This document shows positions 1-64,000 of a stretch of 64,000 nucleotides of DNA, in pieces. A program made the position numbers and the translations under genes. The notes below the pieces were generated by a model. It was not told the origin of the DNA. It made no database searches and worked only from the letters and a program-made list of their open reading frames with translations. Position 1 is the stretch's first letter. Each line of letters starts with the position of its first letter. Origin of the DNA: an uncultured virus (IMG/VR IMGVR_UViG_3300028394_000069) (lineage: Duplodnaviria; Heunggongvirae; Uroviricota; Caudoviricetes); IMG/VR virus record IMGVR_UViG_3300028394_000069; one strand, written 5' to 3'.

Positions 1-2
1 CG

Positions 3-953
3 GGATATACTCAAGAGTTTTTAATTTTTGATTCGCAGTTATACGAAAAAAATAAAGGGATTCGACTTGATCATTTATTTACAATTTCAAATTCATCTTA
101 TACTCAAGCACAAAAACTAGCACAGTCTCCTCCTAGTCCGAGTATGGGGTTTACAGCTGAAACTCCTAGCGCTGTATATGTTGTAACCACTGAAGTACCT
201 AAATCAGTTTTTGCATCATCTTCTTCTTTATCAAGCGTATTTACAATTAATATGGATGCGTTTGATATTATAGATCAAACTATATATAGCAGTATTACAA
301 GTTTTAATACAAGTTTATCTACTTATTTTACACCAACAAAGCAGAGAGTATTAACCAAGCAAAGTGAACCAACAACAGTAACCACATATAATAATGCTTT
401 TGATTATGATATAATGGACTATAGGAAAGTTATTGATGTAACTGAATTTGAAGAAGGTTCATCTAATGGAGTTAATACACTATTTACACTTGAACAAACA
501 CTCGCGCAACAAACTTATTTTAGTTATGCTTTAGGTAATTTTGGATTTGATTTAGTGTCTTGGTATACTGTTAAAGAATTTATTGATACACGTGAAAAAA
601 TGCTAGCGACAAGAAAAGATATTAGCTTTGATCCTCGTACTCAATATATGCAAATGTATCCGCAACCTAATGTAAGTCGTTTTTATGGGGTTATAACCTG
701 TTACGTAGAGCGACCTATTAGAGATTTAATTAAAGAACAATGGGTATATAAATATGCATCTGCTCTATGTAAGATAGTAATTGGTAGAGTTCGAGGTAAG
801 TTCACAGGAGTGTCATTACTCGGTGGTGGCTCTCTTAACACTGACTTATTAGCCGAAGGTATAGGTGAAAGAGACGCACTCGAAAAAATGTTATTAGAAG
901 GAGCTTCTCCAGGAGCGGGAGACGCGGATCCCTGCTGTTTTTTTGTAGGTTAA
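3..953 (+). CDS. T4 gp13-like neck protein, 5'-truncated by the window edge
   Basis: Frame is open from nt 3. The C-terminus WVYKYASALCK..GRVRGKF.GVSLLGGGSLN...FFVG resembles T4-like neck proteins, and the gene lies in the head cluster. Confidence 0.8.
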   Translation, partial: GYTQEFLIFDSQLYEKNKGIRLDHLFTISNSSYTQAQKLAQSPPSPSMGFTAETPSAVYVVTTEVPKSVFASSSSLSSVFTINMDAFDIIDQTIYSSITSFNTSLSTYFTPTKQRVLTKQSEPTTVTTYNNAFDYDIMDYRKVIDVTEFEEGSSNGVNTLFTLEQTLAQQTYFSYALGNFGFDLVSWYTVKEFIDTREKMLATRKDISFDPRTQYMQMYPQPNVSRFYGVITCYVERPIRDLIKEQWVYKYASALCKIVIGRVRGKFTGVSLLGGGSLNTDLLAEGIGERDALEKMLLEGASPGAGDADPCCFFVG

Positions 954-988
954 GCGGATTAGTTACACCTATAGTTATAAATATTAAT

Positions 989-1825
989 ATGAATAAGAGA
1001 TTATTTTTATTATTAAAAGAACATAATATTACAGGATTAAAATATTTATGTAAACATTATGGAACTAAAGCATCCTGTATGTTATATCCAGGTAGCGGTA
1101 CAAGATGGAGAGCACATTTACGTAAACATGGTTATGATATACATACAACTATTTTATACGAAACAGATAGTAAAGAATATTTTAAACAAAAAGGTCTTGA
1201 ATATTCATTATTATATAATGTTGTTCTCTCAAAAGAGTTTGCAAATTTAGTACCTGAAGATGGTTCTGGTGGGCATGAATCTATGAGATCACCAGAAGTG
1301 AGAGAAAAGGCAAAGCTTACACTTAATACTAGATTAGCGGCTGGTAACTATACAGAAAAGGAATTACAGCGAGGTATAAATAATAAACATCGAATAGCAA
1401 CATATGGCTTTACCGATAAAGAATTGACAGCACATAAGCTCACAAGCGAGAGACAACTTAACAAAACAATGCAGGAGCGATTAGGTGATCCGGATTATAT
1501 TAATCCTCTTAAAGGTAAAACAGCAAAAGAAATATGTGGAGCTAAATATAACGGACCTTGGAATAAAGGACGTACAATGAATGAACTAAAAGGAGCAGAA
1601 TATATAGATCCGAGAAATAAACCATTTATTATAACATCTCATTTAGGTATACATACATATAAAAATGAGAGAGAGTTTATTCAAACTCAGCATTTTCGTG
1701 GTCCACTATTAACTAAATTAAAGCGAAACGGTAAGTGGATTATAAAAAGACAATCTAATACGCTACATCCGTATCAGCATGGTGAGACAATTTATTTTAA
1801 ATACTGTAATGAACAACTCCCCTAA
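989..1825 (+). CDS. Free-standing GIY-YIG-like (Seg-type) homing endonuclease
   Basis: N-terminal HNITGLKYLCK...YPGSG..W..HL.KHG...E...FANL pattern, NUMOD-like PWNKG repeats, and TATAAATA just upstream. Confidence 0.7.
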   Translation: MNKRLFLLLKEHNITGLKYLCKHYGTKASCMLYPGSGTRWRAHLRKHGYDIHTTILYETDSKEYFKQKGLEYSLLYNVVLSKEFANLVPEDGSGGHESMRSPEVREKAKLTLNTRLAAGNYTEKELQRGINNKHRIATYGFTDKELTAHKLTSERQLNKTMQERLGDPDYINPLKGKTAKEICGAKYNGPWNKGRTMNELKGAEYIDPRNKPFIITSHLGIHTYKNEREFIQTQHFRGPLLTKLKRNGKWIIKRQSNTLHPYQHGETIYFKYCNEQLP

Positions 1826-2258
1826 TAATCCAAAGTACAAGCAAGGCATTTACAAGCCAAAATATCCTAATAAATTAATAGGATCAAAAGCTATATATCG
1901 TTCTGGTCTAGAATTAAAGTTCTTTAGATTTTGTGACTTTAATCCTAATATAATTCAATGGGGAAGTGAAAACGTTATAATACCTTATATAAGCCCTGTG
2001 GACGGTAAAATGCATCGATATTATGTTGATAATTATGTTGCGATACGCGAAGGTACGGTGATAAAGAAATATCTTATAGAAATAAAACCTTTTAAACAGA
2101 CATTACCCCCTGCTACTAAGTACAGAAAAAAACAACACTTAGTATATGATCAAGCTCAATATATAGTAAATCAAGCAAAGTGGGAGAGTGCTAATGAATA
2201 TTGTAAAAAAAATAAACTTAATTTTCTTATATTAACAGAGAAAGAGTTAAAAAATTAA
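1809..2258 (+). CDS. Head completion protein (T4 gp4-like, TnsA/PD-(D/E)XK fold)
   Basis: YKQG.YKPKYP.K, YRSGLE, WGSE.V.IPY.SPVD...HRYYVD, EIKP and NQAKW motifs. Confidence 0.9.
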   Translation: MNNSPNNPKYKQGIYKPKYPNKLIGSKAIYRSGLELKFFRFCDFNPNIIQWGSENVIIPYISPVDGKMHRYYVDNYVAIREGTVIKKYLIEIKPFKQTLPPATKYRKKQHLVYDQAQYIVNQAKWESANEYCKKNKLNFLILTEKELKN

Positions 2259-2263
2259 ATAAA

Positions 2264-3934
2264 CTAGACGGTGTACTCAAATACACAGTGCCCACAATCC
2301 CAAACTCTAAAGTAATTGTTGTCTCGCATATTTTCATACTCTGTTTTATTTTCATCATAGTTTTCTAATTTGTTTTTTAGTAAATGTTTTGCAAAATTAT
2401 AGCGGTGGTGTAACTTATATGCTTTAGTATTAAAATACCAATATGAGGGAGCAGAATCACGTAAATGCTTAAACCCATTTATATTATATACATTTCCTCG
2501 ACTATACCGTTTATCTGCATATGTCTTAATAGTAGAAATATTGTGTTGTTTGCTATAGAATTTAATAAGTTTAGAGAATCCCCCGACAACATTTACTCCT
2601 GATTTTACACAGTATCTTAAAAGTTCATGATCTACTGAACCGGTAATTTTTCGAGTACCAAATGTCATAATAGATAACAACTCATCATTATAATATAATC
2701 CAATACATATCGAAGCTCTATCATTACCTTGCATATGATATGTGTCTAAGAACATTTTCTTTTCTACATTAGATACATATTTAATAATCGTTTTTCTACC
2801 ATGTACCTTACGTGTATTAAGATTTAATTTATTTTCTAAGATTGACTTAATAATCGAAAACTTTGTATCAATTTCAGTATCATAAAAATGTAAGAGTGTA
2901 ATACCTTGCTCGAAGCAAGTAGCTGTTTTATTTAAATGATAATCTTTTGAATATTTACCATTATCTCGATCACGATGCCAATATAACCCATTTACTTCTA
3001 TTGCGATATTTTGTTTAGGTAAGAAAATATCTATCTCAAACATACCCTTATCACTTTTAATTTTTTTATGTTTCTGGTATTCTATATTATATTTATCTAA
3101 TAAATTAGTAATTTTTAACTCTTGTTGTGAGCCTCTATAAACGCGACAGCTATCACATATATCTTGTGAGATTCGAGATTGTTCAGGTGATGCGTAAAAA
3201 TCACCATGTAAGTTACAATTTATAAGTAACGGAGCATAACATCCATTATACTCAGACTTAATAGTATAATTAGGCCATTTATCTTTAAACGCATTAAAAA
3301 ACATATTACTATTATTTTTTAATAAATCTTGCTTCATACATTTTTTACAATGATATCCACGTAAAAATTCTTTTGGCGTAATACTATATATACCGTGTTG
3401 TTTACAAGTAATTTTAACGGGTTCAGTATTACAATTATATAATATATTATCATATAAATATCTATCATTATAGATCTCTCGAGCTTTCATAATAAAATCT
3501 TGATTATTACTTCGGCTTTTGTTAGAGAGTTTTTCAAACAAACAATGTTTACATTTAGTTCGGTTTGTATATATATCGTACGGCTTTTGCTTAAATTCGT
3601 AGTTATGTTTCTTACATAACACCGTTATAGGTATACGTGAATTTATATAATCAGCTTCACAGAATTGTAAATTTACGCGATTAGTATCGGAAACTTTATC
3701 AATGAATTCTGTGTAGGTGGGGGTTGTAGATTTAGCACCTAGCTGTGTACCACATTTAGGGCAGCCGCTTTGTCTTAAATGGTTATCTGCTAACACATAA
3801 AAATCTCCATGATGTACACATGTCACTATTATTTTATCTCTTGTTGTAGTGTATAGAGTTTTTGAATAGTTATATTGATTATTATGCTTTACAATACATC
3901 TTGCAACAAATTCTTCTTGGGTAAGTCTAGCCAT
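2264..3934 (-). CDS. Homing endonuclease-like protein with repeated C..HG/CxxC zinc modules and a PD-(D/E)XK domain (Hef-like)
   Basis: Four C..H(G)..F...CxxC repeats followed by EIDIFLP...AIEVNGLYWH. Inserted antisense within the head operon. Confidence 0.7.
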   Translation of the reverse strand: MARLTQEEFVARCIVKHNNQYNYSKTLYTTTRDKIIVTCVHHGDFYVLADNHLRQSGCPKCGTQLGAKSTTPTYTEFIDKVSDTNRVNLQFCEADYINSRIPITVLCKKHNYEFKQKPYDIYTNRTKCKHCLFEKLSNKSRSNNQDFIMKAREIYNDRYLYDNILYNCNTEPVKITCKQHGIYSITPKEFLRGYHCKKCMKQDLLKNNSNMFFNAFKDKWPNYTIKSEYNGCYAPLLINCNLHGDFYASPEQSRISQDICDSCRVYRGSQQELKITNLLDKYNIEYQKHKKIKSDKGMFEIDIFLPKQNIAIEVNGLYWHRDRDNGKYSKDYHLNKTATCFEQGITLLHFYDTEIDTKFSIIKSILENKLNLNTRKVHGRKTIIKYVSNVEKKMFLDTYHMQGNDRASICIGLYYNDELLSIMTFGTRKITGSVDHELLRYCVKSGVNVVGGFSKLIKFYSKQHNISTIKTYADKRYSRGNVYNINGFKHLRDSAPSYWYFNTKAYKLHHRYNFAKHLLKNKLENYDENKTEYENMRDNNYFRVWDCGHCVFEYTV

Positions 3935-4058
3935 ATATAGTAATTATATACTATAGACAGTCATTTACGACTTTAAAGTTAAATTAGTTTTTTATTAGTT
4001 ATATATACAATAGTGAATAAAACCTTTATAAAATTAAAAAATGATATAAATAAAATAT

Positions 4059-4724
4059 ATGGCATTAAAACTTAACCTTCTTGTTGAAAAACCTGCTCTA
4101 GAAGACAATTTTGAATATATTTTAGAAGAAACAAACCGCAATACTCCTTCAGCCTTATATATAAAAGGTCCATATATGATGGCAGAAGGAGTTAATAAGA
4201 ATAAGAGACTGTATCCCATAGACGAGTTAAGAGGCGAAGTAAAGAGATATAATGAGGAGATGATAACACCAGGACGCGCGATGGGAGAGCTTAATCATCC
4301 TGCATCTGCTGATGTTGATCTTGAAAGAGCATGTCATATTGTTACAGAACTATATGAACAAGACAATGTATTTTTCGGTAAGTCAAAAGTACTAACTACA
4401 CCTTGCGGGCAAATAGTAAGATCTTTAATTAACGACGGTGTAAAAGTAGGAATGTCTTCGCGTGCGTTAGGTACTTTAGAAGAATCAAGAGGCCATAATG
4501 TTGTACGTAACATGAGACTTGTTGCTGTTGATTGTGTTGCTGACCCATCTTTTCCTAAAGCATTTGTTAACGGCATACTTGAATCTAAACAATGGGTATT
4601 AGCTGATAGCGGAAAATATGAAGAAGCATATTCTAAATTTGAAAAAAACATCGGTAAATTACCTATGAAAGATGTTGATGTATATCTTAGAGAACAAATT
4701 TTAAAATTTATTAGTAATTTTTAA
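4059..4724 (+). CDS. Prohead protease (T4 gp21-like)
   Basis: NKNKRLYP, GELNHP, GMSSRALG and DCVADPS motifs. Confidence 0.95.
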   Translation: MALKLNLLVEKPALEDNFEYILEETNRNTPSALYIKGPYMMAEGVNKNKRLYPIDELRGEVKRYNEEMITPGRAMGELNHPASADVDLERACHIVTELYEQDNVFFGKSKVLTTPCGQIVRSLINDGVKVGMSSRALGTLEESRGHNVVRNMRLVAVDCVADPSFPKAFVNGILESKQWVLADSGKYEEAYSKFEKNIGKLPMKDVDVYLREQILKFISNF

Positions 4725-4766
4725 GAAGCATAGAGTATAAAACGATAATAAAGTATAAATAAATAT

Positions 4767-5081
4767 ATGGCTAAACTTAAAAAAACCAAAAAACCTGCTA
4801 AGGTGATTGCCAAAAAGAAGACTGTAGTAAAAGGCAAGGCTAAAATAAATCCGAAAGCTGATCTTAACAAAGATTCAAAGATTTCAAAGTATGAAGGTAA
4901 ACGAGCAGCTGCTATAGAAAAAGGTAAAAAGAAAGCCTTAAAAGAATCAGTTGATATAGCTAACTTTATTTACGCGCTTTCAACAAAAAATTATGCTCAA
5001 GCTAATAAATATTTAGTACAGGCCGTCGAGAGTAAGATTTCTAATAGAATCGATCAAGCCATTAACACCCCTTTATTCTAG
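4767..5081 (+). CDS. Small basic protein, probable prohead core component
   Basis: Lys-rich N-terminus, DLNKDSKISKYE loop, LKE putative cleavage site. Lies between gp21 and gp22 with TATAAATA upstream. Confidence 0.5.
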   Translation: MAKLKKTKKPAKVIAKKKTVVKGKAKINPKADLNKDSKISKYEGKRAAAIEKGKKKALKESVDIANFIYALSTKNYAQANKYLVQAVESKISNRIDQAINTPLF

Positions 5082-5082
5082 T

Positions 5083-5931
5083 ATGAAAATAACAAACATG
5101 TTAACAGATGATGTAAAGCAGATTCTTAGTGAAGAATCTATTAGTGCAATTCAAGATGCTTTTCAAAGTAAGACAGATCTTCTTATTGAAGCTGCTTTAG
5201 TTGAACAAGACAGTCTTTATGCTGAAAAGCTAGAGCAATTAATAACTGCTATTGATGTTGATCATACTAAGAAGCTAAAAAAAGTAATAGAAGCTGTTGA
5301 TCTCTCTAATGCTAAAAAGCTTTTAAATGTTGTTAATAGATATGAAACAGAAATTAATACTAAAGCAAAAGATTTTAAAGACAATATTATTGAATCTGTT
5401 TCTAGTTATTTAGAAGAGTATATTGATGAAGCTATTCCAGCAGAAGCCATTTTAGAAGCTACAAAGAATCGTACAGCAGCTACTGTTCTCCAGAACTTAA
5501 GGAAAGTACTCGCTGTTGACTCAGCTCTTATGAGTGAATCTGTTAAAGGTGCTGTAGTAGATGGTAAGAATCAAATTACTGAATTGACTACTAAAGTAGC
5601 GAAATTAGAAGCTGAAAATACTATTATAAAAGAAAATTATAATAAAATTAAAGCTAATGCAATACTCGAAAGTAAAACAAGCCATCTTACAGCTAAAAAG
5701 AAAGATTATCTTAAGAGAGTCTTAGGAGATAAGAGTCCTAAATTTATTGAAGAAAACTTCGATTATACTTTAAGATTATTTGAAAGAAAAGATCAAGACA
5801 GAATAAATATGATAAAGGAAGAAGCATTTGACAATCGTAAGGTTAAAGCAGATGCTCCTCAAGAAATACAACAAGAGTCAACATCACGATATAAAAACCC
5901 GTATGTTGATGAACTACAACGCTTTAAATAA
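5083..5931 (+). CDS. Prohead scaffolding protein (T4 gp22-like)
   Basis: Coiled-coil and E/K-rich, contains VSSYLEEY, immediately upstream of the major capsid gene. Confidence 0.85.
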   Translation: MKITNMLTDDVKQILSEESISAIQDAFQSKTDLLIEAALVEQDSLYAEKLEQLITAIDVDHTKKLKKVIEAVDLSNAKKLLNVVNRYETEINTKAKDFKDNIIESVSSYLEEYIDEAIPAEAILEATKNRTAATVLQNLRKVLAVDSALMSESVKGAVVDGKNQITELTTKVAKLEAENTIIKENYNKIKANAILESKTSHLTAKKKDYLKRVLGDKSPKFIEENFDYTLRLFERKDQDRINMIKEEAFDNRKVKADAPQEIQQESTSRYKNPYVDELQRFK

Positions 5932-6035
5932 CAATTTATCCGGAATTATGAGGTGGTAACACCTGAGTACCATGAAGTAAGAAAAATAATTCTCATTTCA
6001 TGAGGTCGAAAAGAAAGGAAATAATAAATAAACAT

Positions 6036-7484
6036 ATGAATAAACCTCAAACATTTATAGATAAAAATAAAGCTGAACGCTTGCTCGAAAAGTGGGCGCC
6101 AGTACTTGATTTTAAATCTGATTCTATTAAGGAAATTAAAGACGAGCATACCCGTTGGAGTACAGCAGTACTTCTTGAGAACCAAGAGCAATATTGCTTT
6201 GAGCAATCTGCTGGTGGTGCTGGTGGTGCTTTTGGTAGTGGTCAAAACTACAACCCAGCGGGTGGTAGTATTACTAGCTCAGACAGTTATGCTACTGGTG
6301 ACTCTCGTCTACCTAAGATCCTTATTCCAATGATTCGTCGTACGTTCCCCGAACTCATCTCGAATGAAATCGTCGGCGTTCAACCTATGTCTGGTCCAGT
6401 CGGTCTTGCTTTTGCCTTGCGCTATAAGTATGACTCAACTGGTCTTGCCACTGGTGGTGTCGATGGTGGTGCTTCTGCTCCTGGAACTCGTTACAACCAG
6501 CCTCTATCTTACGGTAGTACTCCTGGTAATAACGAATTAGGATACCAGCACCTTGATACTCGCTTCACTGGTGTGTCTTCTTCTGCTCTATCAGGCAATG
6601 CTGCTTGGTCATTTGTTGCACAAGATAACGGTGTTGCTGAGATTCTTAAAAACTTCGAAATTCAGAACAACATTCCACAGGTTAACGTAACCTTCGAAAA
6701 GACAGCTGTTGAAGCTGGTACTCGTCGGTTAGGTGCTCGTTGGTCTGTTGAGCTTGAACAAGATCTTAAGAACATGAACGGTATTGATATCGATTCTGAA
6801 ATTACAAACGCTATGTCGTATGAAATTCAGGCCGAAATTGACCGTGAAATGATTATGCGGATGATTCAAACTGCCCTTAACGCTCCTGCTGGTCAAGGCT
6901 ATTCCTTCTGGAATCCTGCATCTGCTGATGGTCGTTGGTTAGTTGAACGTAATAGAGACTTCTATCAACGTATCGTTATTGAAGCTAACAGAATTGCAAC
7001 GCGTAATCGTCGTGGTTCTGCTAACTTCATTGTTGCAACTCCTCGTGTCTGTGCTATACTTGAAATGCTCCCTGAATTCCAGTGGGTACCTGTTCAAGGC
7101 GATGTAAACACACAGCCAGTTGGTATTGCAAAGATCGGTGCTATTGGCGGACGTTTCAGCGTATATCGTGATACTCGTACTGAAGTTCAAAACGCAACAT
7201 ATTATGGCTCTAATTTAGGCTACTCTACTGCTAACACAATTGAGTATGCCTTACTTGGCTATAAGGGTCCTGAATTCTACGATACTGGTATCATCTACTG
7301 TCCTTACATTCCGATTATGGTACAGAGAACCATTGGTCCTAATGACTTCGCTCCTCGTGTTGGCTTGCTTACACGATATGGCGTAGTCGATAACATTTTT
7401 GGTGCTAACCTCTACTACCACGTCGTAATTATTCAAGGTCTCGGTCAGGCGTTTACGCCAGCCAACCAGTCGGTCTACTTCTGA
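6036..7484 (+). CDS. Major capsid protein (T4 gp23-like)
   Basis: LLEKWAPVL, LLENQ, GVQPMSGPVGLAFALR, ELEQDLK, YCPYIP and TRYG motifs. Confidence 0.98.
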   Translation: MNKPQTFIDKNKAERLLEKWAPVLDFKSDSIKEIKDEHTRWSTAVLLENQEQYCFEQSAGGAGGAFGSGQNYNPAGGSITSSDSYATGDSRLPKILIPMIRRTFPELISNEIVGVQPMSGPVGLAFALRYKYDSTGLATGGVDGGASAPGTRYNQPLSYGSTPGNNELGYQHLDTRFTGVSSSALSGNAAWSFVAQDNGVAEILKNFEIQNNIPQVNVTFEKTAVEAGTRRLGARWSVELEQDLKNMNGIDIDSEITNAMSYEIQAEIDREMIMRMIQTALNAPAGQGYSFWNPASADGRWLVERNRDFYQRIVIEANRIATRNRRGSANFIVATPRVCAILEMLPEFQWVPVQGDVNTQPVGIAKIGAIGGRFSVYRDTRTEVQNATYYGSNLGYSTANTIEYALLGYKGPEFYDTGIIYCPYIPIMVQRTIGPNDFAPRVGLLTRYGVVDNIFGANLYYHVVIIQGLGQAFTPANQSVYF

Positions 7485-7522
7485 TAGTTGATAATCAACG
7501 AGTTATAAGAATCAATAATAAT

Positions 7523-7554
7523 AAACCCGCGGGAGATTGCTCTCCCGCGGGTTT
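7523..7554 (+). terminator. Intrinsic terminator after gp23
   Basis: aaacccgcgggaga-ttgc-tctcccgcgggttt perfect hairpin. Confidence 0.9.
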
Positions 7555-7631
7555 CCTTATATATTAAAATAATGTTAGAGCAATTTTGAATAAATATGAT
7601 ATAATATAGTTGGTTGGTATTAAGTATACAT

Positions 7632-8399
7632 ATGAAGACTTATCGTAAAAATAAAACATTCACAGATGAACAAAAACAAGAAATTATTTCATATGCTCTA
7701 GAACATGGTATTTGGTCAGTAAAAAAGCAGTTTAACGTTTGGCCAGAGACCGTAAGATATTGGATAGATCCTGACTTACGTGAAGTTAAAAAACAACAAA
7801 ACAAAATTAAATATGATACACTAGGTAAGACACCTGAACAAATAAAGTATAACAAGAAATATCAAGACTATCGAGTAGAGACAGGGATAAATCTTAAAAA
7901 AAGAGAGGAGCGAGAGAATAGCCTAACACCTGAACAAAGACAGAAACGTAATATAGCTATTAAACAGCACCGACTCAATAACTTAGAACATTACACAATA
8001 TTAGCTGCAGCTCGATATAAAAAGCAACAACATGCTGGAGAATATAGAAAAAGATATAATGAAGATCCATTGTATAAGTTAAGATGTAATATACGAGAGC
8101 ATGTTAGAGTTGCTGTTAAATATGCACAAGTCTCAAAGACTCACTCTTCTATTCTATATTTAGGTTGTACTATAGAAGAGTTTAAACAACATATTGAGAA
8201 ACAATTTGTTAAAGGTATGACATGGGATAATCATTCAAGAGGTGAGTATTGTTGGCATTTAGATCATATTAAACCACTCGCAAAACTAATTAATATAAAT
8301 GACGATAATACGTTACGTGAAATATGTCATTATACTAATTATCAACCGCTTTGGGAAAAAGATAATCTCTCTAAACAAGATAAATATGACAACAAATAA
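7632..8399 (+). CDS. HNH/EndoVII-like endonuclease with an N-terminal HTH-like domain
   Basis: C-terminal YLGC...GMTWDN...WHLDHIKP...HYTNYQPLW..DNLSK. Confidence 0.8.
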   Translation: MKTYRKNKTFTDEQKQEIISYALEHGIWSVKKQFNVWPETVRYWIDPDLREVKKQQNKIKYDTLGKTPEQIKYNKKYQDYRVETGINLKKREERENSLTPEQRQKRNIAIKQHRLNNLEHYTILAAARYKKQQHAGEYRKRYNEDPLYKLRCNIREHVRVAVKYAQVSKTHSSILYLGCTIEEFKQHIEKQFVKGMTWDNHSRGEYCWHLDHIKPLAKLININDDNTLREICHYTNYQPLWEKDNLSKQDKYDNK

Positions 8400-9603
8400 C
8401 AGTATACAAACATATCGTAAACAGCAAACATTCACTCATGAACAAAAACAAGAAATTATTTCATATGCGCTAGAACACGGTATATCTTCTGTTAAGGCAA
8501 AGTTTAACGTATGGCCTGATACTGTAAGATATTGGATAGATCCTAGTAAAATTAGAGCCAAAGCAAAAGCAAGACATAAAGAATTAACAGTAGAGCAAAA
8601 GCAATACAACAAAGAATATCGAGAATATCGAGCAGCAAAAGGTATAACTCATAAAAAATGGAAAGAGTGGTATAATAATTTAACACCTGAACGTAGACTA
8701 GAACATAATAACTACATGAAACAGCATCGTTTAGAAAAGAAAAATAGTAATAAAATACCGCAAAGTAATAATTTAAACACAGAAGAATTACAATATGTAT
8801 ATACCCTACAAGAATGTTTAAAAGAGTTTAAAAATATTACACGTAATACGGGTAACTATAGCGCTGCTCCAGCTAATAATAGAATAGTATTGACTAATCA
8901 ACAACATTTTTATCATATTGAACGCGAACTTTTTAAAAATCCTGTAATACAAGAAAGACTTATATTAAATAGGCAAAAATATCTATTTAAAGATACGTTT
9001 AATCATAAAGAATTATTGCGTGGGTTTAAAATATCAGGTATACATATTGGGTATTCACATTTTTCACCTCTTTGGATTAAAAAATTTATTGAAGATACTA
9101 ATGTAACAACAATATATGATCCATGTGGAGGGTGGGGACATAGATTTATTGGCGCTGCAGCTTGTAATATAAATTATATCTATAATGATATTTGGACAGA
9201 GTCATGTAGTGGTATTAAAAAAATTGCTAATACAATACACTATACCGATAAGCTAACCATATATAATCAAGATTGTACTAATTTTACACCGCAAGAAAAT
9301 TATGATTGTGTTTTTACATGTCCTCCATACCATAATGTAGAAATTTATAATACCGGTAAATATAGTAGTCTTGACGAGTATAAGTCTTTTATTGTTAATC
9401 TTATAAAAAAATCCATCAAGCCTTCTGTTAAATATATTGGTATTGTTATTAATAATACATATAAGCAAATAATTTGTGAAGCTATTCCTGATACATTTAA
9501 ATTGATACAAGAACAGATCCTAGGTTCAACAAACGCTATATCACACTTCAATAAAAATACATCTACAAAGCAAGAAATACTATTAATATATCAACAATCA
9601 TAA
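8386..9603 (+). CDS. Amino (m6A/m4C) DNA methyltransferase whose N-terminal domain is paralogous to the upstream endonuclease
   Basis: Motif I IYDPCGGWG and motif IV FTCPPY. The first ~120 aa align with ORF 7632-8399. Confidence 0.8.
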   Translation: MTTNNSIQTYRKQQTFTHEQKQEIISYALEHGISSVKAKFNVWPDTVRYWIDPSKIRAKAKARHKELTVEQKQYNKEYREYRAAKGITHKKWKEWYNNLTPERRLEHNNYMKQHRLEKKNSNKIPQSNNLNTEELQYVYTLQECLKEFKNITRNTGNYSAAPANNRIVLTNQQHFYHIERELFKNPVIQERLILNRQKYLFKDTFNHKELLRGFKISGIHIGYSHFSPLWIKKFIEDTNVTTIYDPCGGWGHRFIGAAACNINYIYNDIWTESCSGIKKIANTIHYTDKLTIYNQDCTNFTPQENYDCVFTCPPYHNVEIYNTGKYSSLDEYKSFIVNLIKKSIKPSVKYIGIVINNTYKQIICEAIPDTFKLIQEQILGSTNAISHFNKNTSTKQEILLIYQQS

Positions 9604-9643
9604 TAAAGTATTATATTTTGTACAAAAAGACATAAATAATAGT

Positions 9644-10060
9644 ATGGCATTTATTTCATATAACAATCAAGCTCTTTCCGCTTTTGGGCAAACACCTGCT
9701 AATCTTAGTTGGTCTGTATCTGGTACTGGGTTACCTAAAACTGTTGAACTACTTACTGTTGGGACAGGTCCTCTTAATGTAGCTTCTTTAAGTGCTAAGC
9801 AGGTAAGAGGTCTTTTATTTAATTCATTAACTAACCCTGCATCCGGAACTGGTATTACGGCAACACTATCTGCATTTAATGGTACTACTTTTAGAGTTGA
9901 TAGAGCATATCAAGGCGCTACCTTAAGTTTGTTGTATACAGACAACACGTCTACGCTGTTTGTTTGTCAAACTGGTACTACTGTTCAGTCTTTAACTGCA
10001 AACGGTTTTGACAGTGTCTCTCCGCAGGCTAGACGTCTTGCATTGCTAGGAATGCTCTAA
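9644..10060 (+). CDS. Hypothetical late/structural protein
   Basis: S/T/G-rich, with a TAAATA late-type promoter upstream and a terminator downstream. Confidence 0.6.
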   Translation: MAFISYNNQALSAFGQTPANLSWSVSGTGLPKTVELLTVGTGPLNVASLSAKQVRGLLFNSLTNPASGTGITATLSAFNGTTFRVDRAYQGATLSLLYTDNTSTLFVCQTGTTVQSLTANGFDSVSPQARRLALLGML

Positions 10061-10070
10061 GAAATTACAC

Positions 10071-10110
10071 AAAAAAAAGCGGTGATGTTTTTAGCATCAC
10101 CGCTTTTTTT
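10071..10110. terminator. Bidirectional intrinsic terminator
   Basis: A8-gcggtgatg...catcaccgc-T7 between convergent genes. Confidence 0.9.
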
Positions 10111-10132
10111 ATCTATTAATATAAGCTATGTA

Positions 10133-10321
10133 TTATTGTAGTTGGGATTCAGCTTTGACTTTTTCTGCTTCAGCTTGTTCGATTTGCGTAAGGATGGCAA
10201 TTGCTCCTTTGAGTTGGGTTTCTTCCGTCTCCAGTTGTTTAAGCCGTTCGCGTAGATCATACTGTTCTGCGAGGTTGGTGTTGCGACTATTTACTAGGTT
10301 TGTTTTGTATGCTTGGTTCAT
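10133..10321 (-). CDS. Small coiled-coil protein (possible fibre chaperone)
   Basis: Heptad-like sequence downstream of the fibre-like gene. Confidence 0.5.
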   Translation of the reverse strand: MNQAYKTNLVNSRNTNLAEQYDLRERLKQLETEETQLKGAIAILTQIEQAEAEKVKAESQLQ

Positions 10322-10335
10322 AAATTAGTTATGGT

Positions 10336-11088
10336 TTATACAGGAACAGCAGGGACATTGTATGCAGTCCCGTTGGAATCATAAAGTACAAGGAAACCTG
10401 TTGGAACAACGGTACCTGCTTGGAAAGCAGTATCAGTTGTAAGTTTACCTTGTACAAACGCATGACCTGCATTGTTTCGCTGTCTAAATTTAGCCCATCC
10501 ATCTGTAGTCGCGCTCAATCCTACGCCGACAGTATTAGCATTGTTTGTAACATAAAAAGCAGTAGGTCCTGCATCCCTTAAAACAACACTAGTTCCCCCA
10601 AAAGCAAGAGTGTTACCAGCTTGGATGGCTCCTTGAGTAGTGATTTGTCCGACGCAATTAATAGCCTTCGGTCTATTGCTCGACGCGCCGCCGATATCGT
10701 ATGTGTTATCCGGTCCAAAAAGAAAATTACCGCCTGCTGAAAGAGAACCTTTTAACGTAATTGCTGAAAATGTTGGACTATCAGTCGTTCCCAGTCCAAT
10801 ATTGGTTCGCGCAGCACTTAAACTGGCTAGATTCCCAAGATTATCAGCATTATTGAGTAATAGTCGTTCCGTATTAGTCGTGTCACGATAACGAATAGTA
10901 TTAGTACTACTATACATGTGTCCAGCAGCCGTGCCTGTCGTACTTGGTAGAGTTAGAGAAGTGCTTGCTGAGAGACTATCAAAAGTGACAGCATCTGACA
11001 CACCGATACCTAGTGCGGTACGTATTTGTAATTTTTCACTAGGTGAAGGTGATGTTCCGGTAGGTGCATTTCCGAGGTCGATTGGCAT
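10336..11088 (-). CDS. Tail/whisker fibre-like protein
   Basis: QIRTALGIG, AARTNIGLG and PDNTYDIG motifs typical of phage fibre proteins; G/T/S-rich. Confidence 0.6.
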   Translation of the reverse strand: MPIDLGNAPTGTSPSPSEKLQIRTALGIGVSDAVTFDSLSASTSLTLPSTTGTAAGHMYSSTNTIRYRDTTNTERLLLNNADNLGNLASLSAARTNIGLGTTDSPTFSAITLKGSLSAGGNFLFGPDNTYDIGGASSNRPKAINCVGQITTQGAIQAGNTLAFGGTSVVLRDAGPTAFYVTNNANTVGVGLSATTDGWAKFRQRNNAGHAFVQGKLTTDTAFQAGTVVPTGFLVLYDSNGTAYNVPAVPV

Positions 11089-11095
11089 AAAGTTA

Positions 11096-11323
11096 TTAGT
11101 TAAATTGAATTGGTGTACCGTTGTAGGTTAGCTCAGTACCATTGTATTGTATATAGGTAGTATAGTTATATTGAAGTAGTGTACCGTTGTAAGTTATATC
11201 AATACCATTGTATTGAATAGGTCCTCCAACACCTGCAGCAGCTCCACCACCGGTCGCTGGAGAAAAACCTCCACGGTAAACACCGATAGTATCCCAAGCA
11301 GGTATGGTAGGAATTGTTAGCAT
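11096..11323 (-). CDS. Small protein with YNG repeats
   Basis: Five or six IQYNG/TYNG repeats. Start abuts the stop of the upstream gene. Confidence 0.55.
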   Translation of the reverse strand: MLTIPTIPAWDTIGVYRGGFSPATGGGAAAGVGGPIQYNGIDITYNGTLLQYNYTTYIQYNGTELTYNGTPIQFN

Positions 11324-11646
11324 TAGCGTTGAGGTAGAAGGCTAAAATATTGTGTTCTAAAGTAAACAAGACCTGATCCAGAAGCTGTTTTTGCACTTAC
11401 TTGAGCAGAATTAGTAATACCTCTAATAACAATACTCTCGTTTGATTCTAAAAGAAGGCGATTAGAATCATTAAAAAATGAAGAATCATATATATAAATA
11501 GAAGCACCAGTCTTGTTGATAACAATAACTTCAGAGCAAGGATAACTACTGAGAGATACTAATGAAGTACCGACAGTTTGATTAAAAGATCTGCAATCGT
11601 TAATGTTATAAAAGGTAGACCCATTATTGGTTGAAGATATCGCCAT
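11323..11646 (-). CDS. Hypothetical beta-rich structural protein
   Basis: Has TATAAATA upstream on the minus strand. Confidence 0.6.
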   Translation of the reverse strand: MAISSTNNGSTFYNINDCRSFNQTVGTSLVSLSSYPCSEVIVINKTGASIYIYDSSFFNDSNRLLLESNESIVIRGITNSAQVSAKTASGSGLVYFRTQYFSLLPQR

Positions 11647-11697
11647 ATGTATTATTTATTTATAACACCATATATATTTTTCTACATGAAACCCAAA

Positions 11698-11725
11698 AAA
11701 AACTTCTACTTAAGTAGAAGTTTTT
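11698..11725. terminator. Intrinsic terminator ending the queF operon
   Basis: aaaaacttctact-ta-agtagaagttttt palindrome. Confidence 0.7.
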
Positions 11726-11749
11726 AATAATTTTTATTGTAGCTATATA

Positions 11750-12688
11750 CTACTGACGAGGTGTCTTAATATAAGCTACTGTAGTATCATTTAACGAAAA
11801 ATGCTGAAGCTTAGGTTCAGATGCACGTTCAGGACAAATATCAATACCCCCGCGGCGAGTATATAAACACCTTACTACTAACTCTGCAGGCTTAAGTAGA
11901 TTCCAAAGTCTTGTATAGATAGTCTCACAAATCTCTTCATGAAAGTGACATTCATCTCTAAAAGAGATAATATACTTCAACATAGAAGCAGGTTCAATAG
12001 TCTTTGAGCCTTTAATATGAATAAAGACATCACCGAAGTCAGGTTGACTAGTAACACGGCAGTTTGACTTCAACAAAGAACTATGATATAAAGTAATCTC
12101 TTTCTCTGAATCAATAACTTCTAAGAGTTCAGGAGATTCTGAATATTTACTAATTTCAAGTTCATCAAAAGGATAATCATCTTCTAAGGTAATAAACTCT
12201 TCAATAACCGGACTTGTATTATTAAAAGCAAACCACTCTTGATGAGCAGTAGTAGTATCATCAAGAACTTCTCTATTCGAAAATACCTTTACCTTAACAT
12301 CAGTTTCAAGCAATCTAGATAAATCTCGTGTAGCTATTTCTTGAATAGTCTTTCTAACTTCATCACTAGACTCACCTAACTTAGTCATATTAAAAGAGTT
12401 AAAATATAGCTTAAGAGATTTAGACTCAACGATATATTTATTCGTACAAGAGTAAACGATTTTAGCAATACCAGCTACCGGTACACCACTATTAGTTAGA
12501 CCAGATACTTCATAAGCATTCCAAGTATCAGTACCAGTAAAGGGTAGATCATCGTCTTGAATATTCAGATGAGTACGATTAGCCTGTCTCGGTTCACGTA
12601 CGATTAAAGAGGAATCGTAGATAGACTTATAAGATGAAGTCTGACCAAGATGCCGTGAGATATTAGAGTTATCCAATTTTGATGTCAT
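11750..12688 (-). CDS. queF: NADPH-dependent preQ0 reductase QueF (bimodular type)
   Basis: D.W.AYEVS, VESKSLKLYFNSFN, LLKSNCRVTSQPD.G, FHEE..E.I and YTRRGGIDI.P.R motifs. Confidence 0.93.
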   Translation of the reverse strand: MTSKLDNSNISRHLGQTSSYKSIYDSSLIVREPRQANRTHLNIQDDDLPFTGTDTWNAYEVSGLTNSGVPVAGIAKIVYSCTNKYIVESKSLKLYFNSFNMTKLGESSDEVRKTIQEIATRDLSRLLETDVKVKVFSNREVLDDTTTAHQEWFAFNNTSPVIEEFITLEDDYPFDELEISKYSESPELLEVIDSEKEITLYHSSLLKSNCRVTSQPDFGDVFIHIKGSKTIEPASMLKYIISFRDECHFHEEICETIYTRLWNLLKPAELVVRCLYTRRGGIDICPERASEPKLQHFSLNDTTVAYIKTPRQ

Positions 12689-12690
12689 AG

Positions 12691-13269
12691 TTATATTGTA
12701 ATGTGAATGTTATGTTTTGCAAGTGTTTCTTTAATAGTATTAAGTCTTTGTTGAATTGATCCTTCAAGTATGACTACATTTTTTAGATCTTTAATATGCT
12801 CTTCAAAAGCTTTAATAATATCATCTCTAAATTGCTTATCGATACTTCGTTCCCCATCATCTTCAAGTTCAATATCTTTAGGAGAAGTATAAAAAATGAT
12901 ATCATACTTATCGTGAATCAAATCGTATATATGACTTACTGATCGATACGTTTGTTCAGTAACTTGATTGTTATCCCAAAGCCACTTAGTATAAATTAAC
13001 CCATCTATAATACACCTATCAAGAATTGTAACATTATTTTGATGCTCGGGTAGTAAGCAGTTAACTAAATGCTCATTAGCAATTAATAGCTGAGTTAAAT
13101 CTGTTCCCTCTTCATTAATAGGTAAATTATATTTACGCTTAACAAGTCGAGTAATTTCTGAGATAAAGGTTATCGGAGGATAATAATAATTATCTATATC
13201 CTTAGTTCGTAAATAATTGAGAAGAGTACTTTTTCCCGAACTTTGTGATCCACTAAAAGAGATTAACAT
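12691..13269 (-). CDS. P-loop nucleotide monophosphate kinase-like protein
   Basis: SGSQSSGKST Walker A, LDRC..D and DDGER motifs. Confidence 0.75.
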   Translation of the reverse strand: MLISFSGSQSSGKSTLLNYLRTKDIDNYYYPPITFISEITRLVKRKYNLPINEEGTDLTQLLIANEHLVNCLLPEHQNNVTILDRCIIDGLIYTKWLWDNNQVTEQTYRSVSHIYDLIHDKYDIIFYTSPKDIELEDDGERSIDKQFRDDIIKAFEEHIKDLKNVVILEGSIQQRLNTIKETLAKHNIHITI

Positions 13270-13273
13270 AATA

Positions 13274-13855
13274 TTATAATATAGTATTGATTGCTTTTTT
13301 CCACGCGTTAAAAGAAGTATCAGTCAGTACTTTATATGTTTCATCTAATGAAGTACATCTATCACTACTTGCAGTATCAGAGCTAATAATATTACCAGCA
13401 TCTACTTCAGCTACAACTCTATGCACTACACTACCTACAACAGGATACTTATCAATACTATCCCATGCGCGCTGTTGAGGGTCTTTTCCGCGTAATTCTG
13501 GAAACACATTAATAAGACCTGGATGACCATTATAGATTTCAAAAGCTTCACAAATCTCTGCAGGTATAACATTAAGCCAGCCATGAAGGGTTATCCGAGT
13601 TTGATTAGATTGCCTGATACCAAATAAATCAGAAAGTACTTTAATATTTTTACTATCCGATTTACTAATTAACTGTACAAGTTTTAGTTTTTTAAGAGAT
13701 TGCATCATCGGATGCCATGACTCAATGTCTTGATTATTAGTTATAATTAGATCAGGATATCTATTAATATGAGTACTTATCTTAACAATTTCAGTTCCAG
13801 ACATTGAGTAGAGAGCCACCCACTTTTTCTTTTTTAAGTCGTTATTATCAATCAT
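13274..13855 (-). CDS. Formyltransferase (PurN/GART fold), probable preQ1 formyltransferase
   Basis: LHGWL, YNGHPGLI, G.VVH.V..EVDAG motifs. Lies between the TGT-like gene and queF. Confidence 0.85.
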   Translation of the reverse strand: MIDNNDLKKKKWVALYSMSGTEIVKISTHINRYPDLIITNNQDIESWHPMMQSLKKLKLVQLISKSDSKNIKVLSDLFGIRQSNQTRITLHGWLNVIPAEICEAFEIYNGHPGLINVFPELRGKDPQQRAWDSIDKYPVVGSVVHRVVAEVDAGNIISSDTASSDRCTSLDETYKVLTDTSFNAWKKAINTIL

Positions 13856-14654
13856 TACAAATAGAACGGAAACATTTAATATTAAAGAGAATATCAGATA
13901 AATTAGTCTCATTGAACGGAGTATCAATTAAATCGACTAATTTAATGGAGCTTTTATAACGTAGACCGATACCTTTGATATATCGTTGCTCGAGTAATCC
14001 TGCCATTACAGGGTTAGAAGTATCACATGATCTAATACTTGTATCATCTTTATACTTAGCAAATTCTGAAACAATAGAAGCACCAAGCAGGTGATGAGGT
14101 TTTTTATAATTCCAAATACCATCTCGCTTAAGCATATCAATAAAAGTTTGTCGGCCAGAACTTTGTCGTTGAAATTTAGCTTGATAATCTTGTGTATTAG
14201 TACCATACTTAAGACCAATAAATTGATAAAAAGAATAGTCAAAAGAAATAGCAATATAATCTGCATTACTACTCATAAAGGTATAGCAATTAACTAATTC
14301 TTCATAAGTTTTACCTTGAACAACTCCAATCTTTAATCCTGGCAAGTCATAATTTATGTTAAAATTAATATAAGATTCAATTGTTGCAGCTGCATCCTCA
14401 AGTACATCAGGTACAACATAAAACGTAGGTTTAAGATCGTTAACATACTTTGCAAACTTAGAAGCGTCAAAAGCAGTACCTAATTCAAAAATAGAGTTAT
14501 CAAGTAATACTTCTCGTCCAGCAGCAACAGCATGTTTAAAAAACTTATAATATTCTGGATGCGTTTCAAATAGATGTACTAGAGCATAATCATAATCTGT
14601 AACTTGTTGAACATCTTCTAAAATAGAGATAGGAGCTTCGTGTGCAATTAACAT
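13848..14654 (-). CDS. TGT/DpdA-like 7-deazaguanine transglycosylase-fold protein
   Basis: LLDNSIFE, VPDV, GVVQG, HHLLG and SCDTS TIM-barrel motifs; first gene of the queF operon. Confidence 0.75.
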   Translation of the reverse strand: MLIAHEAPISILEDVQQVTDYDYALVHLFETHPEYYKFFKHAVAAGREVLLDNSIFELGTAFDASKFAKYVNDLKPTFYVVPDVLEDAAATIESYINFNINYDLPGLKIGVVQGKTYEELVNCYTFMSSNADYIAISFDYSFYQFIGLKYGTNTQDYQAKFQRQSSGRQTFIDMLKRDGIWNYKKPHHLLGASIVSEFAKYKDDTSIRSCDTSNPVMAGLLEQRYIKGIGLRYKSSIKLVDLIDTPFNETNLSDILFNIKCFRSICND

Positions 14655-14668
14655 AATATTATTATATG

Positions 14669-15179
14669 ATAGTTCGTTTTAGATTCAATGACTAAATATT
14701 TTTTATAATTTATATGACAAATAGTAACATAACACAATTTGATGCTCTAACTTATCTACTATTAGATAAAGTTGAAGGTATGAATACGTATTGGGAAGAT
14801 GGTGACTTAAAAGTAACTATTAAAGAAGTTATAAAGTTTTTGACAGATAATAAAATACCTGTCAAAAGTGTAAGTTTAGAAAAGATAAAGCCTATTATAA
14901 TAAAGCAGTCTTATAAAACTAAAAATAAAAATAGAGTTAAAAATGCGAGCTTAGAGCATCCTATAATAGTTATAAAAAGTAACGGTAAATATAAATCAAT
15001 CTTAGATGGAAATCATAGAGCGTTTAAAGCAATAGAGTCTGACGCAAAGAATATTAAAGTACAAGAAATAGATCTTAACTCTTCTGCAACACCGAAAGAA
15101 TATAAAGAATTATTTGATTATAAAATAACGCCGCTGTATCCATAATATAGTTCGTTTTAGATTCAATGATTAAATATTT
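14669..15179. repeat. 33-bp direct repeat (14669-14701 and 15147-15179) flanking the ParB-like gene
   Basis: atagttcgttttagattcaatga(c/t)taaatattt, one mismatch. Confidence 0.9.
14714..15145 (+). CDS. ParB/Srx N-terminal-like domain protein
   Basis: HPIIV....ILDGNHR..KA motif. Confidence 0.7.
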   Translation: MTNSNITQFDALTYLLLDKVEGMNTYWEDGDLKVTIKEVIKFLTDNKIPVKSVSLEKIKPIIIKQSYKTKNKNRVKNASLEHPIIVIKSNGKYKSILDGNHRAFKAIESDAKNIKVQEIDLNSSATPKEYKELFDYKITPLYP

Positions 15180-15181
15180 CT

Positions 15182-15766
15182 ATGGCGTCTGTCACACAAA
15201 TAGGAGGATTAATTACAGGTACAGCTGGTAAAGTAGAATCCATATCCGGAGCAATAGGAGGTATTTTATGTTTACCTCAATTAGTAATGGAAGAGCTCGT
15301 AGCTATCGTAAAACAGTCTATATCAATATTATTAGCAGCTCCATTAGCTATGGCTAATGCTTTACTTGGTATTGTTAATGACACTATTAACGCTGTAGTT
15401 AATAGTGTAATAGGAGCTCTTAACAACTTAATAGCCTCAATACAAGGTATTATTGATAGTGTTATTCAGAGTATACAAAATATAAAAGATTTTGTAAACC
15501 GTATTAAGAATAATTTATTTAATAAAGATAATTGTAATTTTAATGCAGCAAGCCTTTTAAAATGTATTACAGCTAATGTGGTTAATAATATTAAAAAATC
15601 TGATATCTCAAAAATAAATGATGGAATTATTACTATAACTAATAAAGCTCAAGAAATATCAAATAAATTAGTAGAACCTGGTAACGTGTTAACGAGTTAT
15701 TTGAATAAAACTTCAAGTAGCTTAAATAGAGCAACAAATACTATTAATACTTTAAATCGTATTTAA
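15182..15766 (+). CDS. Hypothetical helical baseplate-region protein
   Basis: Long ORF co-oriented with the gp5-like genes. Confidence 0.55.
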   Translation: MASVTQIGGLITGTAGKVESISGAIGGILCLPQLVMEELVAIVKQSISILLAAPLAMANALLGIVNDTINAVVNSVIGALNNLIASIQGIIDSVIQSIQNIKDFVNRIKNNLFNKDNCNFNAASLLKCITANVVNNIKKSDISKINDGIITITNKAQEISNKLVEPGNVLTSYLNKTSSSLNRATNTINTLNRI

Positions 15767-15770
15767 ATAT

Positions 15771-16442
15771 ATGGAAAGACTTTTTGGATTATATAAAGGT
15801 GTTGTTATACTTGATAGTGATGTAAGCTCTCCTGTTAACTATAATGCACAAGGTCGTGTAAAAGTTAAAATTGAAGGTGTAACCTATGTAGATAATAGTA
15901 ATGAAAGTTACAGATTTCCAAGAGGTAGTAATATTGTCGGAGGAATATCCAGACCAAACTTAGAATTAATAGATATATATGAAACCTGGGCATATGTAAG
16001 TATGGCTGTTTTAGGCGAAAGTTCAATGGGTAAGTATAATGCTGCTCGTGATCGAGCAAGTATAACAGATTCATCTGATATATCTGTATTCGGAAATAGC
16101 ACAGATAGTGGAGCTCCCCCTGGCGCGCAGTTTGGTATACATGCTATTTCTGATGGATACGCTGGTGCTCCAAACGTTATCGGCACTAGTGGAGTAAATA
16201 CATATAGTCGAGCATACTTTTGTGATAATAGATCTAATTTATCAAAAGGTATGTTTGCAATTCCTACTGTTGGCACTCATGTTATTATTCAATTTTTATA
16301 CGGCAATAGAAGCTACCCTATTATTACAGGTGTTCTTCAATCAGCTGATGATATAAATCGTATGTATAGTGTTGATAATAATATTAGACCAAGTTATCCT
16401 GGTCCATTTAGTACCAACGAGGAATCACCACCAGCAGTTTAA
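15771..16442 (+). CDS. gp5/VgrG N-terminal OB-fold-like baseplate hub protein
   Basis: GLYKGVV...GRVKVKI and IPTVGTHV...F..GN...PII.G motifs. Confidence 0.75.
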   Translation: MERLFGLYKGVVILDSDVSSPVNYNAQGRVKVKIEGVTYVDNSNESYRFPRGSNIVGGISRPNLELIDIYETWAYVSMAVLGESSMGKYNAARDRASITDSSDISVFGNSTDSGAPPGAQFGIHAISDGYAGAPNVIGTSGVNTYSRAYFCDNRSNLSKGMFAIPTVGTHVIIQFLYGNRSYPIITGVLQSADDINRMYSVDNNIRPSYPGPFSTNEESPPAV

Positions 16443-16448
16443 ATTTAT

Positions 16449-17780
16449 ATGTCAATTTCATTAATACCTGTTTTAAATCCAAATGAGTTAAATATGTATC
16501 GTAATGAAGCGGTGTGGAATCATAGCGCTGGTACGATTACCTTTAATAATACAACTGGTGCAGAGAGTGTAAGTTTAGCACATAGAGGTGGTGCGAGTCT
16601 GGTATTTGGTAATCAAGTTACAACTGAATTCAATCCAAACAATAGACAAGTTCTCACTCAAGGTGATAACTTTACAACCATTAAAGGTAATAACTACACT
16701 TTAACTTATACGAACAAAGAAGATAGAACATTTGGAGACCACCACTTTATAACAGGCTCTCCGCAATTTTTAAATAATATTATTGCTTCTAGATATATAG
16801 AAGTACAGGCAGAAATTGCAGCTATGCAAAGTATACCTGAAAATGGTAAACCAGGTACTGGTAATAATTCAGGTGCAGAATTAGCTGGCAGCCCTGATGA
16901 CGTTCAAAATTTATTAAAAGAAAAAGAAGAAGAATTAACTCAAATAGCTCAAAGTATGGGCGAGGGAGGTAATCTTCATTTTCTATCATGTAAACATATT
17001 AATATAGTGGCAGGCACTAGCCCTGCAAATTTTGACTCCGGTAACTTGCAAAAAGATGCAAGAAAGGTAAAAAAGGGTTCAACTTATACAGGAACTGGTT
17101 ATACCGGCGTTATAACTGATGAACCGGCACTTGTTCCTCAATTTAATGAAGTTAATACAGCATCTACTATTCCCTTCGGTGATGTAACAATTAATGCATC
17201 GACAAAAATAAATCTTCAAGCAGGAGCTGGAGGTATCGATATTAAATCTGCTGGTTCAATGAAGTTCGCCGGGACAGGCATGACAGTTGTAGGTGGTTCG
17301 CAGGTCATGGTGACTTCACCTGGCTCCGTTTATGTAACTTCTAAGTATACGGAATTAAAAAGCGACGACAATGTTAATATTGTTGCTCAGCAAACAAACA
17401 TAGATTCTAAACTTACTGTTGAACAAGATACAGTAATGAAGGGTAAATTAGTTGTTGCTAAAGATTCAACAGTTTTAGGTAACTCTTATGTTAAAGGAAG
17501 TATATCTGTCGGAACTGATGCCAGTGTTGCTGGAGATTCAACAGTTTTAGGCAACTCGTATGTTAAAGGAAGTATAACTGCCGGAACTTATGTCAAGACT
17601 ACCGCTACATTATTCGAGTTACTACCTGCAGCGTTAACGGTAGGGAACGGAGCGCGCGCCTATATTACTAATTCTACGCTTGCTTATACTGGAATTAATA
17701 TCGGCAAACCTGCATTTGGTGGAGGATCAAATCACGTACCAGTGATTGTATTGAATAATATGTGGGTTATTGGAGGTTAA
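16449..17780 (+). CDS. gp5 C-terminal beta-helix spike-like protein
   Basis: E.V.L.H..G motif and periodic V.G/I.G beta-helix repeats. Follows the OB-fold gene. Confidence 0.65.
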   Translation: MSISLIPVLNPNELNMYRNEAVWNHSAGTITFNNTTGAESVSLAHRGGASLVFGNQVTTEFNPNNRQVLTQGDNFTTIKGNNYTLTYTNKEDRTFGDHHFITGSPQFLNNIIASRYIEVQAEIAAMQSIPENGKPGTGNNSGAELAGSPDDVQNLLKEKEEELTQIAQSMGEGGNLHFLSCKHINIVAGTSPANFDSGNLQKDARKVKKGSTYTGTGYTGVITDEPALVPQFNEVNTASTIPFGDVTINASTKINLQAGAGGIDIKSAGSMKFAGTGMTVVGGSQVMVTSPGSVYVTSKYTELKSDDNVNIVAQQTNIDSKLTVEQDTVMKGKLVVAKDSTVLGNSYVKGSISVGTDASVAGDSTVLGNSYVKGSITAGTYVKTTATLFELLPAALTVGNGARAYITNSTLAYTGINIGKPAFGGGSNHVPVIVLNNMWVIGG

Positions 17781-17784
17781 CTAT

Positions 17785-17821
17785 AAAAAAACCCTCGACA
17801 ATAATAATATTATCGAGGGTT
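17785..17821. terminator. Terminator between convergent spike and nrdA genes
   Basis: aaccctcga...tcgagggtt stem with an A-tract. Confidence 0.7.
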
Positions 17822-17836
17822 AGTTATGTGTTTCTA

Positions 17837-18838
17837 CTATGATTCACATGAAGAACAATTCAGAATAGATCGAGCTAACTCTTGAGCAGGATTAGCAGAC
17901 CGCTGATAGTAAAGAGACTTAATACCCATCTCGTGAGCAAATAACATAAGCTCATTTACATCTTTAGCTTTTGTAGAAGGAGGAATCATTAAGTTCAACG
18001 ATTGTCCTTGATCGATATATTTCTGTCTCTGAGCAGCTTGAATGATAATCTCTTTTTGAGTTATCTCACTAAAGGTCTTAAAGACGTTTTTTTCATGCTG
18101 AGTTAAGAACTCAAGATGCTGCACACTACCACCTCTAGATAGAATACTCATCCATACATCAGTAGTATCTTTATCTTTTGATTTGAGTAATTTAGCTAAG
18201 TGTGGAGAGCGGAAAGTAAACTTACCTTTAGCTAAGTCTTTTACAAAGTAATTACTATTTAGAGGTTCAATAGAAGGTGAAACTTGACCTAAAATAAATG
18301 AACTAGACGTCGTTGGAGCTACGGCCATTGTAGTTGTATTACGTCTACCATAGCCCTTTAGCAGAGCGGGTTCTCCAAAGAGAGACGCTAAGCTCTCAGT
18401 AGCTCTATCACATTCAGATCTAATAGTAGAGAAGATCTGAACGTTCTCAAGTTTAGCAGCCATAGATTCAAACTCAATATCTTTACTCTGTAAATACGAA
18501 TGCCAGCCAAGAACTCCTAAACCTAATGCTCGTTGATTGACTGCAAATTTATGAGGAGCTTCCATGAACAAGACATCTTTAGTCTTATTAATAAACTCAG
18601 TCATTACTGCATCGAGGAAGTAGATAAGAGTTTGAACCGCGTCAGTTTCTTTAATCTCATCCCATTTCTCAAGATTAATAGAAGATAAATCACATACAAA
18701 GGATTCATCAGCAGAGTTACTTAGGAAGATTTCACTACAGTTATGAACTAGAATTTTATTAGCGAAAAAATTTGCTACTTTAGATACAGTAATATCATAA
18801 ACCGGCTCTACTTTTTTATATCTCTTTATTTTTATCAT
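17837..18838 (-). CDS. nrdA: NrdA C-terminal half fused to a 33-aa C-intein
   Basis: MIKIK...VYDITV...NFFAN.ILVHN|CSEI, then CDLSSIN, AVAPTTSSS, DQGQSLNL and KSLYY. Confidence 0.93.
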   Translation of the reverse strand: MIKIKRYKKVEPVYDITVSKVANFFANKILVHNCSEIFLSNSADESFVCDLSSINLEKWDEIKETDAVQTLIYFLDAVMTEFINKTKDVLFMEAPHKFAVNQRALGLGVLGWHSYLQSKDIEFESMAAKLENVQIFSTIRSECDRATESLASLFGEPALLKGYGRRNTTTMAVAPTTSSSFILGQVSPSIEPLNSNYFVKDLAKGKFTFRSPHLAKLLKSKDKDTTDVWMSILSRGGSVQHLEFLTQHEKNVFKTFSEITQKEIIIQAAQRQKYIDQGQSLNLMIPPSTKAKDVNELMLFAHEMGIKSLYYQRSANPAQELARSILNCSSCES

Positions 18839-18860
18839 ATAATTTTTTATCTGTTTAGTA

Positions 18861-19676
18861 TTATTTATTTGGTAGTTGTTCTTCAACGGCTGCATAAAAC
18901 CCTCGCTTACCTAAGCCATTGAATCTACACTTAGCGAGACCCTTTAACCACCTAAAATTTCTAAGTTCTGCAAGTTTAATTATACTTGGCCATGTTGGTA
19001 TATATCCAAACTCAATATATAATTCTATACCCCTTTTAATAAAATAATCATCTGTTAATCCAGAGTAATTATTGTTTTTATTACCTGATCCCATTTTGCT
19101 TCTCATTTGTTTTTCTACATTAGATATTTTTCGACCCTTTGTGTGGTGTACCCATTGACCTGAGAGAACATTAGGATGTGTTGTAGGTACAGATCCTATT
19201 ATAGTATTAGTATGAATATCCTTAACAACAATTGTACCTTTCCTTGCTGCTGAAATGCGATTCCTACCTTCTGAAGTCTGCCAGCCTTCTGTTTTTCTTA
19301 AATATGTTGAATGTGATTTTAACCACGCGTAACCCATTCTTATTTTTTTGTTTAAAATAAACTTAAACTTACCTTTTACATTATTACCGTTATTATAACC
19401 ATTCAATGTAAATCTTACTGCGAGCATATCTTCTCGTTTTCTGTATATTTTATACCTTAACATGTGTAAGAAAATATGCTCCTCAGGAAGTACAGCAACG
19501 AGATTGTATAGCTCATCTATACCGCCTAACGATCTAGGAATTATATGATGAACTTCTTGATATATTGCAGTCTTCATTAGTCTCTGATCATTAGGATTGC
19601 GTATAGTTAACCTTTCTCTAGGTGTAGATTTCTGTATATAAGTAATAAAGTTATCGTGTATTTGTTTATAATTCAT
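18861..19676 (-). CDS. HNH homing endonuclease between the nrdA halves
   Basis: EVHHIIPRSLGG.D...NLV....EEH...H motif with a NUMOD-like C-terminus. Confidence 0.88.
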   Translation of the reverse strand: MNYKQIHDNFITYIQKSTPRERLTIRNPNDQRLMKTAIYQEVHHIIPRSLGGIDELYNLVAVLPEEHIFLHMLRYKIYRKREDMLAVRFTLNGYNNGNNVKGKFKFILNKKIRMGYAWLKSHSTYLRKTEGWQTSEGRNRISAARKGTIVVKDIHTNTIIGSVPTTHPNVLSGQWVHHTKGRKISNVEKQMRSKMGSGNKNNNYSGLTDDYFIKRGIELYIEFGYIPTWPSIIKLAELRNFRWLKGLAKCRFNGLGKRGFYAAVEEQLPNK

Positions 19677-19733
19677 AATATATCTGTGCAGAAAACATTA
19701 CTGCACAGATATATTTAGTCTACACGATACATA

Positions 19734-20801
19734 TTATTCAGGAGTAATTACAAGAATATCATCCTCCTTTAATTCCTGAGCTTGCACATACCCTCTATTT
19801 TTTGTATATATCTGATGTTCTGGAGTACATTTAATGATGTTACCCTGCTCATCTTCAATTTCTATAATTTCGGAAGATTCACCTGTTTGAGCAAAAGCTT
19901 CAATAGTTGAGTATACTTCTTGATCTGTTTTAACATCATACGACTTAACTTTTACTTCAGAGTATTTCTTTAAGTAATAATTAAGGCTATCAATTGGCAC
20001 TTCAAGATATTCGTTCTCATTAACTAAAATACTAATAATAGTGTCTCCTGTGACACATAAATTACTCGCGTTGATTTTTAAACCCTTATCTTTATAAACT
20101 TGAGGAGCTTGATTATTAGCATTATCTGTAAAGAAGACATAAGGGTATCCTGTCTCAAAACGCTTTTGAATTACTTTGCCCCATATTTTACGTTTATGCT
20201 TATCACCAGCTTTCATATCAGCTAGCCATTCATCTGTTACACATACTCCAAAGGAAACGTCTTGAATACTATTACCAGCGCTTTTAATCTCTAAGAACTC
20301 TTCAATATCTCCATGATCAACAGGTAGATAAGCAGCAAAGGATCCTCGTCTAACATTACTTTGAGAGACATAACTAATAAGAGAGTTGAATACAGTAAGT
20401 TGATGATGCACTCCCGTAGCACTACCTCCATCACTAATAGGAGCACCTCGCTTACGTACTTCACCAAAATATGCAGAAGTACCACCTCCTACCTTAGACA
20501 TAGTACCTACTTCGCTAACTTTATAGAGAATCTTCTCCATATCGTCAGGAATATAGCTACCAAAACAAGAGATAGGTAAGCCTCTATCTCTACCAAAATT
20601 AGACCAGATAGGAGAAGATAGAGAATAGAACCCATGTGCCATGTAGGTCATAAACTTCAATGCGAAGCCTTCAATATTTAAATATCGTTCAGCAGCATTA
20701 GCTATATCTGAGATTCTTTCTTCAGGAGTCTCACCTACCTTTAGATAACCACGTTCAAGAAATTTACGAGAGTCTGCATTAAGCCATTCATATGATAACA
20801 T
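19734..20801 (-). CDS. nrdA: NrdA N-terminal half fused to a 107-aa N-intein
   Basis: SSPIWSN, PISCF, GGGT and RRGSFAAYL motifs; ASNL|CVTGDT starts the intein at 20057; block B CTPEH. Confidence 0.93.
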   Translation of the reverse strand: MLSYEWLNADSRKFLERGYLKVGETPEERISDIANAAERYLNIEGFALKFMTYMAHGFYSLSSPIWSNFGRDRGLPISCFGSYIPDDMEKILYKVSEVGTMSKVGGGTSAYFGEVRKRGAPISDGGSATGVHHQLTVFNSLISYVSQSNVRRGSFAAYLPVDHGDIEEFLEIKSAGNSIQDVSFGVCVTDEWLADMKAGDKHKRKIWGKVIQKRFETGYPYVFFTDNANNQAPQVYKDKGLKINASNLCVTGDTIISILVNENEYLEVPIDSLNYYLKKYSEVKVKSYDVKTDQEVYSTIEAFAQTGESSEIIEIEDEQGNIIKCTPEHQIYTKNRGYVQAQELKEDDILVITPE

Positions 20802-20839
20802 AATTATATTTTATTGTAGTTCATTAGGATTGCTATGAA

Positions 20840-21823
20840 TTAAAATAAGTCTTCTTCACTAAAGGATTGACTATTTTTAGAGTACTCAATTGGACGTGAA
20901 CTAAAGAAATCAGTCATACCATTACCAAGAAGATCTTCATTAAACCAAAGAACCTTTTCATCAGTACCTTCTCTAACTTCAAAGATAGGTTTAAAGCCAA
21001 TTTGCTCTAAAGATGTATTAAGACGTTGTTTAATTAACTCTTTTAGTAAAGGAGCATTAAGATTCTCTTCATTATATCCATTTACCATCCAGTCAATAAT
21101 TTTCGATTCAGCTTTAAAGGCTTCTTGCGCTTCATGAGAGATACGTTGTTCAAGCTCTTCATCAAATAACTCAGGATGCTCTTTACGAATATCACTTATA
21201 ATTCTAATACCCGCTAATGCATGTAACGCTTCTTCGTTACGAGTATATTTTACTTGCTGATCAACGTCTTTAAGAACATTCTTAAAGCGTGCAAACCACA
21301 TAATAACATAAAACTGACTAAAGAGAGATGCATTCTCAACAAAGAGAGTAAAGAGAGTTAATGCATATAGATATTGCTTTTTAGAGTCTTTATAGAACTT
21401 ATGAGTATACTTACGCAGATACTTAACTCGACCTTGAATAAAGTCTAGTTTAAGATTTTTTTCGAAGATATCTTCTAACCCTAAGACACTAAGGAGACGC
21501 TCATATGCATTATTATGAATGACTTCGATATTTGCCATTACATAACCAAGGTCTTGTAAAGAGGGATGAGGTAAATTATCACCAAGCTTAGCCCAAAAGG
21601 TCTTAACAGCTACTTCAATCTGACCAATAGCAGATAAAGTTCTGATAATAATCTCCTGCTCTTGTTCAGATAGATCAACTTTAAATTGTTGGACATCAGC
21701 TGCAAAGGTAAACTCTTTGTCAGTCCAATGACCATCATGCATAGCTCTAATGAACTCCTCAGTCCATGGGTATCTATTAGGCTTTCGACTTACTTGTTCT
21801 TCAAAAATGCTTGGTTCTCTCAT
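20840..21823 (-). CDS. nrdB: Class I ribonucleotide reductase beta subunit
   Basis: E..H twice (EVIH, EEALH), VENASLFSQF and DFF.SRP.EYSK. Confidence 0.95.
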   Translation of the reverse strand: MREPSIFEEQVSRKPNRYPWTEEFIRAMHDGHWTDKEFTFAADVQQFKVDLSEQEQEIIIRTLSAIGQIEVAVKTFWAKLGDNLPHPSLQDLGYVMANIEVIHNNAYERLLSVLGLEDIFEKNLKLDFIQGRVKYLRKYTHKFYKDSKKQYLYALTLFTLFVENASLFSQFYVIMWFARFKNVLKDVDQQVKYTRNEEALHALAGIRIISDIRKEHPELFDEELEQRISHEAQEAFKAESKIIDWMVNGYNEENLNAPLLKELIKQRLNTSLEQIGFKPIFEVREGTDEKVLWFNEDLLGNGMTDFFSSRPIEYSKNSQSFSEEDLF

Positions 21824-21867
21824 AGTAGAATTATATTATAGTATAATATATTATAAAGTCAATAATA

Positions 21868-22098
21868 TTAGAGGTTAATAGTCTGCTTAAGATTAAAGGA
21901 AGGTACAGCGAATATTTTTATAGCTGTTTTACCATCTGAGCCTTTTGTATTTACTGTAAGTTCTGATTCAGTACAAATAGGAGTAGCTGTAATAATACCA
22001 GTATCTATAGTACGATAAAGTTGTCCTGTATCAGCTAAGAAGACTTTAACGGTAGTTGCACTACCTTGGGACGCGATAAATCGTTTTGTTTTATTCAT
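21868..22098 (-). CDS. Hypothetical protein
   Basis: In an operon, overlapping its neighbour. Confidence 0.55.
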   Translation of the reverse strand: MNKTKRFIASQGSATTVKVFLADTGQLYRTIDTGIITATPICTESELTVNTKGSDGKTAIKIFAVPSFNLKQTINL

Positions 22099-22453
22099 AA
22101 TTTCTTATATTATTTATGAACCTAGCTACGTCATCATCCGATTTATGAGTAGCAAAGTTCAAAGTACTTTCAACTTTTTTTGTAGAGTTTGGATTTTGTA
22201 ATTTATGATAAGCTATTAAATCTTGAATAGGCTGAGCATCACAATCCATCAGTTGACTATCGTCGATATCTAAATGCTTACGTACCTCTTGAACAGAGAA
22301 TCCTCTATCAAGTAACGATTTTGCTTTTTTTAAAATGAAGTATTTCTTAAGATTATCTTCATCTTTATATTCAACTACTTTCTTCTTATAATATTCTGTG
22401 GAGAATATATAAGAACTGCCTGTAATAATACATGTAACTTTTTTTGATGACAT
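22091..22453 (-). CDS. Hypothetical protein
   Basis: In an operon with the PRTase gene. Confidence 0.6.
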   Translation of the reverse strand: MSSKKVTCIITGSSYIFSTEYYKKKVVEYKDEDNLKKYFILKKAKSLLDRGFSVQEVRKHLDIDDSQLMDCDAQPIQDLIAYHKLQNPNSTKKVESTLNFATHKSDDDVARFINNIRNYE

Positions 22454-22456
22454 AAA

Positions 22457-22903
22457 TTAAGAATCCCAAGGAAAGATTACCCACTCGTCACCAACAATAT
22501 TGGTACACATATCAACAAGATGTATAGTAGCTTCTTTAGCAAACAATGCAGCGTATGTAGTCTGAATAACATTGTTCTTTTTCAGTTCTTTAAAATGTGA
22601 AAAAGTCTTACCTGTATCACAAATATCATCTACTACTAATAGTTTCGTATTAGATTCTAAAGCATCAAAATTTATATCTTGATATACTTTTAAAGTTTCA
22701 GATTCATTTTTATCATTATATAAACTAACACCGTAATTAAGAACAGGTGAGTTTAATTTATAACCTATCATTGTTGCAGGAATAAGACCGCCTCTACCAA
22801 TACCTACTATGTAATTAAACTCTAACTTTTTAGCTTTAATACGACTGACTAAAGAATTAACGTATGTTTCTATTATATTATAATCATATTTATATTGATT
22901 CAT
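22457..22903 (-). CDS. Type I purine phosphoribosyltransferase (Gpt-like)
   Basis: GIGRGGL.PA, LVVDDICDTGKT and WVIFPWD motifs. Confidence 0.9.
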   Translation of the reverse strand: MNQYKYDYNIIETYVNSLVSRIKAKKLEFNYIVGIGRGGLIPATMIGYKLNSPVLNYGVSLYNDKNESETLKVYQDINFDALESNTKLLVVDDICDTGKTFSHFKELKKNNVIQTTYAALFAKEATIHLVDMCTNIVGDEWVIFPWDS

Positions 22904-22948
22904 ATATTATTATATTGTAGTTCAATAAGGTTTCAACTAAATATATAT

Positions 22949-23308
22949 GTGAATGATTATAAAAAACTGCAGTTAATTTATGAGGGTGGCGGTATGAGTG
23001 TTTCTGAACCTGGTAATCCTAAATATGCTCCTAATCCAATGAATTCTGGAATGCATACATACCCTAGTCAACTTGACTTTAATAAAGGTAATACAGGATC
23101 AAATGCGTACTCAGTAGCAGCAGCTGCAGGTACTGCAGGTCGAATTGAAGCTGAAGAAAGTAAGATTACAGGTAGTATATCAACAGAGCTTGTTATAGAT
23201 AAACTAAGCGATCTTTTAAATAGATCTAATAAAGATGAAATGCAATATGCAATTCATATGCTAAGTATTTTAAAAGAGTTCATTCTTAAAAATAATAAAC
23301 CTACGTAG
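22949..23308 (+). CDS. Hypothetical late protein (GTG start)
   Basis: TAAATA at 22938; N-terminus D..KLQLIYEG resembles other putative internal head proteins. Confidence 0.55.
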   Translation: MNDYKKLQLIYEGGGMSVSEPGNPKYAPNPMNSGMHTYPSQLDFNKGNTGSNAYSVAAAAGTAGRIEAEESKITGSISTELVIDKLSDLLNRSNKDEMQYAIHMLSILKEFILKNNKPT

Positions 23309-23576
23309 GCCATATTTTATTTTTAAGTAATAATATTATATGGTCTGCAAGCCAGCTACAGAAGGCACTTGCAAACCCAAGTAAGATAAAACTGTACGTA
23401 GTAAATAAACCAATAATGCAGCCGGTCCAAAATCCGATACAAAGCGAGCATAAAAAGAGATTTTTAAAAAATTGAAACTGAATAAGAAAATTACGTATGT
23501 AGTTTATTATAGATCCATACTTTAATATTAAAGTAAATCCGCAACAAGCTAATAGCGTTAAAATTAAATCAGCCAC
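23301..23576 (-). CDS. Small membrane protein with CxxC
   Basis: Hydrophobic, contains C.LC.GFW. Confidence 0.6.
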   Translation of the reverse strand: MADLILTLLACCGFTLILKYGSIINYIRNFLIQFQFFKNLFLCSLCIGFWTGCIIGLFTTYSFILLGFASAFCSWLADHIILLLKNKIWPT

Positions 23577-23769
23577 AGATTAATTGATTGGTTCCGTCTA
23601 ACGTAGTTACTGCGTCAGCCATTAGTTTTAGTTCTGCTTTTTTGACGATAATTTTATTACCATCATCATCAGTTACTTGATAAGAATCCTCACTTAACTT
23701 TTTTACTACAGGACAACCTTGACCATTACAGCAAAGCTTTACTTCATTATTATTAATTACCTTAATCAT
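23569..23769 (-). CDS. Hypothetical protein
   Basis: CC...CP motif; overlaps its neighbour. Confidence 0.55.
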   Translation of the reverse strand: MIKVINNNEVKLCCNGQGCPVVKKLSEDSYQVTDDDGNKIIVKKAELKLMADAVTTLDGTNQLICG

Positions 23770-23781
23770 ATATTTTATTTA

Positions 23782-24435
23782 TTAAACGCATAAACGTAAT
23801 CTACTTCTTATCTTAGATATATGTCTTTCTTTAAGATAGACACCACCACCTTCTCGAGAACCTGCATCATCAGTATTACCTTCTATAGTCTGAACCATAC
23901 CATTCTTATCAGGTGCGCTAATTGCAAGACCAATATGAGAGAAAGTAAAAATAATAATATCACCAGCAACTATATCACCATTATGTGGCTTTTTAATTCT
24001 GATCGACAGGTCTTGATCTTCAGCCCAGTTTTCGAAAGCCCATGCACTAGCAGTTGTTGGACGCTTAAAAGTATAATTTCCACCTTTCATTGCTTCTCTA
24101 AAAAGCCAGCATATAAAAGCAGCGCACCATGGCCAACTTTGAGTATTATCGAGATATGTAGCACCTTTATATTCATTAACGCGTTTACCGCAATTGGTTT
24201 CGCCTATCTCACGAACACCAACTTCTTCTCGAGCAAGTGCGATAATCTTCTTAACTAAAGATATAGTACTAGCTGGTTTAGAATCTTTAGGTTGTTCGCT
24301 AGATGTAACTATTTTATTAAAGATAGTCTGCCAGGTTAAGGGACCATCTACACCATCAGCTACGAGATTTAGTGATCGCTGTACACTTTTAACAAGAACT
24401 TCTTTATCTTTAAAATCCATAAAAATATTTATCAC
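23782..24435 (-). CDS. Endolysin: peptidoglycan-binding domain plus CHAP amidase/peptidase
   Basis: ADGVDGP.T, PWCAAF, HIGL and TIEGNT motifs. Confidence 0.88.
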   Translation of the reverse strand: MINIFMDFKDKEVLVKSVQRSLNLVADGVDGPLTWQTIFNKIVTSSEQPKDSKPASTISLVKKIIALAREEVGVREIGETNCGKRVNEYKGATYLDNTQSWPWCAAFICWLFREAMKGGNYTFKRPTTASAWAFENWAEDQDLSIRIKKPHNGDIVAGDIIIFTFSHIGLAISAPDKNGMVQTIEGNTDDAGSREGGGVYLKERHISKIRSRLRLCV

Positions 24436-24477
24436 ATTAATAATAAAATAGAGTTACTTTATATAAATAATTATATT

Positions 24478-24678
24478 ATGACAGAGATTTTTACAAAAGC
24501 TATAGAATTTTTTCAATCACAATCTTGGTATAATGTAGCCTCAAGTGTTATCGCTTTGGCTTCTGCTATTGCTGCTCTCACCCCAACACCTAATCCTAAT
24601 TCTAAGTTTGCATGGGTATATAAAATACTTGACTTCTTAGCTCTTAATATCGGTAAAGCGAAGGATAAAGGAGTTTAA
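24478..24678 (+). CDS. Putative holin
   Basis: TM segment plus AALTPTP...LALNIGKAK, adjacent to the endolysin and spanins. Confidence 0.7.
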   Translation: MTEIFTKAIEFFQSQSWYNVASSVIALASAIAALTPTPNPNSKFAWVYKILDFLALNIGKAKDKGV

Positions 24679-24695
24679 TATAAGGAACATAACTT

Positions 24696-24971
24696 ATGTT
24701 ACTTAGTATTATAAAAGAGGCTCTTGCTGCTTTAACTGCATATTTACAGTTAAAAAATAAAACTACGCTTTATAATGTAACGCGTTTATCCAGAGCAAAA
24801 CAAACAGAATTAATAAATGAAATTGAAAAGCTACGTAATACTGGTACTAATGCTTCTAGTGACCGCGCTGACCTCATGCGTAACGAACTCCTCGACGAAC
24901 GTAGGTTCCTTAGTGATATATCAGCCTTCTATATTAAAGCTGAAAGCAAACCTGTCAGTACAAACAAATGA
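24696..24971 (+). CDS. Putative i-spanin
   Basis: N-terminal hydrophobic segment plus coiled coil, overlapped by a lipoprotein ORF. Confidence 0.6.
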   Translation: MLLSIIKEALAALTAYLQLKNKTTLYNVTRLSRAKQTELINEIEKLRNTGTNASSDRADLMRNELLDERRFLSDISAFYIKAESKPVSTNK

Positions 24972-25059
24972 TGGAATATATACACCTCAAGTAGATGAGG
25001 TATGGCATTCTGATAAACGCTTTAGAGAGCTAGAGCGTACGCTGTATTATGGTAAATAA
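24817..25059 (+). CDS. Putative o-spanin lipoprotein (overlapping frame)
   Basis: Signal peptide MKLKSYVILVLMLLVTA followed by an LTSC lipobox; overlaps the i-spanin in the +1 frame. Confidence 0.7.
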   Translation: MKLKSYVILVLMLLVTALTSCVTNSSTNVGSLVIYQPSILKLKANLSVQTNDGIYTPQVDEVWHSDKRFRELERTLYYGK

Positions 25060-25064
25060 GTTCA

Positions 25065-25793
25065 ATGAATGTAATATTTTGGCATATTTGTGGGTTATCG
25101 AATTATAAAAAAATAGTAACTGATCAATTTAATAGCATTAAAAGATCAGGTCTTTTAGCTAAAGTAGATAAAATATATATTACCTATCTAGGGAGTAATA
25201 AAAATAATATTAATTTTCTTCTTAAAAAATCTAGCAAAATTATTCTAGATAAATATGACTCTTATGTCTATCATTATGAGCGGCTATGTTTACACTCAAT
25301 GCATGATTTTGCACAGGAACATAATGCTAATATACTATATATACATGCTAAAGGTGTAAGTACGAGATTTGTTGGAAACATTATATTGCAAGATAATATT
25401 AGACAATGGAGAGAGATGATGGAGTATTTTTTAATATACAAGTATAGCGACTGTTTAGAGCTGTTAGAGAGTAATGATGTACTTGGGAGTTGTTTAGTTA
25501 ATAGTAAATCTAATGATCTAGCTATAGATGGTGAAGATCATGCCTACCATTTTAGTGGAAATTTTTGGTGGAGTAATACTAGTTATATAAAAACATTACC
25601 TCGTATAAGAGAAGATATTGTTGGAAATTTAGCTAATAACTGCGCTTTTCATTTATGTGAACGTTGGGTCCTTCAAAAGTGGCCAAATGTTAAATTAGTC
25701 GAATTATATAAAGATCCACATTCTTGTCATTTTTACGGCAACCCTCCGTCAAAAGAATACTTAAAAATTAACTTAAACAAAGTTACTTCTTAA
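25065..25793 (+). CDS. Glycosyltransferase-like protein
   Basis: YE..L, LYIHAKG, HFSGNFWW and ERW motifs; next to the GT cluster. Confidence 0.6.
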   Translation: MNVIFWHICGLSNYKKIVTDQFNSIKRSGLLAKVDKIYITYLGSNKNNINFLLKKSSKIILDKYDSYVYHYERLCLHSMHDFAQEHNANILYIHAKGVSTRFVGNIILQDNIRQWREMMEYFLIYKYSDCLELLESNDVLGSCLVNSKSNDLAIDGEDHAYHFSGNFWWSNTSYIKTLPRIREDIVGNLANNCAFHLCERWVLQKWPNVKLVELYKDPHSCHFYGNPPSKEYLKINLNKVTS

Positions 25794-26627
25794 TAATTTC
25801 ACTTTGTTTTTATTAAAGCAGCTAACTATTTTACGAATCTTCGTATCAGAATATTTATTGCATAATTTCGATCTTAAGTACTTAAAATTTATATAAGCAC
25901 TAACAGTAGCTTTCTCTTGCTCTGATAAATAAAAATCTGTACCAATATCTTTAAAGTATCTTATATGATACCAAAATGCACCTCCAACACTAAAATTAAA
26001 CATATCCCAAGATAGTCCTGGCTCATAATACTGCTCAGTCTGACAATAAGAATTATCAGCTTTTTGCGGTATAGTAAAGCAGGAATCAATCTTAATTTCT
26101 GTCAAAAAATGGTCACCGTGATGTCCGTTAATAGGTACATCGTCAAAAGAACCAACGGAAATATCATTATTAATATCGACGGTAACATTAAAGCCAATCA
26201 TACAATAATAATTTAGTGATTGTCTACTGCTAAACAAATTTTTAAGTTCATCTTCAAAATAAATTTGATCTGCATCTATTTTTAGAAACCAATTATATTT
26301 ACATTTGCTTAAGCCGTAGTTATAATAATTAGCTAAAGAATGACATAAGTTAAATCTACTAACATATCCTCCTGTATTTGCTGGTATTACATATTGGGTA
26401 TATTCAAACAGAGATATTTTTTTATATTTAAAGGCTAGCTCTTTAAGAATTACTATAGTGTTATCAACACAATTATGATAAACAATTACTAACTCATCTA
26501 GTACATTAATTACCGATTCAATAGATTGTCTAACAGTTTTTTCTTCATTACTCACTCTCATTAAACCAGATACACCATCTTTTCGAGTAATTACAAGTGA
26601 GTTTAGAAACTCTTGTGTTATTAACAT
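25773..26627 (-). CDS. GT-A fold glycosyltransferase
   Basis: MRV.NEE, C.DNT, L..YYN and KIDADQ motifs. Confidence 0.8.
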   Translation of the reverse strand: MLITQEFLNSLVITRKDGVSGLMRVSNEEKTVRQSIESVINVLDELVIVYHNCVDNTIVILKELAFKYKKISLFEYTQYVIPANTGGYVSRFNLCHSLANYYNYGLSKCKYNWFLKIDADQIYFEDELKNLFSSRQSLNYYCMIGFNVTVDINNDISVGSFDDVPINGHHGDHFLTEIKIDSCFTIPQKADNSYCQTEQYYEPGLSWDMFNFSVGGAFWYHIRYFKDIGTDFYLSEQEKATVSAYINFKYLRSKLCNKYSDTKIRKIVSCFNKNKVKLLRSNFV

Positions 26628-26631
26628 ATTA

Positions 26632-27234
26632 TTAATTATGTGTAAATAGTACTTTATTTATTTTAATTTTATCTTCATTTTCAAATAAAGTATTTAAATC
26701 ATGGATAAACCAACCATCAGCTGTATAGGTATTATTTAATTTAATTTTTTGAGCTACATCTCTTCTTGTTGCAAAAGCTCCCATATCTATCTGGTCAAAT
26801 ATTAATTGACATTTAAGTAGTGCATAATTAAAATGAGAGTGAATCATATCCCAGTATATTAAGCTAGGCGTATTATGCTCTCTCGCAACTACTTTTAGCT
26901 CATTAACTAACGTAGGTACATAATAATTATCATCTCCTGTCATTATAATATATTGCGACTCGCTTTGCTGCTTACCTATCTCTCTAGGAGTATGTCCCCA
27001 ATCATTATACTGTCTATCAGTATTAATATATCGAATTCGTGAGTCTGATATTTGTTTAATAACATCTATTATAGTAATACTTTCTTCAGAAGTCTCAACA
27101 TTATCTATTACTACAGTAGCTGTCCAGTCAGGATCATACTGAGCTATAAGAGAATACAACATACATTTTAAAAGATTATAACGATTAAAGGTCGGTATAA
27201 TAATATCAACAAAAGATTTATTTTTATTTTCCAT
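26632..27234 (-). CDS. Family 2 glycosyltransferase
   Basis: IIIPTFNR, VVID and GDDNYY motifs. Confidence 0.85.
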   Translation of the reverse strand: MENKNKSFVDIIIPTFNRYNLLKCMLYSLIAQYDPDWTATVVIDNVETSEESITIIDVIKQISDSRIRYINTDRQYNDWGHTPREIGKQQSESQYIIMTGDDNYYVPTLVNELKVVAREHNTPSLIYWDMIHSHFNYALLKCQLIFDQIDMGAFATRRDVAQKIKLNNTYTADGWFIHDLNTLFENEDKIKINKVLFTHN

Positions 27235-27237
27235 AGT

Positions 27238-27921
27238 TTATAAAGTATTCTCGTTAAAATTTATAAAAGACTTATACGATGATGAGTTATTAGCATTGGT
27301 TAAATAATAATAATATTCAGGATTATTATTTTTCATATTTAAAATATCTTCGTTTGTAAATTCCCAAGGAATATGTTTAGCACTATATGGCTCGATAGTT
27401 GCACAGCTACTACCTCTAAAATTTCTACGTATATTATACATAGCAAATACTGTATCTATCTGCTGATTAGTATACAGCTCATCATATATTGTAGCAGGGT
27501 TAAAGGTAGAACTAGCCCATTTTTTTAGAAAGGCATAATAAGGAGAGTCTTCACTCACATTCCAATTGCTTAGAGATAACCCAATTTTATCATACTCAGT
27601 ATACTTTAACATTTTCTCATATAAAAATGTTAAAGTATCTAAAGGTGTATTAGTAAGATCTAAATCAGGGTCAGTTACAATATAAAATTCGGAATTTAAA
27701 CTAATTGGTAAATTAATATACCACGGTGTTAAATGACCACTTAACTCTGTTTTTATTATTTTGCATGGATTTGTTTCATACCAATTAAGCAACGGAGGAT
27801 AGGTAGATGAATTATCTACTATAATTATCTCACCTACATTATCGAATTTACTTAACCTTTCAAGCATTTGCCTCGGATATGTTAATAAATTACAATTATT
27901 TATTATAATAGGAATTTTCAT
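27238..27921 (-). CDS. Family 2-like glycosyltransferase
   Basis: IIVDNSSTYPPL, VTDPD and IDT.FA.Y motifs. Confidence 0.75.
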   Translation of the reverse strand: MKIPIIINNCNLLTYPRQMLERLSKFDNVGEIIIVDNSSTYPPLLNWYETNPCKIIKTELSGHLTPWYINLPISLNSEFYIVTDPDLDLTNTPLDTLTFLYEKMLKYTEYDKIGLSLSNWNVSEDSPYYAFLKKWASSTFNPATIYDELYTNQQIDTVFAMYNIRRNFRGSSCATIEPYSAKHIPWEFTNEDILNMKNNNPEYYYYLTNANNSSSYKSFINFNENTL

Positions 27922-28625
27922 ATTTTCGGTGTCATTAAAATATTTAATTCTTTAAAAGGACCTTGAAACGGTGAGCTTAATCTGTTTAACAAGATTAGTT
28001 GTAAATCAAGTTCATATATATCTTCTAACTTGCGTAGACCTTCTATTAAAAAATTAAAATTATCATCTGATAAAAACGTTAAATGTAGAGAGAGTAATAT
28101 AATAGGTTTATACGTCTTAAAGAAATTATAGTTATCAAATAATAAATACTCAGCACCTTCAACATCTAACATTAATAATGAGTTAGCAGCTATATTTTCA
28201 GCACTAAAGAACGACTCTAATGTCACCGCTTCTATTTCAACAGAATTTTGAGATTGAAAAATACTCGAACCGCTTCTTCCTAGTTCTGAATAATCTGAGC
28301 CTATAGTAATAATATCGTTTTTATTATTAAATGCTTTATTATAAATCTTAATATTTTTCAATGCATTTAAATCGACATTAGATTTGAGTTCTTGAAATGC
28401 AATAGGATCTGGTTCTAAGCTAAATACATTTTTAAATATCTTACCAGCAAATAAAGTAAAAGGACCTATCCAACCTCCAGCATTTACAAAGGTATTAGTA
28501 GTCTTAGATATATCGTAAATTTTAATATAATTTTCTGATTCCCAATTTTCGATATTCCAAAAATCTGCATTTATAGTATTAGTATTTACCAAAAAACTAA
28601 CATCATGTCTAGTAACTTCTCTCAT
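27918..28625 (-). CDS. FkbM-family methyltransferase
   Basis: GGWIGP, LEPDP and LDVEGAE motifs. Confidence 0.85.
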   Translation of the reverse strand: MREVTRHDVSFLVNTNTINADFWNIENWESENYIKIYDISKTTNTFVNAGGWIGPFTLFAGKIFKNVFSLEPDPIAFQELKSNVDLNALKNIKIYNKAFNNKNDIITIGSDYSELGRSGSSIFQSQNSVEIEAVTLESFFSAENIAANSLLMLDVEGAEYLLFDNYNFFKTYKPIILLSLHLTFLSDDNFNFLIEGLRKLEDIYELDLQLILLNRLSSPFQGPFKELNILMTPKI

Positions 28626-28626
28626 A

Positions 28627-29220
28627 CTATTTAGTTAAAACAATAATTAAATCATCATATCTACCTTTATTAGATCTTAAGTCGTAAAAGTCTAAAGTTT
28701 TATAATCAGCAGAATTTATTGATGACATCATAGGTGCTATAGAATCAATATCTTGTATATCTTCGATTATTAAAGTACCACCAGGCTTTAATAATTTAGA
28801 GTATTCCGTTAATGCAAATGTTTGAGTAGTTATATCATGAGGACCATCTTCAATAATAATATCAAATCCATCAGAATATTTTTGTTGTAATAAAGTTATT
28901 GTATCATTTGTAAATGCATCAACCTCAATATAATCGTATCTTCCAACATATAACTTTTCCCATATAGCTGGATGAACTTGATTTTGATTATCTATTAAAA
29001 CTAAATTAAACAACGGTAAATAATCGTGCCAAAGTAGCGCAGATCCTCCATACTGAACACCTATTTCAAGAATAGTACCAGGCTTATCTTTATATTTGGA
29101 AAGTAAACTACTATAGATTACATCATAACTATGATATGTAGCTTTATCTGTACCACCTGGCAAATGAAACCCATTTATATTATTTTTTATAATAATATCT
29201 AAAATATCGTTATGCTCCAT
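28627..29220 (-). CDS. Class I SAM-dependent methyltransferase
   Basis: TDK...HSY, LEIGV..GGS, DIIIEDGPH and LKPGG..IIED motifs. Confidence 0.85.
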   Translation of the reverse strand: MEHNDILDIIIKNNINGFHLPGGTDKATYHSYDVIYSSLLSKYKDKPGTILEIGVQYGGSALLWHDYLPLFNLVLIDNQNQVHPAIWEKLYVGRYDYIEVDAFTNDTITLLQQKYSDGFDIIIEDGPHDITTQTFALTEYSKLLKPGGTLIIEDIQDIDSIAPMMSSINSADYKTLDFYDLRSNKGRYDDLIIVLTK

Positions 29221-29229
29221 ATATTGTAT

Positions 29230-29655
29230 TTATTTTGTAGCAGCGCCCTTCTTCCATGAGATACTCTTAGAACCTTTTTTAAGTCTCTTTCTTGAATTAC
29301 ACATAGCCATTGTTGGTCTACAGGCCGGATAACCTTTTCGTTTTTCTCCTTTTTGTCGCCCACAAGTTTTACCAGTACGACAATCTACCCAGCCTGTTCC
29401 TTTATTTCTTGAAAACCATCCATGAAGGCCTTCTTTCTCTTCTTTCTCAAAACCATCCATAATCATCTGATATGTCTCACTATAGGTTTTTTTCTTCTTC
29501 CAGATTTTACCTTTTCGACACCTAACAACTGCTCCAGACTTATATGCAGAAGTTTTCTTACCATAAACAGAATCTGCTTTTTTTAAACATCTATCTCGTT
29601 TGGCTGTTTTTTCTGAAAGAATTGAATTACAATATGACTCAAAGATATGCAACAT
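29230..29655 (-). CDS. Basic Cys-containing hypothetical protein
   Basis: SAYKSG.VV.CRK, L..WF...WVD...CG...YPACRP motifs. Confidence 0.6.
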   Translation of the reverse strand: MLHIFESYCNSILSEKTAKRDRCLKKADSVYGKKTSAYKSGAVVRCRKGKIWKKKKTYSETYQMIMDGFEKEEKEGLHGWFSRNKGTGWVDCRTGKTCGRQKGEKRKGYPACRPTMAMCNSRKRLKKGSKSISWKKGAATK

Positions 29656-29692
29656 GTAATTATTTACAATTCTATTATGGGTTAACTATGAA

Positions 29693-30400
29693 TTATTTAC
29701 GTAAATACTTCCAACATACTGGAAAGAGTTCTTTAGCGATCTCATCAATTTGATCTGCAACGATACGTGTTTCAAATTGAGTATCCTTCTTACATCTTAA
29801 GCTACATACTCGTGCAAATGCAATAAGAGAACCAGACCAATACCATTCTGTCATCATATTCTGAGGTAGAATCATACGAGCTTGTTCTGCACATACACCT
29901 GCTTTAATCATAGCTCGATATAAATCTAAAGCATCTTTACAAATTAACTCTGGCCAAGTAAACTCATTAAAGGCATTTTCAGGTACAAACTGATCTTCGT
30001 GCGAACCTTGTTTCTTATCTTCATTACGTTTACGCCAATTGTCTGGGAAATAAAACTCTGGAGTACTATCAACATATCGACGTGATACTTCATTCCAAAC
30101 GAGACCTACGGTATGTTTAACAAGCTGACGAGCGACGAAGATAGGCGCTTTAATATGAAATGATAAAGAAGCATGACCAAAGGGAGTCCAGTGATTATGT
30201 TCAGCTAAGAATTTAATTAACTTTTCATCACCTAGCTTTAAACCAATAGGAGTCTTAACAGTCTCACTCGTTCCACTCTCAATATCAAATTTATTCTGTA
30301 TAGTATATTCCCAATCAGATTTTTTATCAAACGAAACCCTAGCAGCATTTACCGCTGACAAATCAGTACCCATTTTATCTACTAACTCAACTGTTATCAT
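29693..30400 (-). CDS. thyX: Flavin-dependent thymidylate synthase
   Basis: NAARVSF, HWTPF, RQLVKH...NEVSRRY and EQARMILP motifs. Confidence 0.95.
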   Translation of the reverse strand: MITVELVDKMGTDLSAVNAARVSFDKKSDWEYTIQNKFDIESGTSETVKTPIGLKLGDEKLIKFLAEHNHWTPFGHASLSFHIKAPIFVARQLVKHTVGLVWNEVSRRYVDSTPEFYFPDNWRKRNEDKKQGSHEDQFVPENAFNEFTWPELICKDALDLYRAMIKAGVCAEQARMILPQNMMTEWYWSGSLIAFARVCSLRCKKDTQFETRIVADQIDEIAKELFPVCWKYLRK

Positions 30401-30692
30401 ATCTTTATTATATAGTTAAGTTGGAATAATGCAATTAAAGATATTGTATTTTAATGAGAATAGCTTAAATCTTAATATGAAAGAAAAAGTTTACATAAAG
30501 TCTAGCTTCAAAGAACAGCTCCTAAAGATAGGATGTGGTATTAGAGACTTTATAACTATAACTCGAATAGAGGATAAGAAGATTTTCTTTAGTGCAGGTA
30601 AATGTAAGTTATGTATACCACAAGAAGAACTTGACGATATTAAAATTTAAAAATTATAGAACTGCTTTCTTATGTTTAGATTAAATAATCAT

Positions 30693-33600
30693 ATGAGTTT
30701 TGATAGTATTGTTCGTGAAATATTAAACGAAGGAAAAAAAGAAAGCGAAGCGTTATTAGCTAAGACATTTCCAGATAATAATCAATTACAAACTAATCTA
30801 CTTAATTTAGATCAAACGCCTTCTAAAGGTGATGTGCCAACAATAATAAAGTTTTATAACGAAACTAAGGACCTAAACAAATTAACTACATATTTTAATT
30901 TATACTCTAAATTAAAAGTTAAAAACATACCTATTAAAGCGCCTAATGTATTTAAAACTTTTATAGATTTTACAGAGCATGTTGATGCTGCTGAGACTAA
31001 ACAAAAACTTAAGAATGCGCCTGAAGTAGAGACAATTGAACATGAAAATAGCGCTGATAAGTTAGTTGATACTGATGAACTTACTATTTATAAAGGTGAT
31101 GCACAACATAAATGTGTAAAGTATGGTGACGGATATTCGTTCTGTATATCAAGACGTGCAGGAGGTAATATGTATGACAGCTATAGGATACAAAAAGAGT
31201 CTACATTTTACTTCATATTCTTTAAGAAAATACCTAAGACTAATCCTGATCATATACTTGTATTAGATCATAAAAAAAATGGCTGGGAGTGGACAAATCA
31301 GCTTAATGATACAAAAAAAACTACCTGGAAAGAAGTTGTAGCGAAGTTTCCTGTACTAGCTCAGTATGAAAATTTATTTGTAAATAAGCCGTTAGCAGAT
31401 AAAGAAAAGGCAAACATACAATTTTTAAAAGATTTTAAGCGTGACCCTTATTTAGAAAAGTTTTTAGCTGCTGAAAGAGATTTGCAGTTACTTGTATTAA
31501 AAACCGGTCAGACTATTACAGATGAAATATTCACTTATCTAACAAACGAGAATTTATGGGATTACATAAATGAATACGTTTCAGTTGGTCCTAATCTCAC
31601 TATTCTTCAAGCTGATGCTATTGAAGCTAAAGGTGGATCTATATTAAGGCAGTATTTAAAGTCTAGAGAGATTGCTATACCGCAGTTAGAGCATCATAAT
31701 TTGCAAATTAATAAATTAGACAAAACTATACAATATGTACAACAAAGAATAAAAACGGATTATAAAAAAGCATGGGATATGGTTGCTGCTGGCAAATACA
31801 TGCTAACTGGTTTAATGTTTTTGGACAGATTGCCGGACAATATACCAGAAAGTATAACAGGAGATTTTGATTGCTCTAGTAGTGATCAAATAACGTCTTT
31901 AGAAGGAGCACCAAAAAGTGTTGGCGGATATTTTAATTGTTCTGATAATAAGAATATAACGTCTTTAAAAGGAGCACCAGAAAGTGTTAAAGGGAATTTT
32001 TATTGTTCTAGTACTCAATTAACATCTTTAAAAGGAGCGCCAAAGAGTGTTGGAGGAAATTTTGATTGTTCTCAAAATCAATTAACGTCTTTAGAAGGAG
32101 CACCAGAAATCGTAGGAAGAGATTTTTATTGTTATACTAATCAATTAACGTCTTTAGAAGGATCACCAAAGAGTGTTGAAGGAAATTTTGATTGTTCTAG
32201 AAATCAATTAACGTCTTTAGAAGGAGCACCAAAAAGTGTTGAAGGAAATTTTAATTGTACTTATAATCAATTAACATCTTTAGAAGGAGCACCAGAAATT
32301 GTTAAAAGATATTTTGATTGTGCTTATAATCAATTAACATCTTTAGAAGGAGCACCAAAGAGTGTTGGAGGAAATTTTAATTGTACTTATAATCAATTAA
32401 CTTCTTTAGAAGGAGCACCAAAAAGTGTTGAAGGAGAGTTTAATTGTTATAATAATCAATTAACGTCTTTAGAAGGAGCGTCGGAAAGTGTTGGAGGAGA
32501 TTTTGATTGTTCTAAAAATCAATTAACGTCTTTAGAAGGAGCGCCGCAAAATTTTAGAGGAAGTTTTAATTGTTCTAAAAATCAATTAACGTCTTTAGAA
32601 GGAGCACCGCAACGAGCTGGTACTTTTAATTGTAGTGATAATAAATTAGTATCTTTAGAAGGCATACCTGTCTATATAGCAGCTGATTTTCATTCTTATG
32701 ATAATCCAGTTAAATTTACCAGCAAAGATATAAAAGCAGCTAGGGCAAAAAGTAAGCGTAAGTTAGAAGGTAATACTATATCTAAAGAAAGCTTTAATAA
32801 TGTTGTTCGTGAAATATTAAATGAAGGTAAGAGAGAAAGCGAAGCGTTATTAGCTAAAACATTTCCAGATGATACAGAATTACAAAAAACGTTATTAAAT
32901 CTTGATCAAACCCCTTCTAAAGGTGATGTTCCATCTATTATAAAGTTTTATAACGAAACTAAAGACTTAAATATACTCACTAATTATTTTAATTTATACT
33001 TTAAATTAAAAGCTAAAAACATACCTATTAAAGCGCCTAATGTATTTAAAACTTTTATAGATTTTACAGAGCATGTTGATGCTGCTGAGACTAAACAAAA
33101 ACTTAAGAATGCGCCTGAAGTAGAGACAATTGAACATGAAAATAGCGCTGATAAGTTAGTTGATACTGATGAACTTACTATTTATAAAGGTGATGCACAA
33201 CATAAATGTGTAAAGTATGGTGACGGATATTCGTTCTGTATATCAAGACGTGCAGGAGGTAATATGTATGACAGCTATAGGATACAAAAAGAGTCTACAT
33301 TTTACTTCATATTCTTTAAGAAAATACCTAAGACTAATCCTGATCATATACTTGTATTAGATCATAAAAAAAATGGCTGGGAGTGGACAAATCAGCTTAA
33401 TGATACAAAAAAAACTACCTGGAAAGAAGTTGTAGCGAAGTTTCCTGTACTAGCTCAGTATGAAAATTTATTTGTAAATAAGCCGTTAGCAGATAAAGAA
33501 AAGGCAAACATAAAATTTTTAAGAGATTTTGAACATAAACCTTCTTTAGAAAAGTTTTTAGCTGCTGAAAGAGATTTGCAGTTACTTGTATTAAAAACAG

Positions 33601-35483
33601 GCGAAACTATTACAGATGAAATATTTACCTATTTAACAAACAAAAATTTATGGAATTACATAAATGAATACGTTTCTGTGGGCCCTAATCTTACTCCTCT
33701 TCAAGCTGATGCTATTGAAGCTAAAGGAGGCGCGATACTAAAGCAGTATTTAAAAACAAGAGAGATTGCTATACCACAGCTAGAGCAGCAGAATTTGCAA
33801 ATTAATAAATTAGACAAAACTATACAATATGTACAACAAAGAATAAAAACGGATTATAAAAAAGCATGGGATATGGTTGCGGCTGGTAAATACATGTTAG
33901 ATGAATTTAAATTTTTAGACAGATTGCCAGACAATATACCGGAAAATATAACAGGAGATTTTAGTTGTTTTGATAATAATAATTTAACTTCTTTAAAAGG
34001 GGCACCGAAAAGTGTCGGAAGAGATTTTATGTGTGCTAATAATAATTGTTTAACTTCTTTAGAAGGGGCACCAGAAAGCGTAGGAAGAGATTGCTATTGT
34101 CATGGTAATCAATTAACTTCTTTAAAAGGCGCACCGCGAAATATTAAAGGAAGTTTTAATTGTTATAAGAATCAATTAACTTCCTTAGAAGGAGCACCAG
34201 AAAGTGTTGGCGGAGATTTTTATTGTGTTGCTAATCAATTAACTTCCTTAGAAGGAGCACCGAAAAGTGTCGGAAGAGATTTTAATTGTGATAATAATCA
34301 ATTAACTTCCTTAGAAGGAGCACCAGAAAGTGTTGGCGGAGATTTTTATTGCAATAAAAATCAGTTAATATCTTTAAAAGGAGCACCGAAAAGTGTTAGA
34401 GGACATTTTAATTGTGATAATAATCCAGTTAAATTTACCAGCGAAGATATAAAAGCAGCTAGGGCAGAAAGTAAACGTAAATTAGAAGGTAATACTATAT
34501 CTAAAGAAAGCTTTGATAGTGTTGTACGTGAAATATTAAATGAAGGTAAGAGAGAAAGCGACGCCGTAATAACAGATCAATTTAACGAAGGTATTAAAGA
34601 AGTATTAGCGACGATTTTAGGTATAGGGGCACTAGGCGCTGGATATATATCCGGAGCTAAAACTCTAGAAAGGGAAATAGCGAAAAGACCAGAATCAAAT
34701 GAAGTAAAAATTACAGCGCTCAGGTCCGCGGACAAGCAAATTAATTCACCACAATTTCATCAAGCTGCTAATAAAGTAATTGATAAACTTAAAGTAGATG
34801 AGACTTCCAAAGATACTCTTACAAAAAAAACTGCTGCAGATCCTATTATCAAGGCAAAACCCGAAGGCGATTCAGTTGTTAAGTTAGCTTCAGAGTTCAT
34901 CCTCCCGAGTGAAATTATAGGAGGTGACATCCATAATAAAGCGAACGATAAGTTCATGAAACCTTATCTAGATGATGTAGGAAAGTGGACTATTGGAGTA
35001 GGACATCTTATAGGTAAAGGTACTCTCAAAGATAAGCAAGACTTCGAAAAAGGGAGAAACGCAGCAGGTCTTTCATCGACTTTATCGAGAGAAGAAGCTC
35101 TGGAACTATTTAAGAAAGACGTAAGCACTCGAGTACCTGCAGTTCAAGCCAAGTTCAAAGAGCAATGGCCGAAGATGAGTAATAAGTTAAAAGCAGCTCT
35201 AGTAGATATCAAGTTCCGTGGAGACTTAGACAATCCAAGCGGAGGAGACTTCGGCTGGGTTAAGCTAATTAAAGCAGGTTACTACAAAAAAGCCGCACAG
35301 GCGTATCTCAATCATAAAGAATATAAGGCGAGAATGCAAAAGAAAGGATCGCGTGGTGATGGTGTAGTTCTTCGGATGAATAGAAACTCTAAGATTATTG
35401 CTGCAGAACCAGGAGGTAAATCTACTTCGAAGTCAAAACAATTAGTAGAGGTACCTAATAAGCTTACAAAGGTAAAGGCTTAA
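30693..35483 (+). CDS. Large internally duplicated protein: two (helical domain + 22-aa LRR-like repeat) modules and a C-terminal lysozyme-like domain
   Basis: Repeat period 2094 nt; LTSLEGAP.SVGG.F.C..NQ repeats; C-terminal Y.DD.GKWTIGVGHLI. Confidence 0.8.
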   Translation: MSFDSIVREILNEGKKESEALLAKTFPDNNQLQTNLLNLDQTPSKGDVPTIIKFYNETKDLNKLTTYFNLYSKLKVKNIPIKAPNVFKTFIDFTEHVDAAETKQKLKNAPEVETIEHENSADKLVDTDELTIYKGDAQHKCVKYGDGYSFCISRRAGGNMYDSYRIQKESTFYFIFFKKIPKTNPDHILVLDHKKNGWEWTNQLNDTKKTTWKEVVAKFPVLAQYENLFVNKPLADKEKANIQFLKDFKRDPYLEKFLAAERDLQLLVLKTGQTITDEIFTYLTNENLWDYINEYVSVGPNLTILQADAIEAKGGSILRQYLKSREIAIPQLEHHNLQINKLDKTIQYVQQRIKTDYKKAWDMVAAGKYMLTGLMFLDRLPDNIPESITGDFDCSSSDQITSLEGAPKSVGGYFNCSDNKNITSLKGAPESVKGNFYCSSTQLTSLKGAPKSVGGNFDCSQNQLTSLEGAPEIVGRDFYCYTNQLTSLEGSPKSVEGNFDCSRNQLTSLEGAPKSVEGNFNCTYNQLTSLEGAPEIVKRYFDCAYNQLTSLEGAPKSVGGNFNCTYNQLTSLEGAPKSVEGEFNCYNNQLTSLEGASESVGGDFDCSKNQLTSLEGAPQNFRGSFNCSKNQLTSLEGAPQRAGTFNCSDNKLVSLEGIPVYIAADFHSYDNPVKFTSKDIKAARAKSKRKLEGNTISKESFNNVVREILNEGKRESEALLAKTFPDDTELQKTLLNLDQTPSKGDVPSIIKFYNETKDLNILTNYFNLYFKLKAKNIPIKAPNVFKTFIDFTEHVDAAETKQKLKNAPEVETIEHENSADKLVDTDELTIYKGDAQHKCVKYGDGYSFCISRRAGGNMYDSYRIQKESTFYFIFFKKIPKTNPDHILVLDHKKNGWEWTNQLNDTKKTTWKEVVAKFPVLAQYENLFVNKPLADKEKANIKFLRDFEHKPSLEKFLAAERDLQLLVLKTGETITDEIFTYLTNKNLWNYINEYVSVGPNLTPLQADAIEAKGGAILKQYLKTREIAIPQLEQQNLQINKLDKTIQYVQQRIKTDYKKAWDMVAAGKYMLDEFKFLDRLPDNIPENITGDFSCFDNNNLTSLKGAPKSVGRDFMCANNNCLTSLEGAPESVGRDCYCHGNQLTSLKGAPRNIKGSFNCYKNQLTSLEGAPESVGGDFYCVANQLTSLEGAPKSVGRDFNCDNNQLTSLEGAPESVGGDFYCNKNQLISLKGAPKSVRGHFNCDNNPVKFTSEDIKAARAESKRKLEGNTISKESFDSVVREILNEGKRESDAVITDQFNEGIKEVLATILGIGALGAGYISGAKTLEREIAKRPESNEVKITALRSADKQINSPQFHQAANKVIDKLKVDETSKDTLTKKTAADPIIKAKPEGDSVVKLASEFILPSEIIGGDIHNKANDKFMKPYLDDVGKWTIGVGHLIGKGTLKDKQDFEKGRNAAGLSSTLSREEALELFKKDVSTRVPAVQAKFKEQWPKMSNKLKAALVDIKFRGDLDNPSGGDFGWVKLIKAGYYKKAAQAYLNHKEYKARMQKKGSRGDGVVLRMNRNSKIIAAEPGGKSTSKSKQLVEVPNKLTKVKA

Positions 35484-35485
35484 CA

Positions 35486-35523
35486 AAAAAAAAGCGATCG
35501 GCTTAACACCGATCGCTTTTTTT
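35486..35523. terminator. Bidirectional terminator
   Basis: A8-gcgatcgg...ccgatcgc-T7. Confidence 0.9.
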
Positions 35524-35528
35524 AGAGG

Positions 35529-35972
35529 TTACGTATCATTTAAGTATACAGAGCCATGACCCTCAATCTCAATATCTAATGGGAAATCAGGAAAATCTTG
35601 TTGTACTTTATGCACAGCATGTTTCAGAGATCGTTTCCAGTCCTTATAAGGGGGCGCGTCTTTAACTGGATGCATGCCGTACATGACACTAAAGAGATTC
35701 CAAAATCTTTCGAGAGTAATAACATTCTTAGCAAACATGTCTTCAACTAATCGGGTATAAGCTGCTGCAGCTTTAGGATTACTCTCATCGTATACAGCAT
35801 TTTTATAGGGACTATTATCATAATCGAAATGGTCATTATAAGGACCAATATCTTTATCAGCACTGGAGCGACTGCTTGATGAATCATCGCCTTCGGCTGA
35901 GTCGGGATCACTATAGCTATTATTCATAAACTCGTAAATTACTCCGAGTTGATCGATATCTTTTTTCTTCAT
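35529..35972 (-). CDS. Acidic hypothetical protein, putative internal head protein
   Basis: MKKKDIDQLGVIYE N-terminus shared with its neighbour; TAAATA upstream. Confidence 0.6.
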   Translation of the reverse strand: MKKKDIDQLGVIYEFMNNSYSDPDSAEGDDSSSSRSSADKDIGPYNDHFDYDNSPYKNAVYDESNPKAAAAYTRLVEDMFAKNVITLERFWNLFSVMYGMHPVKDAPPYKDWKRSLKHAVHKVQQDFPDFPLDIEIEGHGSVYLNDT

Positions 35973-35998
35973 ACTATTATTTAATATTTAGCACTAAC

Positions 35999-36724
35999 CT
36001 AATCATTAGAAATAGGAGGGTTGGTAGGTCTACCAAGCATATATAGACTTCCTCCTCTATCGAAATCAGCTTTAAGTTTTATCTTAAAGTCTTTTGACAT
36101 CTTGTTAACAGCTGCTAAACAATTATCATAATTCCAGTTGCCTTGTTTATACCACTCGTAATTATCAACTCCATATATTGTTTCAAAGTCACGGAAAAAT
36201 TTAGTAAGTAATACCCTATCACCTGACATGAGCTTAGAACGTAAGCTAAGAAAGGTCTCAAAGCTAGCAGGGTCAGTTTCATCAACAGTTAGATATTCAG
36301 CATAATCTGCCATTGGGTCTACCTCTTTATCTTCAGGTTCAGGTCTATCATCTACTACAATAGTACCCCCGGCCTTACCTCCTAATTCATGAGTAAGTTC
36401 AATATCATTAAGATCACCAAACATTTCTATTGCCCAGCTTACATGTGTTAAATTAGGCTCATTAAATAGTATGCTACAGGCTTGTAAGAATTCTTGGACA
36501 GGCACTCCCTTTGCTGAATCCATAAGCTGAGATACTATTTTATCATTTAGCTCTTGATTAAAAGGTTCTATGGAATCAAAATCTTCTTCATTCGCTTCTT
36601 TTAACTTTATAACTTTAGCAAATAATCTAGCTTTTTCTGTAAGATTCTCATAGAGTAAGCCAAGCTGTTCGAACAGCTTGGCTTACTCGAGTAAGCCAAG
36701 CTGTTCGATATCTTTTTTCTTCAT
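35999..36724 (-). pseudogene. Related gene interrupted near its start by an 18-bp forward/inverted/forward triplication
   Basis: ATG at 36724 gives MKKKDIEQLGLLE*. Removing 36 bp restores a frame continuous with ORF 35999-36523. Confidence 0.75.
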
Positions 36725-37015
36725 ATTATTATTTATATTCTTTTAGAATTATAAACCGCCTTTCATCCGTAATTTAGAATCAACGCAGGAGAGTATCTAC
36801 AGCACGGCTATTAGGATATCTCCGAGATTTTTAGAAAAAAAAATTAGAGATTAGGAGATTAAGAGGAGGTAGGGGCTATTAGGAGAATCGGAGATTTTTT
36901 AGAAAAAAATTTGGCGCCATGCCTTCTCCCATTTTTTTTCCTCGCGCTATACTATAGACAATTCGGAGCGCTGGCACCTCTAGAGCACCGCCAGCGCTCG
37001 CACCACTGCTAGCCT

Positions 37016-37267
37016 CTAGGCCGCCAGAGGCTCAATCAGCATCATCTCATTCACCTCATACCAGTGATCGTCACTTGGGGCGGACATTTTAGTAATCTGT
37101 TTCAAAGCAACGTAAGCTGCTGCCCCATCTTTCGTTTCAAAGATGACAACGCCCGGGCGACCATCTGCATGAGCTCTGACGACCTTATGAACAACTCTGA
37201 CCAGGCCAGCAGCCTTGGCTTGATCAAAGGTAAGAGATTCGATAGCGGGAGTATTAGTATTAGACAT
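37016..37267 (-). CDS. Hypothetical early protein
   Basis: Follows a promoter/leader cassette at ~37280-37330. Confidence 0.6.
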   Translation of the reverse strand: MSNTNTPAIESLTFDQAKAAGLVRVVHKVVRAHADGRPGVVIFETKDGAAAYVALKQITKMSAPSDDHWYEVNEMMLIEPLAA

Positions 37268-37296
37268 TAGAGCGAATATTTGATTTGATTTAATTC

Positions 37297-37330
37297 TTTC
37301 CTACAACCAATTATATCGGAGTTCGTTTGA
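37297..37330 (-). promoter_or_regulatory. Representative copy of the GAACT-N4-TATAAT promoter with GTAGGAAAGA leader
   Basis: Minus strand AAACGAACTCCGATATAATTGGTTGTAGGAAAG; about 30 related copies sit upstream of minus-strand genes. Confidence 0.85.
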
Positions 37331-37333
37331 AAT

Positions 37334-37408
37334 TGGTTGCAGAGGTTGGGTTTGAACCAACGACCTTCAGGTTATGAGCCTGCTGAGCTACCACTGCTCC
37401 ACTCTGCA
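37334..37408 (-). tRNA. tRNA-Met(CAT), initiator-like
   Basis: Cloverleaf with CTCATAA loop, A11:T24 pair and encoded CCA. Confidence 0.9.
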
Positions 37409-37449
37409 AAAATTAAAGCAGTTTACTGACTTGCTCAGGTCCCTCGCTG

Positions 37450-37854
37450 CTACTCAGCGATCGCAAGCTCTTCCACCTCAGCCTCAGCGGACCACTCTCC
37501 TTCAGGTTCGACCGCTTCGACTACCTCTACCACTTTAGCTTTGCGAGCCTTCTTAACCTTTACTGCCACTACAGGCACCTCTGCAGCTTCTTCCTTCTGC
37601 AGCATCTCTTTGACCAACTCTTTCGCGCGAACCTTTGCTGCGGCTTTGAGCTCTTTCGAACGTTCACGATATCCGCGAGTGAACTCTTGCTGATCTTTCA
37701 CCAATTGTTCTAACTCTTCGCGATGCTTGCTTGCGAGATTAAACATTGCAGTCATCAGCTCCTTATCCGAGCTCTTCAGCTCTTCGCGCAGCGCAGTAAA
37801 GTCAGCACGCACTTCGGAGGTTGCAACGATGGTTTGGAAGGTATACTTAGTCAT
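37450..37854 (-). CDS. Hypothetical early protein with a K/A/E-rich tail
   Basis: Has its own promoter cassette with a (TCAAA)n leader. Confidence 0.7.
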   Translation of the reverse strand: MTKYTFQTIVATSEVRADFTALREELKSSDKELMTAMFNLASKHREELEQLVKDQQEFTRGYRERSKELKAAAKVRAKELVKEMLQKEEAAEVPVVAVKVKKARKAKVVEVVEAVEPEGEWSAEAEVEELAIAE

Positions 37855-37946
37855 TTTGATTTGAGTTTTGATTTGATTTGATTTGATTTGATTTGATTTG
37901 ATCTTTCCTACACTATTATTATATCGGAGTTCGTTTTGCTGATCGC

Positions 37947-38153
37947 TCAGCCAATTTCAACGCCATATGGATCTTGAGTATAATCATCTATTCCAAATTG
38001 CACTAGGCCGCCTTCCACCTTATACGGCCATTCTGGCGTAACTGAGTTCACAGGCTCAGATCCACCTTCAGCAAGATCTTTATAATATACCGTTAGATTG
38101 CCGTGATCGGCTTTAATTTTTTCCAGCTTTTCGATGAGTTCGGTGATAAACAT
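37947..38153 (-). CDS. Hypothetical early protein
   Basis: Has its own promoter cassette. Confidence 0.65.
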   Translation of the reverse strand: MFITELIEKLEKIKADHGNLTVYYKDLAEGGSEPVNSVTPEWPYKVEGGLVQFGIDDYTQDPYGVEIG

Positions 38154-38192
38154 TTTGATTTAATTCTTTCCTACAACTAATTATATCGGAGT

Positions 38193-38408
38193 TCATTCTG
38201 CAGGAGGAGCTTCTGGGAGCGGCATCCAGTGAGTTGCGGTGCCGTCTATCTCGTCTCCGCTGGTTGCGATCCATTCCTGATATTGTTTGCAGAATTGAGC
38301 AGTCAGCACTTGAGTGAAGACGCGAGACTTAACAGAACGGTACTTTACAGTTAGAAGAATTTCAGTACCCTCTTTTGGAGCTGTTTCAATTGGTTGCCAG
38401 TTTGTCAT
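38193..38408 (-). CDS. DUF551-like protein
   Basis: WQPIETAPK.G...THWMPLPEAP. Confidence 0.8.
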   Translation of the reverse strand: MTNWQPIETAPKEGTEILLTVKYRSVKSRVFTQVLTAQFCKQYQEWIATSGDEIDGTATHWMPLPEAPPAE

Positions 38409-38465
38409 TTTGATTTGATTTAATTTAATTCTTTCCTACAACTAATTATATCGGAGTTCGTTTTG

Positions 38466-38747
38466 CTAGCTGTTGAAAGATCGATCACGGGGCATGCTGA
38501 AGAGCATACCTGCTGCAGTTTTCAGCCTCTTCTCAGCAGGATTTATGTCCCCATAAGAGTCCATCTCGCATGCTGCGTAATCCGCGCGCGCGTTTTCATA
38601 CGCGGCAATACTTGCATGCCGCCGTTCTAACTCTACATTGAGTCGATAAATTTCTTCTTTGAGGCCTTCATAGGCGCTGCGATAATTGTAATACAGTTCA
38701 TCAGCGTCGGCGAGAGTAAGCTCATTAGAGTTGTCTTCTGGATACAT
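38466..38747 (-). CDS. Hypothetical early protein
   Basis: Has its own promoter cassette. Confidence 0.65.
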   Translation of the reverse strand: MYPEDNSNELTLADADELYYNYRSAYEGLKEEIYRLNVELERRHASIAAYENARADYAACEMDSYGDINPAEKRLKTAAGMLFSMPRDRSFNS

Positions 38748-38774
38748 TTTGATTTGATTTGATCTTTCCTACAA

Positions 38775-39065
38775 CTAATTATATCGGAGTTCGTTTTGCT
38801 CATCGATCATCGCATTCCATTCTTCAACGGTGACAGCTTTGCCATCTGTCATATTACCAGACACCAGCTCATCGAGATAGCAGCTCGTGTAGAGTTCAGC
38901 CTCTTGATCCGATGCTCGATCTATCTCACGCTTGCTTTGAATCGTCCGATTATTCTCACAGTAAGAACAAGACCCATGATTGCGGCAAGTATGATCCACG
39001 CGCTTGCTCCCTCGATAAGGCTTGCGTTTCTCTTTCCGATATTCGATTGCTTTTTCTAGACTCAT
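38775..39065 (-). CDS. Hypothetical protein with a CRNHG.C.YC motif
   Basis: Has its own promoter cassette; Cys/His cluster. Confidence 0.7.
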   Translation of the reverse strand: MSLEKAIEYRKEKRKPYRGSKRVDHTCRNHGSCSYCENNRTIQSKREIDRASDQEAELYTSCYLDELVSGNMTDGKAVTVEEWNAMIDEQNELRYN

Positions 39066-39129
39066 TTGATTAGATTCTTTCTACACTATAATTATATCGG
39101 AGTTCGTTTGAGAGAGTCAAGTCTCGATA

Positions 39130-39615
39130 CTATTCGTGTTTTTGTAGCACGTTATTCAGCCACCAAGACTTCTCACCGCCGCAGCCTTCAATTGCAGGAC
39201 CATCAAGTCGATGACGCTTACCATGCTTGTACCAAGCTTTATAGCCTGTCGAATATTCCATCGCAGGACCATCCTCACGATGCAACCTTCCTTCTAGATA
39301 CCACTCGCCGTACTCTTTACCATCATCACCTAGAGGCCATAGTACTGCAGGTCCATCTACACGATGCAAGTTACCATCGATCCACCACTCTTTATAACCT
39401 GTAGAATATTCAACCGCTGGACCATTCTCGCGATGGAGTCTGCCATTCACCCACCACTGACTATCGCCATTAGTAAACTCAATCGCAGGACCATCTTCTC
39501 GATGCAGCTTGCCATCTTCTCTGAGCCATTGCTTATCGCCCCAACGATTAACTTTAACAGTTGCCGTATTTTTGACAGTACTATTAACTTGAGGAGTTTC
39601 TTGAATCGAGTCCAT
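39130..39615 (-). CDS. LHREDGPA-repeat protein
   Basis: Five 22-26-aa W..G.LHR.DGPA repeats. Confidence 0.85.
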   Translation of the reverse strand: MDSIQETPQVNSTVKNTATVKVNRWGDKQWLREDGKLHREDGPAIEFTNGDSQWWVNGRLHRENGPAVEYSTGYKEWWIDGNLHRVDGPAVLWPLGDDGKEYGEWYLEGRLHREDGPAMEYSTGYKAWYKHGKRHRLDGPAIEGCGGEKSWWLNNVLQKHE

Positions 39616-39678
39616 TTGATTATTGATTAGTTATTATTGCCGACATCTAATTATATCGGAGTTCGTTTTGAAAAGTAA

Positions 39679-39733
39679 TATCACTTCAGCCAAGCTCTCA
39701 GACGCAGGAGCCTCTGGCTCGACTGAAGCGATA
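39679..39733 (-). ncRNA. Candidate structured RNA hairpin
   Basis: 17-bp stem with G-U pairs that form only on the minus strand, capped by CAGAGGCTCCTGCGTCTG. Confidence 0.45.
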
Positions 39734-39777
39734 TACTTGAGTAGTTTAATGACATACTCAGGTCATTTTATATTTAA

Positions 39778-40023
39778 CTAATTCCAAATAAGTTCATGAT
39801 CGACATAAGACAAATTAAGTTCGTATCGAAGATTTACGTACTCAATAATATTCTCTATGTCTTTCAAACTCAAATCACAAACGTCATCTTCTCGCAAATT
39901 TCCCGCTTTGAAGAGATCATCAATATCGGACTTCTCTGCGATAAACTTTTCCATCAAATCGTCGTCATCGAACATCAAATCGATTCCCTCAAGACTATCG
40001 CAAATTTCTTTTAACGTTTTCAT
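39778..40023 (-). CDS. Acidic hypothetical protein
   Basis: Has its own promoter cassette. Confidence 0.65.
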   Translation of the reverse strand: MKTLKEICDSLEGIDLMFDDDDLMEKFIAEKSDIDDLFKAGNLREDDVCDLSLKDIENIIEYVNLRYELNLSYVDHELIWN

Positions 40024-40087
40024 TTTAATTATTTGGTTTATTATTCTTTCCTACAACTAATTATATCGGAGTTCGTTTTGAGATTAA

Positions 40088-40159
40088 TCGCAGAGGTTGG
40101 ATTCGAACCAACTTATCAGAAGCTTGAGCCTCTGGGAGCTACCATCGCCCCGCTCTGCC
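40088..40159 (-). tRNA. Atypical tRNA-like element related to the tRNA-fMet, with a non-canonical anticodon arm
   Basis: Acceptor core GCAGAG/CTCTGC and T stem GTTGG/CCAAC identical to 37334-37408; anticodon arm CAGAGG-CTCAAG-CTTCTG; own promoter. Confidence 0.65.
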
Positions 40160-40165
40160 TTATTA

Positions 40166-40600
40166 TTATAGCGGAGTTCGTTTCGATTCTCTCTGAGAGA
40201 GGATTGACATTTCGTTCCTATCTTTAATAATCGCGTTGACTTTTTCGAGGCATCGGCGCAAGGCAAGATCTCTGCCGTGCTTTTTAACGAACTGATCTTT
40301 GATACTGCACTCAGCGACTCCGATTGTCTCTTCCCAGCTGCCGGGCCAGCCTAGAGTGATTTCGACTTTGCCTCCTCGAGCTGTAGGCTGCTCTCGAAAG
40401 GTTCGGCGCTTAGTTGAGGCAACCATCGTATCGCCATCGTTAGATAACGGCCGACGCTTACGAGCAGCAGACCATTTCATATCGTAAGTAGATCTGAGAC
40501 CGCAAGGAAAGTCTGAGCTGTAGCGGTAGTAGTGACAACGAACGGACCAGCCGTCTAGACGGAGTTGGTGAATAGTAGAGTTAAGTGGTAGTGTATTCAT
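40166..40600 (-). CDS. Hypothetical protein
   Basis: ARGGK...G.A.CS..DQF.K..GR.LAL motif common in phage proteins. Confidence 0.7.
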   Translation of the reverse strand: MNTLPLNSTIHQLRLDGWSVRCHYYRYSSDFPCGLRSTYDMKWSAARKRRPLSNDGDTMVASTKRRTFREQPTARGGKVEITLGWPGSWEETIGVAECSIKDQFVKKHGRDLALRRCLEKVNAIIKDRNEMSILSQRESKRTPL

Positions 40601-40780
40601 TAGATAGTATAGTTTAGAGGCCTCGTGGAAACATTATCATCAAGTTCATTAAGACAGTAGCAATAAAAACGACCCAGCCTATGATACCAGCTACAATCAG
40701 TACTAACGTGATTAGCGAGTTCGGTATTTTCTTGTTACAAATGCGCATATGAGTTCGTTTATATTATGAGTTCGTTTATA

Positions 40781-41071
40781 TTATGAGTTCGTTTGTAGCG
40801 GCAGTTCGTTTGAAATGAAATTATTGTACGTTTCAAACGCCTGTTCGTATGCTTCGAGCGCTTCTTGGTATAGAGTTCGTTCCGTTTCAACTTTCTTTTC
40901 GATATCCGATAGCTTAACGAGCAGTTCCTTTTGAGTAGTTCCATCGGCTGCAGCAAGTTCGGTCTGAATCGTAACGGCTTTACTCTGGATATCTACAAAA
41001 GTTCGTAAATAATACATCTTGATTTCGGCGAGATGAAGCATGATCTGAGTAAGAATAGTAATTTTGTCCAT
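40781..41071 (-). CDS. Hypothetical coiled-coil protein
   Basis: Promoter copy at ~41085-41100. Confidence 0.6.
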   Translation of the reverse strand: MDKITILTQIMLHLAEIKMYYLRTFVDIQSKAVTIQTELAAADGTTQKELLVKLSDIEKKVETERTLYQEALEAYEQAFETYNNFISNELPLQTNS

Positions 41072-41110
41072 TGTTTATAAGTATATTATATTAGAGTTCG
41101 TTTTAAAAAG

Positions 41111-41182
41111 TAGATCCACTTGGAATCGAACCAAGATAAAAAGCTTAGAAGGCTCTTGTCTTATCCATTAGACGATAGATCT
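41111..41182 (-). tRNA. tRNA-Arg(TCT)
   Basis: Cloverleaf with AGATCTA/TGGATCT acceptor and CTTCTAA loop. Confidence 0.85.
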
Positions 41183-41290
41183 GTGAGAAGTTTATTAAAT
41201 TATTGAGCAGTTTAGTTCCTCGTCAATGGACAAGGTTATCGACTTGCTCAGGTCGGCAGCGGGCATGCCCGAAATTTTCTGTTGATGTTT

Positions 41291-41866
41291 GTCTCCCGGG
41301 GCAAAAAGTTGGGAGTTTTTGCCCGTGGGGAGACTCTTAGGGACTTAACGAGTTATAGACTTTGGTTACGATTTAGATTGAAAAAAGGGAGACTCGGTTG
41401 TCTCCCCGGGCAAAAAACCTTAACTTCTTGCCTGTGGGGAGACTCTTAGGGACTTAACGAGTTATAGACTTTGGTTACTCGAGTCAGTATCGAGAGGTGG
41501 TTTGAAGTAGTAATATTCGACAAGTCCGCGCACTTCACTAATCAGCTCTTCATCAGTCGCAGATTGGCCATCCTCACCGAAAACCAGTTCACGTAGGGTC
41601 GCGAGGGTCAGTCCTCTTGACTCATTAAGAGCTAGATTGGCAATAGTTAGCCCTTTTTCAGCAGCGAGGGCTTCATAATCTGATTCAGTAAGTGTGTCTT
41701 TCATATTATTATTATATCGGAGTTCGTTTAAAAGCAGAATCTCTGTAGGCGTTGCAGTTGTTGAGTTGACTTATTCTGTTGATGTTTGTCTCCCCAGGCA
41801 AAAAACTCTTAACTTTTTGCCTGTGGGGAGACTCTTAGGGACTTAACGAGTTAGAGGATCTGGTTA
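41291..41866. repeat. Three copies of a ~78-bp hairpin-plus-tail element (41291-41369, 41400-41478, 41788-41866)
   Basis: gtctccc..ggcaaaaa...ttgcc.gtggggagac followed by tcttagggacttaacgagtta. Confidence 0.9.
41462..41704 (-). CDS. Hypothetical protein, paralog of 41864-42208
   Basis: Shared LT...Y..LAA..GLTL.TL.E.V.G....DE.LI pattern. Confidence 0.7.
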   Translation of the reverse strand: MKDTLTESDYEALAAEKGLTIANLALNESRGLTLATLRELVFGEDGQSATDEELISEVRGLVEYYYFKPPLDTDSSNQSL

Positions 41867-42467
41867 CAGTTCATCACTGCGAATATCGCGGCAGAGGTCG
41901 CAATGGCATTGCTCTTCATTAGCATCGTTCCAGGGCTGACCCAGCTCCGGGTTCCACTTACCGATCTCCTCGATCACTTGAACGGCCAAGTTGTCGAACT
42001 TCTGTTTCGCTTCCTCCGCTTTGGTAAGGTCAACCCTCTTCGGCGCCTTAGGCAGAGGAGGTACTTGATTGAGGAGAAGCCGGCTAACTCCTCGAATAAG
42101 CGCTTCATCACTCCAGTAAGCACCGGCCCCGAGCACCATCTCTGAGAGAGTTACTAAGGTCAACCCTTGAGAAGCAGCGAGTCTTTTGTATTGTGTATTG
42201 GTTAGCATATTAATATTATATCTTAGTTCGTTTAAAAGCAGAATCTCTGTAGGCGTTGCAGTTGGTCTAGGACGCGTCTCCTTAGGCAAACCTAATTATT
42301 TTGAGACAAAAGCAGAATCTCCGTAGGCGTTGCATCTTTTTCTAGAGTAATAGTAGTGTTTTATTCAGGATACCAGCCTGTGTCCCATTGAGATACCACT
42401 TGATCCTATCAGCTGTATGTCTGATAGAGTCTGTGCGTAAAAAAGCAGAATCTCCGTAGGCGTTGCA
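41730..42467. repeat. Four copies of a 27-bp repeat (41730, 42234, 42308, 42441)
   Basis: aaaagcagaatctc(t/c)gtaggcgttgca. Confidence 0.9.
41864..42208 (-). CDS. Hypothetical protein, paralog of 41462-41704
   Basis: Start placed just after the promoter at ~42214-42233. Confidence 0.7.
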   Translation of the reverse strand: MLTNTQYKRLAASQGLTLVTLSEMVLGAGAYWSDEALIRGVSRLLLNQVPPLPKAPKRVDLTKAEEAKQKFDNLAVQVIEEIGKWNPELGQPWNDANEEQCHCDLCRDIRSDEL

Positions 42468-42484
42468 TCTTTAGAGCTTCAATT

Positions 42485-42877
42485 TCAGGACTTAATAAGG
42501 TTGTCGATGATCTTCGTAGCTACATCATGAAGACTCGGGTAGCTGATGTAGTTAAACTCACTGCCATGCTTGTCCATGAAGGCTTCCCAATCGACAAGAG
42601 CTTCAGGAGAATGACCGTCTCTAGGTGCTGCAGCACCAGCAGCTTGAATGATATCCATCAGCTGATCTGCCTTATCAAGAGCAGCTGCTGTAATCTCAGC
42701 ATTATTAGGATGGACGATCGCTCGAATGGTCTTACTAGTAGGAGAGACTTTAACCAGCCACCACCCATTACTCAGACCTTCATAGGCGTATGGATCGGTA
42801 ATCTGAACGTAACGATTGCCTACCTTCTTATATCTGATACTATCTTCTTTACAACTGATTCGATTATTTGCGTTCAT
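42485..42877 (-). CDS. Hypothetical protein
   Basis: YKKVG.RYV motif; own promoter. Confidence 0.7.
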   Translation of the reverse strand: MNANNRISCKEDSIRYKKVGNRYVQITDPYAYEGLSNGWWLVKVSPTSKTIRAIVHPNNAEITAAALDKADQLMDIIQAAGAAAPRDGHSPEALVDWEAFMDKHGSEFNYISYPSLHDVATKIIDNLIKS

Positions 42878-43024
42878 TGAGGATTTTATCTTTCTACTTA
42901 GTTATTATATCGGAGTTCGTTTAACAGAGATTAACGCTAAGCGCTAAGAAGCTGTCTACTACAGTGAGAATATACTAATCAGTATTCAACAAGGAAAGAC
43001 CCAGCGCTTCTCAGCGCATTCATA

Positions 43025-43438
43025 CTATTCTTCATCTCCGCAAGACCATTCTGCATCTGGAGGAGCGATGTCGGTGATTTTGATGCTCCATTGAGGGGTC
43101 GCTTTAGGAGTCTCCGCGACCTTAGGAGCCTTCGTGACCTTAGGAGTCTTAGCTGGATTCTTAGTGCGTGCAGCAGCTCGGAGTTGCCGACCATTGGCGA
43201 GAAATGCTTGATACTTCTCTTTGCGGGTCATATCGGCGATTTCCTTGGCAATTTGTGCCTCGGCGTTCATATCTTCCAGAAAGGCGGCGATAAAATCGGC
43301 GTTCTTAAAGGTCTCCGTAATAAAGAAGTGCATCATTGTCGCTTCGGTCATTCCTGGAATCTTGCTACGCAGTTCATTTAGAAGGACTTTGCTTTCAGGA
43401 GAAGTCAGAACGCCGCAGTATTTAGGTTTTTCAGTCAT
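43025..43438 (-). CDS. Hypothetical protein with a PK-rich basic tail
   Basis: Own promoter; TPKV/APKV repeats. Confidence 0.65.
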   Translation of the reverse strand: MTEKPKYCGVLTSPESKVLLNELRSKIPGMTEATMMHFFITETFKNADFIAAFLEDMNAEAQIAKEIADMTRKEKYQAFLANGRQLRAAARTKNPAKTPKVTKAPKVAETPKATPQWSIKITDIAPPDAEWSCGDEE

Positions 43439-43938
43439 TGTTTTGAGTATTGGTTGGTTATTACCCCATCATTATATCGGAGTTCGTAAAGCTGAGCGGA
43501 AATGGGGTTTGCGGTAATGGGTAATGGGGTTTCTCCTTTTTCTGATTAGGATTGGTTTTCTCCTTTTTCTAATTTTTCTGATTAGGCTCATATTTTCTCC
43601 TAAATCTTTTGTTTCTGCTCAATTCTTTTATTTCTGCTCATTAGTAAGAACTGTATTTTTCAGCAGAAATTCACCACTCTCTTATATTTCTCATATTTCA
43701 ACCGCAAACCCCTTTTTTGTCTCAATATTTTAGTATTTCCTTCAAGAAGGAAACCATTTCCTTATTGCAGCCTTTCTGTCTTCCTCTTGTATTTTACGCT
43801 CGTTGGCGTTCATTTAGAAGAGGTTAAGATACATTAGCGATTTTGCCAAGTTACACGCTAGCCAAATGATAATCCAACAGATCACAATAGCTATCAGGAT
43901 AACTTTATCTAATCCTCCATTACCTTCTGGCTTCATCA

Positions 43939-44193
43939 TCATGATTCATTCTCTTCATCTTGTTCGTCGTTCTTGATTGCTTCGATAAAGGCATTATTGT
44001 ATACATAATCGAACAAGATATCGTAATTGTATACTCGTTCTTCATCGCTATCACTAGCAACAATGTTTAATGCTTTTGCTAGATTTTCGAACATTTCGTC
44101 TTGTTTCTTTTGCATTGCTTGGATATCTTCTCGCACTGCGTCAATTAGAATTTGTTCTTCGTCGGTTACTTCTCGTTTTGTTAGTTCAATCAT
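43939..44193 (-). CDS. Acidic hypothetical protein, paralog of 45824-46069
   Basis: Shared LI...R..IQA.Q.KQD..F..L..ALN...YD.LFDYV.NN...EENES. Confidence 0.75.
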   Translation of the reverse strand: MIELTKREVTDEEQILIDAVREDIQAMQKKQDEMFENLAKALNIVASDSDEERVYNYDILFDYVYNNAFIEAIKNDEQDEENES

Positions 44194-44225
44194 ATTATTA
44201 GGTTGTTATTATTTTGAGGTGATTA

Positions 44226-45827
44226 TTATTTTGAGATCATTTTATTTCGAAAGTAATCTTTTACAGAAGACCCTACAGAAGACCCTACAGAATCCCATAC
44301 AGAATACCTTACAGAAGACCCTACAGAATCCCATACAGAATACCTTACAGAATACCTTACAGAAACCCTTACAGAATACCTTACAGAAACCCATACAGAA
44401 TACCTTACAGAAGACCCTACAGAATCCCATACAGCTTTATAAACGGTAGAGTTGTTCATTGCTTTATTTTATCGGAGTTCATTTGAAAAGTAATCTTTTG
44501 CAGAAGACTCTACAGAACGCCATACAGAAACCACTACAGAAACCCTTACAGAATCCCATACAGAATACCTTACAGAAGACCCTACAGAATCCCATACAGA
44601 ATCCGCTACAGAACTCCTTACAGAATCCCTTACAGTCCTACGAATGATAGTATTATTCATTGCTTTATTTTATCGGAGTTCGTGTTGTAAAGTAATCTCT
44701 TACGGAACTCCGTATAGAATCCTCTACAAAATCCGCTACAGAATCCCCTACAGAATCCCATACAGAATTCCACACAGGAACACTTACAGAAGCCCCTACA
44801 GAACCCTCTATAGAAGCCCATACAGAATCCCATACAGAATCCCATACAGAATCATTAATGTTAAAGTTGGTCATTGCTTTATTTTAGTGGAGTTCGTTTT
44901 GTTGAAGTAATTTTTTGCAGAATCGCTTACAGAATCTACTACAGTAACACTTACAGAACGAGCTACAGAACTCCATGCAGAACCCCTTACAGACCCCCTT
45001 ACAGAATCCTCTACAGAACTCCATACAGAACCCGCTACAGAATCCCTTACAAAATCCTCTACAGAATCCCCTACAGAATCCGCTACAGCCCACCATACAG
45101 AATCATTAATGTTAAAGTTGGTCATTGCTTTATTTTAGTGGAGTTCGTTTTGTTGAAGTAATCTTCTACAGAATCCCTTACGGAACTCCATACAGAATCC
45201 CATACAGAATCCGATACAGAAATCCATACAGAATATCTTACAGAACTCCATACAGAACCCCATACAGCGTCCCATACAGAACCCGCTACAGAATCCCTTA
45301 CAAAATCCTCTATAGAATCCCTTGCAGAATAATATACAGCTTCGCGAATATTAGTGTTGGTCATTGCTTTATTATTCATTTTTATTGGAAGTAATCTCTT
45401 ACAGAATCTTCTACAGAACTTCTTATAGAATCCGTTACAGAACTTCTTACAGAAGACCCTACAGAATCCCATACAGAATTCGCTACAGAGTCCCATACAG
45501 AGTCCCATACAGAAGTTCCTACATAATACCATACGCAATCCTCTACAGAGTCCCATACAGAATCCCATATATAATCCCATACAGAAGTTTTTACAAAGTT
45601 GTCAATTTTATTCATAATTATTTTTGTTTGAAGTAATCTTTTATAGAAGCGAATACAAAAGGCGATATGGAGCCTATTGCAGAAGATCTTACAGAAGCCC
45701 TTACAGAAAATCTTATAGAATCCGCTACAAAAATCCATACAATACCTCTTACAGAATTATATATAGAAACTGTTACAGCACCGTTAATTTTATATAAACT
45801 AGCATTGCCTTCTAGTTTCATTCTCAT
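44226..45827 (-). other. Block 2 of the S-V-x-x repeat microprotein array: 7 ORFs (45827-45618, 45615-45382, 45379-45122, 45125-44871, 44874-44665, 44660-44469, 44459-44226)
   Basis: 12-nt TCTGTA-N6 repeats; each ORF starts with M, mostly N-rich, and carries (D/N)YF near the end; ORFs abut head to tail. Confidence 0.8.
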
Positions 45828-46069
45828 GATTCATTCTCTTCTATTGCTGTTACAACTGGTTCGAAGAAGATATTATTATGCACATAATCGAACAGATAAT
45901 CATAGTCTGGCGCTCGATCGTCTTCAGGTCCTATTTTTAGATTGAGAGCTTGCAAGAGATTATGAAACACCACGTCTTGTTTTTGTTGCAAAGCTTGAAT
46001 AGTATCTCTTGCTTCATGAATTAGTTTATTATCTTCTGTGGTTATTTCTTTGCTTTTTAGTTTAATCAT
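45824..46069 (-). CDS. Hypothetical protein, paralog of 43939-44193
   Basis: Closes block 1 of the array; see paralog. Confidence 0.75.
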   Translation of the reverse strand: MIKLKSKEITTEDNKLIHEARDTIQALQQKQDVVFHNLLQALNLKIGPEDDRAPDYDYLFDYVHNNIFFEPVVTAIEENES

Positions 46070-46104
46070 ATTGTTATTATTTTGAGGTTATTATTATTTT
46101 GAGT

Positions 46105-47073
46105 TCATTTTATTTTATCGGAGTTCGTTTGAAAGTAATCTCTTGCAGAATCCCATGCAGAAACCCTTACAGTATCCGCTACAGAATTCCCTACAGAAAT
46201 CCCTACAGAATCCCATACAGAATATCTTACAGAATTCCATACAGAATCTCCTACAGAACCCCATACAGAATTCTCTACAGAATTCTCTACAGAACTCCAT
46301 ACAGCTTTATGAATGTTAAAATTGGTCATAATCATTTTTGTTTGAAGTAATCTCTTACAGAACCCTTTGTAGAAATACCTACAGAAAGCCATACAGAAGT
46401 CCTTACAGAATTCAATACAGAATTCCATACAGATAATTCTGTAGCATCGTTAATTTTTTTAATATTCATTTTTGTTAAAATAATATTTTACAGCATCTGC
46501 TACAGAAGACCTTACGTTCCACCATACTGCATAAGTATTTTCTTTTGAAGGCGGCCATTTAGAATATTTTACTGTACCAGTTATTCTATGACATACTGTG
46601 TTACCTATAGAGGAATTTACTGTACAATGTACATTTTTCCATACAGCTTCATTTATCCATAGAGCTTCACGAACGGTGTAGTCACTCATTGCTTTATTTT
46701 AGCGAAGTTCGTTTTGCGAAGTAATCTTCTACAGAACGCTCTACAGAATCACATACAGAATATCCTACAGATTCCTTTGCAGAATTCCATACAGAATCCC
46801 ATACAGAATCATCTACAGAATTCCATACAAAATCTTCTACAGAATCTTCTACAGAATATCTTATAGCATCGTTAATTTTATTCATAATTATTTTTGTTTG
46901 AAGTAACCTCTTACAGAGTCATCTACAGGATTTTTTATAATGATACGTTTAAAATTAAAAGAATCATTATACCATAGAGCATAATCTGTCAACATCCATA
47001 TTTTAAATCCTACATTATTCCAAACTCCAAGGTTAGAAGACTTTAAAGATTTTGTCACATTGTCGTTATTCAT
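46105..47073 (-). other. Block 1 of the S-V-x-x repeat microprotein array: 5 ORFs (47073-46888, 46885-46694, 46689-46459, 46469-46332, 46329-46105)
   Basis: Same repeat and YF terminus. The 45-aa ORF 46469-46332 is missing from the ORF track. Confidence 0.8.
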
Positions 47074-47084
47074 TTTATTATAAT

Positions 47085-47121
47085 AAAAAAGCCCTCTGAA
47101 GTTTGATGTCTTCAGAGGGCT
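47085..47121 (-). terminator. Intrinsic terminator
   Basis: agccctctgaag...cttcagagggct with a T-tract on the minus strand. Confidence 0.85.
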
Positions 47122-47134
47122 ACTGTTTCAGATG

Positions 47135-47473
47135 TTAATCTGCTACATTTCGTTTTGCCTGAGCGATGTAGTCATACTCTTGCTGAATTCCAATCATATA
47201 AGTTCCAGGAACAATATCAATCGTAGTATGACGTTCAGCCATCACGCAACTGATATCAGTCGGCACCGTACTATTCATATAACGCTTACCAGTAGTCTTG
47301 GAGTTATAAAAAGTAACTCCAGGCTTATTAGCGATAACGTGATGGTTTCCCGTCACTTCACTATTAGCAACGATAACTGATTTAGTAGTATGAGTCTCAG
47401 CAATAGCGTCTGCAGGCAGGCTTGCGCACTGAGCTACGATACATTCACCGTGAAGGATAATTTTATTTTTCAT
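47135..47473 (-). CDS. Small His-rich beta protein, partner of the DUF6745-like gene
   Basis: HGE, EVTGNHH, H..I...PG.Y...QQEYD...RNVAD motifs. Confidence 0.75.
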   Translation of the reverse strand: MKNKIILHGECIVAQCASLPADAIAETHTTKSVIVANSEVTGNHHVIANKPGVTFYNSKTTGKRYMNSTVPTDISCVMAERHTTIDIVPGTYMIGIQQEYDYIAQAKRNVAD

Positions 47474-47505
47474 ATATTTATTTTTTTTATTTATTTTTAT
47501 TTAAA

Positions 47506-48465
47506 TTAAGCGATACCAACAATTTCATGATCAGTCAAATCAATGTCACCAAGTCGTTCAGCAATTGCTTGCTTAAGATTCTTACACTCAGGAGATACAC
47601 TCTCAACGTGCCAGACGCCAACGGTCTGATTCAACATCTTCAAGTGAGGAGCGTAAGTAATGTTAGGGAAAAGAGCAGCCATATCCCAGAGTTCATACTC
47701 ACTCTTCGTCCACCATTCTTCGTTAGGATAGTTTTCGTAAGAGTCAATCTTCTTACCAAAAGAAAGCATACGCTCTACCCCAAACTTTCGAACAAACTCC
47801 ATCTTATGATCAGCATTATCAAGATCGTTATACTGCTCGAGCGTCAGTTGGTTACTCGGAGTAACTGCAAGCCATTTCGGGACTCGAGTCCCGTTGAGGA
47901 TAAAGATCTCATTCAAGCCATGACCATCGTATGCAATCGCAGGACCGCCATCACAATGGGTAACGTTATCTTCATTAAGATGAATCACAGTAGGCTTCTG
48001 ACTCACGACTACTGCAGTAGGCATCGGATAGATCTGACCGAGCTTATGAGTCGCATGCCAGATGGCATAATTCTCGCTCGCATCTTTAAAGTCAATACCT
48101 ACTTCGTCTTTGAAAAAGTCATAGAAGCTCCAAACGTTTGCATCGAACGAACCATTAAGGTAAGGAGTCGTATAAGTTTCAATTTCCATTTTAAGTCCTT
48201 TGACAAAGTATTCTTCAACTTTCGCAGGAACATCTTTCACTTCAACACCAGCTTTAAGGAAGTGACAAGCAACCCAAGCTTCTACAGGGTTATTGACAAT
48301 AATCACTGGAGTAGTCTCAGTCTTAAGCAGATGAGTCTGCACCTTATGGATGATTTCGACAGTCTCGTCGTAATCAAGGCGATCAGTATTAATACCGATA
48401 TTGAGCCACTTCTTGGTATACTCAGGCATTTTAGCGGTTTGTTCAGGAGTAAGGGATTCGATCAT
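47506..48465 (-). CDS. DUF6745-like protein
   Basis: IESLTPEQ...Y.KKW..IG, W.FYDFF, KP..IH....THC.GGPAI, NG.RVP and NAD...FVRKFG. Family recognised from memory. Confidence 0.7.
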   Translation of the reverse strand: MIESLTPEQTAKMPEYTKKWLNIGINTDRLDYDETVEIIHKVQTHLLKTETTPVIIVNNPVEAWVACHFLKAGVEVKDVPAKVEEYFVKGLKMEIETYTTPYLNGSFDANVWSFYDFFKDEVGIDFKDASENYAIWHATHKLGQIYPMPTAVVVSQKPTVIHLNEDNVTHCDGGPAIAYDGHGLNEIFILNGTRVPKWLAVTPSNQLTLEQYNDLDNADHKMEFVRKFGVERMLSFGKKIDSYENYPNEEWWTKSEYELWDMAALFPNITYAPHLKMLNQTVGVWHVESVSPECKNLKQAIAERLGDIDLTDHEIVGIA

Positions 48466-48541
48466 TTGATTTAGTTTGTTATTAGTTTGTTATTAGTATT
48501 TCTACTGTACGTTAATTATATCTGAGTTCATTATTGATTTT

Positions 48542-49237
48542 TTAGTCGTTATAATAGCCATTAAAATATTCATCACGGAATTTTTCCGACTCATTCACAC
48601 ATTTAATAGCTCTATCTACATACTGTTGTAGTTTAGCTTTATAAAACGCTGTCGCGTTTTTATTAGCATCTTTTGACGTGTAATGAGGTTGTTTACGTAA
48701 TGCATTTGTATACTTTAGCGCTTCTTGTACGGCTACTTCTGCTACTTCTGCTAGATTAGCATTTATACGAGCTACTTCAGCAGCTTTTACAATAGATAGA
48801 TGCATGTCTGTGGGTATGTTAAAAAGCTCGTCATCAGTAATATCAGTAATATCAGTAAGTGAATCATTGTTAAGACTGGCTGTATTTGCTGTAGAATAAA
48901 TCTCATCGAGTTTTTTCTTTAATTCTGCGAGTGCAATTTTATTTTTTGACTGATAGCGATAACCATAATTATTATTAGAATTATCAGGATCATTATAAGA
49001 TTCTAAGATAGTATTAATTTGAGGAACCAAATCTAGGATACTATCGTCATTAATTTGATAATTACAATTAGCGACAGTATCTAAAGTATCACTCAAGGCT
49101 TGAAGCTCGTCATAAGCGCGTAAATTATGAGTATACTCTACATAATTTCTAATTAATGCATCTTCATATACAGCAAGAGCATCATTGCTAAGTTCACGTT
49201 GTTTTGATGTTATGTTGTCGTTGTGTTTATTATTCAT
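48542..49237 (-). CDS. Hypothetical helical protein
   Basis: Long ORF. Confidence 0.6.
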   Translation of the reverse strand: MNNKHNDNITSKQRELSNDALAVYEDALIRNYVEYTHNLRAYDELQALSDTLDTVANCNYQINDDSILDLVPQINTILESYNDPDNSNNNYGYRYQSKNKIALAELKKKLDEIYSTANTASLNNDSLTDITDITDDELFNIPTDMHLSIVKAAEVARINANLAEVAEVAVQEALKYTNALRKQPHYTSKDANKNATAFYKAKLQQYVDRAIKCVNESEKFRDEYFNGYYND

Positions 49238-49262
49238 AAGCTGTTTTCTTTATTATATAAAA

Positions 49263-49514
49263 TTAAATTGAATTTGCAATATATTTTCTTACTCTATTAG
49301 ATGCTACTTCATTATCATACTGCACGATATGATTCATAGTGTATCTAATATCTTGTGCATCAAATTCAGTGCAGGTACTCATTCGATGCAAAATAATATT
49401 AGCATAAGTTTTAGCATCGTTATCTGTTGATACATTAGTCAGGTTGTAGTTTTGAAAAACTTTAAAAATCTCTTCAGCGATTTTATCAAACGTTTTAGTA
49501 TTAATATTCAGCAT
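49263..49514 (-). CDS. Hypothetical protein
   Basis: Downstream of a tRNA. Confidence 0.55.
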   Translation of the reverse strand: MLNINTKTFDKIAEEIFKVFQNYNLTNVSTDNDAKTYANIILHRMSTCTEFDAQDIRYTMNHIVQYDNEVASNRVRKYIANSI

Positions 49515-49539
49515 TGGATGTTAGTTGATTATAAGAAAT

Positions 49540-49614
49540 TGGTTCTCCCACAGAGAATTGAACTCTGATCATTGGCTTATGAGGCCAAGGCTTTAACCAT
49601 TAAGCGATAGGAGA
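49540..49614 (-). tRNA. tRNA(CAT), probably Ile2 (lysidine)
   Basis: Cloverleaf with CTCATAA loop, C4:G69 and C5:G68 pairs and CCA; tilS is nearby. Confidence 0.85.
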
Positions 49615-49639
49615 ATATCTTTTCTATACTACTATTATA

Positions 49640-50116
49640 TCAGAGTTCGTTATTACCTTGGATAGCTTGCAAGAGTGCGCGTGCTACAACTCGATCCTTT
49701 TCCTTCTCATCATCTGGCAATTGACTGTATCCAATATTCATTAACTTTTCTCGCTGCGCTAGCTTTGCATCAAATTTACCATTGTCGCGTAGCTTCTGAG
49801 TATCATCAAATTGATCAGGGTCTTGTACAAATCGTTTAGCGGTTTCATTCCAGCCTTTATGAATAGCGTCACTAATGCGTTCAATATCAGTAATTCCTCT
49901 CGCTATAGCATCTGCGGCAAACTCAGCGCTCTTAAGATTTGCCTGCCATCCAAAGGTATTACTAGGCGTGCTTCTACCATATTGATATGCATTATCAAGC
50001 GCTTCATCGCTGATAGTAGCAAGCTGTTCGATTGTTTTATTTGAAGCTGTGTCAGTATCTTCTAAGATATTGTCGTATGCGGTGGCGATTAGTTCTGCGT
50101 CTTTTTTATGTTTCAT
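49640..50116 (-). CDS. RyR-domain-like protein
   Basis: IH.GW...YSQLPDDEKEKDR motif. Confidence 0.6.
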   Translation of the reverse strand: MKHKKDAELIATAYDNILEDTDTASNKTIEQLATISDEALDNAYQYGRSTPSNTFGWQANLKSAEFAADAIARGITDIERISDAIHKGWNETAKRFVQDPDQFDDTQKLRDNGKFDAKLAQREKLMNIGYSQLPDDEKEKDRVVARALLQAIQGNNEL

Positions 50117-50153
50117 AGTTTATAATAATATTATATCAGAGTTCGTTTAAATA

Positions 50154-50645
50154 TTATTTTTTGCGTTCATATTTTTCCGCATACGTCTTGAACACCGCGG
50201 CGCTATACAACTGTACAAATTTATCAGCAAACGCTCTTGCTTCAACCTCCCATGGGAAATCAAGATATTTTAAATGAGATTGAGTATTGGTAAAGTCTTT
50301 CTTTTTCCAGTACCAGATATCTTGATCGTATACTAGACTACCAGAGAGGAATTGCTTGATATGTCCAAGCTCATGAAAGACTGTCTTGATAACATCATCA
50401 ATACTTTCTCTAGGATCTACTTCAATGATATATAGCTTCTGCAATTTGTTGCCGAAAGCGCGACCACGTAAGTTTTTAGGCAACACTTTAACGTTTACTT
50501 GTAACGGTACAGGAAGTTTATCAAAGATATTTTTTAACTTGCTCCAACGCTCAATATTTTTTAAGAATAAAATTAAGCTATCTATAGTCGAGGCATATTT
50601 CTGGTAGTTTTTATTCTTAAACGTTTTTGAGATTGTAATTTGCAT
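50154..50645 (-). CDS. HExxH metallopeptidase-like protein
   Basis: HELGHIKQ and PWEVEA motifs; related to 58281-58745. Confidence 0.75.
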   Translation of the reverse strand: MQITISKTFKNKNYQKYASTIDSLILFLKNIERWSKLKNIFDKLPVPLQVNVKVLPKNLRGRAFGNKLQKLYIIEVDPRESIDDVIKTVFHELGHIKQFLSGSLVYDQDIWYWKKKDFTNTQSHLKYLDFPWEVEARAFADKFVQLYSAAVFKTYAEKYERKK

Positions 50646-50743
50646 TATTATGAGGTAATAATTATTATGAGGTAATAATTATTATGAGGTAATAATTATT
50701 ATGAGGTAATAATTATTATGAGGTAATAATTATTATGAGGTAA
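50644..50743. repeat. 17-bp tandem repeat, about 5.8 copies
   Basis: (attattatgaggtaata)n. Confidence 0.95.
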
Positions 50744-50747
50744 AAAA

Positions 50748-50829
50748 TAGGTAATGTAGGATTCGAACCTACTCATCCAAGGAAACAGATTTACAGTCTG
50801 TCGCAACTCTCCAACTTTGCCGATTACCT
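50748..50829 (-). tRNA. tRNA-Tyr(GTA)
   Basis: ACAGA-CTGTAAA-TCTGT anticodon arm with a long variable arm. Confidence 0.88.
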
Positions 50830-50838
50830 GTATTAAAT

Positions 50839-50913
50839 TGGCTCCTAGTCTTGGCACCGCCCCAAGCTCACACGGCGTAACAGGCCGGCCGCACGCTATG
50901 TGCGTTACTAGGA
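50839..50913 (-). tRNA. Non-canonical tRNA-Asn(GTT)
   Basis: TCCTAGT/ACTAGGA acceptor with G-CCA end, loop CTGTTAC, and T-loop GGCGGTG instead of TTCRANY. Confidence 0.7.
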
Positions 50914-50979
50914 ATATTATTATTGTCTATACTATATTTTATACTAGTTCGTTAAAAAATCTACTAGTATTGTTTCTTT

Positions 50980-51237
50980 TTAATCAGTTAACACCGCACT
51001 TTTTAGGTATTTACAAATATCGGTATACGACATCTGATTATAATCACCTGGTAGTGCAATATTGACGAGGTTAAGAACTTTGCAGTTACCGTTTCTATCT
51101 TTGTACAAAGTTCCTGAACAATTATTGGTCGAAAAATCTAAAAGATGTGCAACGTAACCTTCACTAAGTTTTGATTCTGAGACGGTGGTACCATTACGTC
51201 TCAACCATTCACTCATATACTTAATATTATTAATCAT
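50980..51237 (-). CDS. Hypothetical protein
   Basis: Co-oriented ORF. Confidence 0.5.
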   Translation of the reverse strand: MINNIKYMSEWLRRNGTTVSESKLSEGYVAHLLDFSTNNCSGTLYKDRNGNCKVLNLVNIALPGDYNQMSYTDICKYLKSAVLTD

Positions 51238-51239
51238 AG

Positions 51240-51482
51240 TTAAAGATATTCAGACATAGCATATACTTCACCATCGTCTTTATATGATGAAGTAAAAATA
51301 TTTTCATAAAACTTGCTAGCTGTTTTTTTGCTATATAAAAGTGAGCCATCTAAGTATAGATAAGAAACGCGGTTGGTGTATTCATCAGATGAGTTACCAC
51401 TAATAGTTTCTATATCATTAGCAGCTTCATTAAAAAATGAAACAGGTTCAAAAATCTCAGCGTTGGTAGTAATAGTCTGCAT
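51240..51482 (-). CDS. Hypothetical protein
   Basis: Co-oriented ORF. Confidence 0.5.
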   Translation of the reverse strand: MQTITTNAEIFEPVSFFNEAANDIETISGNSSDEYTNRVSYLYLDGSLLYSKKTASKFYENIFTSSYKDDGEVYAMSEYL

Positions 51483-51531
51483 TGTATTAATTATATTAGG
51501 TGTGATTGGTAGATTGATATGTATTTGGTTA

Positions 51532-51906
51532 TTATGCGCAGCAAATATTAGAAATTTGATGTATTAATGTATTCTCATCTCGCTCAATTACGTGTAGCTC
51601 ATTGTAAAGCTTAACGAGATCGCTTTCATAAGGGCACAAATCTTCATGATATCCTATATCATAGCAACGGTGCATTTCTTCTTCAAGCTTTTCAATATTA
51701 GCAAGTATTGTATCTTTTCGCTTCATATGTTCTGTTGGAATTAAGGTAAATAATCGGCCGAAAGTATGTCGTACTATTTTTTTACCGCAAGTAGTATTAG
51801 TTTCAATATTGCCGGTTGTATTGTAATCAGCTGATGGTTTCCAGCCTAGACCAGACAAGTTTAAAACCTTTTTGATATCTGTAATTGTTTTGAATTTAAA
51901 TTCCAT
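51532..51906 (-). CDS. Hypothetical protein
   Basis: Promoter copy at ~51915-51932. Confidence 0.6.
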   Translation of the reverse strand: MEFKFKTITDIKKVLNLSGLGWKPSADYNTTGNIETNTTCGKKIVRHTFGRLFTLIPTEHMKRKDTILANIEKLEEEMHRCYDIGYHEDLCPYESDLVKLYNELHVIERDENTLIHQISNICCA

Positions 51907-52071
51907 CTTTATATTATTATATTAGAGTTCGTTATTCATCATCTTCTGTAAGCTCATCAGGCTCAATTTCAATCACTTCATCTGTATCGTCTTCAATTTC
52001 ATAAGTAATAGACATGCTAGGTAATATATTAATTAAAGTATCTTCTATATTTATATTATATCTTAGTTCGT

Positions 52072-52698
52072 TTAAATTTTGTTGTAGAATTTTTTGCGGA
52101 CGATTTTTGTTAAACCAAATTGCGAAAATTGAGGTACAATATCATGTCGGATCCAATTTCGACGATATGATGTATCTACATTAGTTTCATCCTCTACAAT
52201 ATATTCCTGAAGATTATTATTTTCTGCGTATTCAACCAAATCAGCTTTTGTGGTGCGAATAAATGGTCTAATGATTGCGTACAAATCTAGCTGAGTAATG
52301 ACAGGAATAGGCATATACTCAGGACAACCTCTAAGCATATTCATAACATAACTCTCTACAGCATCATTAATATGATGACAGCAAATAATATTAGCGTTCA
52401 AAGTCTTAAAGAAGTTTAATCTATCAATTCGCAGACTATTTTCAATGCTACCTGTAATAGGCTTATCCTCTCTAATAGCTGATGAATAGTTAGCGTAGTT
52501 ATGATCGCAAAATTGCTTAACTTTAGCCTCCATTAGATCATTTTGCGGTCGAAGATTATGATTATAATGACATACACTTACCTTATCAGGTCCGTACAGA
52601 CGAATTAATAAATGAGCTGCTGCGATGCTATCAATGCCACCTGATACTGCTACCGTAAATTTATCTTTAGGTAAGATGTTTCTCGCAACATTAATCAT
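52072..52698 (-). CDS. tilS: tRNA(Ile)-lysidine synthetase (catalytic domain only)
   Basis: AVSGGIDS, HYNHNLR, HH.ND..E, IIRP and DETN....YRRN.IR motifs. Confidence 0.9.
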   Translation of the reverse strand: MINVARNILPKDKFTVAVSGGIDSIAAAHLLIRLYGPDKVSVCHYNHNLRPQNDLMEAKVKQFCDHNYANYSSAIREDKPITGSIENSLRIDRLNFFKTLNANIICCHHINDAVESYVMNMLRGCPEYMPIPVITQLDLYAIIRPFIRTTKADLVEYAENNNLQEYIVEDETNVDTSYRRNWIRHDIVPQFSQFGLTKIVRKKFYNKI

Positions 52699-52720
52699 AC
52701 TTAATTATATTATAGTTCAT

Positions 52721-52756
52721 AATGAACCCTCAGACTTGAATCTGAGGGTTCATTTT
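52721..52756. terminator. Hairpin terminator
   Basis: aatgaaccctcaga-cttgaa-tctgagggttcatt. Confidence 0.75.
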
Positions 52757-52825
52757 ATTACCTGCTGCTAACAACTCTATATGTTGGTAGCGTATATTGG
52801 ACTTGTTGACCTACTCGTAGTTGTG

Positions 52826-52896
52826 TTGTTTTGCAAGGATTCGAACCTCGACTAAGAGAATCAAAACCTCCTGTGCTACCATTACACCACAAAACA
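52826..52896 (-). tRNA. tRNA-Gln(TTG)
   Basis: TGTTTTG/CAAAACA acceptor and TTTTGAT anticodon loop. Confidence 0.85.
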
Positions 52897-52923
52897 AGAG
52901 TAACGACAATCAAATTAAGCATA

Positions 52924-53646
52924 TTAGAACTTAAAAGAAGCCTTAACACCAGCAGCAAAACCAGCATCTGTATTATGTACACCTTCATGTCCAAAGCTGT
53001 ACGATACAAAAGGTGAAGCAGTAACTCCAGAAGAGAATCGATAATTATAACTCAAGTCCGTGGTTGTATGAGCAAACTCGCCAGCTTCAATAAGAAAGCC
53101 TTCAGTAACGGTCCCGATAAGATATTGCGATTCATTTAGGACAAAGTTCTTGCTCAGAGCAAATTCACTATATCCATCATTATCTCCTTCAATAGAGATA
53201 AAGTACTTCAACGTTGACTTAATGTCAAAAGGCAAGACATATTCAACTCCAAGAGCAAGCTCTTGAGTATCCGCTCCAGCAACAGCGTTGTAATTATAAT
53301 AAGTATACTCAGCCGTGCCAGTAACTGGACCGAAGTCATGAACAACTCCAGCAGTAAAGTCAACTTCTGTACGATCAAAGTCTTCAGCACCAGCACCATA
53401 AGCGCCAATAACAATAGCAGTATTCTCTTCAAGACTTACACCAAATTGAAGACTACCTTCAAAAAGATTTTTACCACTCTTAACACCGCGCCAGATATAG
53501 TCTGTAGCATATCCAGCAGTTACTTGAGTACTTACTTCGTTAAGAGGACTTACTTGAGTAGGTACAGGTTCTTTTGGGCCGGCCCATGCAGGAGTACTGA
53601 ATGATAGGATTAGTGATGCGATTGTGGTTTTTAGTTTATGTTTCAT
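52924..53646 (-). CDS. Outer-membrane beta-barrel protein (TIGR02001/Gcw_chp-like)
   Basis: Signal peptide, YATDYIWRG, EVDF.AG, alternating beta strands and C-terminal Phe. Confidence 0.8.
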   Translation of the reverse strand: MKHKLKTTIASLILSFSTPAWAGPKEPVPTQVSPLNEVSTQVTAGYATDYIWRGVKSGKNLFEGSLQFGVSLEENTAIVIGAYGAGAEDFDRTEVDFTAGVVHDFGPVTGTAEYTYYNYNAVAGADTQELALGVEYVLPFDIKSTLKYFISIEGDNDGYSEFALSKNFVLNESQYLIGTVTEGFLIEAGEFAHTTTDLSYNYRFSSGVTASPFVSYSFGHEGVHNTDAGFAAGVKASFKF

Positions 53647-53694
53647 AATTTATTATTTTATACGGTTTGTTTTAAATATCTACTATTTAAATTT

Positions 53695-53770
53695 TGGTCC
53701 TCCAGGTTGGGGTTGAACCAACTGCCCAAAACTTATGAAGTTTTCGCTCTGACCGATGAGCTACTGGAGG
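53695..53770 (-). tRNA. tRNA-Met(CAT), elongator-like
   Basis: CCTCCAG/CTGGAGG acceptor, TTCATAA loop and CCA. Confidence 0.88.
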
Positions 53771-53956
53771 AAAATTATATTTAAGCTTTTGTTTGCATTG
53801 TTGCAATTAGATCTTCATACATTTTAATTAAATGTACTCGATCCTTATCAGTAGGCCATAACCGACTGCCTTTTCTATGTCGAGTTGGTTTTTGTAATTC
53901 AATAATTCTAGCTTGATGAGAGGCGATATCTACTTGAAGAGATGAGGTAGTTTTTT

Positions 53957-54211
53957 TCATTTGTTGCTGTAATAAACTTCGAGAGGGTGAAGATTAAGTT
54001 TAGTATTAGTTACTTTAGTTTTACGTAGGCCTTCATATTTGCCTCGAATACGCTCACCTTTAGCATTATAGAATCGAGCGAGGCTATAATTGTTACCATC
54101 AGTGATGATTTGTTGAATAAATTTAGATCTGTTTTGTTTTACCTTTTTAAGCTCATTATACTCAGAAGCTTTAAAAGTCAAAAATTGAATAATTGATTTA
54201 ATAATTAACAT
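53957..54211 (-). CDS. Basic hypothetical protein
   Basis: Promoter copy at ~54226-54243. Confidence 0.55.
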   Translation of the reverse strand: MLIIKSIIQFLTFKASEYNELKKVKQNRSKFIQQIITDGNNYSLARFYNAKGERIRGKYEGLRKTKVTNTKLNLHPLEVYYSNK

Positions 54212-54283
54212 CGTATTGTTCTTATATTATATGATAGTTCATTTTAATCCAGAGACTAATCTAGTTTTTTATTAAATAGTATT

Positions 54284-55714
54284 ATGTCTATTAATTCTGA
54301 CGTACGAGCACCGCTACCAACGATTGAGTACAACAAGTACGTCGAAATTGTTAACGACACTAATTTTCCAAAGCTGAGTACTACTCGACAGACTCCGTAC
54401 GGCGGTGTTGAAACGTTAGCATTTCCTAAGTATGCCATGCTAACGTATGATATTACAGCTGATCAGACAAATGGTTTACCGTTTGGAGACAATGCAGCAT
54501 TAGATGGTTTTGGTAAATTACGAGTCACATCTCCAAAGACTCTTTTTGATGCTAAGCAATTAACGGGTAAACTTCCTAATATCTTTGATGAAGTTATTAA
54601 TGGTACCGCTACAAGTGTCTGGCAGAAAGGTGATAGCTTAACTAAGATGACTACAGCCGCTAGTGGGGATTATGTCATACGACAAACATCAGCTCGATTT
54701 AATTATCAGCCCGGTAAATCAATGCTTGCTTATTTTACAGGAGTATTTGCTCCACAAGTTAATGTAACAAAACGGATTGGATTATTTCATGGCTTATCTT
54801 CCGCTCCGTATAATCCAGTTGATGGCATCTTTATTGAGTCAACGGATGGTCTGACAGGATATGTTGCATTTAGAGTATTAAAAGCAGAAGGTACATACTC
54901 TGCTTTATCAGCTGCTCAACCTGCGTGGAATTTAGATAGATTAGATGGTACAGGTCCTTCTGGATTAACCATCAATTTTAATTTTGCGCAGCTGTTAGTC
55001 ATTGATTATGAATGGCTAGGTGTTGGGAGAATTAGATGCGGTTTTAATATAGCAGGTAAAACTATATATGCTCATGAATTTACCCATACGGCAGGATTAA
55101 CGGTACCTTATATGACATCTGGTAATCAACCAGTACGTTATGAAATAAGACAGACTGGAGCAGGATCTGGTACAATGAGCCATATTTGTACTAGTGTTAT
55201 GTCTGAGGGAGGTGAGGAGTATATTGGTTCTCCTATTACAGCAGAACTTTCAGCAACTCCTGGTGCGGCGATGGTTGGTGTAACAACAAATGATCTAACA
55301 TTTAAACCAATTATTGCAGTAAGATTAAATCCAACAGCTAGTGATCTTAGCCTTGTAGCTAAAAGCGTTCATATCTTTAATTCAGGTGCTAATAGCGTTA
55401 TATATAGAATTGTTCAGAATCCTACTATAACAGGAGGCTCACTTGTGTATAATAATTTATTAGATACAGATTTAGTTCAGCTTGCGAACGGTAGCGCATC
55501 ACTCGGATTATCTGGCGGTACTAACTTAATGTCAGGCTTTGTAGATAATGGTAGATCTTCTGCTGCCGGAACTGGCGGAGGTGACCTATTAGGTGAGCTA
55601 GCTATACTCGGAACTCGTATTAACGGAACTCCTGATACTTTTGTTATAGCTGCTAAATCTATTACAGGTGCATCTACAGTTTTTGCTGCAATAGATATGA
55701 TATTAAGAAGTTAA
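54284..55714 (+). CDS. Probable virion structural protein (late gene inside the early region)
   Basis: D.FG.LRV..P.TLFD, YQPGK and DYEWLGVG motifs; TAAATA upstream. Confidence 0.65.
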   Translation: MSINSDVRAPLPTIEYNKYVEIVNDTNFPKLSTTRQTPYGGVETLAFPKYAMLTYDITADQTNGLPFGDNAALDGFGKLRVTSPKTLFDAKQLTGKLPNIFDEVINGTATSVWQKGDSLTKMTTAASGDYVIRQTSARFNYQPGKSMLAYFTGVFAPQVNVTKRIGLFHGLSSAPYNPVDGIFIESTDGLTGYVAFRVLKAEGTYSALSAAQPAWNLDRLDGTGPSGLTINFNFAQLLVIDYEWLGVGRIRCGFNIAGKTIYAHEFTHTAGLTVPYMTSGNQPVRYEIRQTGAGSGTMSHICTSVMSEGGEEYIGSPITAELSATPGAAMVGVTTNDLTFKPIIAVRLNPTASDLSLVAKSVHIFNSGANSVIYRIVQNPTITGGSLVYNNLLDTDLVQLANGSASLGLSGGTNLMSGFVDNGRSSAAGTGGGDLLGELAILGTRINGTPDTFVIAAKSITGASTVFAAIDMILRS

Positions 55715-55801
55715 TGGCAGAAGGTAAAAGAATCGAACTCTTATCCATTTTCCAGATAGCCAGGATTTCAAGTCCTGTTTGCTGCCTCAGCGCCACCTTC
55801 C
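55715..55801 (-). tRNA. tRNA-Ser(TGA)
   Basis: CAGGA-CTTGAAA-TCCTG anticodon arm, long variable arm, G73 and CCA. Confidence 0.88.
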
Positions 55802-55992
55802 GGTTTTCTATTTAATGTAAAGTTGGATTGCAGCCGTATATCTGCGTTAGGGAAAGTCCAACACTCTCCTGTTTCATCAAGGAACACGACCCATAATAGA
55901 TCGTGTTCCTGAGAATAGTCAATTACAAAATGAGCAAAGCCTTTACCTTTTGGTGTTAGTAGAGGTATGGTTGGTTGTAATTGAGTGAGCAT
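55768..55992 (-). CDS. Hypothetical protein overlapping tRNA-Ser
   Basis: TPKG.G.A...IDY..EHDL.WV...TGECW...N..IR motif. Confidence 0.7.
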   Translation of the reverse strand: MLTQLQPTIPLLTPKGKGFAHFVIDYSQEHDLLWVVFLDETGECWTFPNADIRLQSNFTLNRKPEGGAEAANRT

Positions 55993-56001
55993 TTTAATTA
56001 C

Positions 56002-56238
56002 TTAAACTGCTTCTACGGCTTCTACGGCTGGTTGACGAGCATTCTTCTCTGCAGTAATCTCTCCACGGCGCTGCTTAGCAAGCTTAATAATCTCTTGAAG
56101 AAAATTACGAGCTCGAGTGCTGGCAGATTTATTACCTTCAGTAAATTTAATGTCGTTCATCATAGCAGCATCGAGATGACCTTGAAGCTCGCTATAGGTT
56201 TTGTGTACGTCGGGTTGTTCTGTGTTTTGTGTTTCCAT
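56002..56238 (-). CDS. Histone H1-like (Hc1) small protein
   Basis: KF.EGNKSA.TRAR..LQEI.KLA...R.EI motif. Confidence 0.7.
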   Translation of the reverse strand: METQNTEQPDVHKTYSELQGHLDAAMMNDIKFTEGNKSASTRARNFLQEIIKLAKQRRGEITAEKNARQPAVEAVEAV

Positions 56239-56342
56239 ATTGGTTTTATTTGTTGTTGAGTTAAGTAGACGCTACTAGATTTTAACTAGTACTGGAGTAG
56301 AATTAGCTCTACTGCCTCTATTTGGGCTAAGCGTCTGTAAAT

Positions 56343-56634
56343 TGGTGCGGATGAGAGGACTCGAACCTCCAAATCAATTGATGACAGATTTTCTTACCAC
56401 TATAGCTTTCGCTACCATATCTGTTTGTGGTCTGGACTATACCTTAATCTTAGTATTACTACCTTAGATTCTCGCCGTCTAGTCTCTACACCTTCAAAGA
56501 TATTTCTATCTTAGCTTGGCTCGGTATTGGCATTTTAAAGCGTTCACCGAATTTGACGAGTTCTACTCCTGTCGTTTCCAACAAGGCACTCAATTTCTAC
56601 AAGTCTGTTGTGTTTACCATTTCACCACATCCGC
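56343..56634 (-). tRNA. tRNA-Leu(TAA) with an intron (exons 56634-56601 and 56392-56343)
   Basis: Splicing at T|AA restores ACAGA-CTTAAAA-TCTGT; CCA encoded. Confidence 0.92.
56393..56600 (-). ncRNA. Group I intron (208 nt, no ORF) in the tRNA-Leu anticodon
   Basis: 5' exon ends in U and the intron ends in G; core motifs AAATTCGGTGAA, AATACCGAGC, GTAGAGACTA and AAGGTATAGTCC. Confidence 0.9.
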
Positions 56635-56643
56635 ATTTAAATA

Positions 56644-57279
56644 TTATTTTTGCATATTATGTTTTGTTAAAAGTTTAGTTGCTCTTGAATAATTGCCGCC
56701 CTTAGGAGAGAGATTGACATGTATTAGTGCTTGTCTTATATTAGACTCCTTTATTAGAGATGCAAGTAAGATTTCATCAGAAACTTTGGTTTTACCTGTA
56801 TTTTTATTTTTACCACAATAAGTGTCGGTTAAAGAATGACAATTTGGACAAAGTAATCTTAGATTAGATAAAGTATTATTAAAATTATTTCCGTCAATAT
56901 GATCCAATTCTAAATTAAGCTTTTGTCCTCTCCATTCACTAAGGTTACAAATTACACATTTATCGTCTATAAAATATTCTCTTAATAGTAATTTTTTAAT
57001 TGCATGATTAGATAGAGTATTAGATTCACCGTTTATAAAGCGGCTAACTTGGTTTTGTTGTTTCGTTATAATAGATTTTTCTCTTGCTTCATCATTAAAA
57101 CCTCCATTTCGTTGATTCATATTATAACAATGCTTTAATCCAGTTGAGTTTTTAGATCTATTCGCTGGACACGAGTTCCAAGATTTATTACAGATATTTT
57201 TACCTTGCTTAGTTATAAACTTTGCTTCATTATTACAGCCATATTCACATTTCATATAAGTATTTAATATGGCATACAT
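56644..57279 (-). CDS. HNH homing endonuclease
   Basis: C..C...W....LELDHIDG...NN..NLRLLCPNCH motif. Confidence 0.9.
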   Translation of the reverse strand: MYAILNTYMKCEYGCNNEAKFITKQGKNICNKSWNSCPANRSKNSTGLKHCYNMNQRNGGFNDEAREKSIITKQQNQVSRFINGESNTLSNHAIKKLLLREYFIDDKCVICNLSEWRGQKLNLELDHIDGNNFNNTLSNLRLLCPNCHSLTDTYCGKNKNTGKTKVSDEILLASLIKESNIRQALIHVNLSPKGGNYSRATKLLTKHNMQK

Positions 57280-57342
57280 TGTTTTAATTAAAATATTGAT
57301 CTTTTATTAATTATATACTCCTTTTCTTGTTAATCTACTTTT

Positions 57343-57735
57343 TTAACAGATATATTCAGCTCCATTATAATACCAGATTTTTTTGTATCCTATGCTATTA
57401 AGCAAAGCTTGACAATTATCGCAAGGCTTTGATACAGCTACTTTATTTTGATTGTCAATACGAATATTAACGAATGTCAAATGCGCGCAATCTTCAAGTC
57501 CCATCTTAATAATAGCAGAGCATTCAGAATGGATACCTGCAATGTAGTTACCAGTATTGACTTTAGCTTTGTAATGACCAAATTTATGATAACGGTGTTG
57601 TTTAGAGTAATCATTATTTGCGATACAAACTAGCTTTTTTTTATTGAAGACAAACGTAGTATGAAAAGAACGACCGGTCTGATGGGTAGGCTTAAGAGCT
57701 TTCGTAATATTCTCAAGCTTGCGAAAATTAATCAT
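57343..57735 (-). CDS. Zn-dependent cytidine/nucleotide deaminase-fold protein
   Basis: HSE and SKPCDNC motifs. Confidence 0.8.
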   Translation of the reverse strand: MINFRKLENITKALKPTHQTGRSFHTTFVFNKKKLVCIANNDYSKQHRYHKFGHYKAKVNTGNYIAGIHSECSAIIKMGLEDCAHLTFVNIRIDNQNKVAVSKPCDNCQALLNSIGYKKIWYYNGAEYIC

Positions 57736-57745
57736 TTTTTAAAAG

Positions 57746-57820
57746 TGGTGCACGTAATAAGATTCGAACTTATGACCCCCTCTTTATCAATGAGGCGCTC
57801 TACCACTGAGCTATACGTGC
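57746..57820 (-). tRNA. tRNA-Ile(GAT)
   Basis: GCACGTA/TACGTGC acceptor, TTGATAA loop and CCA. Confidence 0.88.
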
Positions 57821-57830
57821 AATTAAAGAG

Positions 57831-57902
57831 AGGCTCGTGAGTGACTTGAACACTCCTCGTCGGATTACAAAACCGATGCATCGTCATCTATGCTTACGAG
57901 CC
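57831..57902 (-). tRNA. tRNA-Thr(TGT), atypical D-arm
   Basis: GGCTCGT/ACGAGCC acceptor, TTTGTAA loop, A8, and no GG in the D-loop. Confidence 0.7.
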
Positions 57903-57950
57903 AAATTTATATGCTATATAATCATTTTATATAGCATATGCAACCGAACC

Positions 57951-58190
57951 TTAAGCAAACTTAAGGCCTTGCTTATTAACCAATCGACCCAATGCGCGAG
58001 TATTAACTCGTTCCCACTCAGGCGTATCCAAGTTAGACATGTCTACAGTACCTTTAGTGCGATTAAGCATCCGAGTCATATTACCAAGTAGATGAAATTC
58101 ACCTTTGCTATCACGCTCAAGATAGACGTTAAAGAGCTTAGGATTTTTAGTTGCATTGCGATTTTTGAACCAGGCGGAGTTACGTTTCAT
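57951..58190 (-). CDS. Basic hypothetical protein
   Basis: Promoter copy at ~58256-58274 with an A-rich leader. Confidence 0.6.
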   Translation of the reverse strand: MKRNSAWFKNRNATKNPKLFNVYLERDSKGEFHLLGNMTRMLNRTKGTVDMSNLDTPEWERVNTRALGRLVNKQGLKFA

Positions 58191-58280
58191 ATGTTTGTTT
58201 TTGTTTTTTGTTTTTGTGTTGTTAGCAGAATTGCTAAAAGTTTCGTTATAATAATATTATATAGTAGTTCGTTTTAACAT

Positions 58281-58745
58281 CTATTTGATATTTTTCTTAG
58301 TTAAAAATGATTCTTTAAAAGCAGCATCGTACAGAGTATATTGACGGTCGCAAGCTTCAATCTCCCAGGGAAAGTTAAAATAAATATCATTACTGAGAGT
58401 ATATCTATGCTTTTCTCCTCCCCAATAAAAAAACTTATGATCACTTGTTAAGCGATTTTCATGATATTGTTCTGCATGCACTAACTCATGACATACTGTT
58501 GACAGAAGTTCATCTATTTTTCCTTTACGAGGATCTATTTCCACAGTATGAGTAGTAGAAACATATTGACCGATTAATGCGACATTGCGAATAGGTCTAA
58601 AATGTATCTTAATATCTTCAGGTATATTAACTAGTTCATATAACGTTTTAATATTAGGCTCGATAATTTTATTCAGTTTTTTTACTTTATTGAATAGACA
58701 TTTATATTTACCATGACGTATAGAGGTTGCAGCAGTTATAATCAT
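58281..58745 (-). CDS. HExxH metallopeptidase-like protein
   Basis: HELVHAEQ and PWEIEA motifs. Confidence 0.75.
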   Translation of the reverse strand: MIITAATSIRHGKYKCLFNKVKKLNKIIEPNIKTLYELVNIPEDIKIHFRPIRNVALIGQYVSTTHTVEIDPRKGKIDELLSTVCHELVHAEQYHENRLTSDHKFFYWGGEKHRYTLSNDIYFNFPWEIEACDRQYTLYDAAFKESFLTKKNIK

Positions 58746-58789
58746 TTAGTATATATTTATTATAGTCTAGTTCATTCTGGTTTGCAAAG

Positions 58790-60109
58790 TTAAATAGTGT
58801 GTTCTAATTCTTCCGCATCATCCGATTCCAAATCGACGATTCCATTATCTAGCGCTTCTGATTCTTTAAGATTAAACGCAAACGACTTAAGCTTAAGCGC
58901 TCTGAGTCCTTTGGTTTCATTTCGCAAACAAATACCTTCAGCAGGAACGCCAGTGTTACACTCTTTGCAGATTTTCTCCATATTAAACGAAGTTTTCAAG
59001 CATTTAAGAAATTCATCATGCCAATGAGATTCAAGCTGTAGATGAGGAAACAAATCCTTCGCTTGACCTTGGTAAAAGATAGGAACATGCTCTAGCTTAT
59101 TATCCTTGCAGAACTGAATGACCTCCTGCATTGAATACTCTGTTACTACGTTACTAGGAGACGTATGAGTCACTCGATAAACGACTACTTTAAATTTTCC
59201 AGGCTTGCAGCCATAAGTCCACTTACCCTGAATCTTACTTCCAGATGGAGTATAACCTACGATTTCCGCATAGATTTGAATTCCATCTGTCAGAGCATGC
59301 TCAATCGTTTTAAAGCCTCCGTGCCAAACATCTTCCTTGTAGTAATGATTGCTTTGCGCAATGAGAGATTTAATCACCGCACGACTAGCATAAACATTTT
59401 CGTATTCAGCTAATTGAACATTCAATCCGCAAAAATTCTTAATTTTCTCCCACCAGGATAAATTTCGCTTTAGTAAAACGCGACCACAGTTGAGACTAGT
59501 ACCGTGAAATTTATCGGAGATCACAATATAATCATCAGGATCAATCAAATGAATGTTATCAGCCAGCTTAGAGGTATCGTAGTGGAGATGATATTGACCT
59601 TCAATCAAACGACTTGGCAGTTTTTTTATTTTTTTACCTGCAATGCCTGGGATTTGCTTTTCGCGGATCAGATATTTCCTACACAATTCTTCACCATCGA
59701 TGGTATCAAAGGCGTGGTTATCAGCAACATTATCCCATTCGGAAACTTTAATTCCGCGCCAAGCCTCAAAATATTCTAGAGGACAAAACAATCCTTCACT
59801 TGGAACTTTCATGAATTTGATACACCGAACTCGTCGCTTATCGCCAAAGTATCCCTTCTTGGTCTGATCAACATTCAACATTTGGTCAGAATGAAGATTA
59901 TTTTTCGCTGCAAAGGATCCGGCTAGTTGACTCTCTACTGGAAAAAATACACCCTTATCACCTACTTTAGAGTCTTTTGAAACAATGACAAGATTACCGT
60001 TGATAACAGCATGCTGGATATTATTTGCACCCGGAATCGCCAGCAGCGTTTTCAAAGTAACGTAATGTGCAGCGTAATTTTCGCTGTTTTCGATAGTCAG
60101 TTTATTCAT
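58790..60109 (-). CDS. RNA ligase (Rnl2/DRB0094-like, N-terminal OB-like domain)
   Basis: IPGANNI, K.HGTS, YAEIVG, EGICLR and KLKS motifs. Confidence 0.85.
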   Translation of the reverse strand: MNKLTIENSENYAAHYVTLKTLLAIPGANNIQHAVINGNLVIVSKDSKVGDKGVFFPVESQLAGSFAAKNNLHSDQMLNVDQTKKGYFGDKRRVRCIKFMKVPSEGLFCPLEYFEAWRGIKVSEWDNVADNHAFDTIDGEELCRKYLIREKQIPGIAGKKIKKLPSRLIEGQYHLHYDTSKLADNIHLIDPDDYIVISDKFHGTSLNCGRVLLKRNLSWWEKIKNFCGLNVQLAEYENVYASRAVIKSLIAQSNHYYKEDVWHGGFKTIEHALTDGIQIYAEIVGYTPSGSKIQGKWTYGCKPGKFKVVVYRVTHTSPSNVVTEYSMQEVIQFCKDNKLEHVPIFYQGQAKDLFPHLQLESHWHDEFLKCLKTSFNMEKICKECNTGVPAEGICLRNETKGLRALKLKSFAFNLKESEALDNGIVDLESDDAEELEHTI

Positions 60110-60152
60110 TTTTAATTAAAGTTTTTATTATAACTTATTATATACTAGTTCA

Positions 60153-60578
60153 TTATGGTTTTGCAAAGTATACATCCATATATTCAGGTAAATTTGTATA
60201 AAATTTAAGAGATTTAGTACTGGCAAGATAGATATCAACGACGTACGCTTTACCTTTTGAAGCTTTCTTTTTTGTTACAGCGCTGCCTCTATCTTGTACA
60301 ATGAAAAGTCCATCATCTAAGATTCCTTTTAGTCTCGGAATAGATACCTTTGTGCCAAATTTAAAGTCAGGATGAGCAGCGACAGTCACTCCTTGAGTGG
60401 CTATCTTAACGCCTGGTGCAGACACTTGAGTGCCCCATTTTTTATCAGGAGTATAATAAGTTACACGACAAATAAGTTTTTTATATTGTGCCGTCCGTAC
60501 TGCAGTATAAGTGTTATGTTGAATGCTCTGGCAGGACGCAAGCAGAGTAGCTAAGCAAAGGCTAATTCGAGTTTTCAT
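60153..60578 (-). CDS. 3D-domain lipoprotein
   Basis: Lipobox LASC; VTYY, VAAHP..FGTKV, VQDRG and VDIY motifs. Confidence 0.8.
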   Translation of the reverse strand: MKTRISLCLATLLASCQSIQHNTYTAVRTAQYKKLICRVTYYTPDKKWGTQVSAPGVKIATQGVTVAAHPDFKFGTKVSIPRLKGILDDGLFIVQDRGSAVTKKKASKGKAYVVDIYLASTKSLKFYTNLPEYMDVYFAKP

Positions 60579-60581
60579 AGG

Positions 60582-61697
60582 TTAGATAGTTTTCTTCCAG
60601 ACGCTACTCTCACCGCGCCCAATTTTAACAAGTTTATTTGCATCAACAAGCTCCTTGAGAGTAAGGTAGGCTTGAGAAGGAGTAAGCTTAAATTTTTCAA
60701 TAATCAGATTTTTAGTAATAAGAGGAGGATCAAGCTCAAGAATTTCTTTCTCAATATCTTGCTTACGAGTCTTTTTAGATTTACCCATATCACCTTCACG
60801 TTTACCGGTGAATTGAAATCCGTTATAACCAAGAGTTGCAGAATAATCGTTCGTAGGACCGAACCGATTCTTATAGACTGAGAAGATTCGACCACTACTA
60901 TCTCCCTCTGTATCAGGCATAATTTGAATATTGACATCGACTGAGTGAGGTACCAGCGAGGATCCTTTCAGCTTACCGTCTTTAGTAAGGTGCATGATAA
61001 AGAATACAGCACACTCGTTCTCTTTTGCAGCTTTAATCAAAGCGCTTACAGCATAACGCTCAAGCTCAGCTTGATTGAGCTTATTCTTAGTAGTCAATGC
61101 TTGAAAGGAATCGATGACCAATACATCAAAAATTTTAGTCGCCTCAACCAACTCATCAATATCTTGAATATTAGCGATTTGAATATTTTTCACGTTCAAA
61201 CGGTTGCATGTAAAGGCGATCTGATATTGATTCTCTTCGCCAGAAGCATATCCAGTATTGTAACCGTTATTTGAGAGAGCTTCCATCAACTGCAAGAGGT
61301 AGGAAGTGTTATGATGAATAACACCATTCGGTGTTATATAGACATGAGGTGCATCAATTGATATATCATAAACTTCCGCATTTGTATTAACAGTTTGAAT
61401 TGAAGAAATTTTAGATGAACCATAAATCGTATCAACTGTTTGACAGTCTTTTACAAATTTACACTCACCTTCTTCAAAGACTAAATGCCGAGATGAAACA
61501 TTAAATTCATCTCCGTTTTCAAGCTTAACATTTACAATCTCATGTTCCGTTTTTTTAATATATCCTCTAATAGGTACTACTTCCTTTGTTGGTGTTAAGA
61601 CATAAAGTTGAGTATCTGTAAACTCGATATTATTAATATCATCACCAATGTTAAGGAATTCGAATAGATCTTTAAATGTTACCGTTAATGATTTCAT
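60582..61697 (-). CDS. RadA/Sms-like ATPase C-terminal part fused to a 130-aa C-intein
   Basis: VSSRH, VYDISI...Y.TPNGVIHHN|TS, then YASGEE, VIDSFQ, H.TKDG...G....HSVD and KNRFG. Confidence 0.9.
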   Translation of the reverse strand: MKSLTVTFKDLFEFLNIGDDINNIEFTDTQLYVLTPTKEVVPIRGYIKKTEHEIVNVKLENGDEFNVSSRHLVFEEGECKFVKDCQTVDTIYGSSKISSIQTVNTNAEVYDISIDAPHVYITPNGVIHHNTSYLLQLMEALSNNGYNTGYASGEENQYQIAFTCNRLNVKNIQIANIQDIDELVEATKIFDVLVIDSFQALTTKNKLNQAELERYAVSALIKAAKENECAVFFIMHLTKDGKLKGSSLVPHSVDVNIQIMPDTEGDSSGRIFSVYKNRFGPTNDYSATLGYNGFQFTGKREGDMGKSKKTRKQDIEKEILELDPPLITKNLIIEKFKLTPSQAYLTLKELVDANKLVKIGRGESSVWKKTI

Positions 61698-62691
61698 ATA
61701 GTTTATTTTGTATTGCTTTATTATTATATCGGAGTTCGTTATATCGGAGTTCGTTATAGTTTTTTTCCCAAAAAGTTACAACTTTGTAACCTAATAATTC
61801 AGCTATAATTTTTTTTTCTTTATCATGTTTCCATATTTCTTTTGCTGTTTTTTTTGTTATAGGGTTAATCCAATTTTCAGAGTATAATTCTGGATTAGCG
61901 TGCCATATATCACCATTAAATTCTAATATAATTTTAGCTGCATGATTAATAAAATCATATATAAAAAATTTGTTACCTGTATTTATATACCACTGAGATT
62001 GCCAATTATCTGACAGTAAATTCCGTATATTTTTTTCTGGTTTAGAAATTGAAGCATTTAATCGAGATGCAATAATATCGCAAGCTTTTGTATATCCATA
62101 CTGTTCTATTAACTGATGTCTGTTTCTTCCCTTACGAGGATTAATAGAAGGGTCACATTCTATAGCTAGCTGCATAGATGTTTGCCATTGATTATTTCTC
62201 TTATTTATTATAGCATCAACTTCACTATATGAGAAGCCTTTATTAAGGTAAAAATTGCGACCTCTAGCCTGTTGTTTTGCTGTATATAAGTTATTATCTT
62301 GTTTTGTTTTTACTGATTTTTTTACACGCTGTAACTTATTTGTATTTGAACGAGTAGTTTGGTGTTCTTTTATTATAAAATCTGATTCTTGCTTAGTATA
62401 GCCACGTAAAATATAATAATTTGACTGTAGGATTCCTGTTGCCTTCAGGTTATTGACAGTTTTCCATTTATTAAATTGAATCTCTAAATCCCATGCAGAC
62501 ATAGACTCTTTTGTTAAACAGCTATCGAAAAAACTCTTAACATGATTATAGTTTTTAAATGGTAAAAAGTTTAACCCCCTTTTTAAAGATATATCAATTA
62601 AAAAATCTTCTATATCTTTATAAGATATGCAATGTTTTATGACTGTTACATAGGCCTTTTTATTTTTTCGTATACGTTGAGTTATATTCAT
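61672..62691 (-). CDS. Vsr/DUF559-like homing endonuclease between the RadA halves
   Basis: SKPE...YDF...ILEFNGDIWH...D..K...GYKV..FWE motif. Confidence 0.85.
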   Translation of the reverse strand: MNITQRIRKNKKAYVTVIKHCISYKDIEDFLIDISLKRGLNFLPFKNYNHVKSFFDSCLTKESMSAWDLEIQFNKWKTVNNLKATGILQSNYYILRGYTKQESDFIIKEHQTTRSNTNKLQRVKKSVKTKQDNNLYTAKQQARGRNFYLNKGFSYSEVDAIINKRNNQWQTSMQLAIECDPSINPRKGRNRHQLIEQYGYTKACDIIASRLNASISKPEKNIRNLLSDNWQSQWYINTGNKFFIYDFINHAAKIILEFNGDIWHANPELYSENWINPITKKTAKEIWKHDKEKKIIAELLGYKVVTFWEKNYNELRYNELRYNNKAIQNKLYEIINGNI

Positions 62692-62714
62692 ATAACTATT
62701 TATGCCTGCGTGAG

Positions 62715-62978
62715 CTATTTGCCCGCTTTAGCGGCCAACCACGTTTGGAATTTATTAATAATATCGTCCGATCCAAAAATTTCAATAATCTCATTAGGAC
62801 CGTGACACTTACCGCATCCAGCTTGAGCCGTAAGGGTGGTAGCACTTCCAGGAAGAATACCTTCGCCGTACATTTCATCCATCTCTGCGATTCCCGTCTT
62901 GATACGATTGTAAAAGATACTAGGAATAGTAACATCAGAAACTTTTGTAAAGTTAGAAGAATGATTTAAGAGATTCAT
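62715..62978 (-). CDS. RadA/Sms-like ATPase N-terminal part fused to a 30-aa N-intein
   Basis: RIKTGI.EMD...G.GILPGS...L.AQAGCGK|CHGPNEIIEI. Confidence 0.88.
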   Translation of the reverse strand: MNLLNHSSNFTKVSDVTIPSIFYNRIKTGIAEMDEMYGEGILPGSATTLTAQAGCGKCHGPNEIIEIFGSDDIINKFQTWLAAKAGK

Positions 62979-63023
62979 TTTGATATATTGGGTTAATTAC
63001 TTTCTTAATTATATCGGAGTTCA

Positions 63024-63734
63024 TTACGATAGAGATTCTTTTTGATGCTCTTTCAATTCCAACTCTGCAAGAATTCTGCCTCGACACCAACGATCATCGC
63101 CGTATCCATTATAGTAGAACGCAATACTCTCATGAAAATGTCCTGTATAAATATGAGAAGCTTTACACTGTCTAAGCAGACTGTCAATATTATTTTTTTC
63201 TTCTACACAATCTGTATATAAATTAACGTCTTGTTTAGGAATATATTGAGGTGGTAGTGGAGACGGAAACAGCCACAAAGGAGCGCTATGCGTAACAAGT
63301 ACATCACATTCTTGAATTAATTCTGGCTTTAATACAAAAGCTTCATCAGGCCACCAACCTCCTCCTTCAGTCTGTCGACTATACCGATCGATAGAGTGAG
63401 CACCGCCTGCAAATAAAAATCGTTCATCGTTAATAACTTTTAACGTATAATCAGGAATTAATTCAAAGTTTGATAGTTTAAAGTTGTCGTTAAAAGGTTT
63501 AGGATCGTCGTGGTTACCTCGAATAGACAAGAAGGATATATTTCGTTTTTTAAAAAAACTATTTAACCATTTAATATTTTTACTTTCTTGCTCCGGAATG
63601 TCAAATCCAATGCCTAAATCACCGACGCAAATGAGATAACAATCGCGTAAATTAGCATTAATAATTTTTGATGTGAGATATGTAAATCTACCATGTACGT
63701 CTCCAAGTAAGCAAATTAAATTTTTAGATTTCAT
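63024..63734 (-). CDS. Calcineurin-like metallophosphoesterase
   Basis: GDVHG, VGD, RGNHD, GGA.SID, THSAP and GHFH motifs. Confidence 0.9.
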   Translation of the reverse strand: MKSKNLICLLGDVHGRFTYLTSKIINANLRDCYLICVGDLGIGFDIPEQESKNIKWLNSFFKKRNISFLSIRGNHDDPKPFNDNFKLSNFELIPDYTLKVINDERFLFAGGAHSIDRYSRQTEGGGWWPDEAFVLKPELIQECDVLVTHSAPLWLFPSPLPPQYIPKQDVNLYTDCVEEKNNIDSLLRQCKASHIYTGHFHESIAFYYNGYGDDRWCRGRILAELELKEHQKESLS

Positions 63735-64000
63735 TAATCTAATTATATTGTAGTTCGTTAACTCTTTACAATTTCTTTAGATATAGTTGTAGATTTAACC
63801 ATATATTGCGCTAGGCTAATTATGCCGCGTATGAAGTTATCACCTCCATTAAAAGCAATTACTAATTTTTCATCAATATTACTGATTTTTTTTATCTTAA
63901 ATTCAATGCGCTTAGTATAATCTTCATGAAAAGAGTAACCATTAAAAAATTTAAAAGCTAATTTATTAAAAAGAGAAAGAAGTTTAAAAGAAATCGTATT

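Follow-up and report, generated by a model that had tools for sequence, protein, structure and literature searches.

The window analysed here is the whole 64,000-nt stretch of DNA from an uncultured virus (IMG/VR IMGVR_UViG_3300028394_000069), and the question it raises is what three small repeated elements on its minus strand are and what they do. The sequence-only reading had described them as copies of a small H-type pseudoknot with covariation, each just 5' of a structured RNA, and had named a processing signal, a nuclease-blocking element or a small ribozyme as candidate functions. All three copies were located on the minus strand where they had been placed, in gaps separating early genes of what is a freshwater phage, and their number exceeds expectation: GACCTGAGYAWGTC has three exact occurrences in the window (0.70 expected with up to 2 mismatches allowed), and the gapped pattern CCTGAGNNNGTC-N(1-31)-AAACT was found three times against 0.02 expected, a count reached in 0 of 100 shuffles. 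The elements and their downstream neighbours are as follows (S, stem; L, loop).

37442-37416, minus strand: pseudoknot copy 1, matched by covariance model R1 at 27.6 bits (E 3.9e-05)
37442-37439 / 37430-37427, minus strand: copy 1 S1, 3 of 4 pairs formed
37438-37437, minus strand: copy 1 L1, CU
37436-37432 / 37420-37416, minus strand: copy 1 S2, GAGCA/UGCUU, outer pair G.U
37431 and 37426-37421, minus strand: copy 1 L2 (A) and L3 (GUAAAC)
37408-37334, minus strand: tRNA-Met (CAT), in the same orientation as copy 1 and 7 nt downstream of it
39765-39739, minus strand: pseudoknot copy 2, matched by R1 at 47.2 bits (E 3.3e-11)
39765-39762 / 39753-39750, minus strand: copy 2 S1, UGAC/GUCA
39759-39755 / 39743-39739, minus strand: copy 2 S2, GAGUA/UACUC
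39749-39744, minus strand: copy 2 L3, UUAAAC (L1, CU; L2, U)
39737-39674, minus strand: long hairpin directly after copy 2 S2, -44.2 kcal/mol, z -7.39, 0 of 200 shuffles as good
41255-41205, minus strand: pseudoknot copy 3, an insertion splitting the covariance-model match
41255-41252 / 41243-41240, minus strand: copy 3 S1, CGAC/GUCG
41249-41245 / 41209-41205, minus strand: copy 3 S2, GAGCA/UGCUC
41213-41210, minus strand: conserved AAAC of copy 3 L3, which is 30 nt long with a 7-bp hairpin inserted upstream of the AAAC
41235-41229 / 41224-41218, minus strand: inserted hairpin of copy 3 L3, CCUUGUC/GACGAGG
41182-41110, minus strand: tRNA-Arg (TCT), 22 nt downstream of copy 3 and followed by a promoter-like repeat (41103-41085)

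Copy 1 begins 7 nt past the TAG stop (37452-37450) of ORF 37854-37450, no promoter-like repeat lies between this ORF, the knot and tRNA-Met, and one (37328-37310) follows immediately after the tRNA. Copy 2 begins 12 nt past the TAG stop (39780-39778) of ORF 40023-39778; the long hairpin behind it is followed by a U-rich run and then a promoter-like repeat (39668-39650), and is probably the terminator of the transcript of that ORF. The two halves of the copy 3 match scored 20.8 bits (41255-41236) and 14.8 bits (41232-41197), and a small hairpin (cgggcaugcccg, 41271-41260) and two terminator-like modules lie 5' of it. Neither tRNA-Met nor tRNA-Arg has a promoter-like repeat of its own and both have a pseudoknot; upstream of them lie ORF 37854-37450 directly (Met) or ORF 41704-41462 and the terminator-like modules (Arg). 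An odd tRNA at 40159-40088 is without pseudoknot and has its own promoter-like repeat 5 nt upstream. In each window copy a translated early ORF or a leaky terminator lies upstream and a non-coding structured RNA downstream, within one transcription unit. In RNA runs, the region was present as assembled contigs of relatives.

Across the family, the element is a 27-nt H-type pseudoknot with the consensus nnnC-CU-GAGYA-W-Gnnn-(n>=2)AAAC-URCUC, comprising a 4-bp S1 with an invariant closing C-G, L1 (CU), S2 (GAGYA/URCUC), a single-nucleotide junction and an L3 with AAAC at its end. Covariation was determined in 140 distinct viral sequences, the matches listed for a pattern that leaves stem 1 free. 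The two middle S1 pairs (9-22 and 10-21) were formed in all 140, with GC, AU, CG and UA each used; the outer pair was formed in 112, and the closing pair was C-G in 140 of 140, its C being fixed by the search pattern and its G free. The S1 covariation score was 0.444 against 0.127 in shuffles (0 of 500 as high), and slid controls gave at most 0.10. In S2, pair 10-24 was CG, UG or UA in 89, 32 and 15 of the 140 sequences and unpaired in 4. Over the family as a whole, S2 has double compensatory changes at four of its five pairs. The covariance-model search, which had been suggested as a check, recovered 25 further variants outside the search pattern, with S2 double changes GGGCA/UGCCC, GGACA/UGUCC and AAGCA/UGCUU (three cases of the last, one in Microcystis phage Ma-LMM01) and with AAAC (17), AAAA-GGCUC (6) or AAC (2) as linker.

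These data bear out the proposed covariation in both stems, including the AGCA/UGCU versus AGUA/UACU contrast in stem 2, and refine the original description. GAC/GUC is the commonest form of stem 1, whereas its definition is nnnC/Gnnn with 4 bp; the stem-2 pairing is correct, but its length is 5 bp rather than 4; and CUG and AAAC, thought invariant, are near-invariant, since G7 swaps to A with its partner position compensating and an AAAA-GGCUC sub-class exists. C5, U6 and A19-C22 are near-invariant and unpaired, and the helix junction is strongly conserved in sequence; the conserved L3 adenines would run along the S1 helix. A knot of 4 + 5 bp is weak thermodynamically. Length variation is confined to L2 and the 5' part of L3, where whole hairpins can be inserted, and the extra L3 length, which ranges from a single nucleotide to a whole hairpin, is always 5' of AAAC. 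The hairpin of copy 3 is a genuine variable-loop feature; this form recurs in a viral contig (L115) 5' of a tRNA-like sequence, and other members carry insertions in L3 and L2. Loop length varying only at sites that a pseudoknot permits argues against a DNA site or promoter. It is strongly supported that the three window elements are copies, at the RNA level, of one compact H-type pseudoknot whose pairing is backed by covariation.

The knot was found at no fewer than 121 and 136 loci in the viral-contig scans (at least 121 and at least 136) and at least 121 loci in the bacterial and archaeal genome scan. It is carried by phages and prophages whose hosts span many bacterial groups and a methanogen; among the matches listed, the hosts include Streptococcus, Lactobacillaceae, Saccharibacteria, cyanobacteria, Bacteroidota, Pseudomonadota and Methanobrevibacter, and the contexts are podo-, myo- and siphovirus-type and archaeal, with no shared phage protein evident across them. 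This very wide host range argues for a function independent of any lineage-specific protein. The Rfam search that had also been suggested gave no family overlapping the three copies, either in the whole window (Rfam 15, gathering score) or at E up to 10 in 37300-41500; hammerhead, twister, pistol, hatchet, HDV-like, preQ1-I/II/III and SAM-II/V were among the families without a match. No published description of the pseudoknot in phages was found in the literature.

Near-invariant unpaired C5, U6 and A19-C22 beside covarying stems are also the pattern of a small ribozyme, and the knot might be a self-cleaving ribozyme, or an endonuclease signal (RNase P, E, III), by which polycistronic phage RNA would be cut and tRNAs set free; the intergenic position upstream of tRNAs suits this, and the independence of host type fits self-catalysis by RNA. 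Such a role is very unlikely, since no Rfam ribozyme family was matched at E up to 10, no known catalytic core is present, RNase P makes tRNA 5' ends anyway, and the coremin comparison given below explains the same conserved nucleotides by folding and not by cleavage. The smallest natural self-cleavers known are about twice the 27-nt size. Kienbeck and colleagues reportedly described in 2024 'theta' ribozymes, HDV-like RNAs that neighbour phage tRNAs; these fold as nested double pseudoknots and cleave directly at the tRNA boundary. The present knot shares with them the small pseudoknotted form beside tRNA genes in Caudoviricetes, but it has neither the P3/L3/P1.1 core nor an HDV-family match, and it is always 5' when tRNA-adjacent.

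A hairpin, an A-rich tail and a tail-to-loop helix make up the architecture of preQ1-I aptamers, and with its strongly conserved helix junction the knot could by analogy be a binding site for a protein or small ligand, either a translational operator or a smallest riboswitch. We regard this as the least probable of the explanations considered. No preQ1 or other riboswitch family was matched in Rfam, the knot overlaps neither the Shine-Dalgarno nor the start of the downstream gene (median distance to the start 37 nt), the genes that follow it have no function in common (scaffold, integrase, anti-restriction, PhoH, thymidylate synthase, tRNAs and many of unknown function), and no shared phage protein is evident.

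The genomic placement of the knot, which sits in intergenic RNA, was also determined. Most instances precede ordinary protein genes. A tRNA lies within 100 nt downstream in 23 of the 274 listed instances (18 of them at 4-14 nt) and precedes the knot in none of the 274. A hairpin starting 0-3 nt after S2 is present in 49 of 269 instances, no more often than at a control site 50 nt further along (80 of 269), and the mean MFE after S2 is -2.2 versus -2.8 kcal/mol at the control site. The position just 5' of a structured RNA is hence a property of the three window copies, where tRNA-Met, the hairpin and tRNA-Arg all follow as described, but not of the family.

Counted from the upstream stop, the position of stem 1 shows an abrupt onset at 5 nt. 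Shorter distances were found in only 9 of 230 instances, followed by 37 at 5 nt, 22 at 6 nt, 11 at 7 nt, 18 at 8 nt and 13 at 9 nt (101 at 5-9 nt). A terminating ribosome covers about that 5-nt length of mRNA downstream of its A site. The spacing fits a structure that needs to stay folded beside ribosomes, and is equally compatible with a 3'-UTR role for the upstream gene. It also suggests that the knot could act on ribosomes rather than nucleases at the exit of the upstream ORF, by stopping sliding or read-on ribosomes, uncoupling the next cistron or tRNA, or tuning re-initiation, a reading in keeping with the 105 of 167 well-flanked instances that have an ORF end no more than 30 nt upstream and with the reported block of scanning ribosomes and stimulation of frameshifting by coremin. 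We judge it unlikely, since no ORF ends within 30 nt upstream in the other 62 of 167, terminator-like hairpins precede window copy 3, scanning from a cap is foreign to bacterial ribosomes and programmed recoding is excluded.

Recoding was assessed in its own right. Luteovirus/polerovirus-type -1 frameshifting knots such as that of BWYV are minimal H-type pseudoknots of less than 30 nt with an A-rich L3 in the S1 minor groove; they share with the phage knot a two-nucleotide L1 whose first base is C, a 1-nt junction and the A-rich L3. In contrast to them, the phage knot lies after stop codons, outside overlapping ORFs and without an extended alternative frame. A role as -1 programmed frameshift stimulator was rejected, an in-frame slippery heptamer X XXY YYZ 5-9 nt upstream being present in 0 of 103 instances, and so was recoding in general, with median -1, +1 and read-through extensions of only 8, 4 and 8 codons.

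A median of 11 nt separates the knot from the upstream stop, less than the 37 nt to the downstream start. In 25 of the 167 well-flanked instances an ORF lies upstream while no gene is in reach downstream, and copy 2, placed after a stop codon and before a probable terminator, has no gene behind it to protect. On these grounds the knot could stop Rho moving 5'-to-3' once the ribosome leaves, suppressing polarity on untranslated tRNA segments, or it could be a 3'-UTR cap that shields the upstream message from 3'-to-5' exonucleases once RNase P or a terminator has made its end. Both are decidedly unlikely in our estimation, given that 45 of 167 instances have a downstream gene only and that known xrRNA-type knots are directional against attack from the 5' side. 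The knot is moreover present in Methanobrevibacter contigs, and archaea are not known to have Rho.

The phage knot closely resembles coremin / xrRNA_C of eukaryotic RNA viruses in the closing C-G, the loop ends and the AAACURC linker (2019, PMC6546385; 2023, PMC10520033; the Watson-Crick form xrRNA_WCC, PMC10321173). Plant and fungal RNA viruses use the coremin knot to stop an RNA-degrading enzyme, and it stalls Xrn1 and scanning ribosomes and stimulates -1 frameshifting. Its first hairpin (hp1) has 3-5 bp and a C-G closing pair, U-A being tolerated and G-C inactive (PMC6546385); S1 of the phage form is likewise a short 5' hairpin, C-G closed in 140 of 140. In the coremin linker G-U-U-A-A-A-C-U-A-C, A16-A20 are essential and insertions are tolerated at the 5' end only (PMC6546385). 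Both linkers end in AAACU(A/G)C, with the three A, C and U essential in coremin, and in the phage form too length changes occur only at the linker 5' end. Both loops start with C and end in A-(A/U), loop-to-linker pairing gives an H-type knot in both, and both lie in 3' UTRs and intergenic regions, at times in tandem (for the phage form, viral contig L018). Coremin is active with loops of 6, 7 or 8 nt, CGAGUAA and CGCAAAGC among them, and the first of these, a heptaloop, is one U apart from the phage loop CUGAGUAA.

There are also clear differences. The coremin loop consensus is YGAD or YGNNAD (Y first, G second, A-D last), and the loop CCGAAA with G third is inactive, whereas the 8-nt phage loop C-U-G-A-G-Y-A-W has U second and G third and so departs from this consensus. 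The phage S2 has 5 canonical pairs, in a register shifted by one, versus 0-3 in coremin, and its hp1 has 4 bp versus 3. Xrn1 resistance of coremin needs a second hairpin (hp2, at least 4 bp) directly 3' of the linker, although in the Watson-Crick form with canonical S2 hp2 is dispensable for frameshift stimulation (PMC10321173). The phage form has no obligatory hp2, as the hairpin counts after S2 indicate; among the window copies only copy 2 has a hairpin directly after S2, in the position of the second coremin hairpin. The phage form occurs in dsDNA phages and in prophages from bacterial hosts and one archaeal host, all without Xrn1, and PMC10321173 makes no mention of bacteria, phages or prokaryotes. 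Flaviviral xrRNA halts unrelated 5'-to-3' exonucleases including bacterial RNase J1, independently of protein (MacFadden et al. 2018, PMC5760640), indicating that xrRNA blocks are not enzyme-specific. The likeness of the phage knot to flavivirus class 1 xrRNA is one of proposed working principle; the latter is a ring-like three-way junction of about 70 nt with no sequence or secondary-structure likeness.

Of the three functions first proposed, the literature comparison favours the nuclease-blocking element, through the resemblance to coremin/xrRNA_C. The explanation we lean to, tentatively and at a little under an even chance, is that the knot may be a directional roadblock, working without protein, to machines that degrade RNA or translocate along it 5'-to-3'. 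From its fold, conservation, genomic placement and resemblance to coremin, which were observed, we infer both the blocking and the machines concerned. A machine threading single-stranded RNA from the 5' side could hardly unravel the knot; candidates would be the 5'-to-3' exonuclease RNase J and 5'-end-dependent scanning RNase E, possibly also the ribosome or Rho. The downstream RNA (tRNA precursor, next cistron or terminator hairpin) would then outlast the decay of the upstream message and acquire a defined 5' boundary. Not every host offers RNase J: its family (TIGR00649) scored above cut-off in 7 of 10 pseudoknot-bearing genomes and just below it in Brucella, and was absent in Accumulibacter and Segatella copri; since 8 of 14 control genomes also have it, RNase J is not enriched with the pseudoknot.

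A more doubtful, though possible, extension of the roadblock reading is that the knot would be the first xrRNA-type element of the prokaryotic virosphere, a coremin-like knot directed against RNase J and 5'-end-dependent RNase E. It would then serve tailed phages and archaeal viruses in every major host phylum, carving long-lived RNAs (tRNA precursors, capsid-gene messages, small ncRNAs) from short-lived transcripts. Small non-coding decay products would parallel flaviviral sfRNA or BNYVV ncRNA3, and the knot would be a universal solution needing no protein, one that viruses of all three domains have either found or shared.

Whatever its function, the knot is among the most widespread structured phage RNA motifs missing from Rfam 15, and its near-identity to coremin raises the question of convergence versus common origin. 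If it blocks 5'-to-3' decay, it would represent a general, so far unrecognised layer of phage gene expression, in which segment-wise RNA stability is set by a 27-nt module working in any host, and the xrRNA concept, drawn from eukaryotic RNA viruses, would reach bacteria and archaea. Bacterial synthetic biology would also gain a very small, portable part for stabilising RNA, and the knot could explain the co-transcription of some phage tRNAs and late messages with unstable early messages.

Three copies of a small H-type pseudoknot (the knot) are present on the minus strand of the window and each is followed by a structured RNA, as the sequence-only reading had claimed; that observation stands, given the copies themselves, the match statistics and the adjoining tRNAs and hairpin. 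Common to all of them is the sequence GACCUGAG(C/U)A(A/U)GUC ... AAACU(G/A)CU. The gapped whole motif occurred three times in the window against 0.02 expected occurrences, and its ungapped half had three exact occurrences against 0.7 expected by chance even with two mismatches.

Copies of the knot in the window and the structured RNA 3' of each
37442-37416, minus strand: knot copy 1; tRNA-Met(CAT) 7 nt downstream (ARAGORN and Rfam)
39765-39739, minus strand: knot copy 2; 64-nt hairpin directly downstream
41255-41205, minus strand: knot copy 3, with a 7-bp hairpin within its long loop; tRNA-Arg(UCU) 22 nt downstream (ARAGORN and Rfam)

The hairpin in copy 3 is the insertion that had been noticed in one copy. 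An alternative hairpin, CUGA/UCAG in copy 1, was rejected since other members of the motif do not keep it.

The source is a large freshwater phage, the window being part of its genome, and matches to PHROGs in the window included a major head protein, ribonucleotide reductase, RNA ligase and GTP cyclohydrolase. The ribonucleotide reductase is split by homing endonucleases (PHROGs); its large subunit lies in two minus-strand ORFs (19737-20801 and 17840-18895) with a homing-endonuclease ORF (18864-19676) in between, an interruption that could be of the intein or intron type. The nearest record, G001, a 36.7-kb fragment rated 17% complete, is near-identical to the window here and carries the same three copies, and no named phage matched the 4.2-kb region by megablast. 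RNA runs sharing words with the region came from lake and freshwater samples, and two metatranscriptome runs contained 12% and 5% of its sampled words as assembled contigs of relatives, 90-99% alike; RNA starts and ends are not visible in such assemblies. In freshwater metatranscriptome contigs, likeness to the window broke at the knot-tRNA junction (37409 / 37416): one contig kept the upstream ORF and knot 1, but the tRNA that begins 8 nt beyond the knot is not the one in the window, and in a second contig, which kept the tRNA-Met, the place of the knot is taken by the 3' end of some other tRNA. The breaks in these sequences suggest that the boundaries of the knot/tRNA modules are recombination points.

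The genes around the knot copies are small and form a minus-strand block, and almost all of them have the repeat AAACGAACUCCGAUAUAAU (also written AAACGAACTCCGATATAAT) on their 5' side. With up to 3 mismatches allowed, this repeat matched 31 times where 0.05 matches were expected (37310-63760, minus strand); it combines a -10-like TATAAT with a conserved upstream AAACGAACTCCG in place of a -35 element and is probably an early promoter of the phage. Each knot lies within a unit bounded by two such repeats.

Units containing the knot copies (minus strand, 5' to 3')
Unit 1: promoter-like repeat, ORF 37854-37450, knot copy 1, tRNA-Met, next promoter-like repeat
Unit 2: promoter-like repeat, ORF 40023-39778, knot copy 2, long hairpin and U-run, next promoter-like repeat
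Unit 3: promoter-like repeat, ORF 41704-41462, two terminator-like modules, knot copy 3, tRNA-Arg, next promoter-like repeat

The modules of unit 3 (41290-41480, minus strand) are tandem, about 100 nt each (...GTAACCAAAGTCTATAACTCGTTAAGTCCCTAAGAGTCTCCCC...), with a GC-rich hairpin at the end of each, one of which scored as terminator-like (41407-41386, then TTTTTT). The 5' leader of ORF 37854-37450 is a run of CAAAT repeats (caaatcaaatcaaat...; 37870-37915, minus strand), and shorter versions precede several genes near this ORF. A tRNA-like gene (40159-40088, minus strand) lacks a knot and has a promoter-like repeat of its own, 5 nt away on the 5' side; ARAGORN called it tRNA-??? with a two-base 'anticodon' (ca), its Rfam tRNA score of 25.8 bits is under the gathering score of 29, and the gene may encode a degenerate tRNA or one with an unusual loop. 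In a tRNA-rich block between tRNA-Ser (55801-55715) and tRNA-Ile (57820-57746), Rfam found a Group I intron (RF00028, 58.3 bits) at 56413-56610 (minus strand). A further Rfam tRNA of 48.6 bits (57831-57902, minus strand), absent from the ARAGORN list, adjoins tRNA-Ile.

The covarying H-type fold that had been proposed from the three copies was borne out in the wider alignment. A scan leaving stem 1 free yielded 146 distinct sequences, of which 140 were aligned, giving the consensus nnnC-CU-GAGYA-W-Gnnn-nn-AAAC-URCUC, so that a canonical member is 27 nt long. In stem 1 (nnnC/Gnnn), the three outer pairs covaried freely: the middle two were paired in 140/140 sequences with all four Watson-Crick types in use, the outer one was paired in 112, and the closing pair was C-G throughout, with the G left free by the pattern. 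The covariation score of stem 1 was 0.444 against 0.127 in shuffles (0/500 as high), and partners slid by 1-3 columns scored at most 0.10. Stem 2 (GAGYA/URCUC) is mostly fixed by the search pattern, so a covariance model was built to look beyond it and was run on the window together with 962 kb of viral flanking sequence, and on 437 kb of genomic loci. Both stems formed in all 25 matches outside the pattern, stem 1 with 3-4 of its four pairs and stem 2 with 4-5 of its five, and these matches added double-sided changes at three further pairs of stem 2 (GGGCA/UGCCC, GGACA/UGUCC and AAGCA/UGCUU, the last found three times, once in Ma-LMM01). Together with pair 10-24 (CG, UG and UA in 89, 32 and 15 of the 140 sequences, 4 unpaired), four of the five pairs of stem 2 covary. 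Insertions, from extra nucleotides to entire hairpins, were confined to the second loop and the 5' part of the third, the loop ending in AAAC.

This pattern of conservation fits an RNA pseudoknot. A protein-coding stretch does not fit covarying stems and loop-confined insertions, and a DNA operator or other DNA-level site, or a phage-polymerase promoter of fixed spacing, was ruled out because the conserved halves lie at varying distances from each other, 5 nt to at least 40 nt, and the stems covary. A tRNA-like acceptor mimic was also rejected, no ACCA-type signal being found 3' of stem 2, where only a C at +1 (86%, partly forced by one search pattern) and an A at +2 (56%) stood out. In one viral contig (L018, about 301-450), about four units resembling the knot follow one another in tandem, some with changed stem 2 letters (e.g., AGACA ... 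UAUCC); tandem copies are also described for coremin, the Xrn1-stalling knot of plant and fungal RNA viruses, in the available part of PMC6546385. In a sub-class of six cases on four contigs, all of which have canonical copies too, AAAA-GGCUC replaces AAAC-UGCUC, and stem 2 is then GAGC/GCUC with A.G at the junction end.

Cases of the AAAA-GGCUC sub-class (viral contig: coordinates)
L186: 12192-12233 and 12388-12429
L163: 10178-10219 and 10528-10569
L184: 2947-2967
L131: 11196-11216

The family to which the motif belongs is very large. With the strict pattern, no fewer than 121 loci were found in IMG/VR and, likewise, at least 121 in bacterial and archaeal genomes (one per species), and the stem-1-free pattern gave 136 or more loci in IMG/VR. 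Among the matches listed, hosts included Streptococcus, many Lactobacillaceae, Weissella, Saccharibacteria and other CPR bacteria, the cyanobacterial names Calothrix, Nostoc and Cuspidothrix, Methanobrevibacter, and members of Bacteroidota, Planctomycetota, Omnitrophota, Chloroflexota, Actinomycetota and several Pseudomonadota. Among cultured phages, a copy is present in Microcystis phage Ma-LMM01 and in its MaMV relatives, where it lies between gp061 and gp060 in a spacer with no annotation. A BLAST search of 5,426 E. coli genomes with a 41-nt query, which detects only copies with a near-identical stem, gave no match. In sampled genomes (centre genomes not counted) the pattern was present in 1/400 of a Pseudomonadota-type phylum and 2/150 of a Bacillota-type phylum, numbers too few to compare for host bias. 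No Rfam family matched the three copies at the gathering score, nor did any when hits of E up to 10 were allowed. That result and the absence of a known core make it very unlikely that the knot is a self-cleaving or nuclease-recognition signal.

Placement was analyzed for 274 distinct instances together with their flanking sequence. From the end of the nearest upstream ORF on the same strand to stem 1 the median distance was 11 nt, and from stem 2 to the start of the next ORF it was 37 nt. A role as a barrier to Rho, or as a stabilizer of the 3' end of the upstream message, is quite improbable in our estimate. The distance from the upstream stop codon to stem 1 has a step at 5 nt, with shorter distances in only 9/230 instances and with 37, 22, 11, 18 and 13 instances at 5, 6, 7, 8 and 9 nt, respectively. 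A ribosome with a stop codon in its A site covers mRNA downstream of it, and by this geometry the step could reflect genome compaction pushing the knot to the last position that such a ribosome does not unwind. The step would suit a knot acting as an insulator on the ribosome side, but 62 of the 167 instances with at least 400 nt on each side had no ORF just upstream (neighbors on both sides in 80, downstream only in 45, upstream only in 25, neither in 17), and we consider that role unlikely. Recoding by frameshift or read-through was rejected, with slippery sites in 0/103 and short extensions.

A tRNA started within 100 nt downstream of the knot in 23/274 instances (18 at 4-14 nt, 14 of them tRNA-Asp), and none of the 274 had a tRNA ending within 100 nt upstream. 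Of 129 distinct downstream proteins, 108 were scanned against PHROGs (21 from short loci were omitted), and most had no match; the remainder included head scaffolding proteins (13, in Lactobacillaceae-type prophages), integrases (4), anti-restriction proteins (3) and, once each, a terminase, PhoH, thymidylate synthase, a Mom-like protein and an ATPase. A binding site for a protein or ligand is most improbable, since the downstream genes are unrelated and ribosome-binding sites are not overlapped by the knot. In Lactobacillaceae prophage loci (L210, L212, L309, L318, L374 and others), a further conserved stretch (...UUUUGUAUGCC...GAGAGGYGAACUCGUAUAAAACRUGU...) lies between the knot and the head-scaffolding gene, and its sequence may represent a second RNA element.

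The closest known structure is coremin. As described in the available parts of the coremin papers, it has three parts: a hairpin of 3 bp with the loop YGAD, whose closing pair is C-G (U-A is tolerated, G-C is inactive); a linker of 10 nt, G12-U-U-A-A-A-C-U-A-C21, for which A16-A20 are indispensable and which accepts insertions at its 5' end only; and a second hairpin (PMC6546385). Loops of 6, 7 and 8 nt are likewise Xrn1-resistant, with the consensus YGNNAD, the heptaloop CGAGUAA being active and CCGAAA inactive (PMC10520033). The phage knot resembles coremin in its C-G closure, a loop that begins with C and ends with A-(A/U), and an AAACU(A/G)C linker with length freedom on the 5' side only, and its loop CUGAGUAA is one U apart from CGAGUAA. 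It differs in having U, not G, at loop position 2, five canonical pairs in the second stem and no regular second hairpin, and in being carried by DNA phages; on these four points it falls outside coremin by strict criteria while being a close structural relative, a likeness that may reflect either common descent or convergence. The second hairpin was rejected as a family feature, a hairpin following stem 2 in 49/269 instances against 80/269 at the control site. A 'Watson-Crick' form of coremin with a canonical loop-to-linker helix, in which the second hairpin is dispensable for frameshift stimulation, is described in the available part of PMC10321173.

Directional blocking of 5'-to-3' exonucleolytic decay, or of 5'-end-dependent scanning, is the reading we favor by analogy, tentatively and at a little short of an even chance. 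The knot would halt a 5'-to-3' exonuclease or a 5'-end-dependent scanning enzyme with no protein needed, and the RNA 3' of it would outlive decay of the upstream message. In the source parts available, coremin and other xrRNAs are directional blocks independent of protein, and a flaviviral xrRNA stops even bacterial RNase J1 (PMC5760640); the coremin motif also blocks scanning ribosomes (PMC10520033) and stimulates -1 frameshifting (PMC10321173). The blocking reading fits the indifference to host phylum and the lack of a shared partner gene, as well as the position of the knot, always 5' of tRNAs and at the point where a translated segment gives way to the next stretch of RNA. Against it count the short stems and the missing second hairpin, which coremin needs for Xrn1 resistance. 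A link to RNase J was rejected: the model TIGR00649 scored above its cut-off in 7/10 knot-bearing and 8/14 control genomes, so that its presence does not discriminate; among the knot-bearing genomes, Brucella scored just below the cut-off and TIGR00649 found none in Accumulibacter and Segatella copri.

Full-text literature searches and the available parts of the coremin papers (PMC6546385, PMC10520033 and PMC10321173) contained no description of the motif in phages or prokaryotes; a catalogue of 10,006 viral candidate RNAs, judged from the accessible part of PMC10690425, may have it among its unnamed candidates. As far as these searches reach, the phage knot would be a variant of the coremin-type fold that is new for phages, of interest for the breadth of the family, its tiny size and the cross-domain parallel to coremin.

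Follow-up and report, generated by a model that had tools for sequence, protein, structure and literature searches.

Why should a phage genome that encodes a DUF6745-like protein also carry, directly downstream, a dozen small genes built on one four-residue repeat? The locus lies in the window (the whole 64,000-nucleotide stretch of viral DNA that was analysed), which derives from a freshwater T4-like phage, and consists of a repeat-less DUF6745 protein of 319 aa (the core), a 112-aa His-motif partner and then 12 mini-genes (Table 1). The first-pass annotation, made from the sequence alone, had proposed that the variable tract found inside many DUF6745 proteins has here been externalised into a recombining library of separate subunits, which might serve as decoys, inhibitors or specificity adaptors when phage and host are in conflict.

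The mini-gene array

The array spans positions 44226-47073 of the minus strand and comprises, as the first-pass annotation had described, 12 tightly packed tetrad genes encoding proteins of 45-85 aa. A single period-4 register, counted backwards from the terminal Y-F, runs through all 12 mini-proteins (m1 to m12). In each, a short leader is followed by 8-18 tetrads and by an end of the S-V-R-D-Y-F type, Y-F being present in 12/12 and preceded by D in nine (by N, G and Y once each). Among the 186 tetrads of the 12 mini-proteins, 117 have S at position 1, and at position 2 there are 122 V and 20 I; the commonest residues are W (40) and R (37) at position 3 and D (62) at position 4. The repeated organisation is also visible in the DNA, where Tandem Repeats Finder reported arrays of a 12-nt unit with as many as 14.4 copies, as well as a gene-level repeat of 251 nt at 44737-45330. 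The spacing of genes inside the two blocks of the array is -11 to +9 nt, and four of the junctions are ATGA overlaps. The acidic paralogues ac1 and ac2 are non-SV proteins, and relatives of ac1 occupy the distal array end in loci L012, L013, L016, L046, L065 and L080. A profile search of the 64-kb window found no mini-protein copies outside the array. Three members, m1, m3 and m6, are strongly diverged, and that number agrees with the first-pass annotation; m1 and m3 are both recovered by a profile from which they had been left out (E-values in Table 1).

Table 1. Features of the locus, in the order in which they are read on the minus strand
Feature	Position	Strand	Description	Basis
Core	47506-48465	-	Repeat-less DUF6745 protein, 319 aa	PF20530 (26.4 bits, cut-off 27), homologues
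Partner	47135-47473	-	His-motif protein, 112 aa	Homologous to Ma-LMM01 gp175, E 5e-8
Hairpin	47090-47121	-	Terminator-like, between partner gene and m1	12-bp stem, 7 GC pairs, T run after
m1	46888-47073	-	61 aa, diverged, ends SVRG-YFKQK	Profile E 3.6e-6
m2	46694-46885	-	63 aa	ORF, register, profile
m3	46459-46689	-	76 aa, diverged; register kept to Y-F	Profile E 5.5e-9
m4	46332-46469	-	45 aa; 11-nt overlap with m3	ORF, register, profile
m5	46105-46335	-	76 aa; ATGA overlap with m4; alternative start 46329	ORF, register, profile
ac1	45824-46069	-	Acidic, 81 aa, LFDYV motif; divides array into two blocks	ac2 paralogue
m6	45618-45827	-	69 aa, diverged	ORF, register, profile
m7	45382-45615	-	77 aa, 18 tetrads; query for searches and co-fold	
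m8	45122-45379	-	85 aa	ORF, register, profile
m9	44871-45125	-	84 aa; within 251-nt gene-level repeat	ORF, register, profile
m10	44665-44874	-	69 aa	ORF, register, profile
m11	44469-44660	-	63 aa	ORF, register, profile
m12	44226-44459	-	77 aa	ORF, register, profile
ac2	43939-44193	-	Acidic, 84 aa, LFDYV motif; array's closing gene	ac1 paralogue

The SV frame has no internal stop in any of the 12 genes; the totals for the remaining five frames across the array range from 10 to 119. Judged by this frame logic, which is the argument for their translation, the mini-genes are a coding family. Non-coding repeat DNA, or the debris of a decayed fused gene, would be the alternative, and several frames are indeed partly open across the 12-nt repeats, the frame with 10 stops being on the opposite strand. 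However, such an origin does not account for a stop-free SV frame with regular starts, stops and overlaps, for the recurrence of the array in 26 lineages, or for relatives with diverged members, in which the SV frame, the leader and the DYF tail are all kept and no other frame is open; we regard it as close to refuted.

Variation follows the repeat unit, as anticipated from the fixed S-V, the varying x-x positions and the varying repeat number. Pure S-V units, of which there are 96, have TCTGTA as their bases 1-6, with T at base 3 in 94 and A at base 6 in all 96, and base 12 is T in 90: variation is almost wholly restricted to bases 7-11, and synonymous sites are frozen. The array of two phages that are 99.6% identical differs by deletions of 12 and 36 nt and by a 50-nt patch of 15 substitutions, and two fused proteins (in which the tract is internal, see below) with near-identical flanks differ by tract indels of 4, 16, 4 and 4 aa. 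The tract is thus hypervariable: 12-nt units are inserted or deleted whole, and residues at the x positions change. The changes in unit number and the local conversion-like patches are consistent with a recombining library, and to that extent this part of the proposal stands.

Diversity-generating retroelements diversify the surface of a phage protein at defined positions while its scaffold stays fixed, and the array resembles them in having defined variable positions on a fixed scaffold. We rejected such an element here: no reverse transcriptase was found among the 16 window ORFs of at least 280 aa, and bases 7-11, which carry the variation, show no adenine specificity. Moreover, the diversity of the array is held in many germline gene copies, whereas theirs is held in one variable repeat.

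The core, its partner and their fused relatives

In an HMM search against Pfam, residues 131-235 of the core match PF20530 (DUF6745) with 26.4 bits, just below the cut-off of 27 (E 5.1e-6). The core has 202 homologues (283-354 aa among the matches listed), many carrying a precomputed PF20530 annotation; the Atlas clusters nearest to it are 81-95% PF20530, and it matches clear DUF6745 members (E 3e-9 to gp174 of phage Ma-LMM01 and E 2e-37 to P0123).

Many relatives have a fused layout made of an N-terminal helical domain, a hypervariable tetrad tract and the DUF6745 domain. The unit of the tract is a polar residue followed by V/I/L and two x positions (S-V-x-x, also Q-V, N-I and similar types), and the tract is flanked by the N-domain and the W..FYDYF motif, in agreement with what the first-pass annotation had stated of this family. 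Indeed, PF20530 is present in 34 of the 97 longer proteins matched by m7 and in 49 of the 90 top matches of the mini-protein profile that were scanned; in P0124, the tract covers about residues 90-228 and PF20530 starts at 230. On the strength of the period-4 register and of profile similarity, the mini-proteins belong to the DUF6745 tetrad tract, with the proviso that the low complexity of tetrad repeats makes convergence possible. Position 1 depends on the lineage (S, Q, N or E/K) and position 2 is constantly V/I/L, which argues against a Ser-specific chemistry and fits a packing role. At E<=1e-3 the mini-protein profile matched 2976 cluster representatives: the parent family is very large, yet the searched literature library contains no paper on DUF6745, PF20530 or phrog_31813.

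The core itself lacks the tract. No period-4 tract was found in its 319 residues, and alignment with the 500-aa fused protein P0123 pairs core residues 113-318 with residues 296-499 (33% identity, over the C-terminal 204 residues), about 183 residues of P0123 being absent from the core. The AlphaFold2 (AF2) model of the core has a pLDDT of 92.1 overall and is less confident at residues 100-110; a single invariant residue, H170, is common to diverse cores. Fused DUF6745 proteins (P0124, P0128, L072/L073) share with this locus the N-domain, the W..FYDYF motif, the DUF6745 domain and an adjacent His-motif partner, and their tract shares with the mini-proteins the period-4 pattern, a composition rich in W/R/G/D and a variable unit number. 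They differ in that their tract is one covalent insert, whereas here the core is tract-free and the repeats are carried by 12 stand-alone genes.

The partner is encoded on the same strand as the core in 62 of 67 related loci. It has 16 invariant residues, including H8, E10, E39, H45, C76, H82, E99, D101 and D112, and its AF2 model is all-beta (pLDDT 93.5); it may be an enzyme. Neither the core nor the partner has a match among solved folds or annotated families, and comparison of both with Pfam, NCBIfam and PADLOC returned no family other than DUF6745. A known anti-phage defence system was rejected as a candidate, as no PADLOC family was matched at E<=0.01 by the core, the partner, m7, ac1 or ac2.

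Co-occurrence and predicted docking

Lineages were deduplicated at 95% identity and an array was scored when located within 10 kb. Arrays lie beside repeat-less cores in 26 of 36 lineages and beside tract-bearing cores in 0 of 12 (Fisher p 9e-6, from counts that are not phylogenetically independent). The suggested co-occurrence of repeat-less homologues and free arrays was therefore observed in most lineages, the other 10 of the 36 having no array within 10 kb. Four whole records from among these, including a complete 230-kb genome, gave no match to the mini-protein profile, in a search that found the arrays of 5/5 positive controls, Q-V, N-V and E/K-V types included. These array-free records indicate that the core can exist without mini-proteins and that the partnership of core and array is not obligatory.

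The module is self-contained: when 6 kb on either side was compared at 45 loci, the sole recurring genes were the partner (39 loci) and the mini-protein family (26 loci), the next commonest neighbour gene being found at 6 loci. A complete 173-kb relative has every one of its 34 mini-gene copies in a single cluster at 14.9-22.5 kb; judged from the locus range, its DUF6745 gene lies at about 23.0-24.0 kb, which puts the cluster next to the pair. In the window, the gene order is as first described, with the array downstream of the pair, and the hairpin between partner and m1 is the sole such terminator-like site within 43700-48700; with this strong hairpin between them, pair and array may not be co-expressed.

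Co-folding of the core with m7, using alignments built in this analysis, gave an ipSAE of 0.78 (median of three runs at 0.78, 0.85 and 0.62), the best control reaching 0.01; among 157 solved complexes 116 attain the mark applied to this score, as do 2 of 215 mismatched pairs. At least 26% of the contacts agreed between runs, with a partner-chain pLDDT of at least 77. No related solved structure was found, so the pass is not the product of memorised structures. On the core, the predicted interface takes in residues 60-71 and 95-118, located on either side of the point at which the tract is inserted in fused relatives. In m7, the tightest predicted contacts involve V56, V60, V64, V68, V72 and Y75 and, counted from the listed residues, 17 of the 17 V-position residues and 6 of the 16 x4 residues touch the core in the model. 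Note that the predicted interface is not specially conserved in the core (15/70 residues versus 62/249 elsewhere, p 0.64). The mini-protein is thus predicted to dock on the core where fused relatives carry their tract, which favours, at the level of a model, the association that the first-pass annotation had suggested looking for.

A proposed split module and competing explanations

We consider it somewhat more probable than an even chance that at this locus the phage DUF6745 module exists in split form, with the tract externalised into mini-proteins that dock on the core. Homology, the mutual exclusion of array and internal tract, and the docking model all support externalisation; a strict need for the array is contradicted by the array-free lineages. 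According to this scheme, the core would have lost its tract, which would be encoded instead as 12 separate mini-proteins; these would dock, through their invariant hydrophobic stripe and conserved C-terminal tetrads, into the groove between the core's two domains, the site at which fused relatives insert the tract, and the x positions, chiefly x4, would be left exposed. One core-partner pair could thereby take 12 alternative variable surfaces (up to 34 in relatives), and the array would diversify by gain and loss of 12-nt units, gene duplication and patchy conversion, with amino-acid change confined to the x positions. We infer that these surfaces set recognition by the core-partner pair, most plausibly in a phage-host or phage-phage conflict.

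A more specific version, which we put forward tentatively and hold to be doubtful, is a virus-encoded germline recognition repertoire, in which one core and its putative enzyme partner would be served by a dozen to several dozen plug-in helices whose exposed W/R/Y/G/D/N-rich positions act as paratopes and which are renewed through slippage of 12-nt units and gene shuffling. If so, phage binding diversity would be produced by a route distinct from diversity-generating retroelements and tail-fibre cassettes. Should the docking be real, the transfer of a hypervariable protein segment to a tandem mini-gene library, with non-covalent re-attachment, would be a new gene architecture, providing many interchangeable surfaces for one conserved machine. 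Because the variable part is separate in the split form, it is easy to express, swap and pull down, which makes the function of the family directly testable, and the scaffold might find use as a natural plug-in binder.

Alternatively, the mini-proteins could be tract-derived and now act independently, as self-associating helical proteins, sponges or host-factor mimics, their adjacency to the core reflecting common origin. The hairpin between pair and array, the array-free repeat-less cores and the ordinary conservation of the predicted interface are all in keeping with this, as is the occurrence of the tract in a second architecture, in which DUF7666 (PF24703) and the tract are combined with another C-domain, and which makes the tract a portable module. 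In these proteins an S-V-x-x tract is likewise followed by an aromatic cap (W-A-Y..F-F), the flanking domains being different; no link between DUF7666 proteins and the window's genes was found. Independent action nevertheless appears rather unlikely in view of the co-fold, which passes with clean controls and contacts on the invariant V stripe, of the 0/12 tract-bearing cores with an adjacent array, and of the single 34-copy cluster adjoining the pair, by locus-range arithmetic, in the complete relative. Antagonism, with free copies of the tract competing against the cis tract of fused DUF6745 proteins from prophages or rival phages, is in line with the hypervariable surface, as expected in a conflict, and with fused proteins encoded on contigs of 1.5 and 4.1 Mb that are probably bacterial, which would fit prophages. 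It leaves unexplained both the phage's own repeat-less core and partner beside the array and the lineage-matched tetrad types and tails, and we deem it improbable.

Just as improbable, in our view, is that the mini-proteins are precursor-peptide-like substrates, whose conserved ends would be recognised by the core and whose repeat would be modified by the partner. Natural-product pathways exist in fused and split forms and with many precursor genes; as in split or fused borosin loci and multi-precursor lanthipeptide (prochlorosin) loci, a module that is fused elsewhere appears here as many small tandem genes with conserved ends and hypervariable middles. The predicted binding of mini-protein to core is compatible with such a role, and so is the richness of the partner's 16 invariant residues in H/E/D/C, compared with the single H170 of diverse cores. 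Unlike those loci, however, the array has a periodic repeat of structural character, and no known modifying enzyme, protease or exporter (transporter) recurs beside it, nor any other gene or family match, which led us to reject a RiPP precursor array, with the proviso that the partner may have an enzyme activity not represented in the families compared. Furthermore, the residue at position 1 varies with lineage (S, Q, N or E/K), so that there is no reactive residue in common, and the tract of fused proteins lies inside the chain, with a folded domain on each side.

The pair is also found in a cultured virus, the Microcystis phage Ma-LMM01 (AB231700). Its gp174 is a PF20530 protein (54.4 bits) that is 25% identical to the core and, like it, has no tetrad tract, and its gp175 is homologous to the 112-aa partner; the locus differs from ours in the reversed gene order of the pair and in having no tetrad mini-gene array beside gp174/gp175. 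A family of seven small tandem genes without a match to the mini-protein profile lies 13 kb from that pair, and their products have D-Y-F-like tails.

Tandem mini-genes and the internal DUF6745 tract

The first-pass annotation had described 12 tandem small ORFs built of S-V-x-x tetrads, adjoining a repeat-less DUF6745 gene (the core) and a His-motif partner gene. Twelve such genes (m1 to m12), encoding proteins of 45–85 aa, indeed lie head to tail, with junctions of -11 to +9 nt and four ATGA overlaps. Their build is also as described: counting back from the C-terminal Y-F, all 12 proteins form an unbroken period-4 tract, whose 186 tetrads have S at position 1 in 117 cases, V (122) or I (20) at position 2, mostly W (40) or R (37) at position 3 (x3), and mostly D (62) at position 4 (x4). 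The SV frame is free of internal stops in 12/12 genes, the remaining five frames holding 10–119 stops in total. In Tandem Repeats Finder output, the 12-nt arrays reach 14.4 copies, and there is also a 251-nt repeat at the gene level. For a mini-protein profile, ten sequences of the window were combined with twenty of relatives; two diverged window members were left out, and both were recovered (E 5.5e-9 and 3.6e-6). The profile found no further copies elsewhere in the 64-kb window. The C-terminal end is the best conserved portion of the family. We regard it as virtually certain that the mini-genes are real and all belong to one family. In a close relative (L005, 12515–13011), one mini-gene is apparently interrupted: an out-of-frame N-terminal piece is followed by an unrelated 93-aa ORF and then by a 41-aa piece with a normal DYFQIK tail.

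Features of the window discussed in the text
Feature	Coordinates	Strand	Description
Core	47506–48465	-	repeat-less DUF6745 protein, 319 aa
Partner	47135–47473	-	His-motif protein, 112 aa
Terminator-like hairpin	47090–47121	-	strong; 12-bp stem, 7 GC pairs, T run; between partner gene and m1
m1–m12	44226–47073	-	mini-gene array
m7	45382–45615	-	mini-gene, 77 aa; query for search and co-folding
ac1	45824–46069	-	acidic protein, 81 aa; divides array into two blocks
ac2	43939–44193	-	acidic protein, 84 aa; paralogue of ac1, closes array
1603-aa protein	30672–35483		phage-lysozyme domain at C-terminus
DNA repeats in its gene	~31296–32845, ~33938–34435		self-matches
Intein-containing genes (one entry)	17837–20801, 60582–61697		ribonucleotide reductase large subunit; helicase-like AAA_25 protein
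QueF-like nitrile reductase and PP-loop ATPase	11750–12688, 52072–52698

The annotation further stated that many DUF6745 proteins carry such a tract internally, and this premise holds. Searching longer proteins with m7 gave 97 matches, 34 of them with the Pfam domain PF20530. In these proteins, the S-V-x-x tract is preceded by an N-terminal domain of ~80 aa and followed by the motif Y-G-x-H-D-x-x-W-L-x-F-Y-D-Y-F, with which PF20530 starts. The mini-protein profile matched 2976 cluster representatives at E<=0.001; among the best 90 matches, which were scanned, 49 contained PF20530 and 3 DUF7666. The absence of the tract from the present copy was likewise borne out, as the alignment of the core with a fused 500-aa protein (P0123; E 2e-37) takes in the C-terminal 204 residues of the latter, with 112 residues preceding it in the core vs 295 in P0123. 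A dip in AF2 confidence at core residues 100–110 falls exactly at that alignment boundary. The mini-proteins are very probably homologous to the internal DUF6745 tract. A second architecture combines a DUF7666 N-domain, the same S-V-x-x tract and a conserved C-domain that follows a W-A-Y..F-F cap (P0130, P0132, P0136, P0201, P0202, P0243); P0243 (142 aa) consists of tract and C-domain alone. The idea of the tract as a sensor fused to proteases or nucleases (P0240, P0260, P0291) was dropped because the repeats of these proteins are 8-mers or acidic/alanine-rich runs, unlike the S-V-x-x tract.

The core scored 26.4 bits against PF20530 (cut-off 27) and aligns with gp174 of Microcystis phage Ma-LMM01, a clear DUF6745 member; the 112-aa partner is homologous to Ma-LMM01 gp175. 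Of 202 core homologues, the 120 listed are 283–354 aa long, 47–95% identical and on contigs of up to 259 kb, and no homologue longer than 560 aa was found. H170 is the only residue invariant across 33 diverse DUF6745 proteins, whereas the partner has 16 (including H8, E10, E39, H45, C76, H82, E99, D101 and D112); judging from these alignments, the partner would therefore be the better enzyme candidate, if either protein is an enzyme. AF2 models of the all-beta partner and of the core reached pLDDT values of 93.5 and 92.1. Foldseek gave no PDB match at E<=0.001 (best E 0.32 for the partner, 0.95 for the core), and the best hits of a wide VIA-align search were too weak for naming a fold, both for the partner (Mis18 yippee domain 7sfz_B, Z 4.1, rmsd 3.6, 56 aligned) and for the core (clathrin terminal domain or TetR, best Z 4.1). 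PDB sequence profiles yielded no match below E 0.03 for core, partner or mini-proteins, PADLOC and NCBIfam searches returned nothing relevant for core or partner, and PHROGs gave only a weak partner match (phrog_27831, E 1.9e-4).

Distribution and diversification of the split form

Viral contigs were scanned by profile, and 67 loci were taken with flanks of 10 kb; in 62 of them the partner gene is on the same strand as the core. Cores were merged into lineages at >=95% identity, and an array was defined as >=2 period-4 mini-genes on the same strand. The expected co-occurrence of arrays with repeat-less cores was found in part: 26/36 repeat-less lineages have an array vs 0/12 tract-bearing ones (Fisher p 9e-6, indicative only since the lineages are related), making arrays and internal tracts mutually exclusive, but 10/36 repeat-less lineages have none within 10 kb. 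Within 6 kb of the core, only the partner (39/45 loci) and the mini-protein family (26/45) recur, the next commonest gene being present at 6 loci. Four array-less repeat-less whole records, including one complete 230-kb genome, gave no match to the mini-protein profile; as a positive control, the same whole-record search recovered arrays in 5/5 cases, covering four tetrad types. One complete relative of 173 kb has 34 mini-gene copies, all in a single cluster at 14.9–22.5 kb of the record; its DUF6745 gene, placed from the locus range, is at ~23.0–24.0 kb, so that the cluster adjoins the pair. A search by DNA pattern (four TCTGTA units) gave 113 stretches, and 80 loci were retrieved; most matches lay in other frames or in low-complexity sequence unrelated to the array, and true SV arrays were present on 7 contigs, 5 with the DUF6745 pair and 2 running off the contig end.

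Small gene families of other kinds occur at some related loci. Ma-LMM01 gp151–157 (L010, 97–1398) are seven tandem small paralogues of 54–80 aa, whose leader is of the MKIIN type and whose tails are acidic and D-Y-F-like; the repeat-less pair gp174/gp175 is 13 kb away. Unlike the window mini-proteins these paralogues are not period-4, and they were rejected as family members as the profile did not match them (best E 0.23). In L027/L057 (8660–9948 and 12087–14462), a repeat-less pair devoid of tetrad array has beside it several series of small paralogous genes whose units resemble leucine-rich repeats (FDCS.N.LTSLKG), and a tandem family of ~10 small Gly/Asp-rich proteins (G-x-G-D-G repeats) lies ~7 kb downstream of the pair in L035/L036 (17565–20580).

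The arrays themselves are variable. The tetrad type changes with the lineage (S-V, Q-V, N-V, E/K-V, Q-L), as does the tail (DYFKQK in the window; EYNYDY, KEYEY, NELTK and KINETIT in others), and relatives with cores 90–94% identical to that of the window have far larger, very different arrays. Synonymous sites are frozen across 96 pure S-V units (TCT 94/96, GTA 96/96, T as base 12 in 90/96) and bases 7–11 vary freely, the x3 codons being TGG (29), AGG (14), GGG (11), AGA (9) and GAG (7). This pattern fits unit turnover together with selection that favours diverse x3 and x4 residues. Between two phages that share 99.6% identity across 20,957 nt, the arrays differ through one deletion of 12 nt, one of 36 nt and a 50-nt patch carrying 15 substitutions; similarly, two fused proteins with near-identical flanks (5 differences) differ by tract indels of 4, 16, 4 and 4 aa, in addition to numerous x changes. 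In a 2023 freshwater run, which represents another population, the contigs over the pair show 56 differences, and array pieces are joined in a changed order that leaves out 558–2369 nt; given the 90% likeness and the repeats, these joints may be artefacts.

Predicted docking and candidate roles

When the core and mini-protein alignments were co-folded, with m7 as query, the ipSAE was 0.78 (runs 0.78, 0.85 and 0.62), compared with 0.01 for the best of three controls. The pair passed, at a mark that is reached by 116/157 solved complexes and 2/215 mismatched pairs, a calibration that holds only roughly because the alignments were self-made. At least 26% of contacts were common between runs, and the pLDDT of the binding-partner chain was at least 77. 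The predicted interface on the core (residues 13–25, 60–71 and 95–118) flanks the tract insertion site on both sides. The tightest predicted m7 contacts are V56, V60, V64, V68, V72 and Y75, and the conserved C-terminal end of the family matches these most confident contacts of the model. Among the listed residues, m7 touches the core through 17/17 V positions, 14/17 position 1, 14/16 x3 and 6/16 x4 residues; in the model, the fixed positions thus look like a docking face and x4 like an exposed face. Conservation is not enriched at the predicted core interface (15/70 vs 62/249 elsewhere).

We lean towards binding of the mini-proteins to the repeat-less core in trans. An obligatory partnership is argued against by the array-less lineages, by the lack of enriched conservation at the interface and by the hairpin between the partner gene and m1, the sole terminator-like site in 5 kb. 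Alternatively, the mini-proteins could act independently, or could antagonise fused DUF6745 proteins that others produce. They could also be substrates of the partner, but a shared reactive residue would then be expected and is lacking, since tetrad position 1 changes between lineages. That the mini-proteins are swappable specificity elements in a conflict is a tentative reading, to which we give somewhat less than even weight. Within the library searched, the literature contained no paper with DUF6745, PF20530, phrog_31813, DUF7666 or PF24703, and none on hypervariable tetrapeptide repeats in phage.

Acidic paralogues and phage setting

The acidic paralogues ac1 and ac2 have in common the motif LFDY(I/V)xN, and relatives are found at the distal array end in L012/L013 (18440), L016 (18430), L046, L065 and L080. 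These proteins may make up a fourth part of the module. Their motif is similar to the FYDFF helix of the core. One metatranscriptome run contained three short contigs on 43900–43967, 45200–45252 and 47169–47349 (90–97% likeness), which are possibly DNA carry-over and so do not count as evidence of expression.

The window is part of a freshwater T4-like myovirus with a GC content of 34.6%. It encodes QueF, S77 prohead protease, a ribonucleotide reductase with intein pieces and a Gp23 capsid protein that has only ~33% identity to those of cyanophages. The array region is surrounded by a long series of small minus-strand genes, and the sequencing runs containing it are freshwater metagenomes. The phage GenBank collection gave no match to the region by blastn or to the core by tblastn. 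The record G001 is 99.99% identical to the window across 30,611 nt; it is the same phage and hence provides no independent evidence. Elsewhere in the window, the gene of the 1603-aa protein contains extensive DNA repeats in its interior, the large subunit of ribonucleotide reductase reads as two ORFs, each with intein-splicing pieces, and the helicase-like AAA_25 protein also carries an intein piece. The QueF-like nitrile reductase and the PP-loop ATPase may point to 7-deazaguanine DNA modification.
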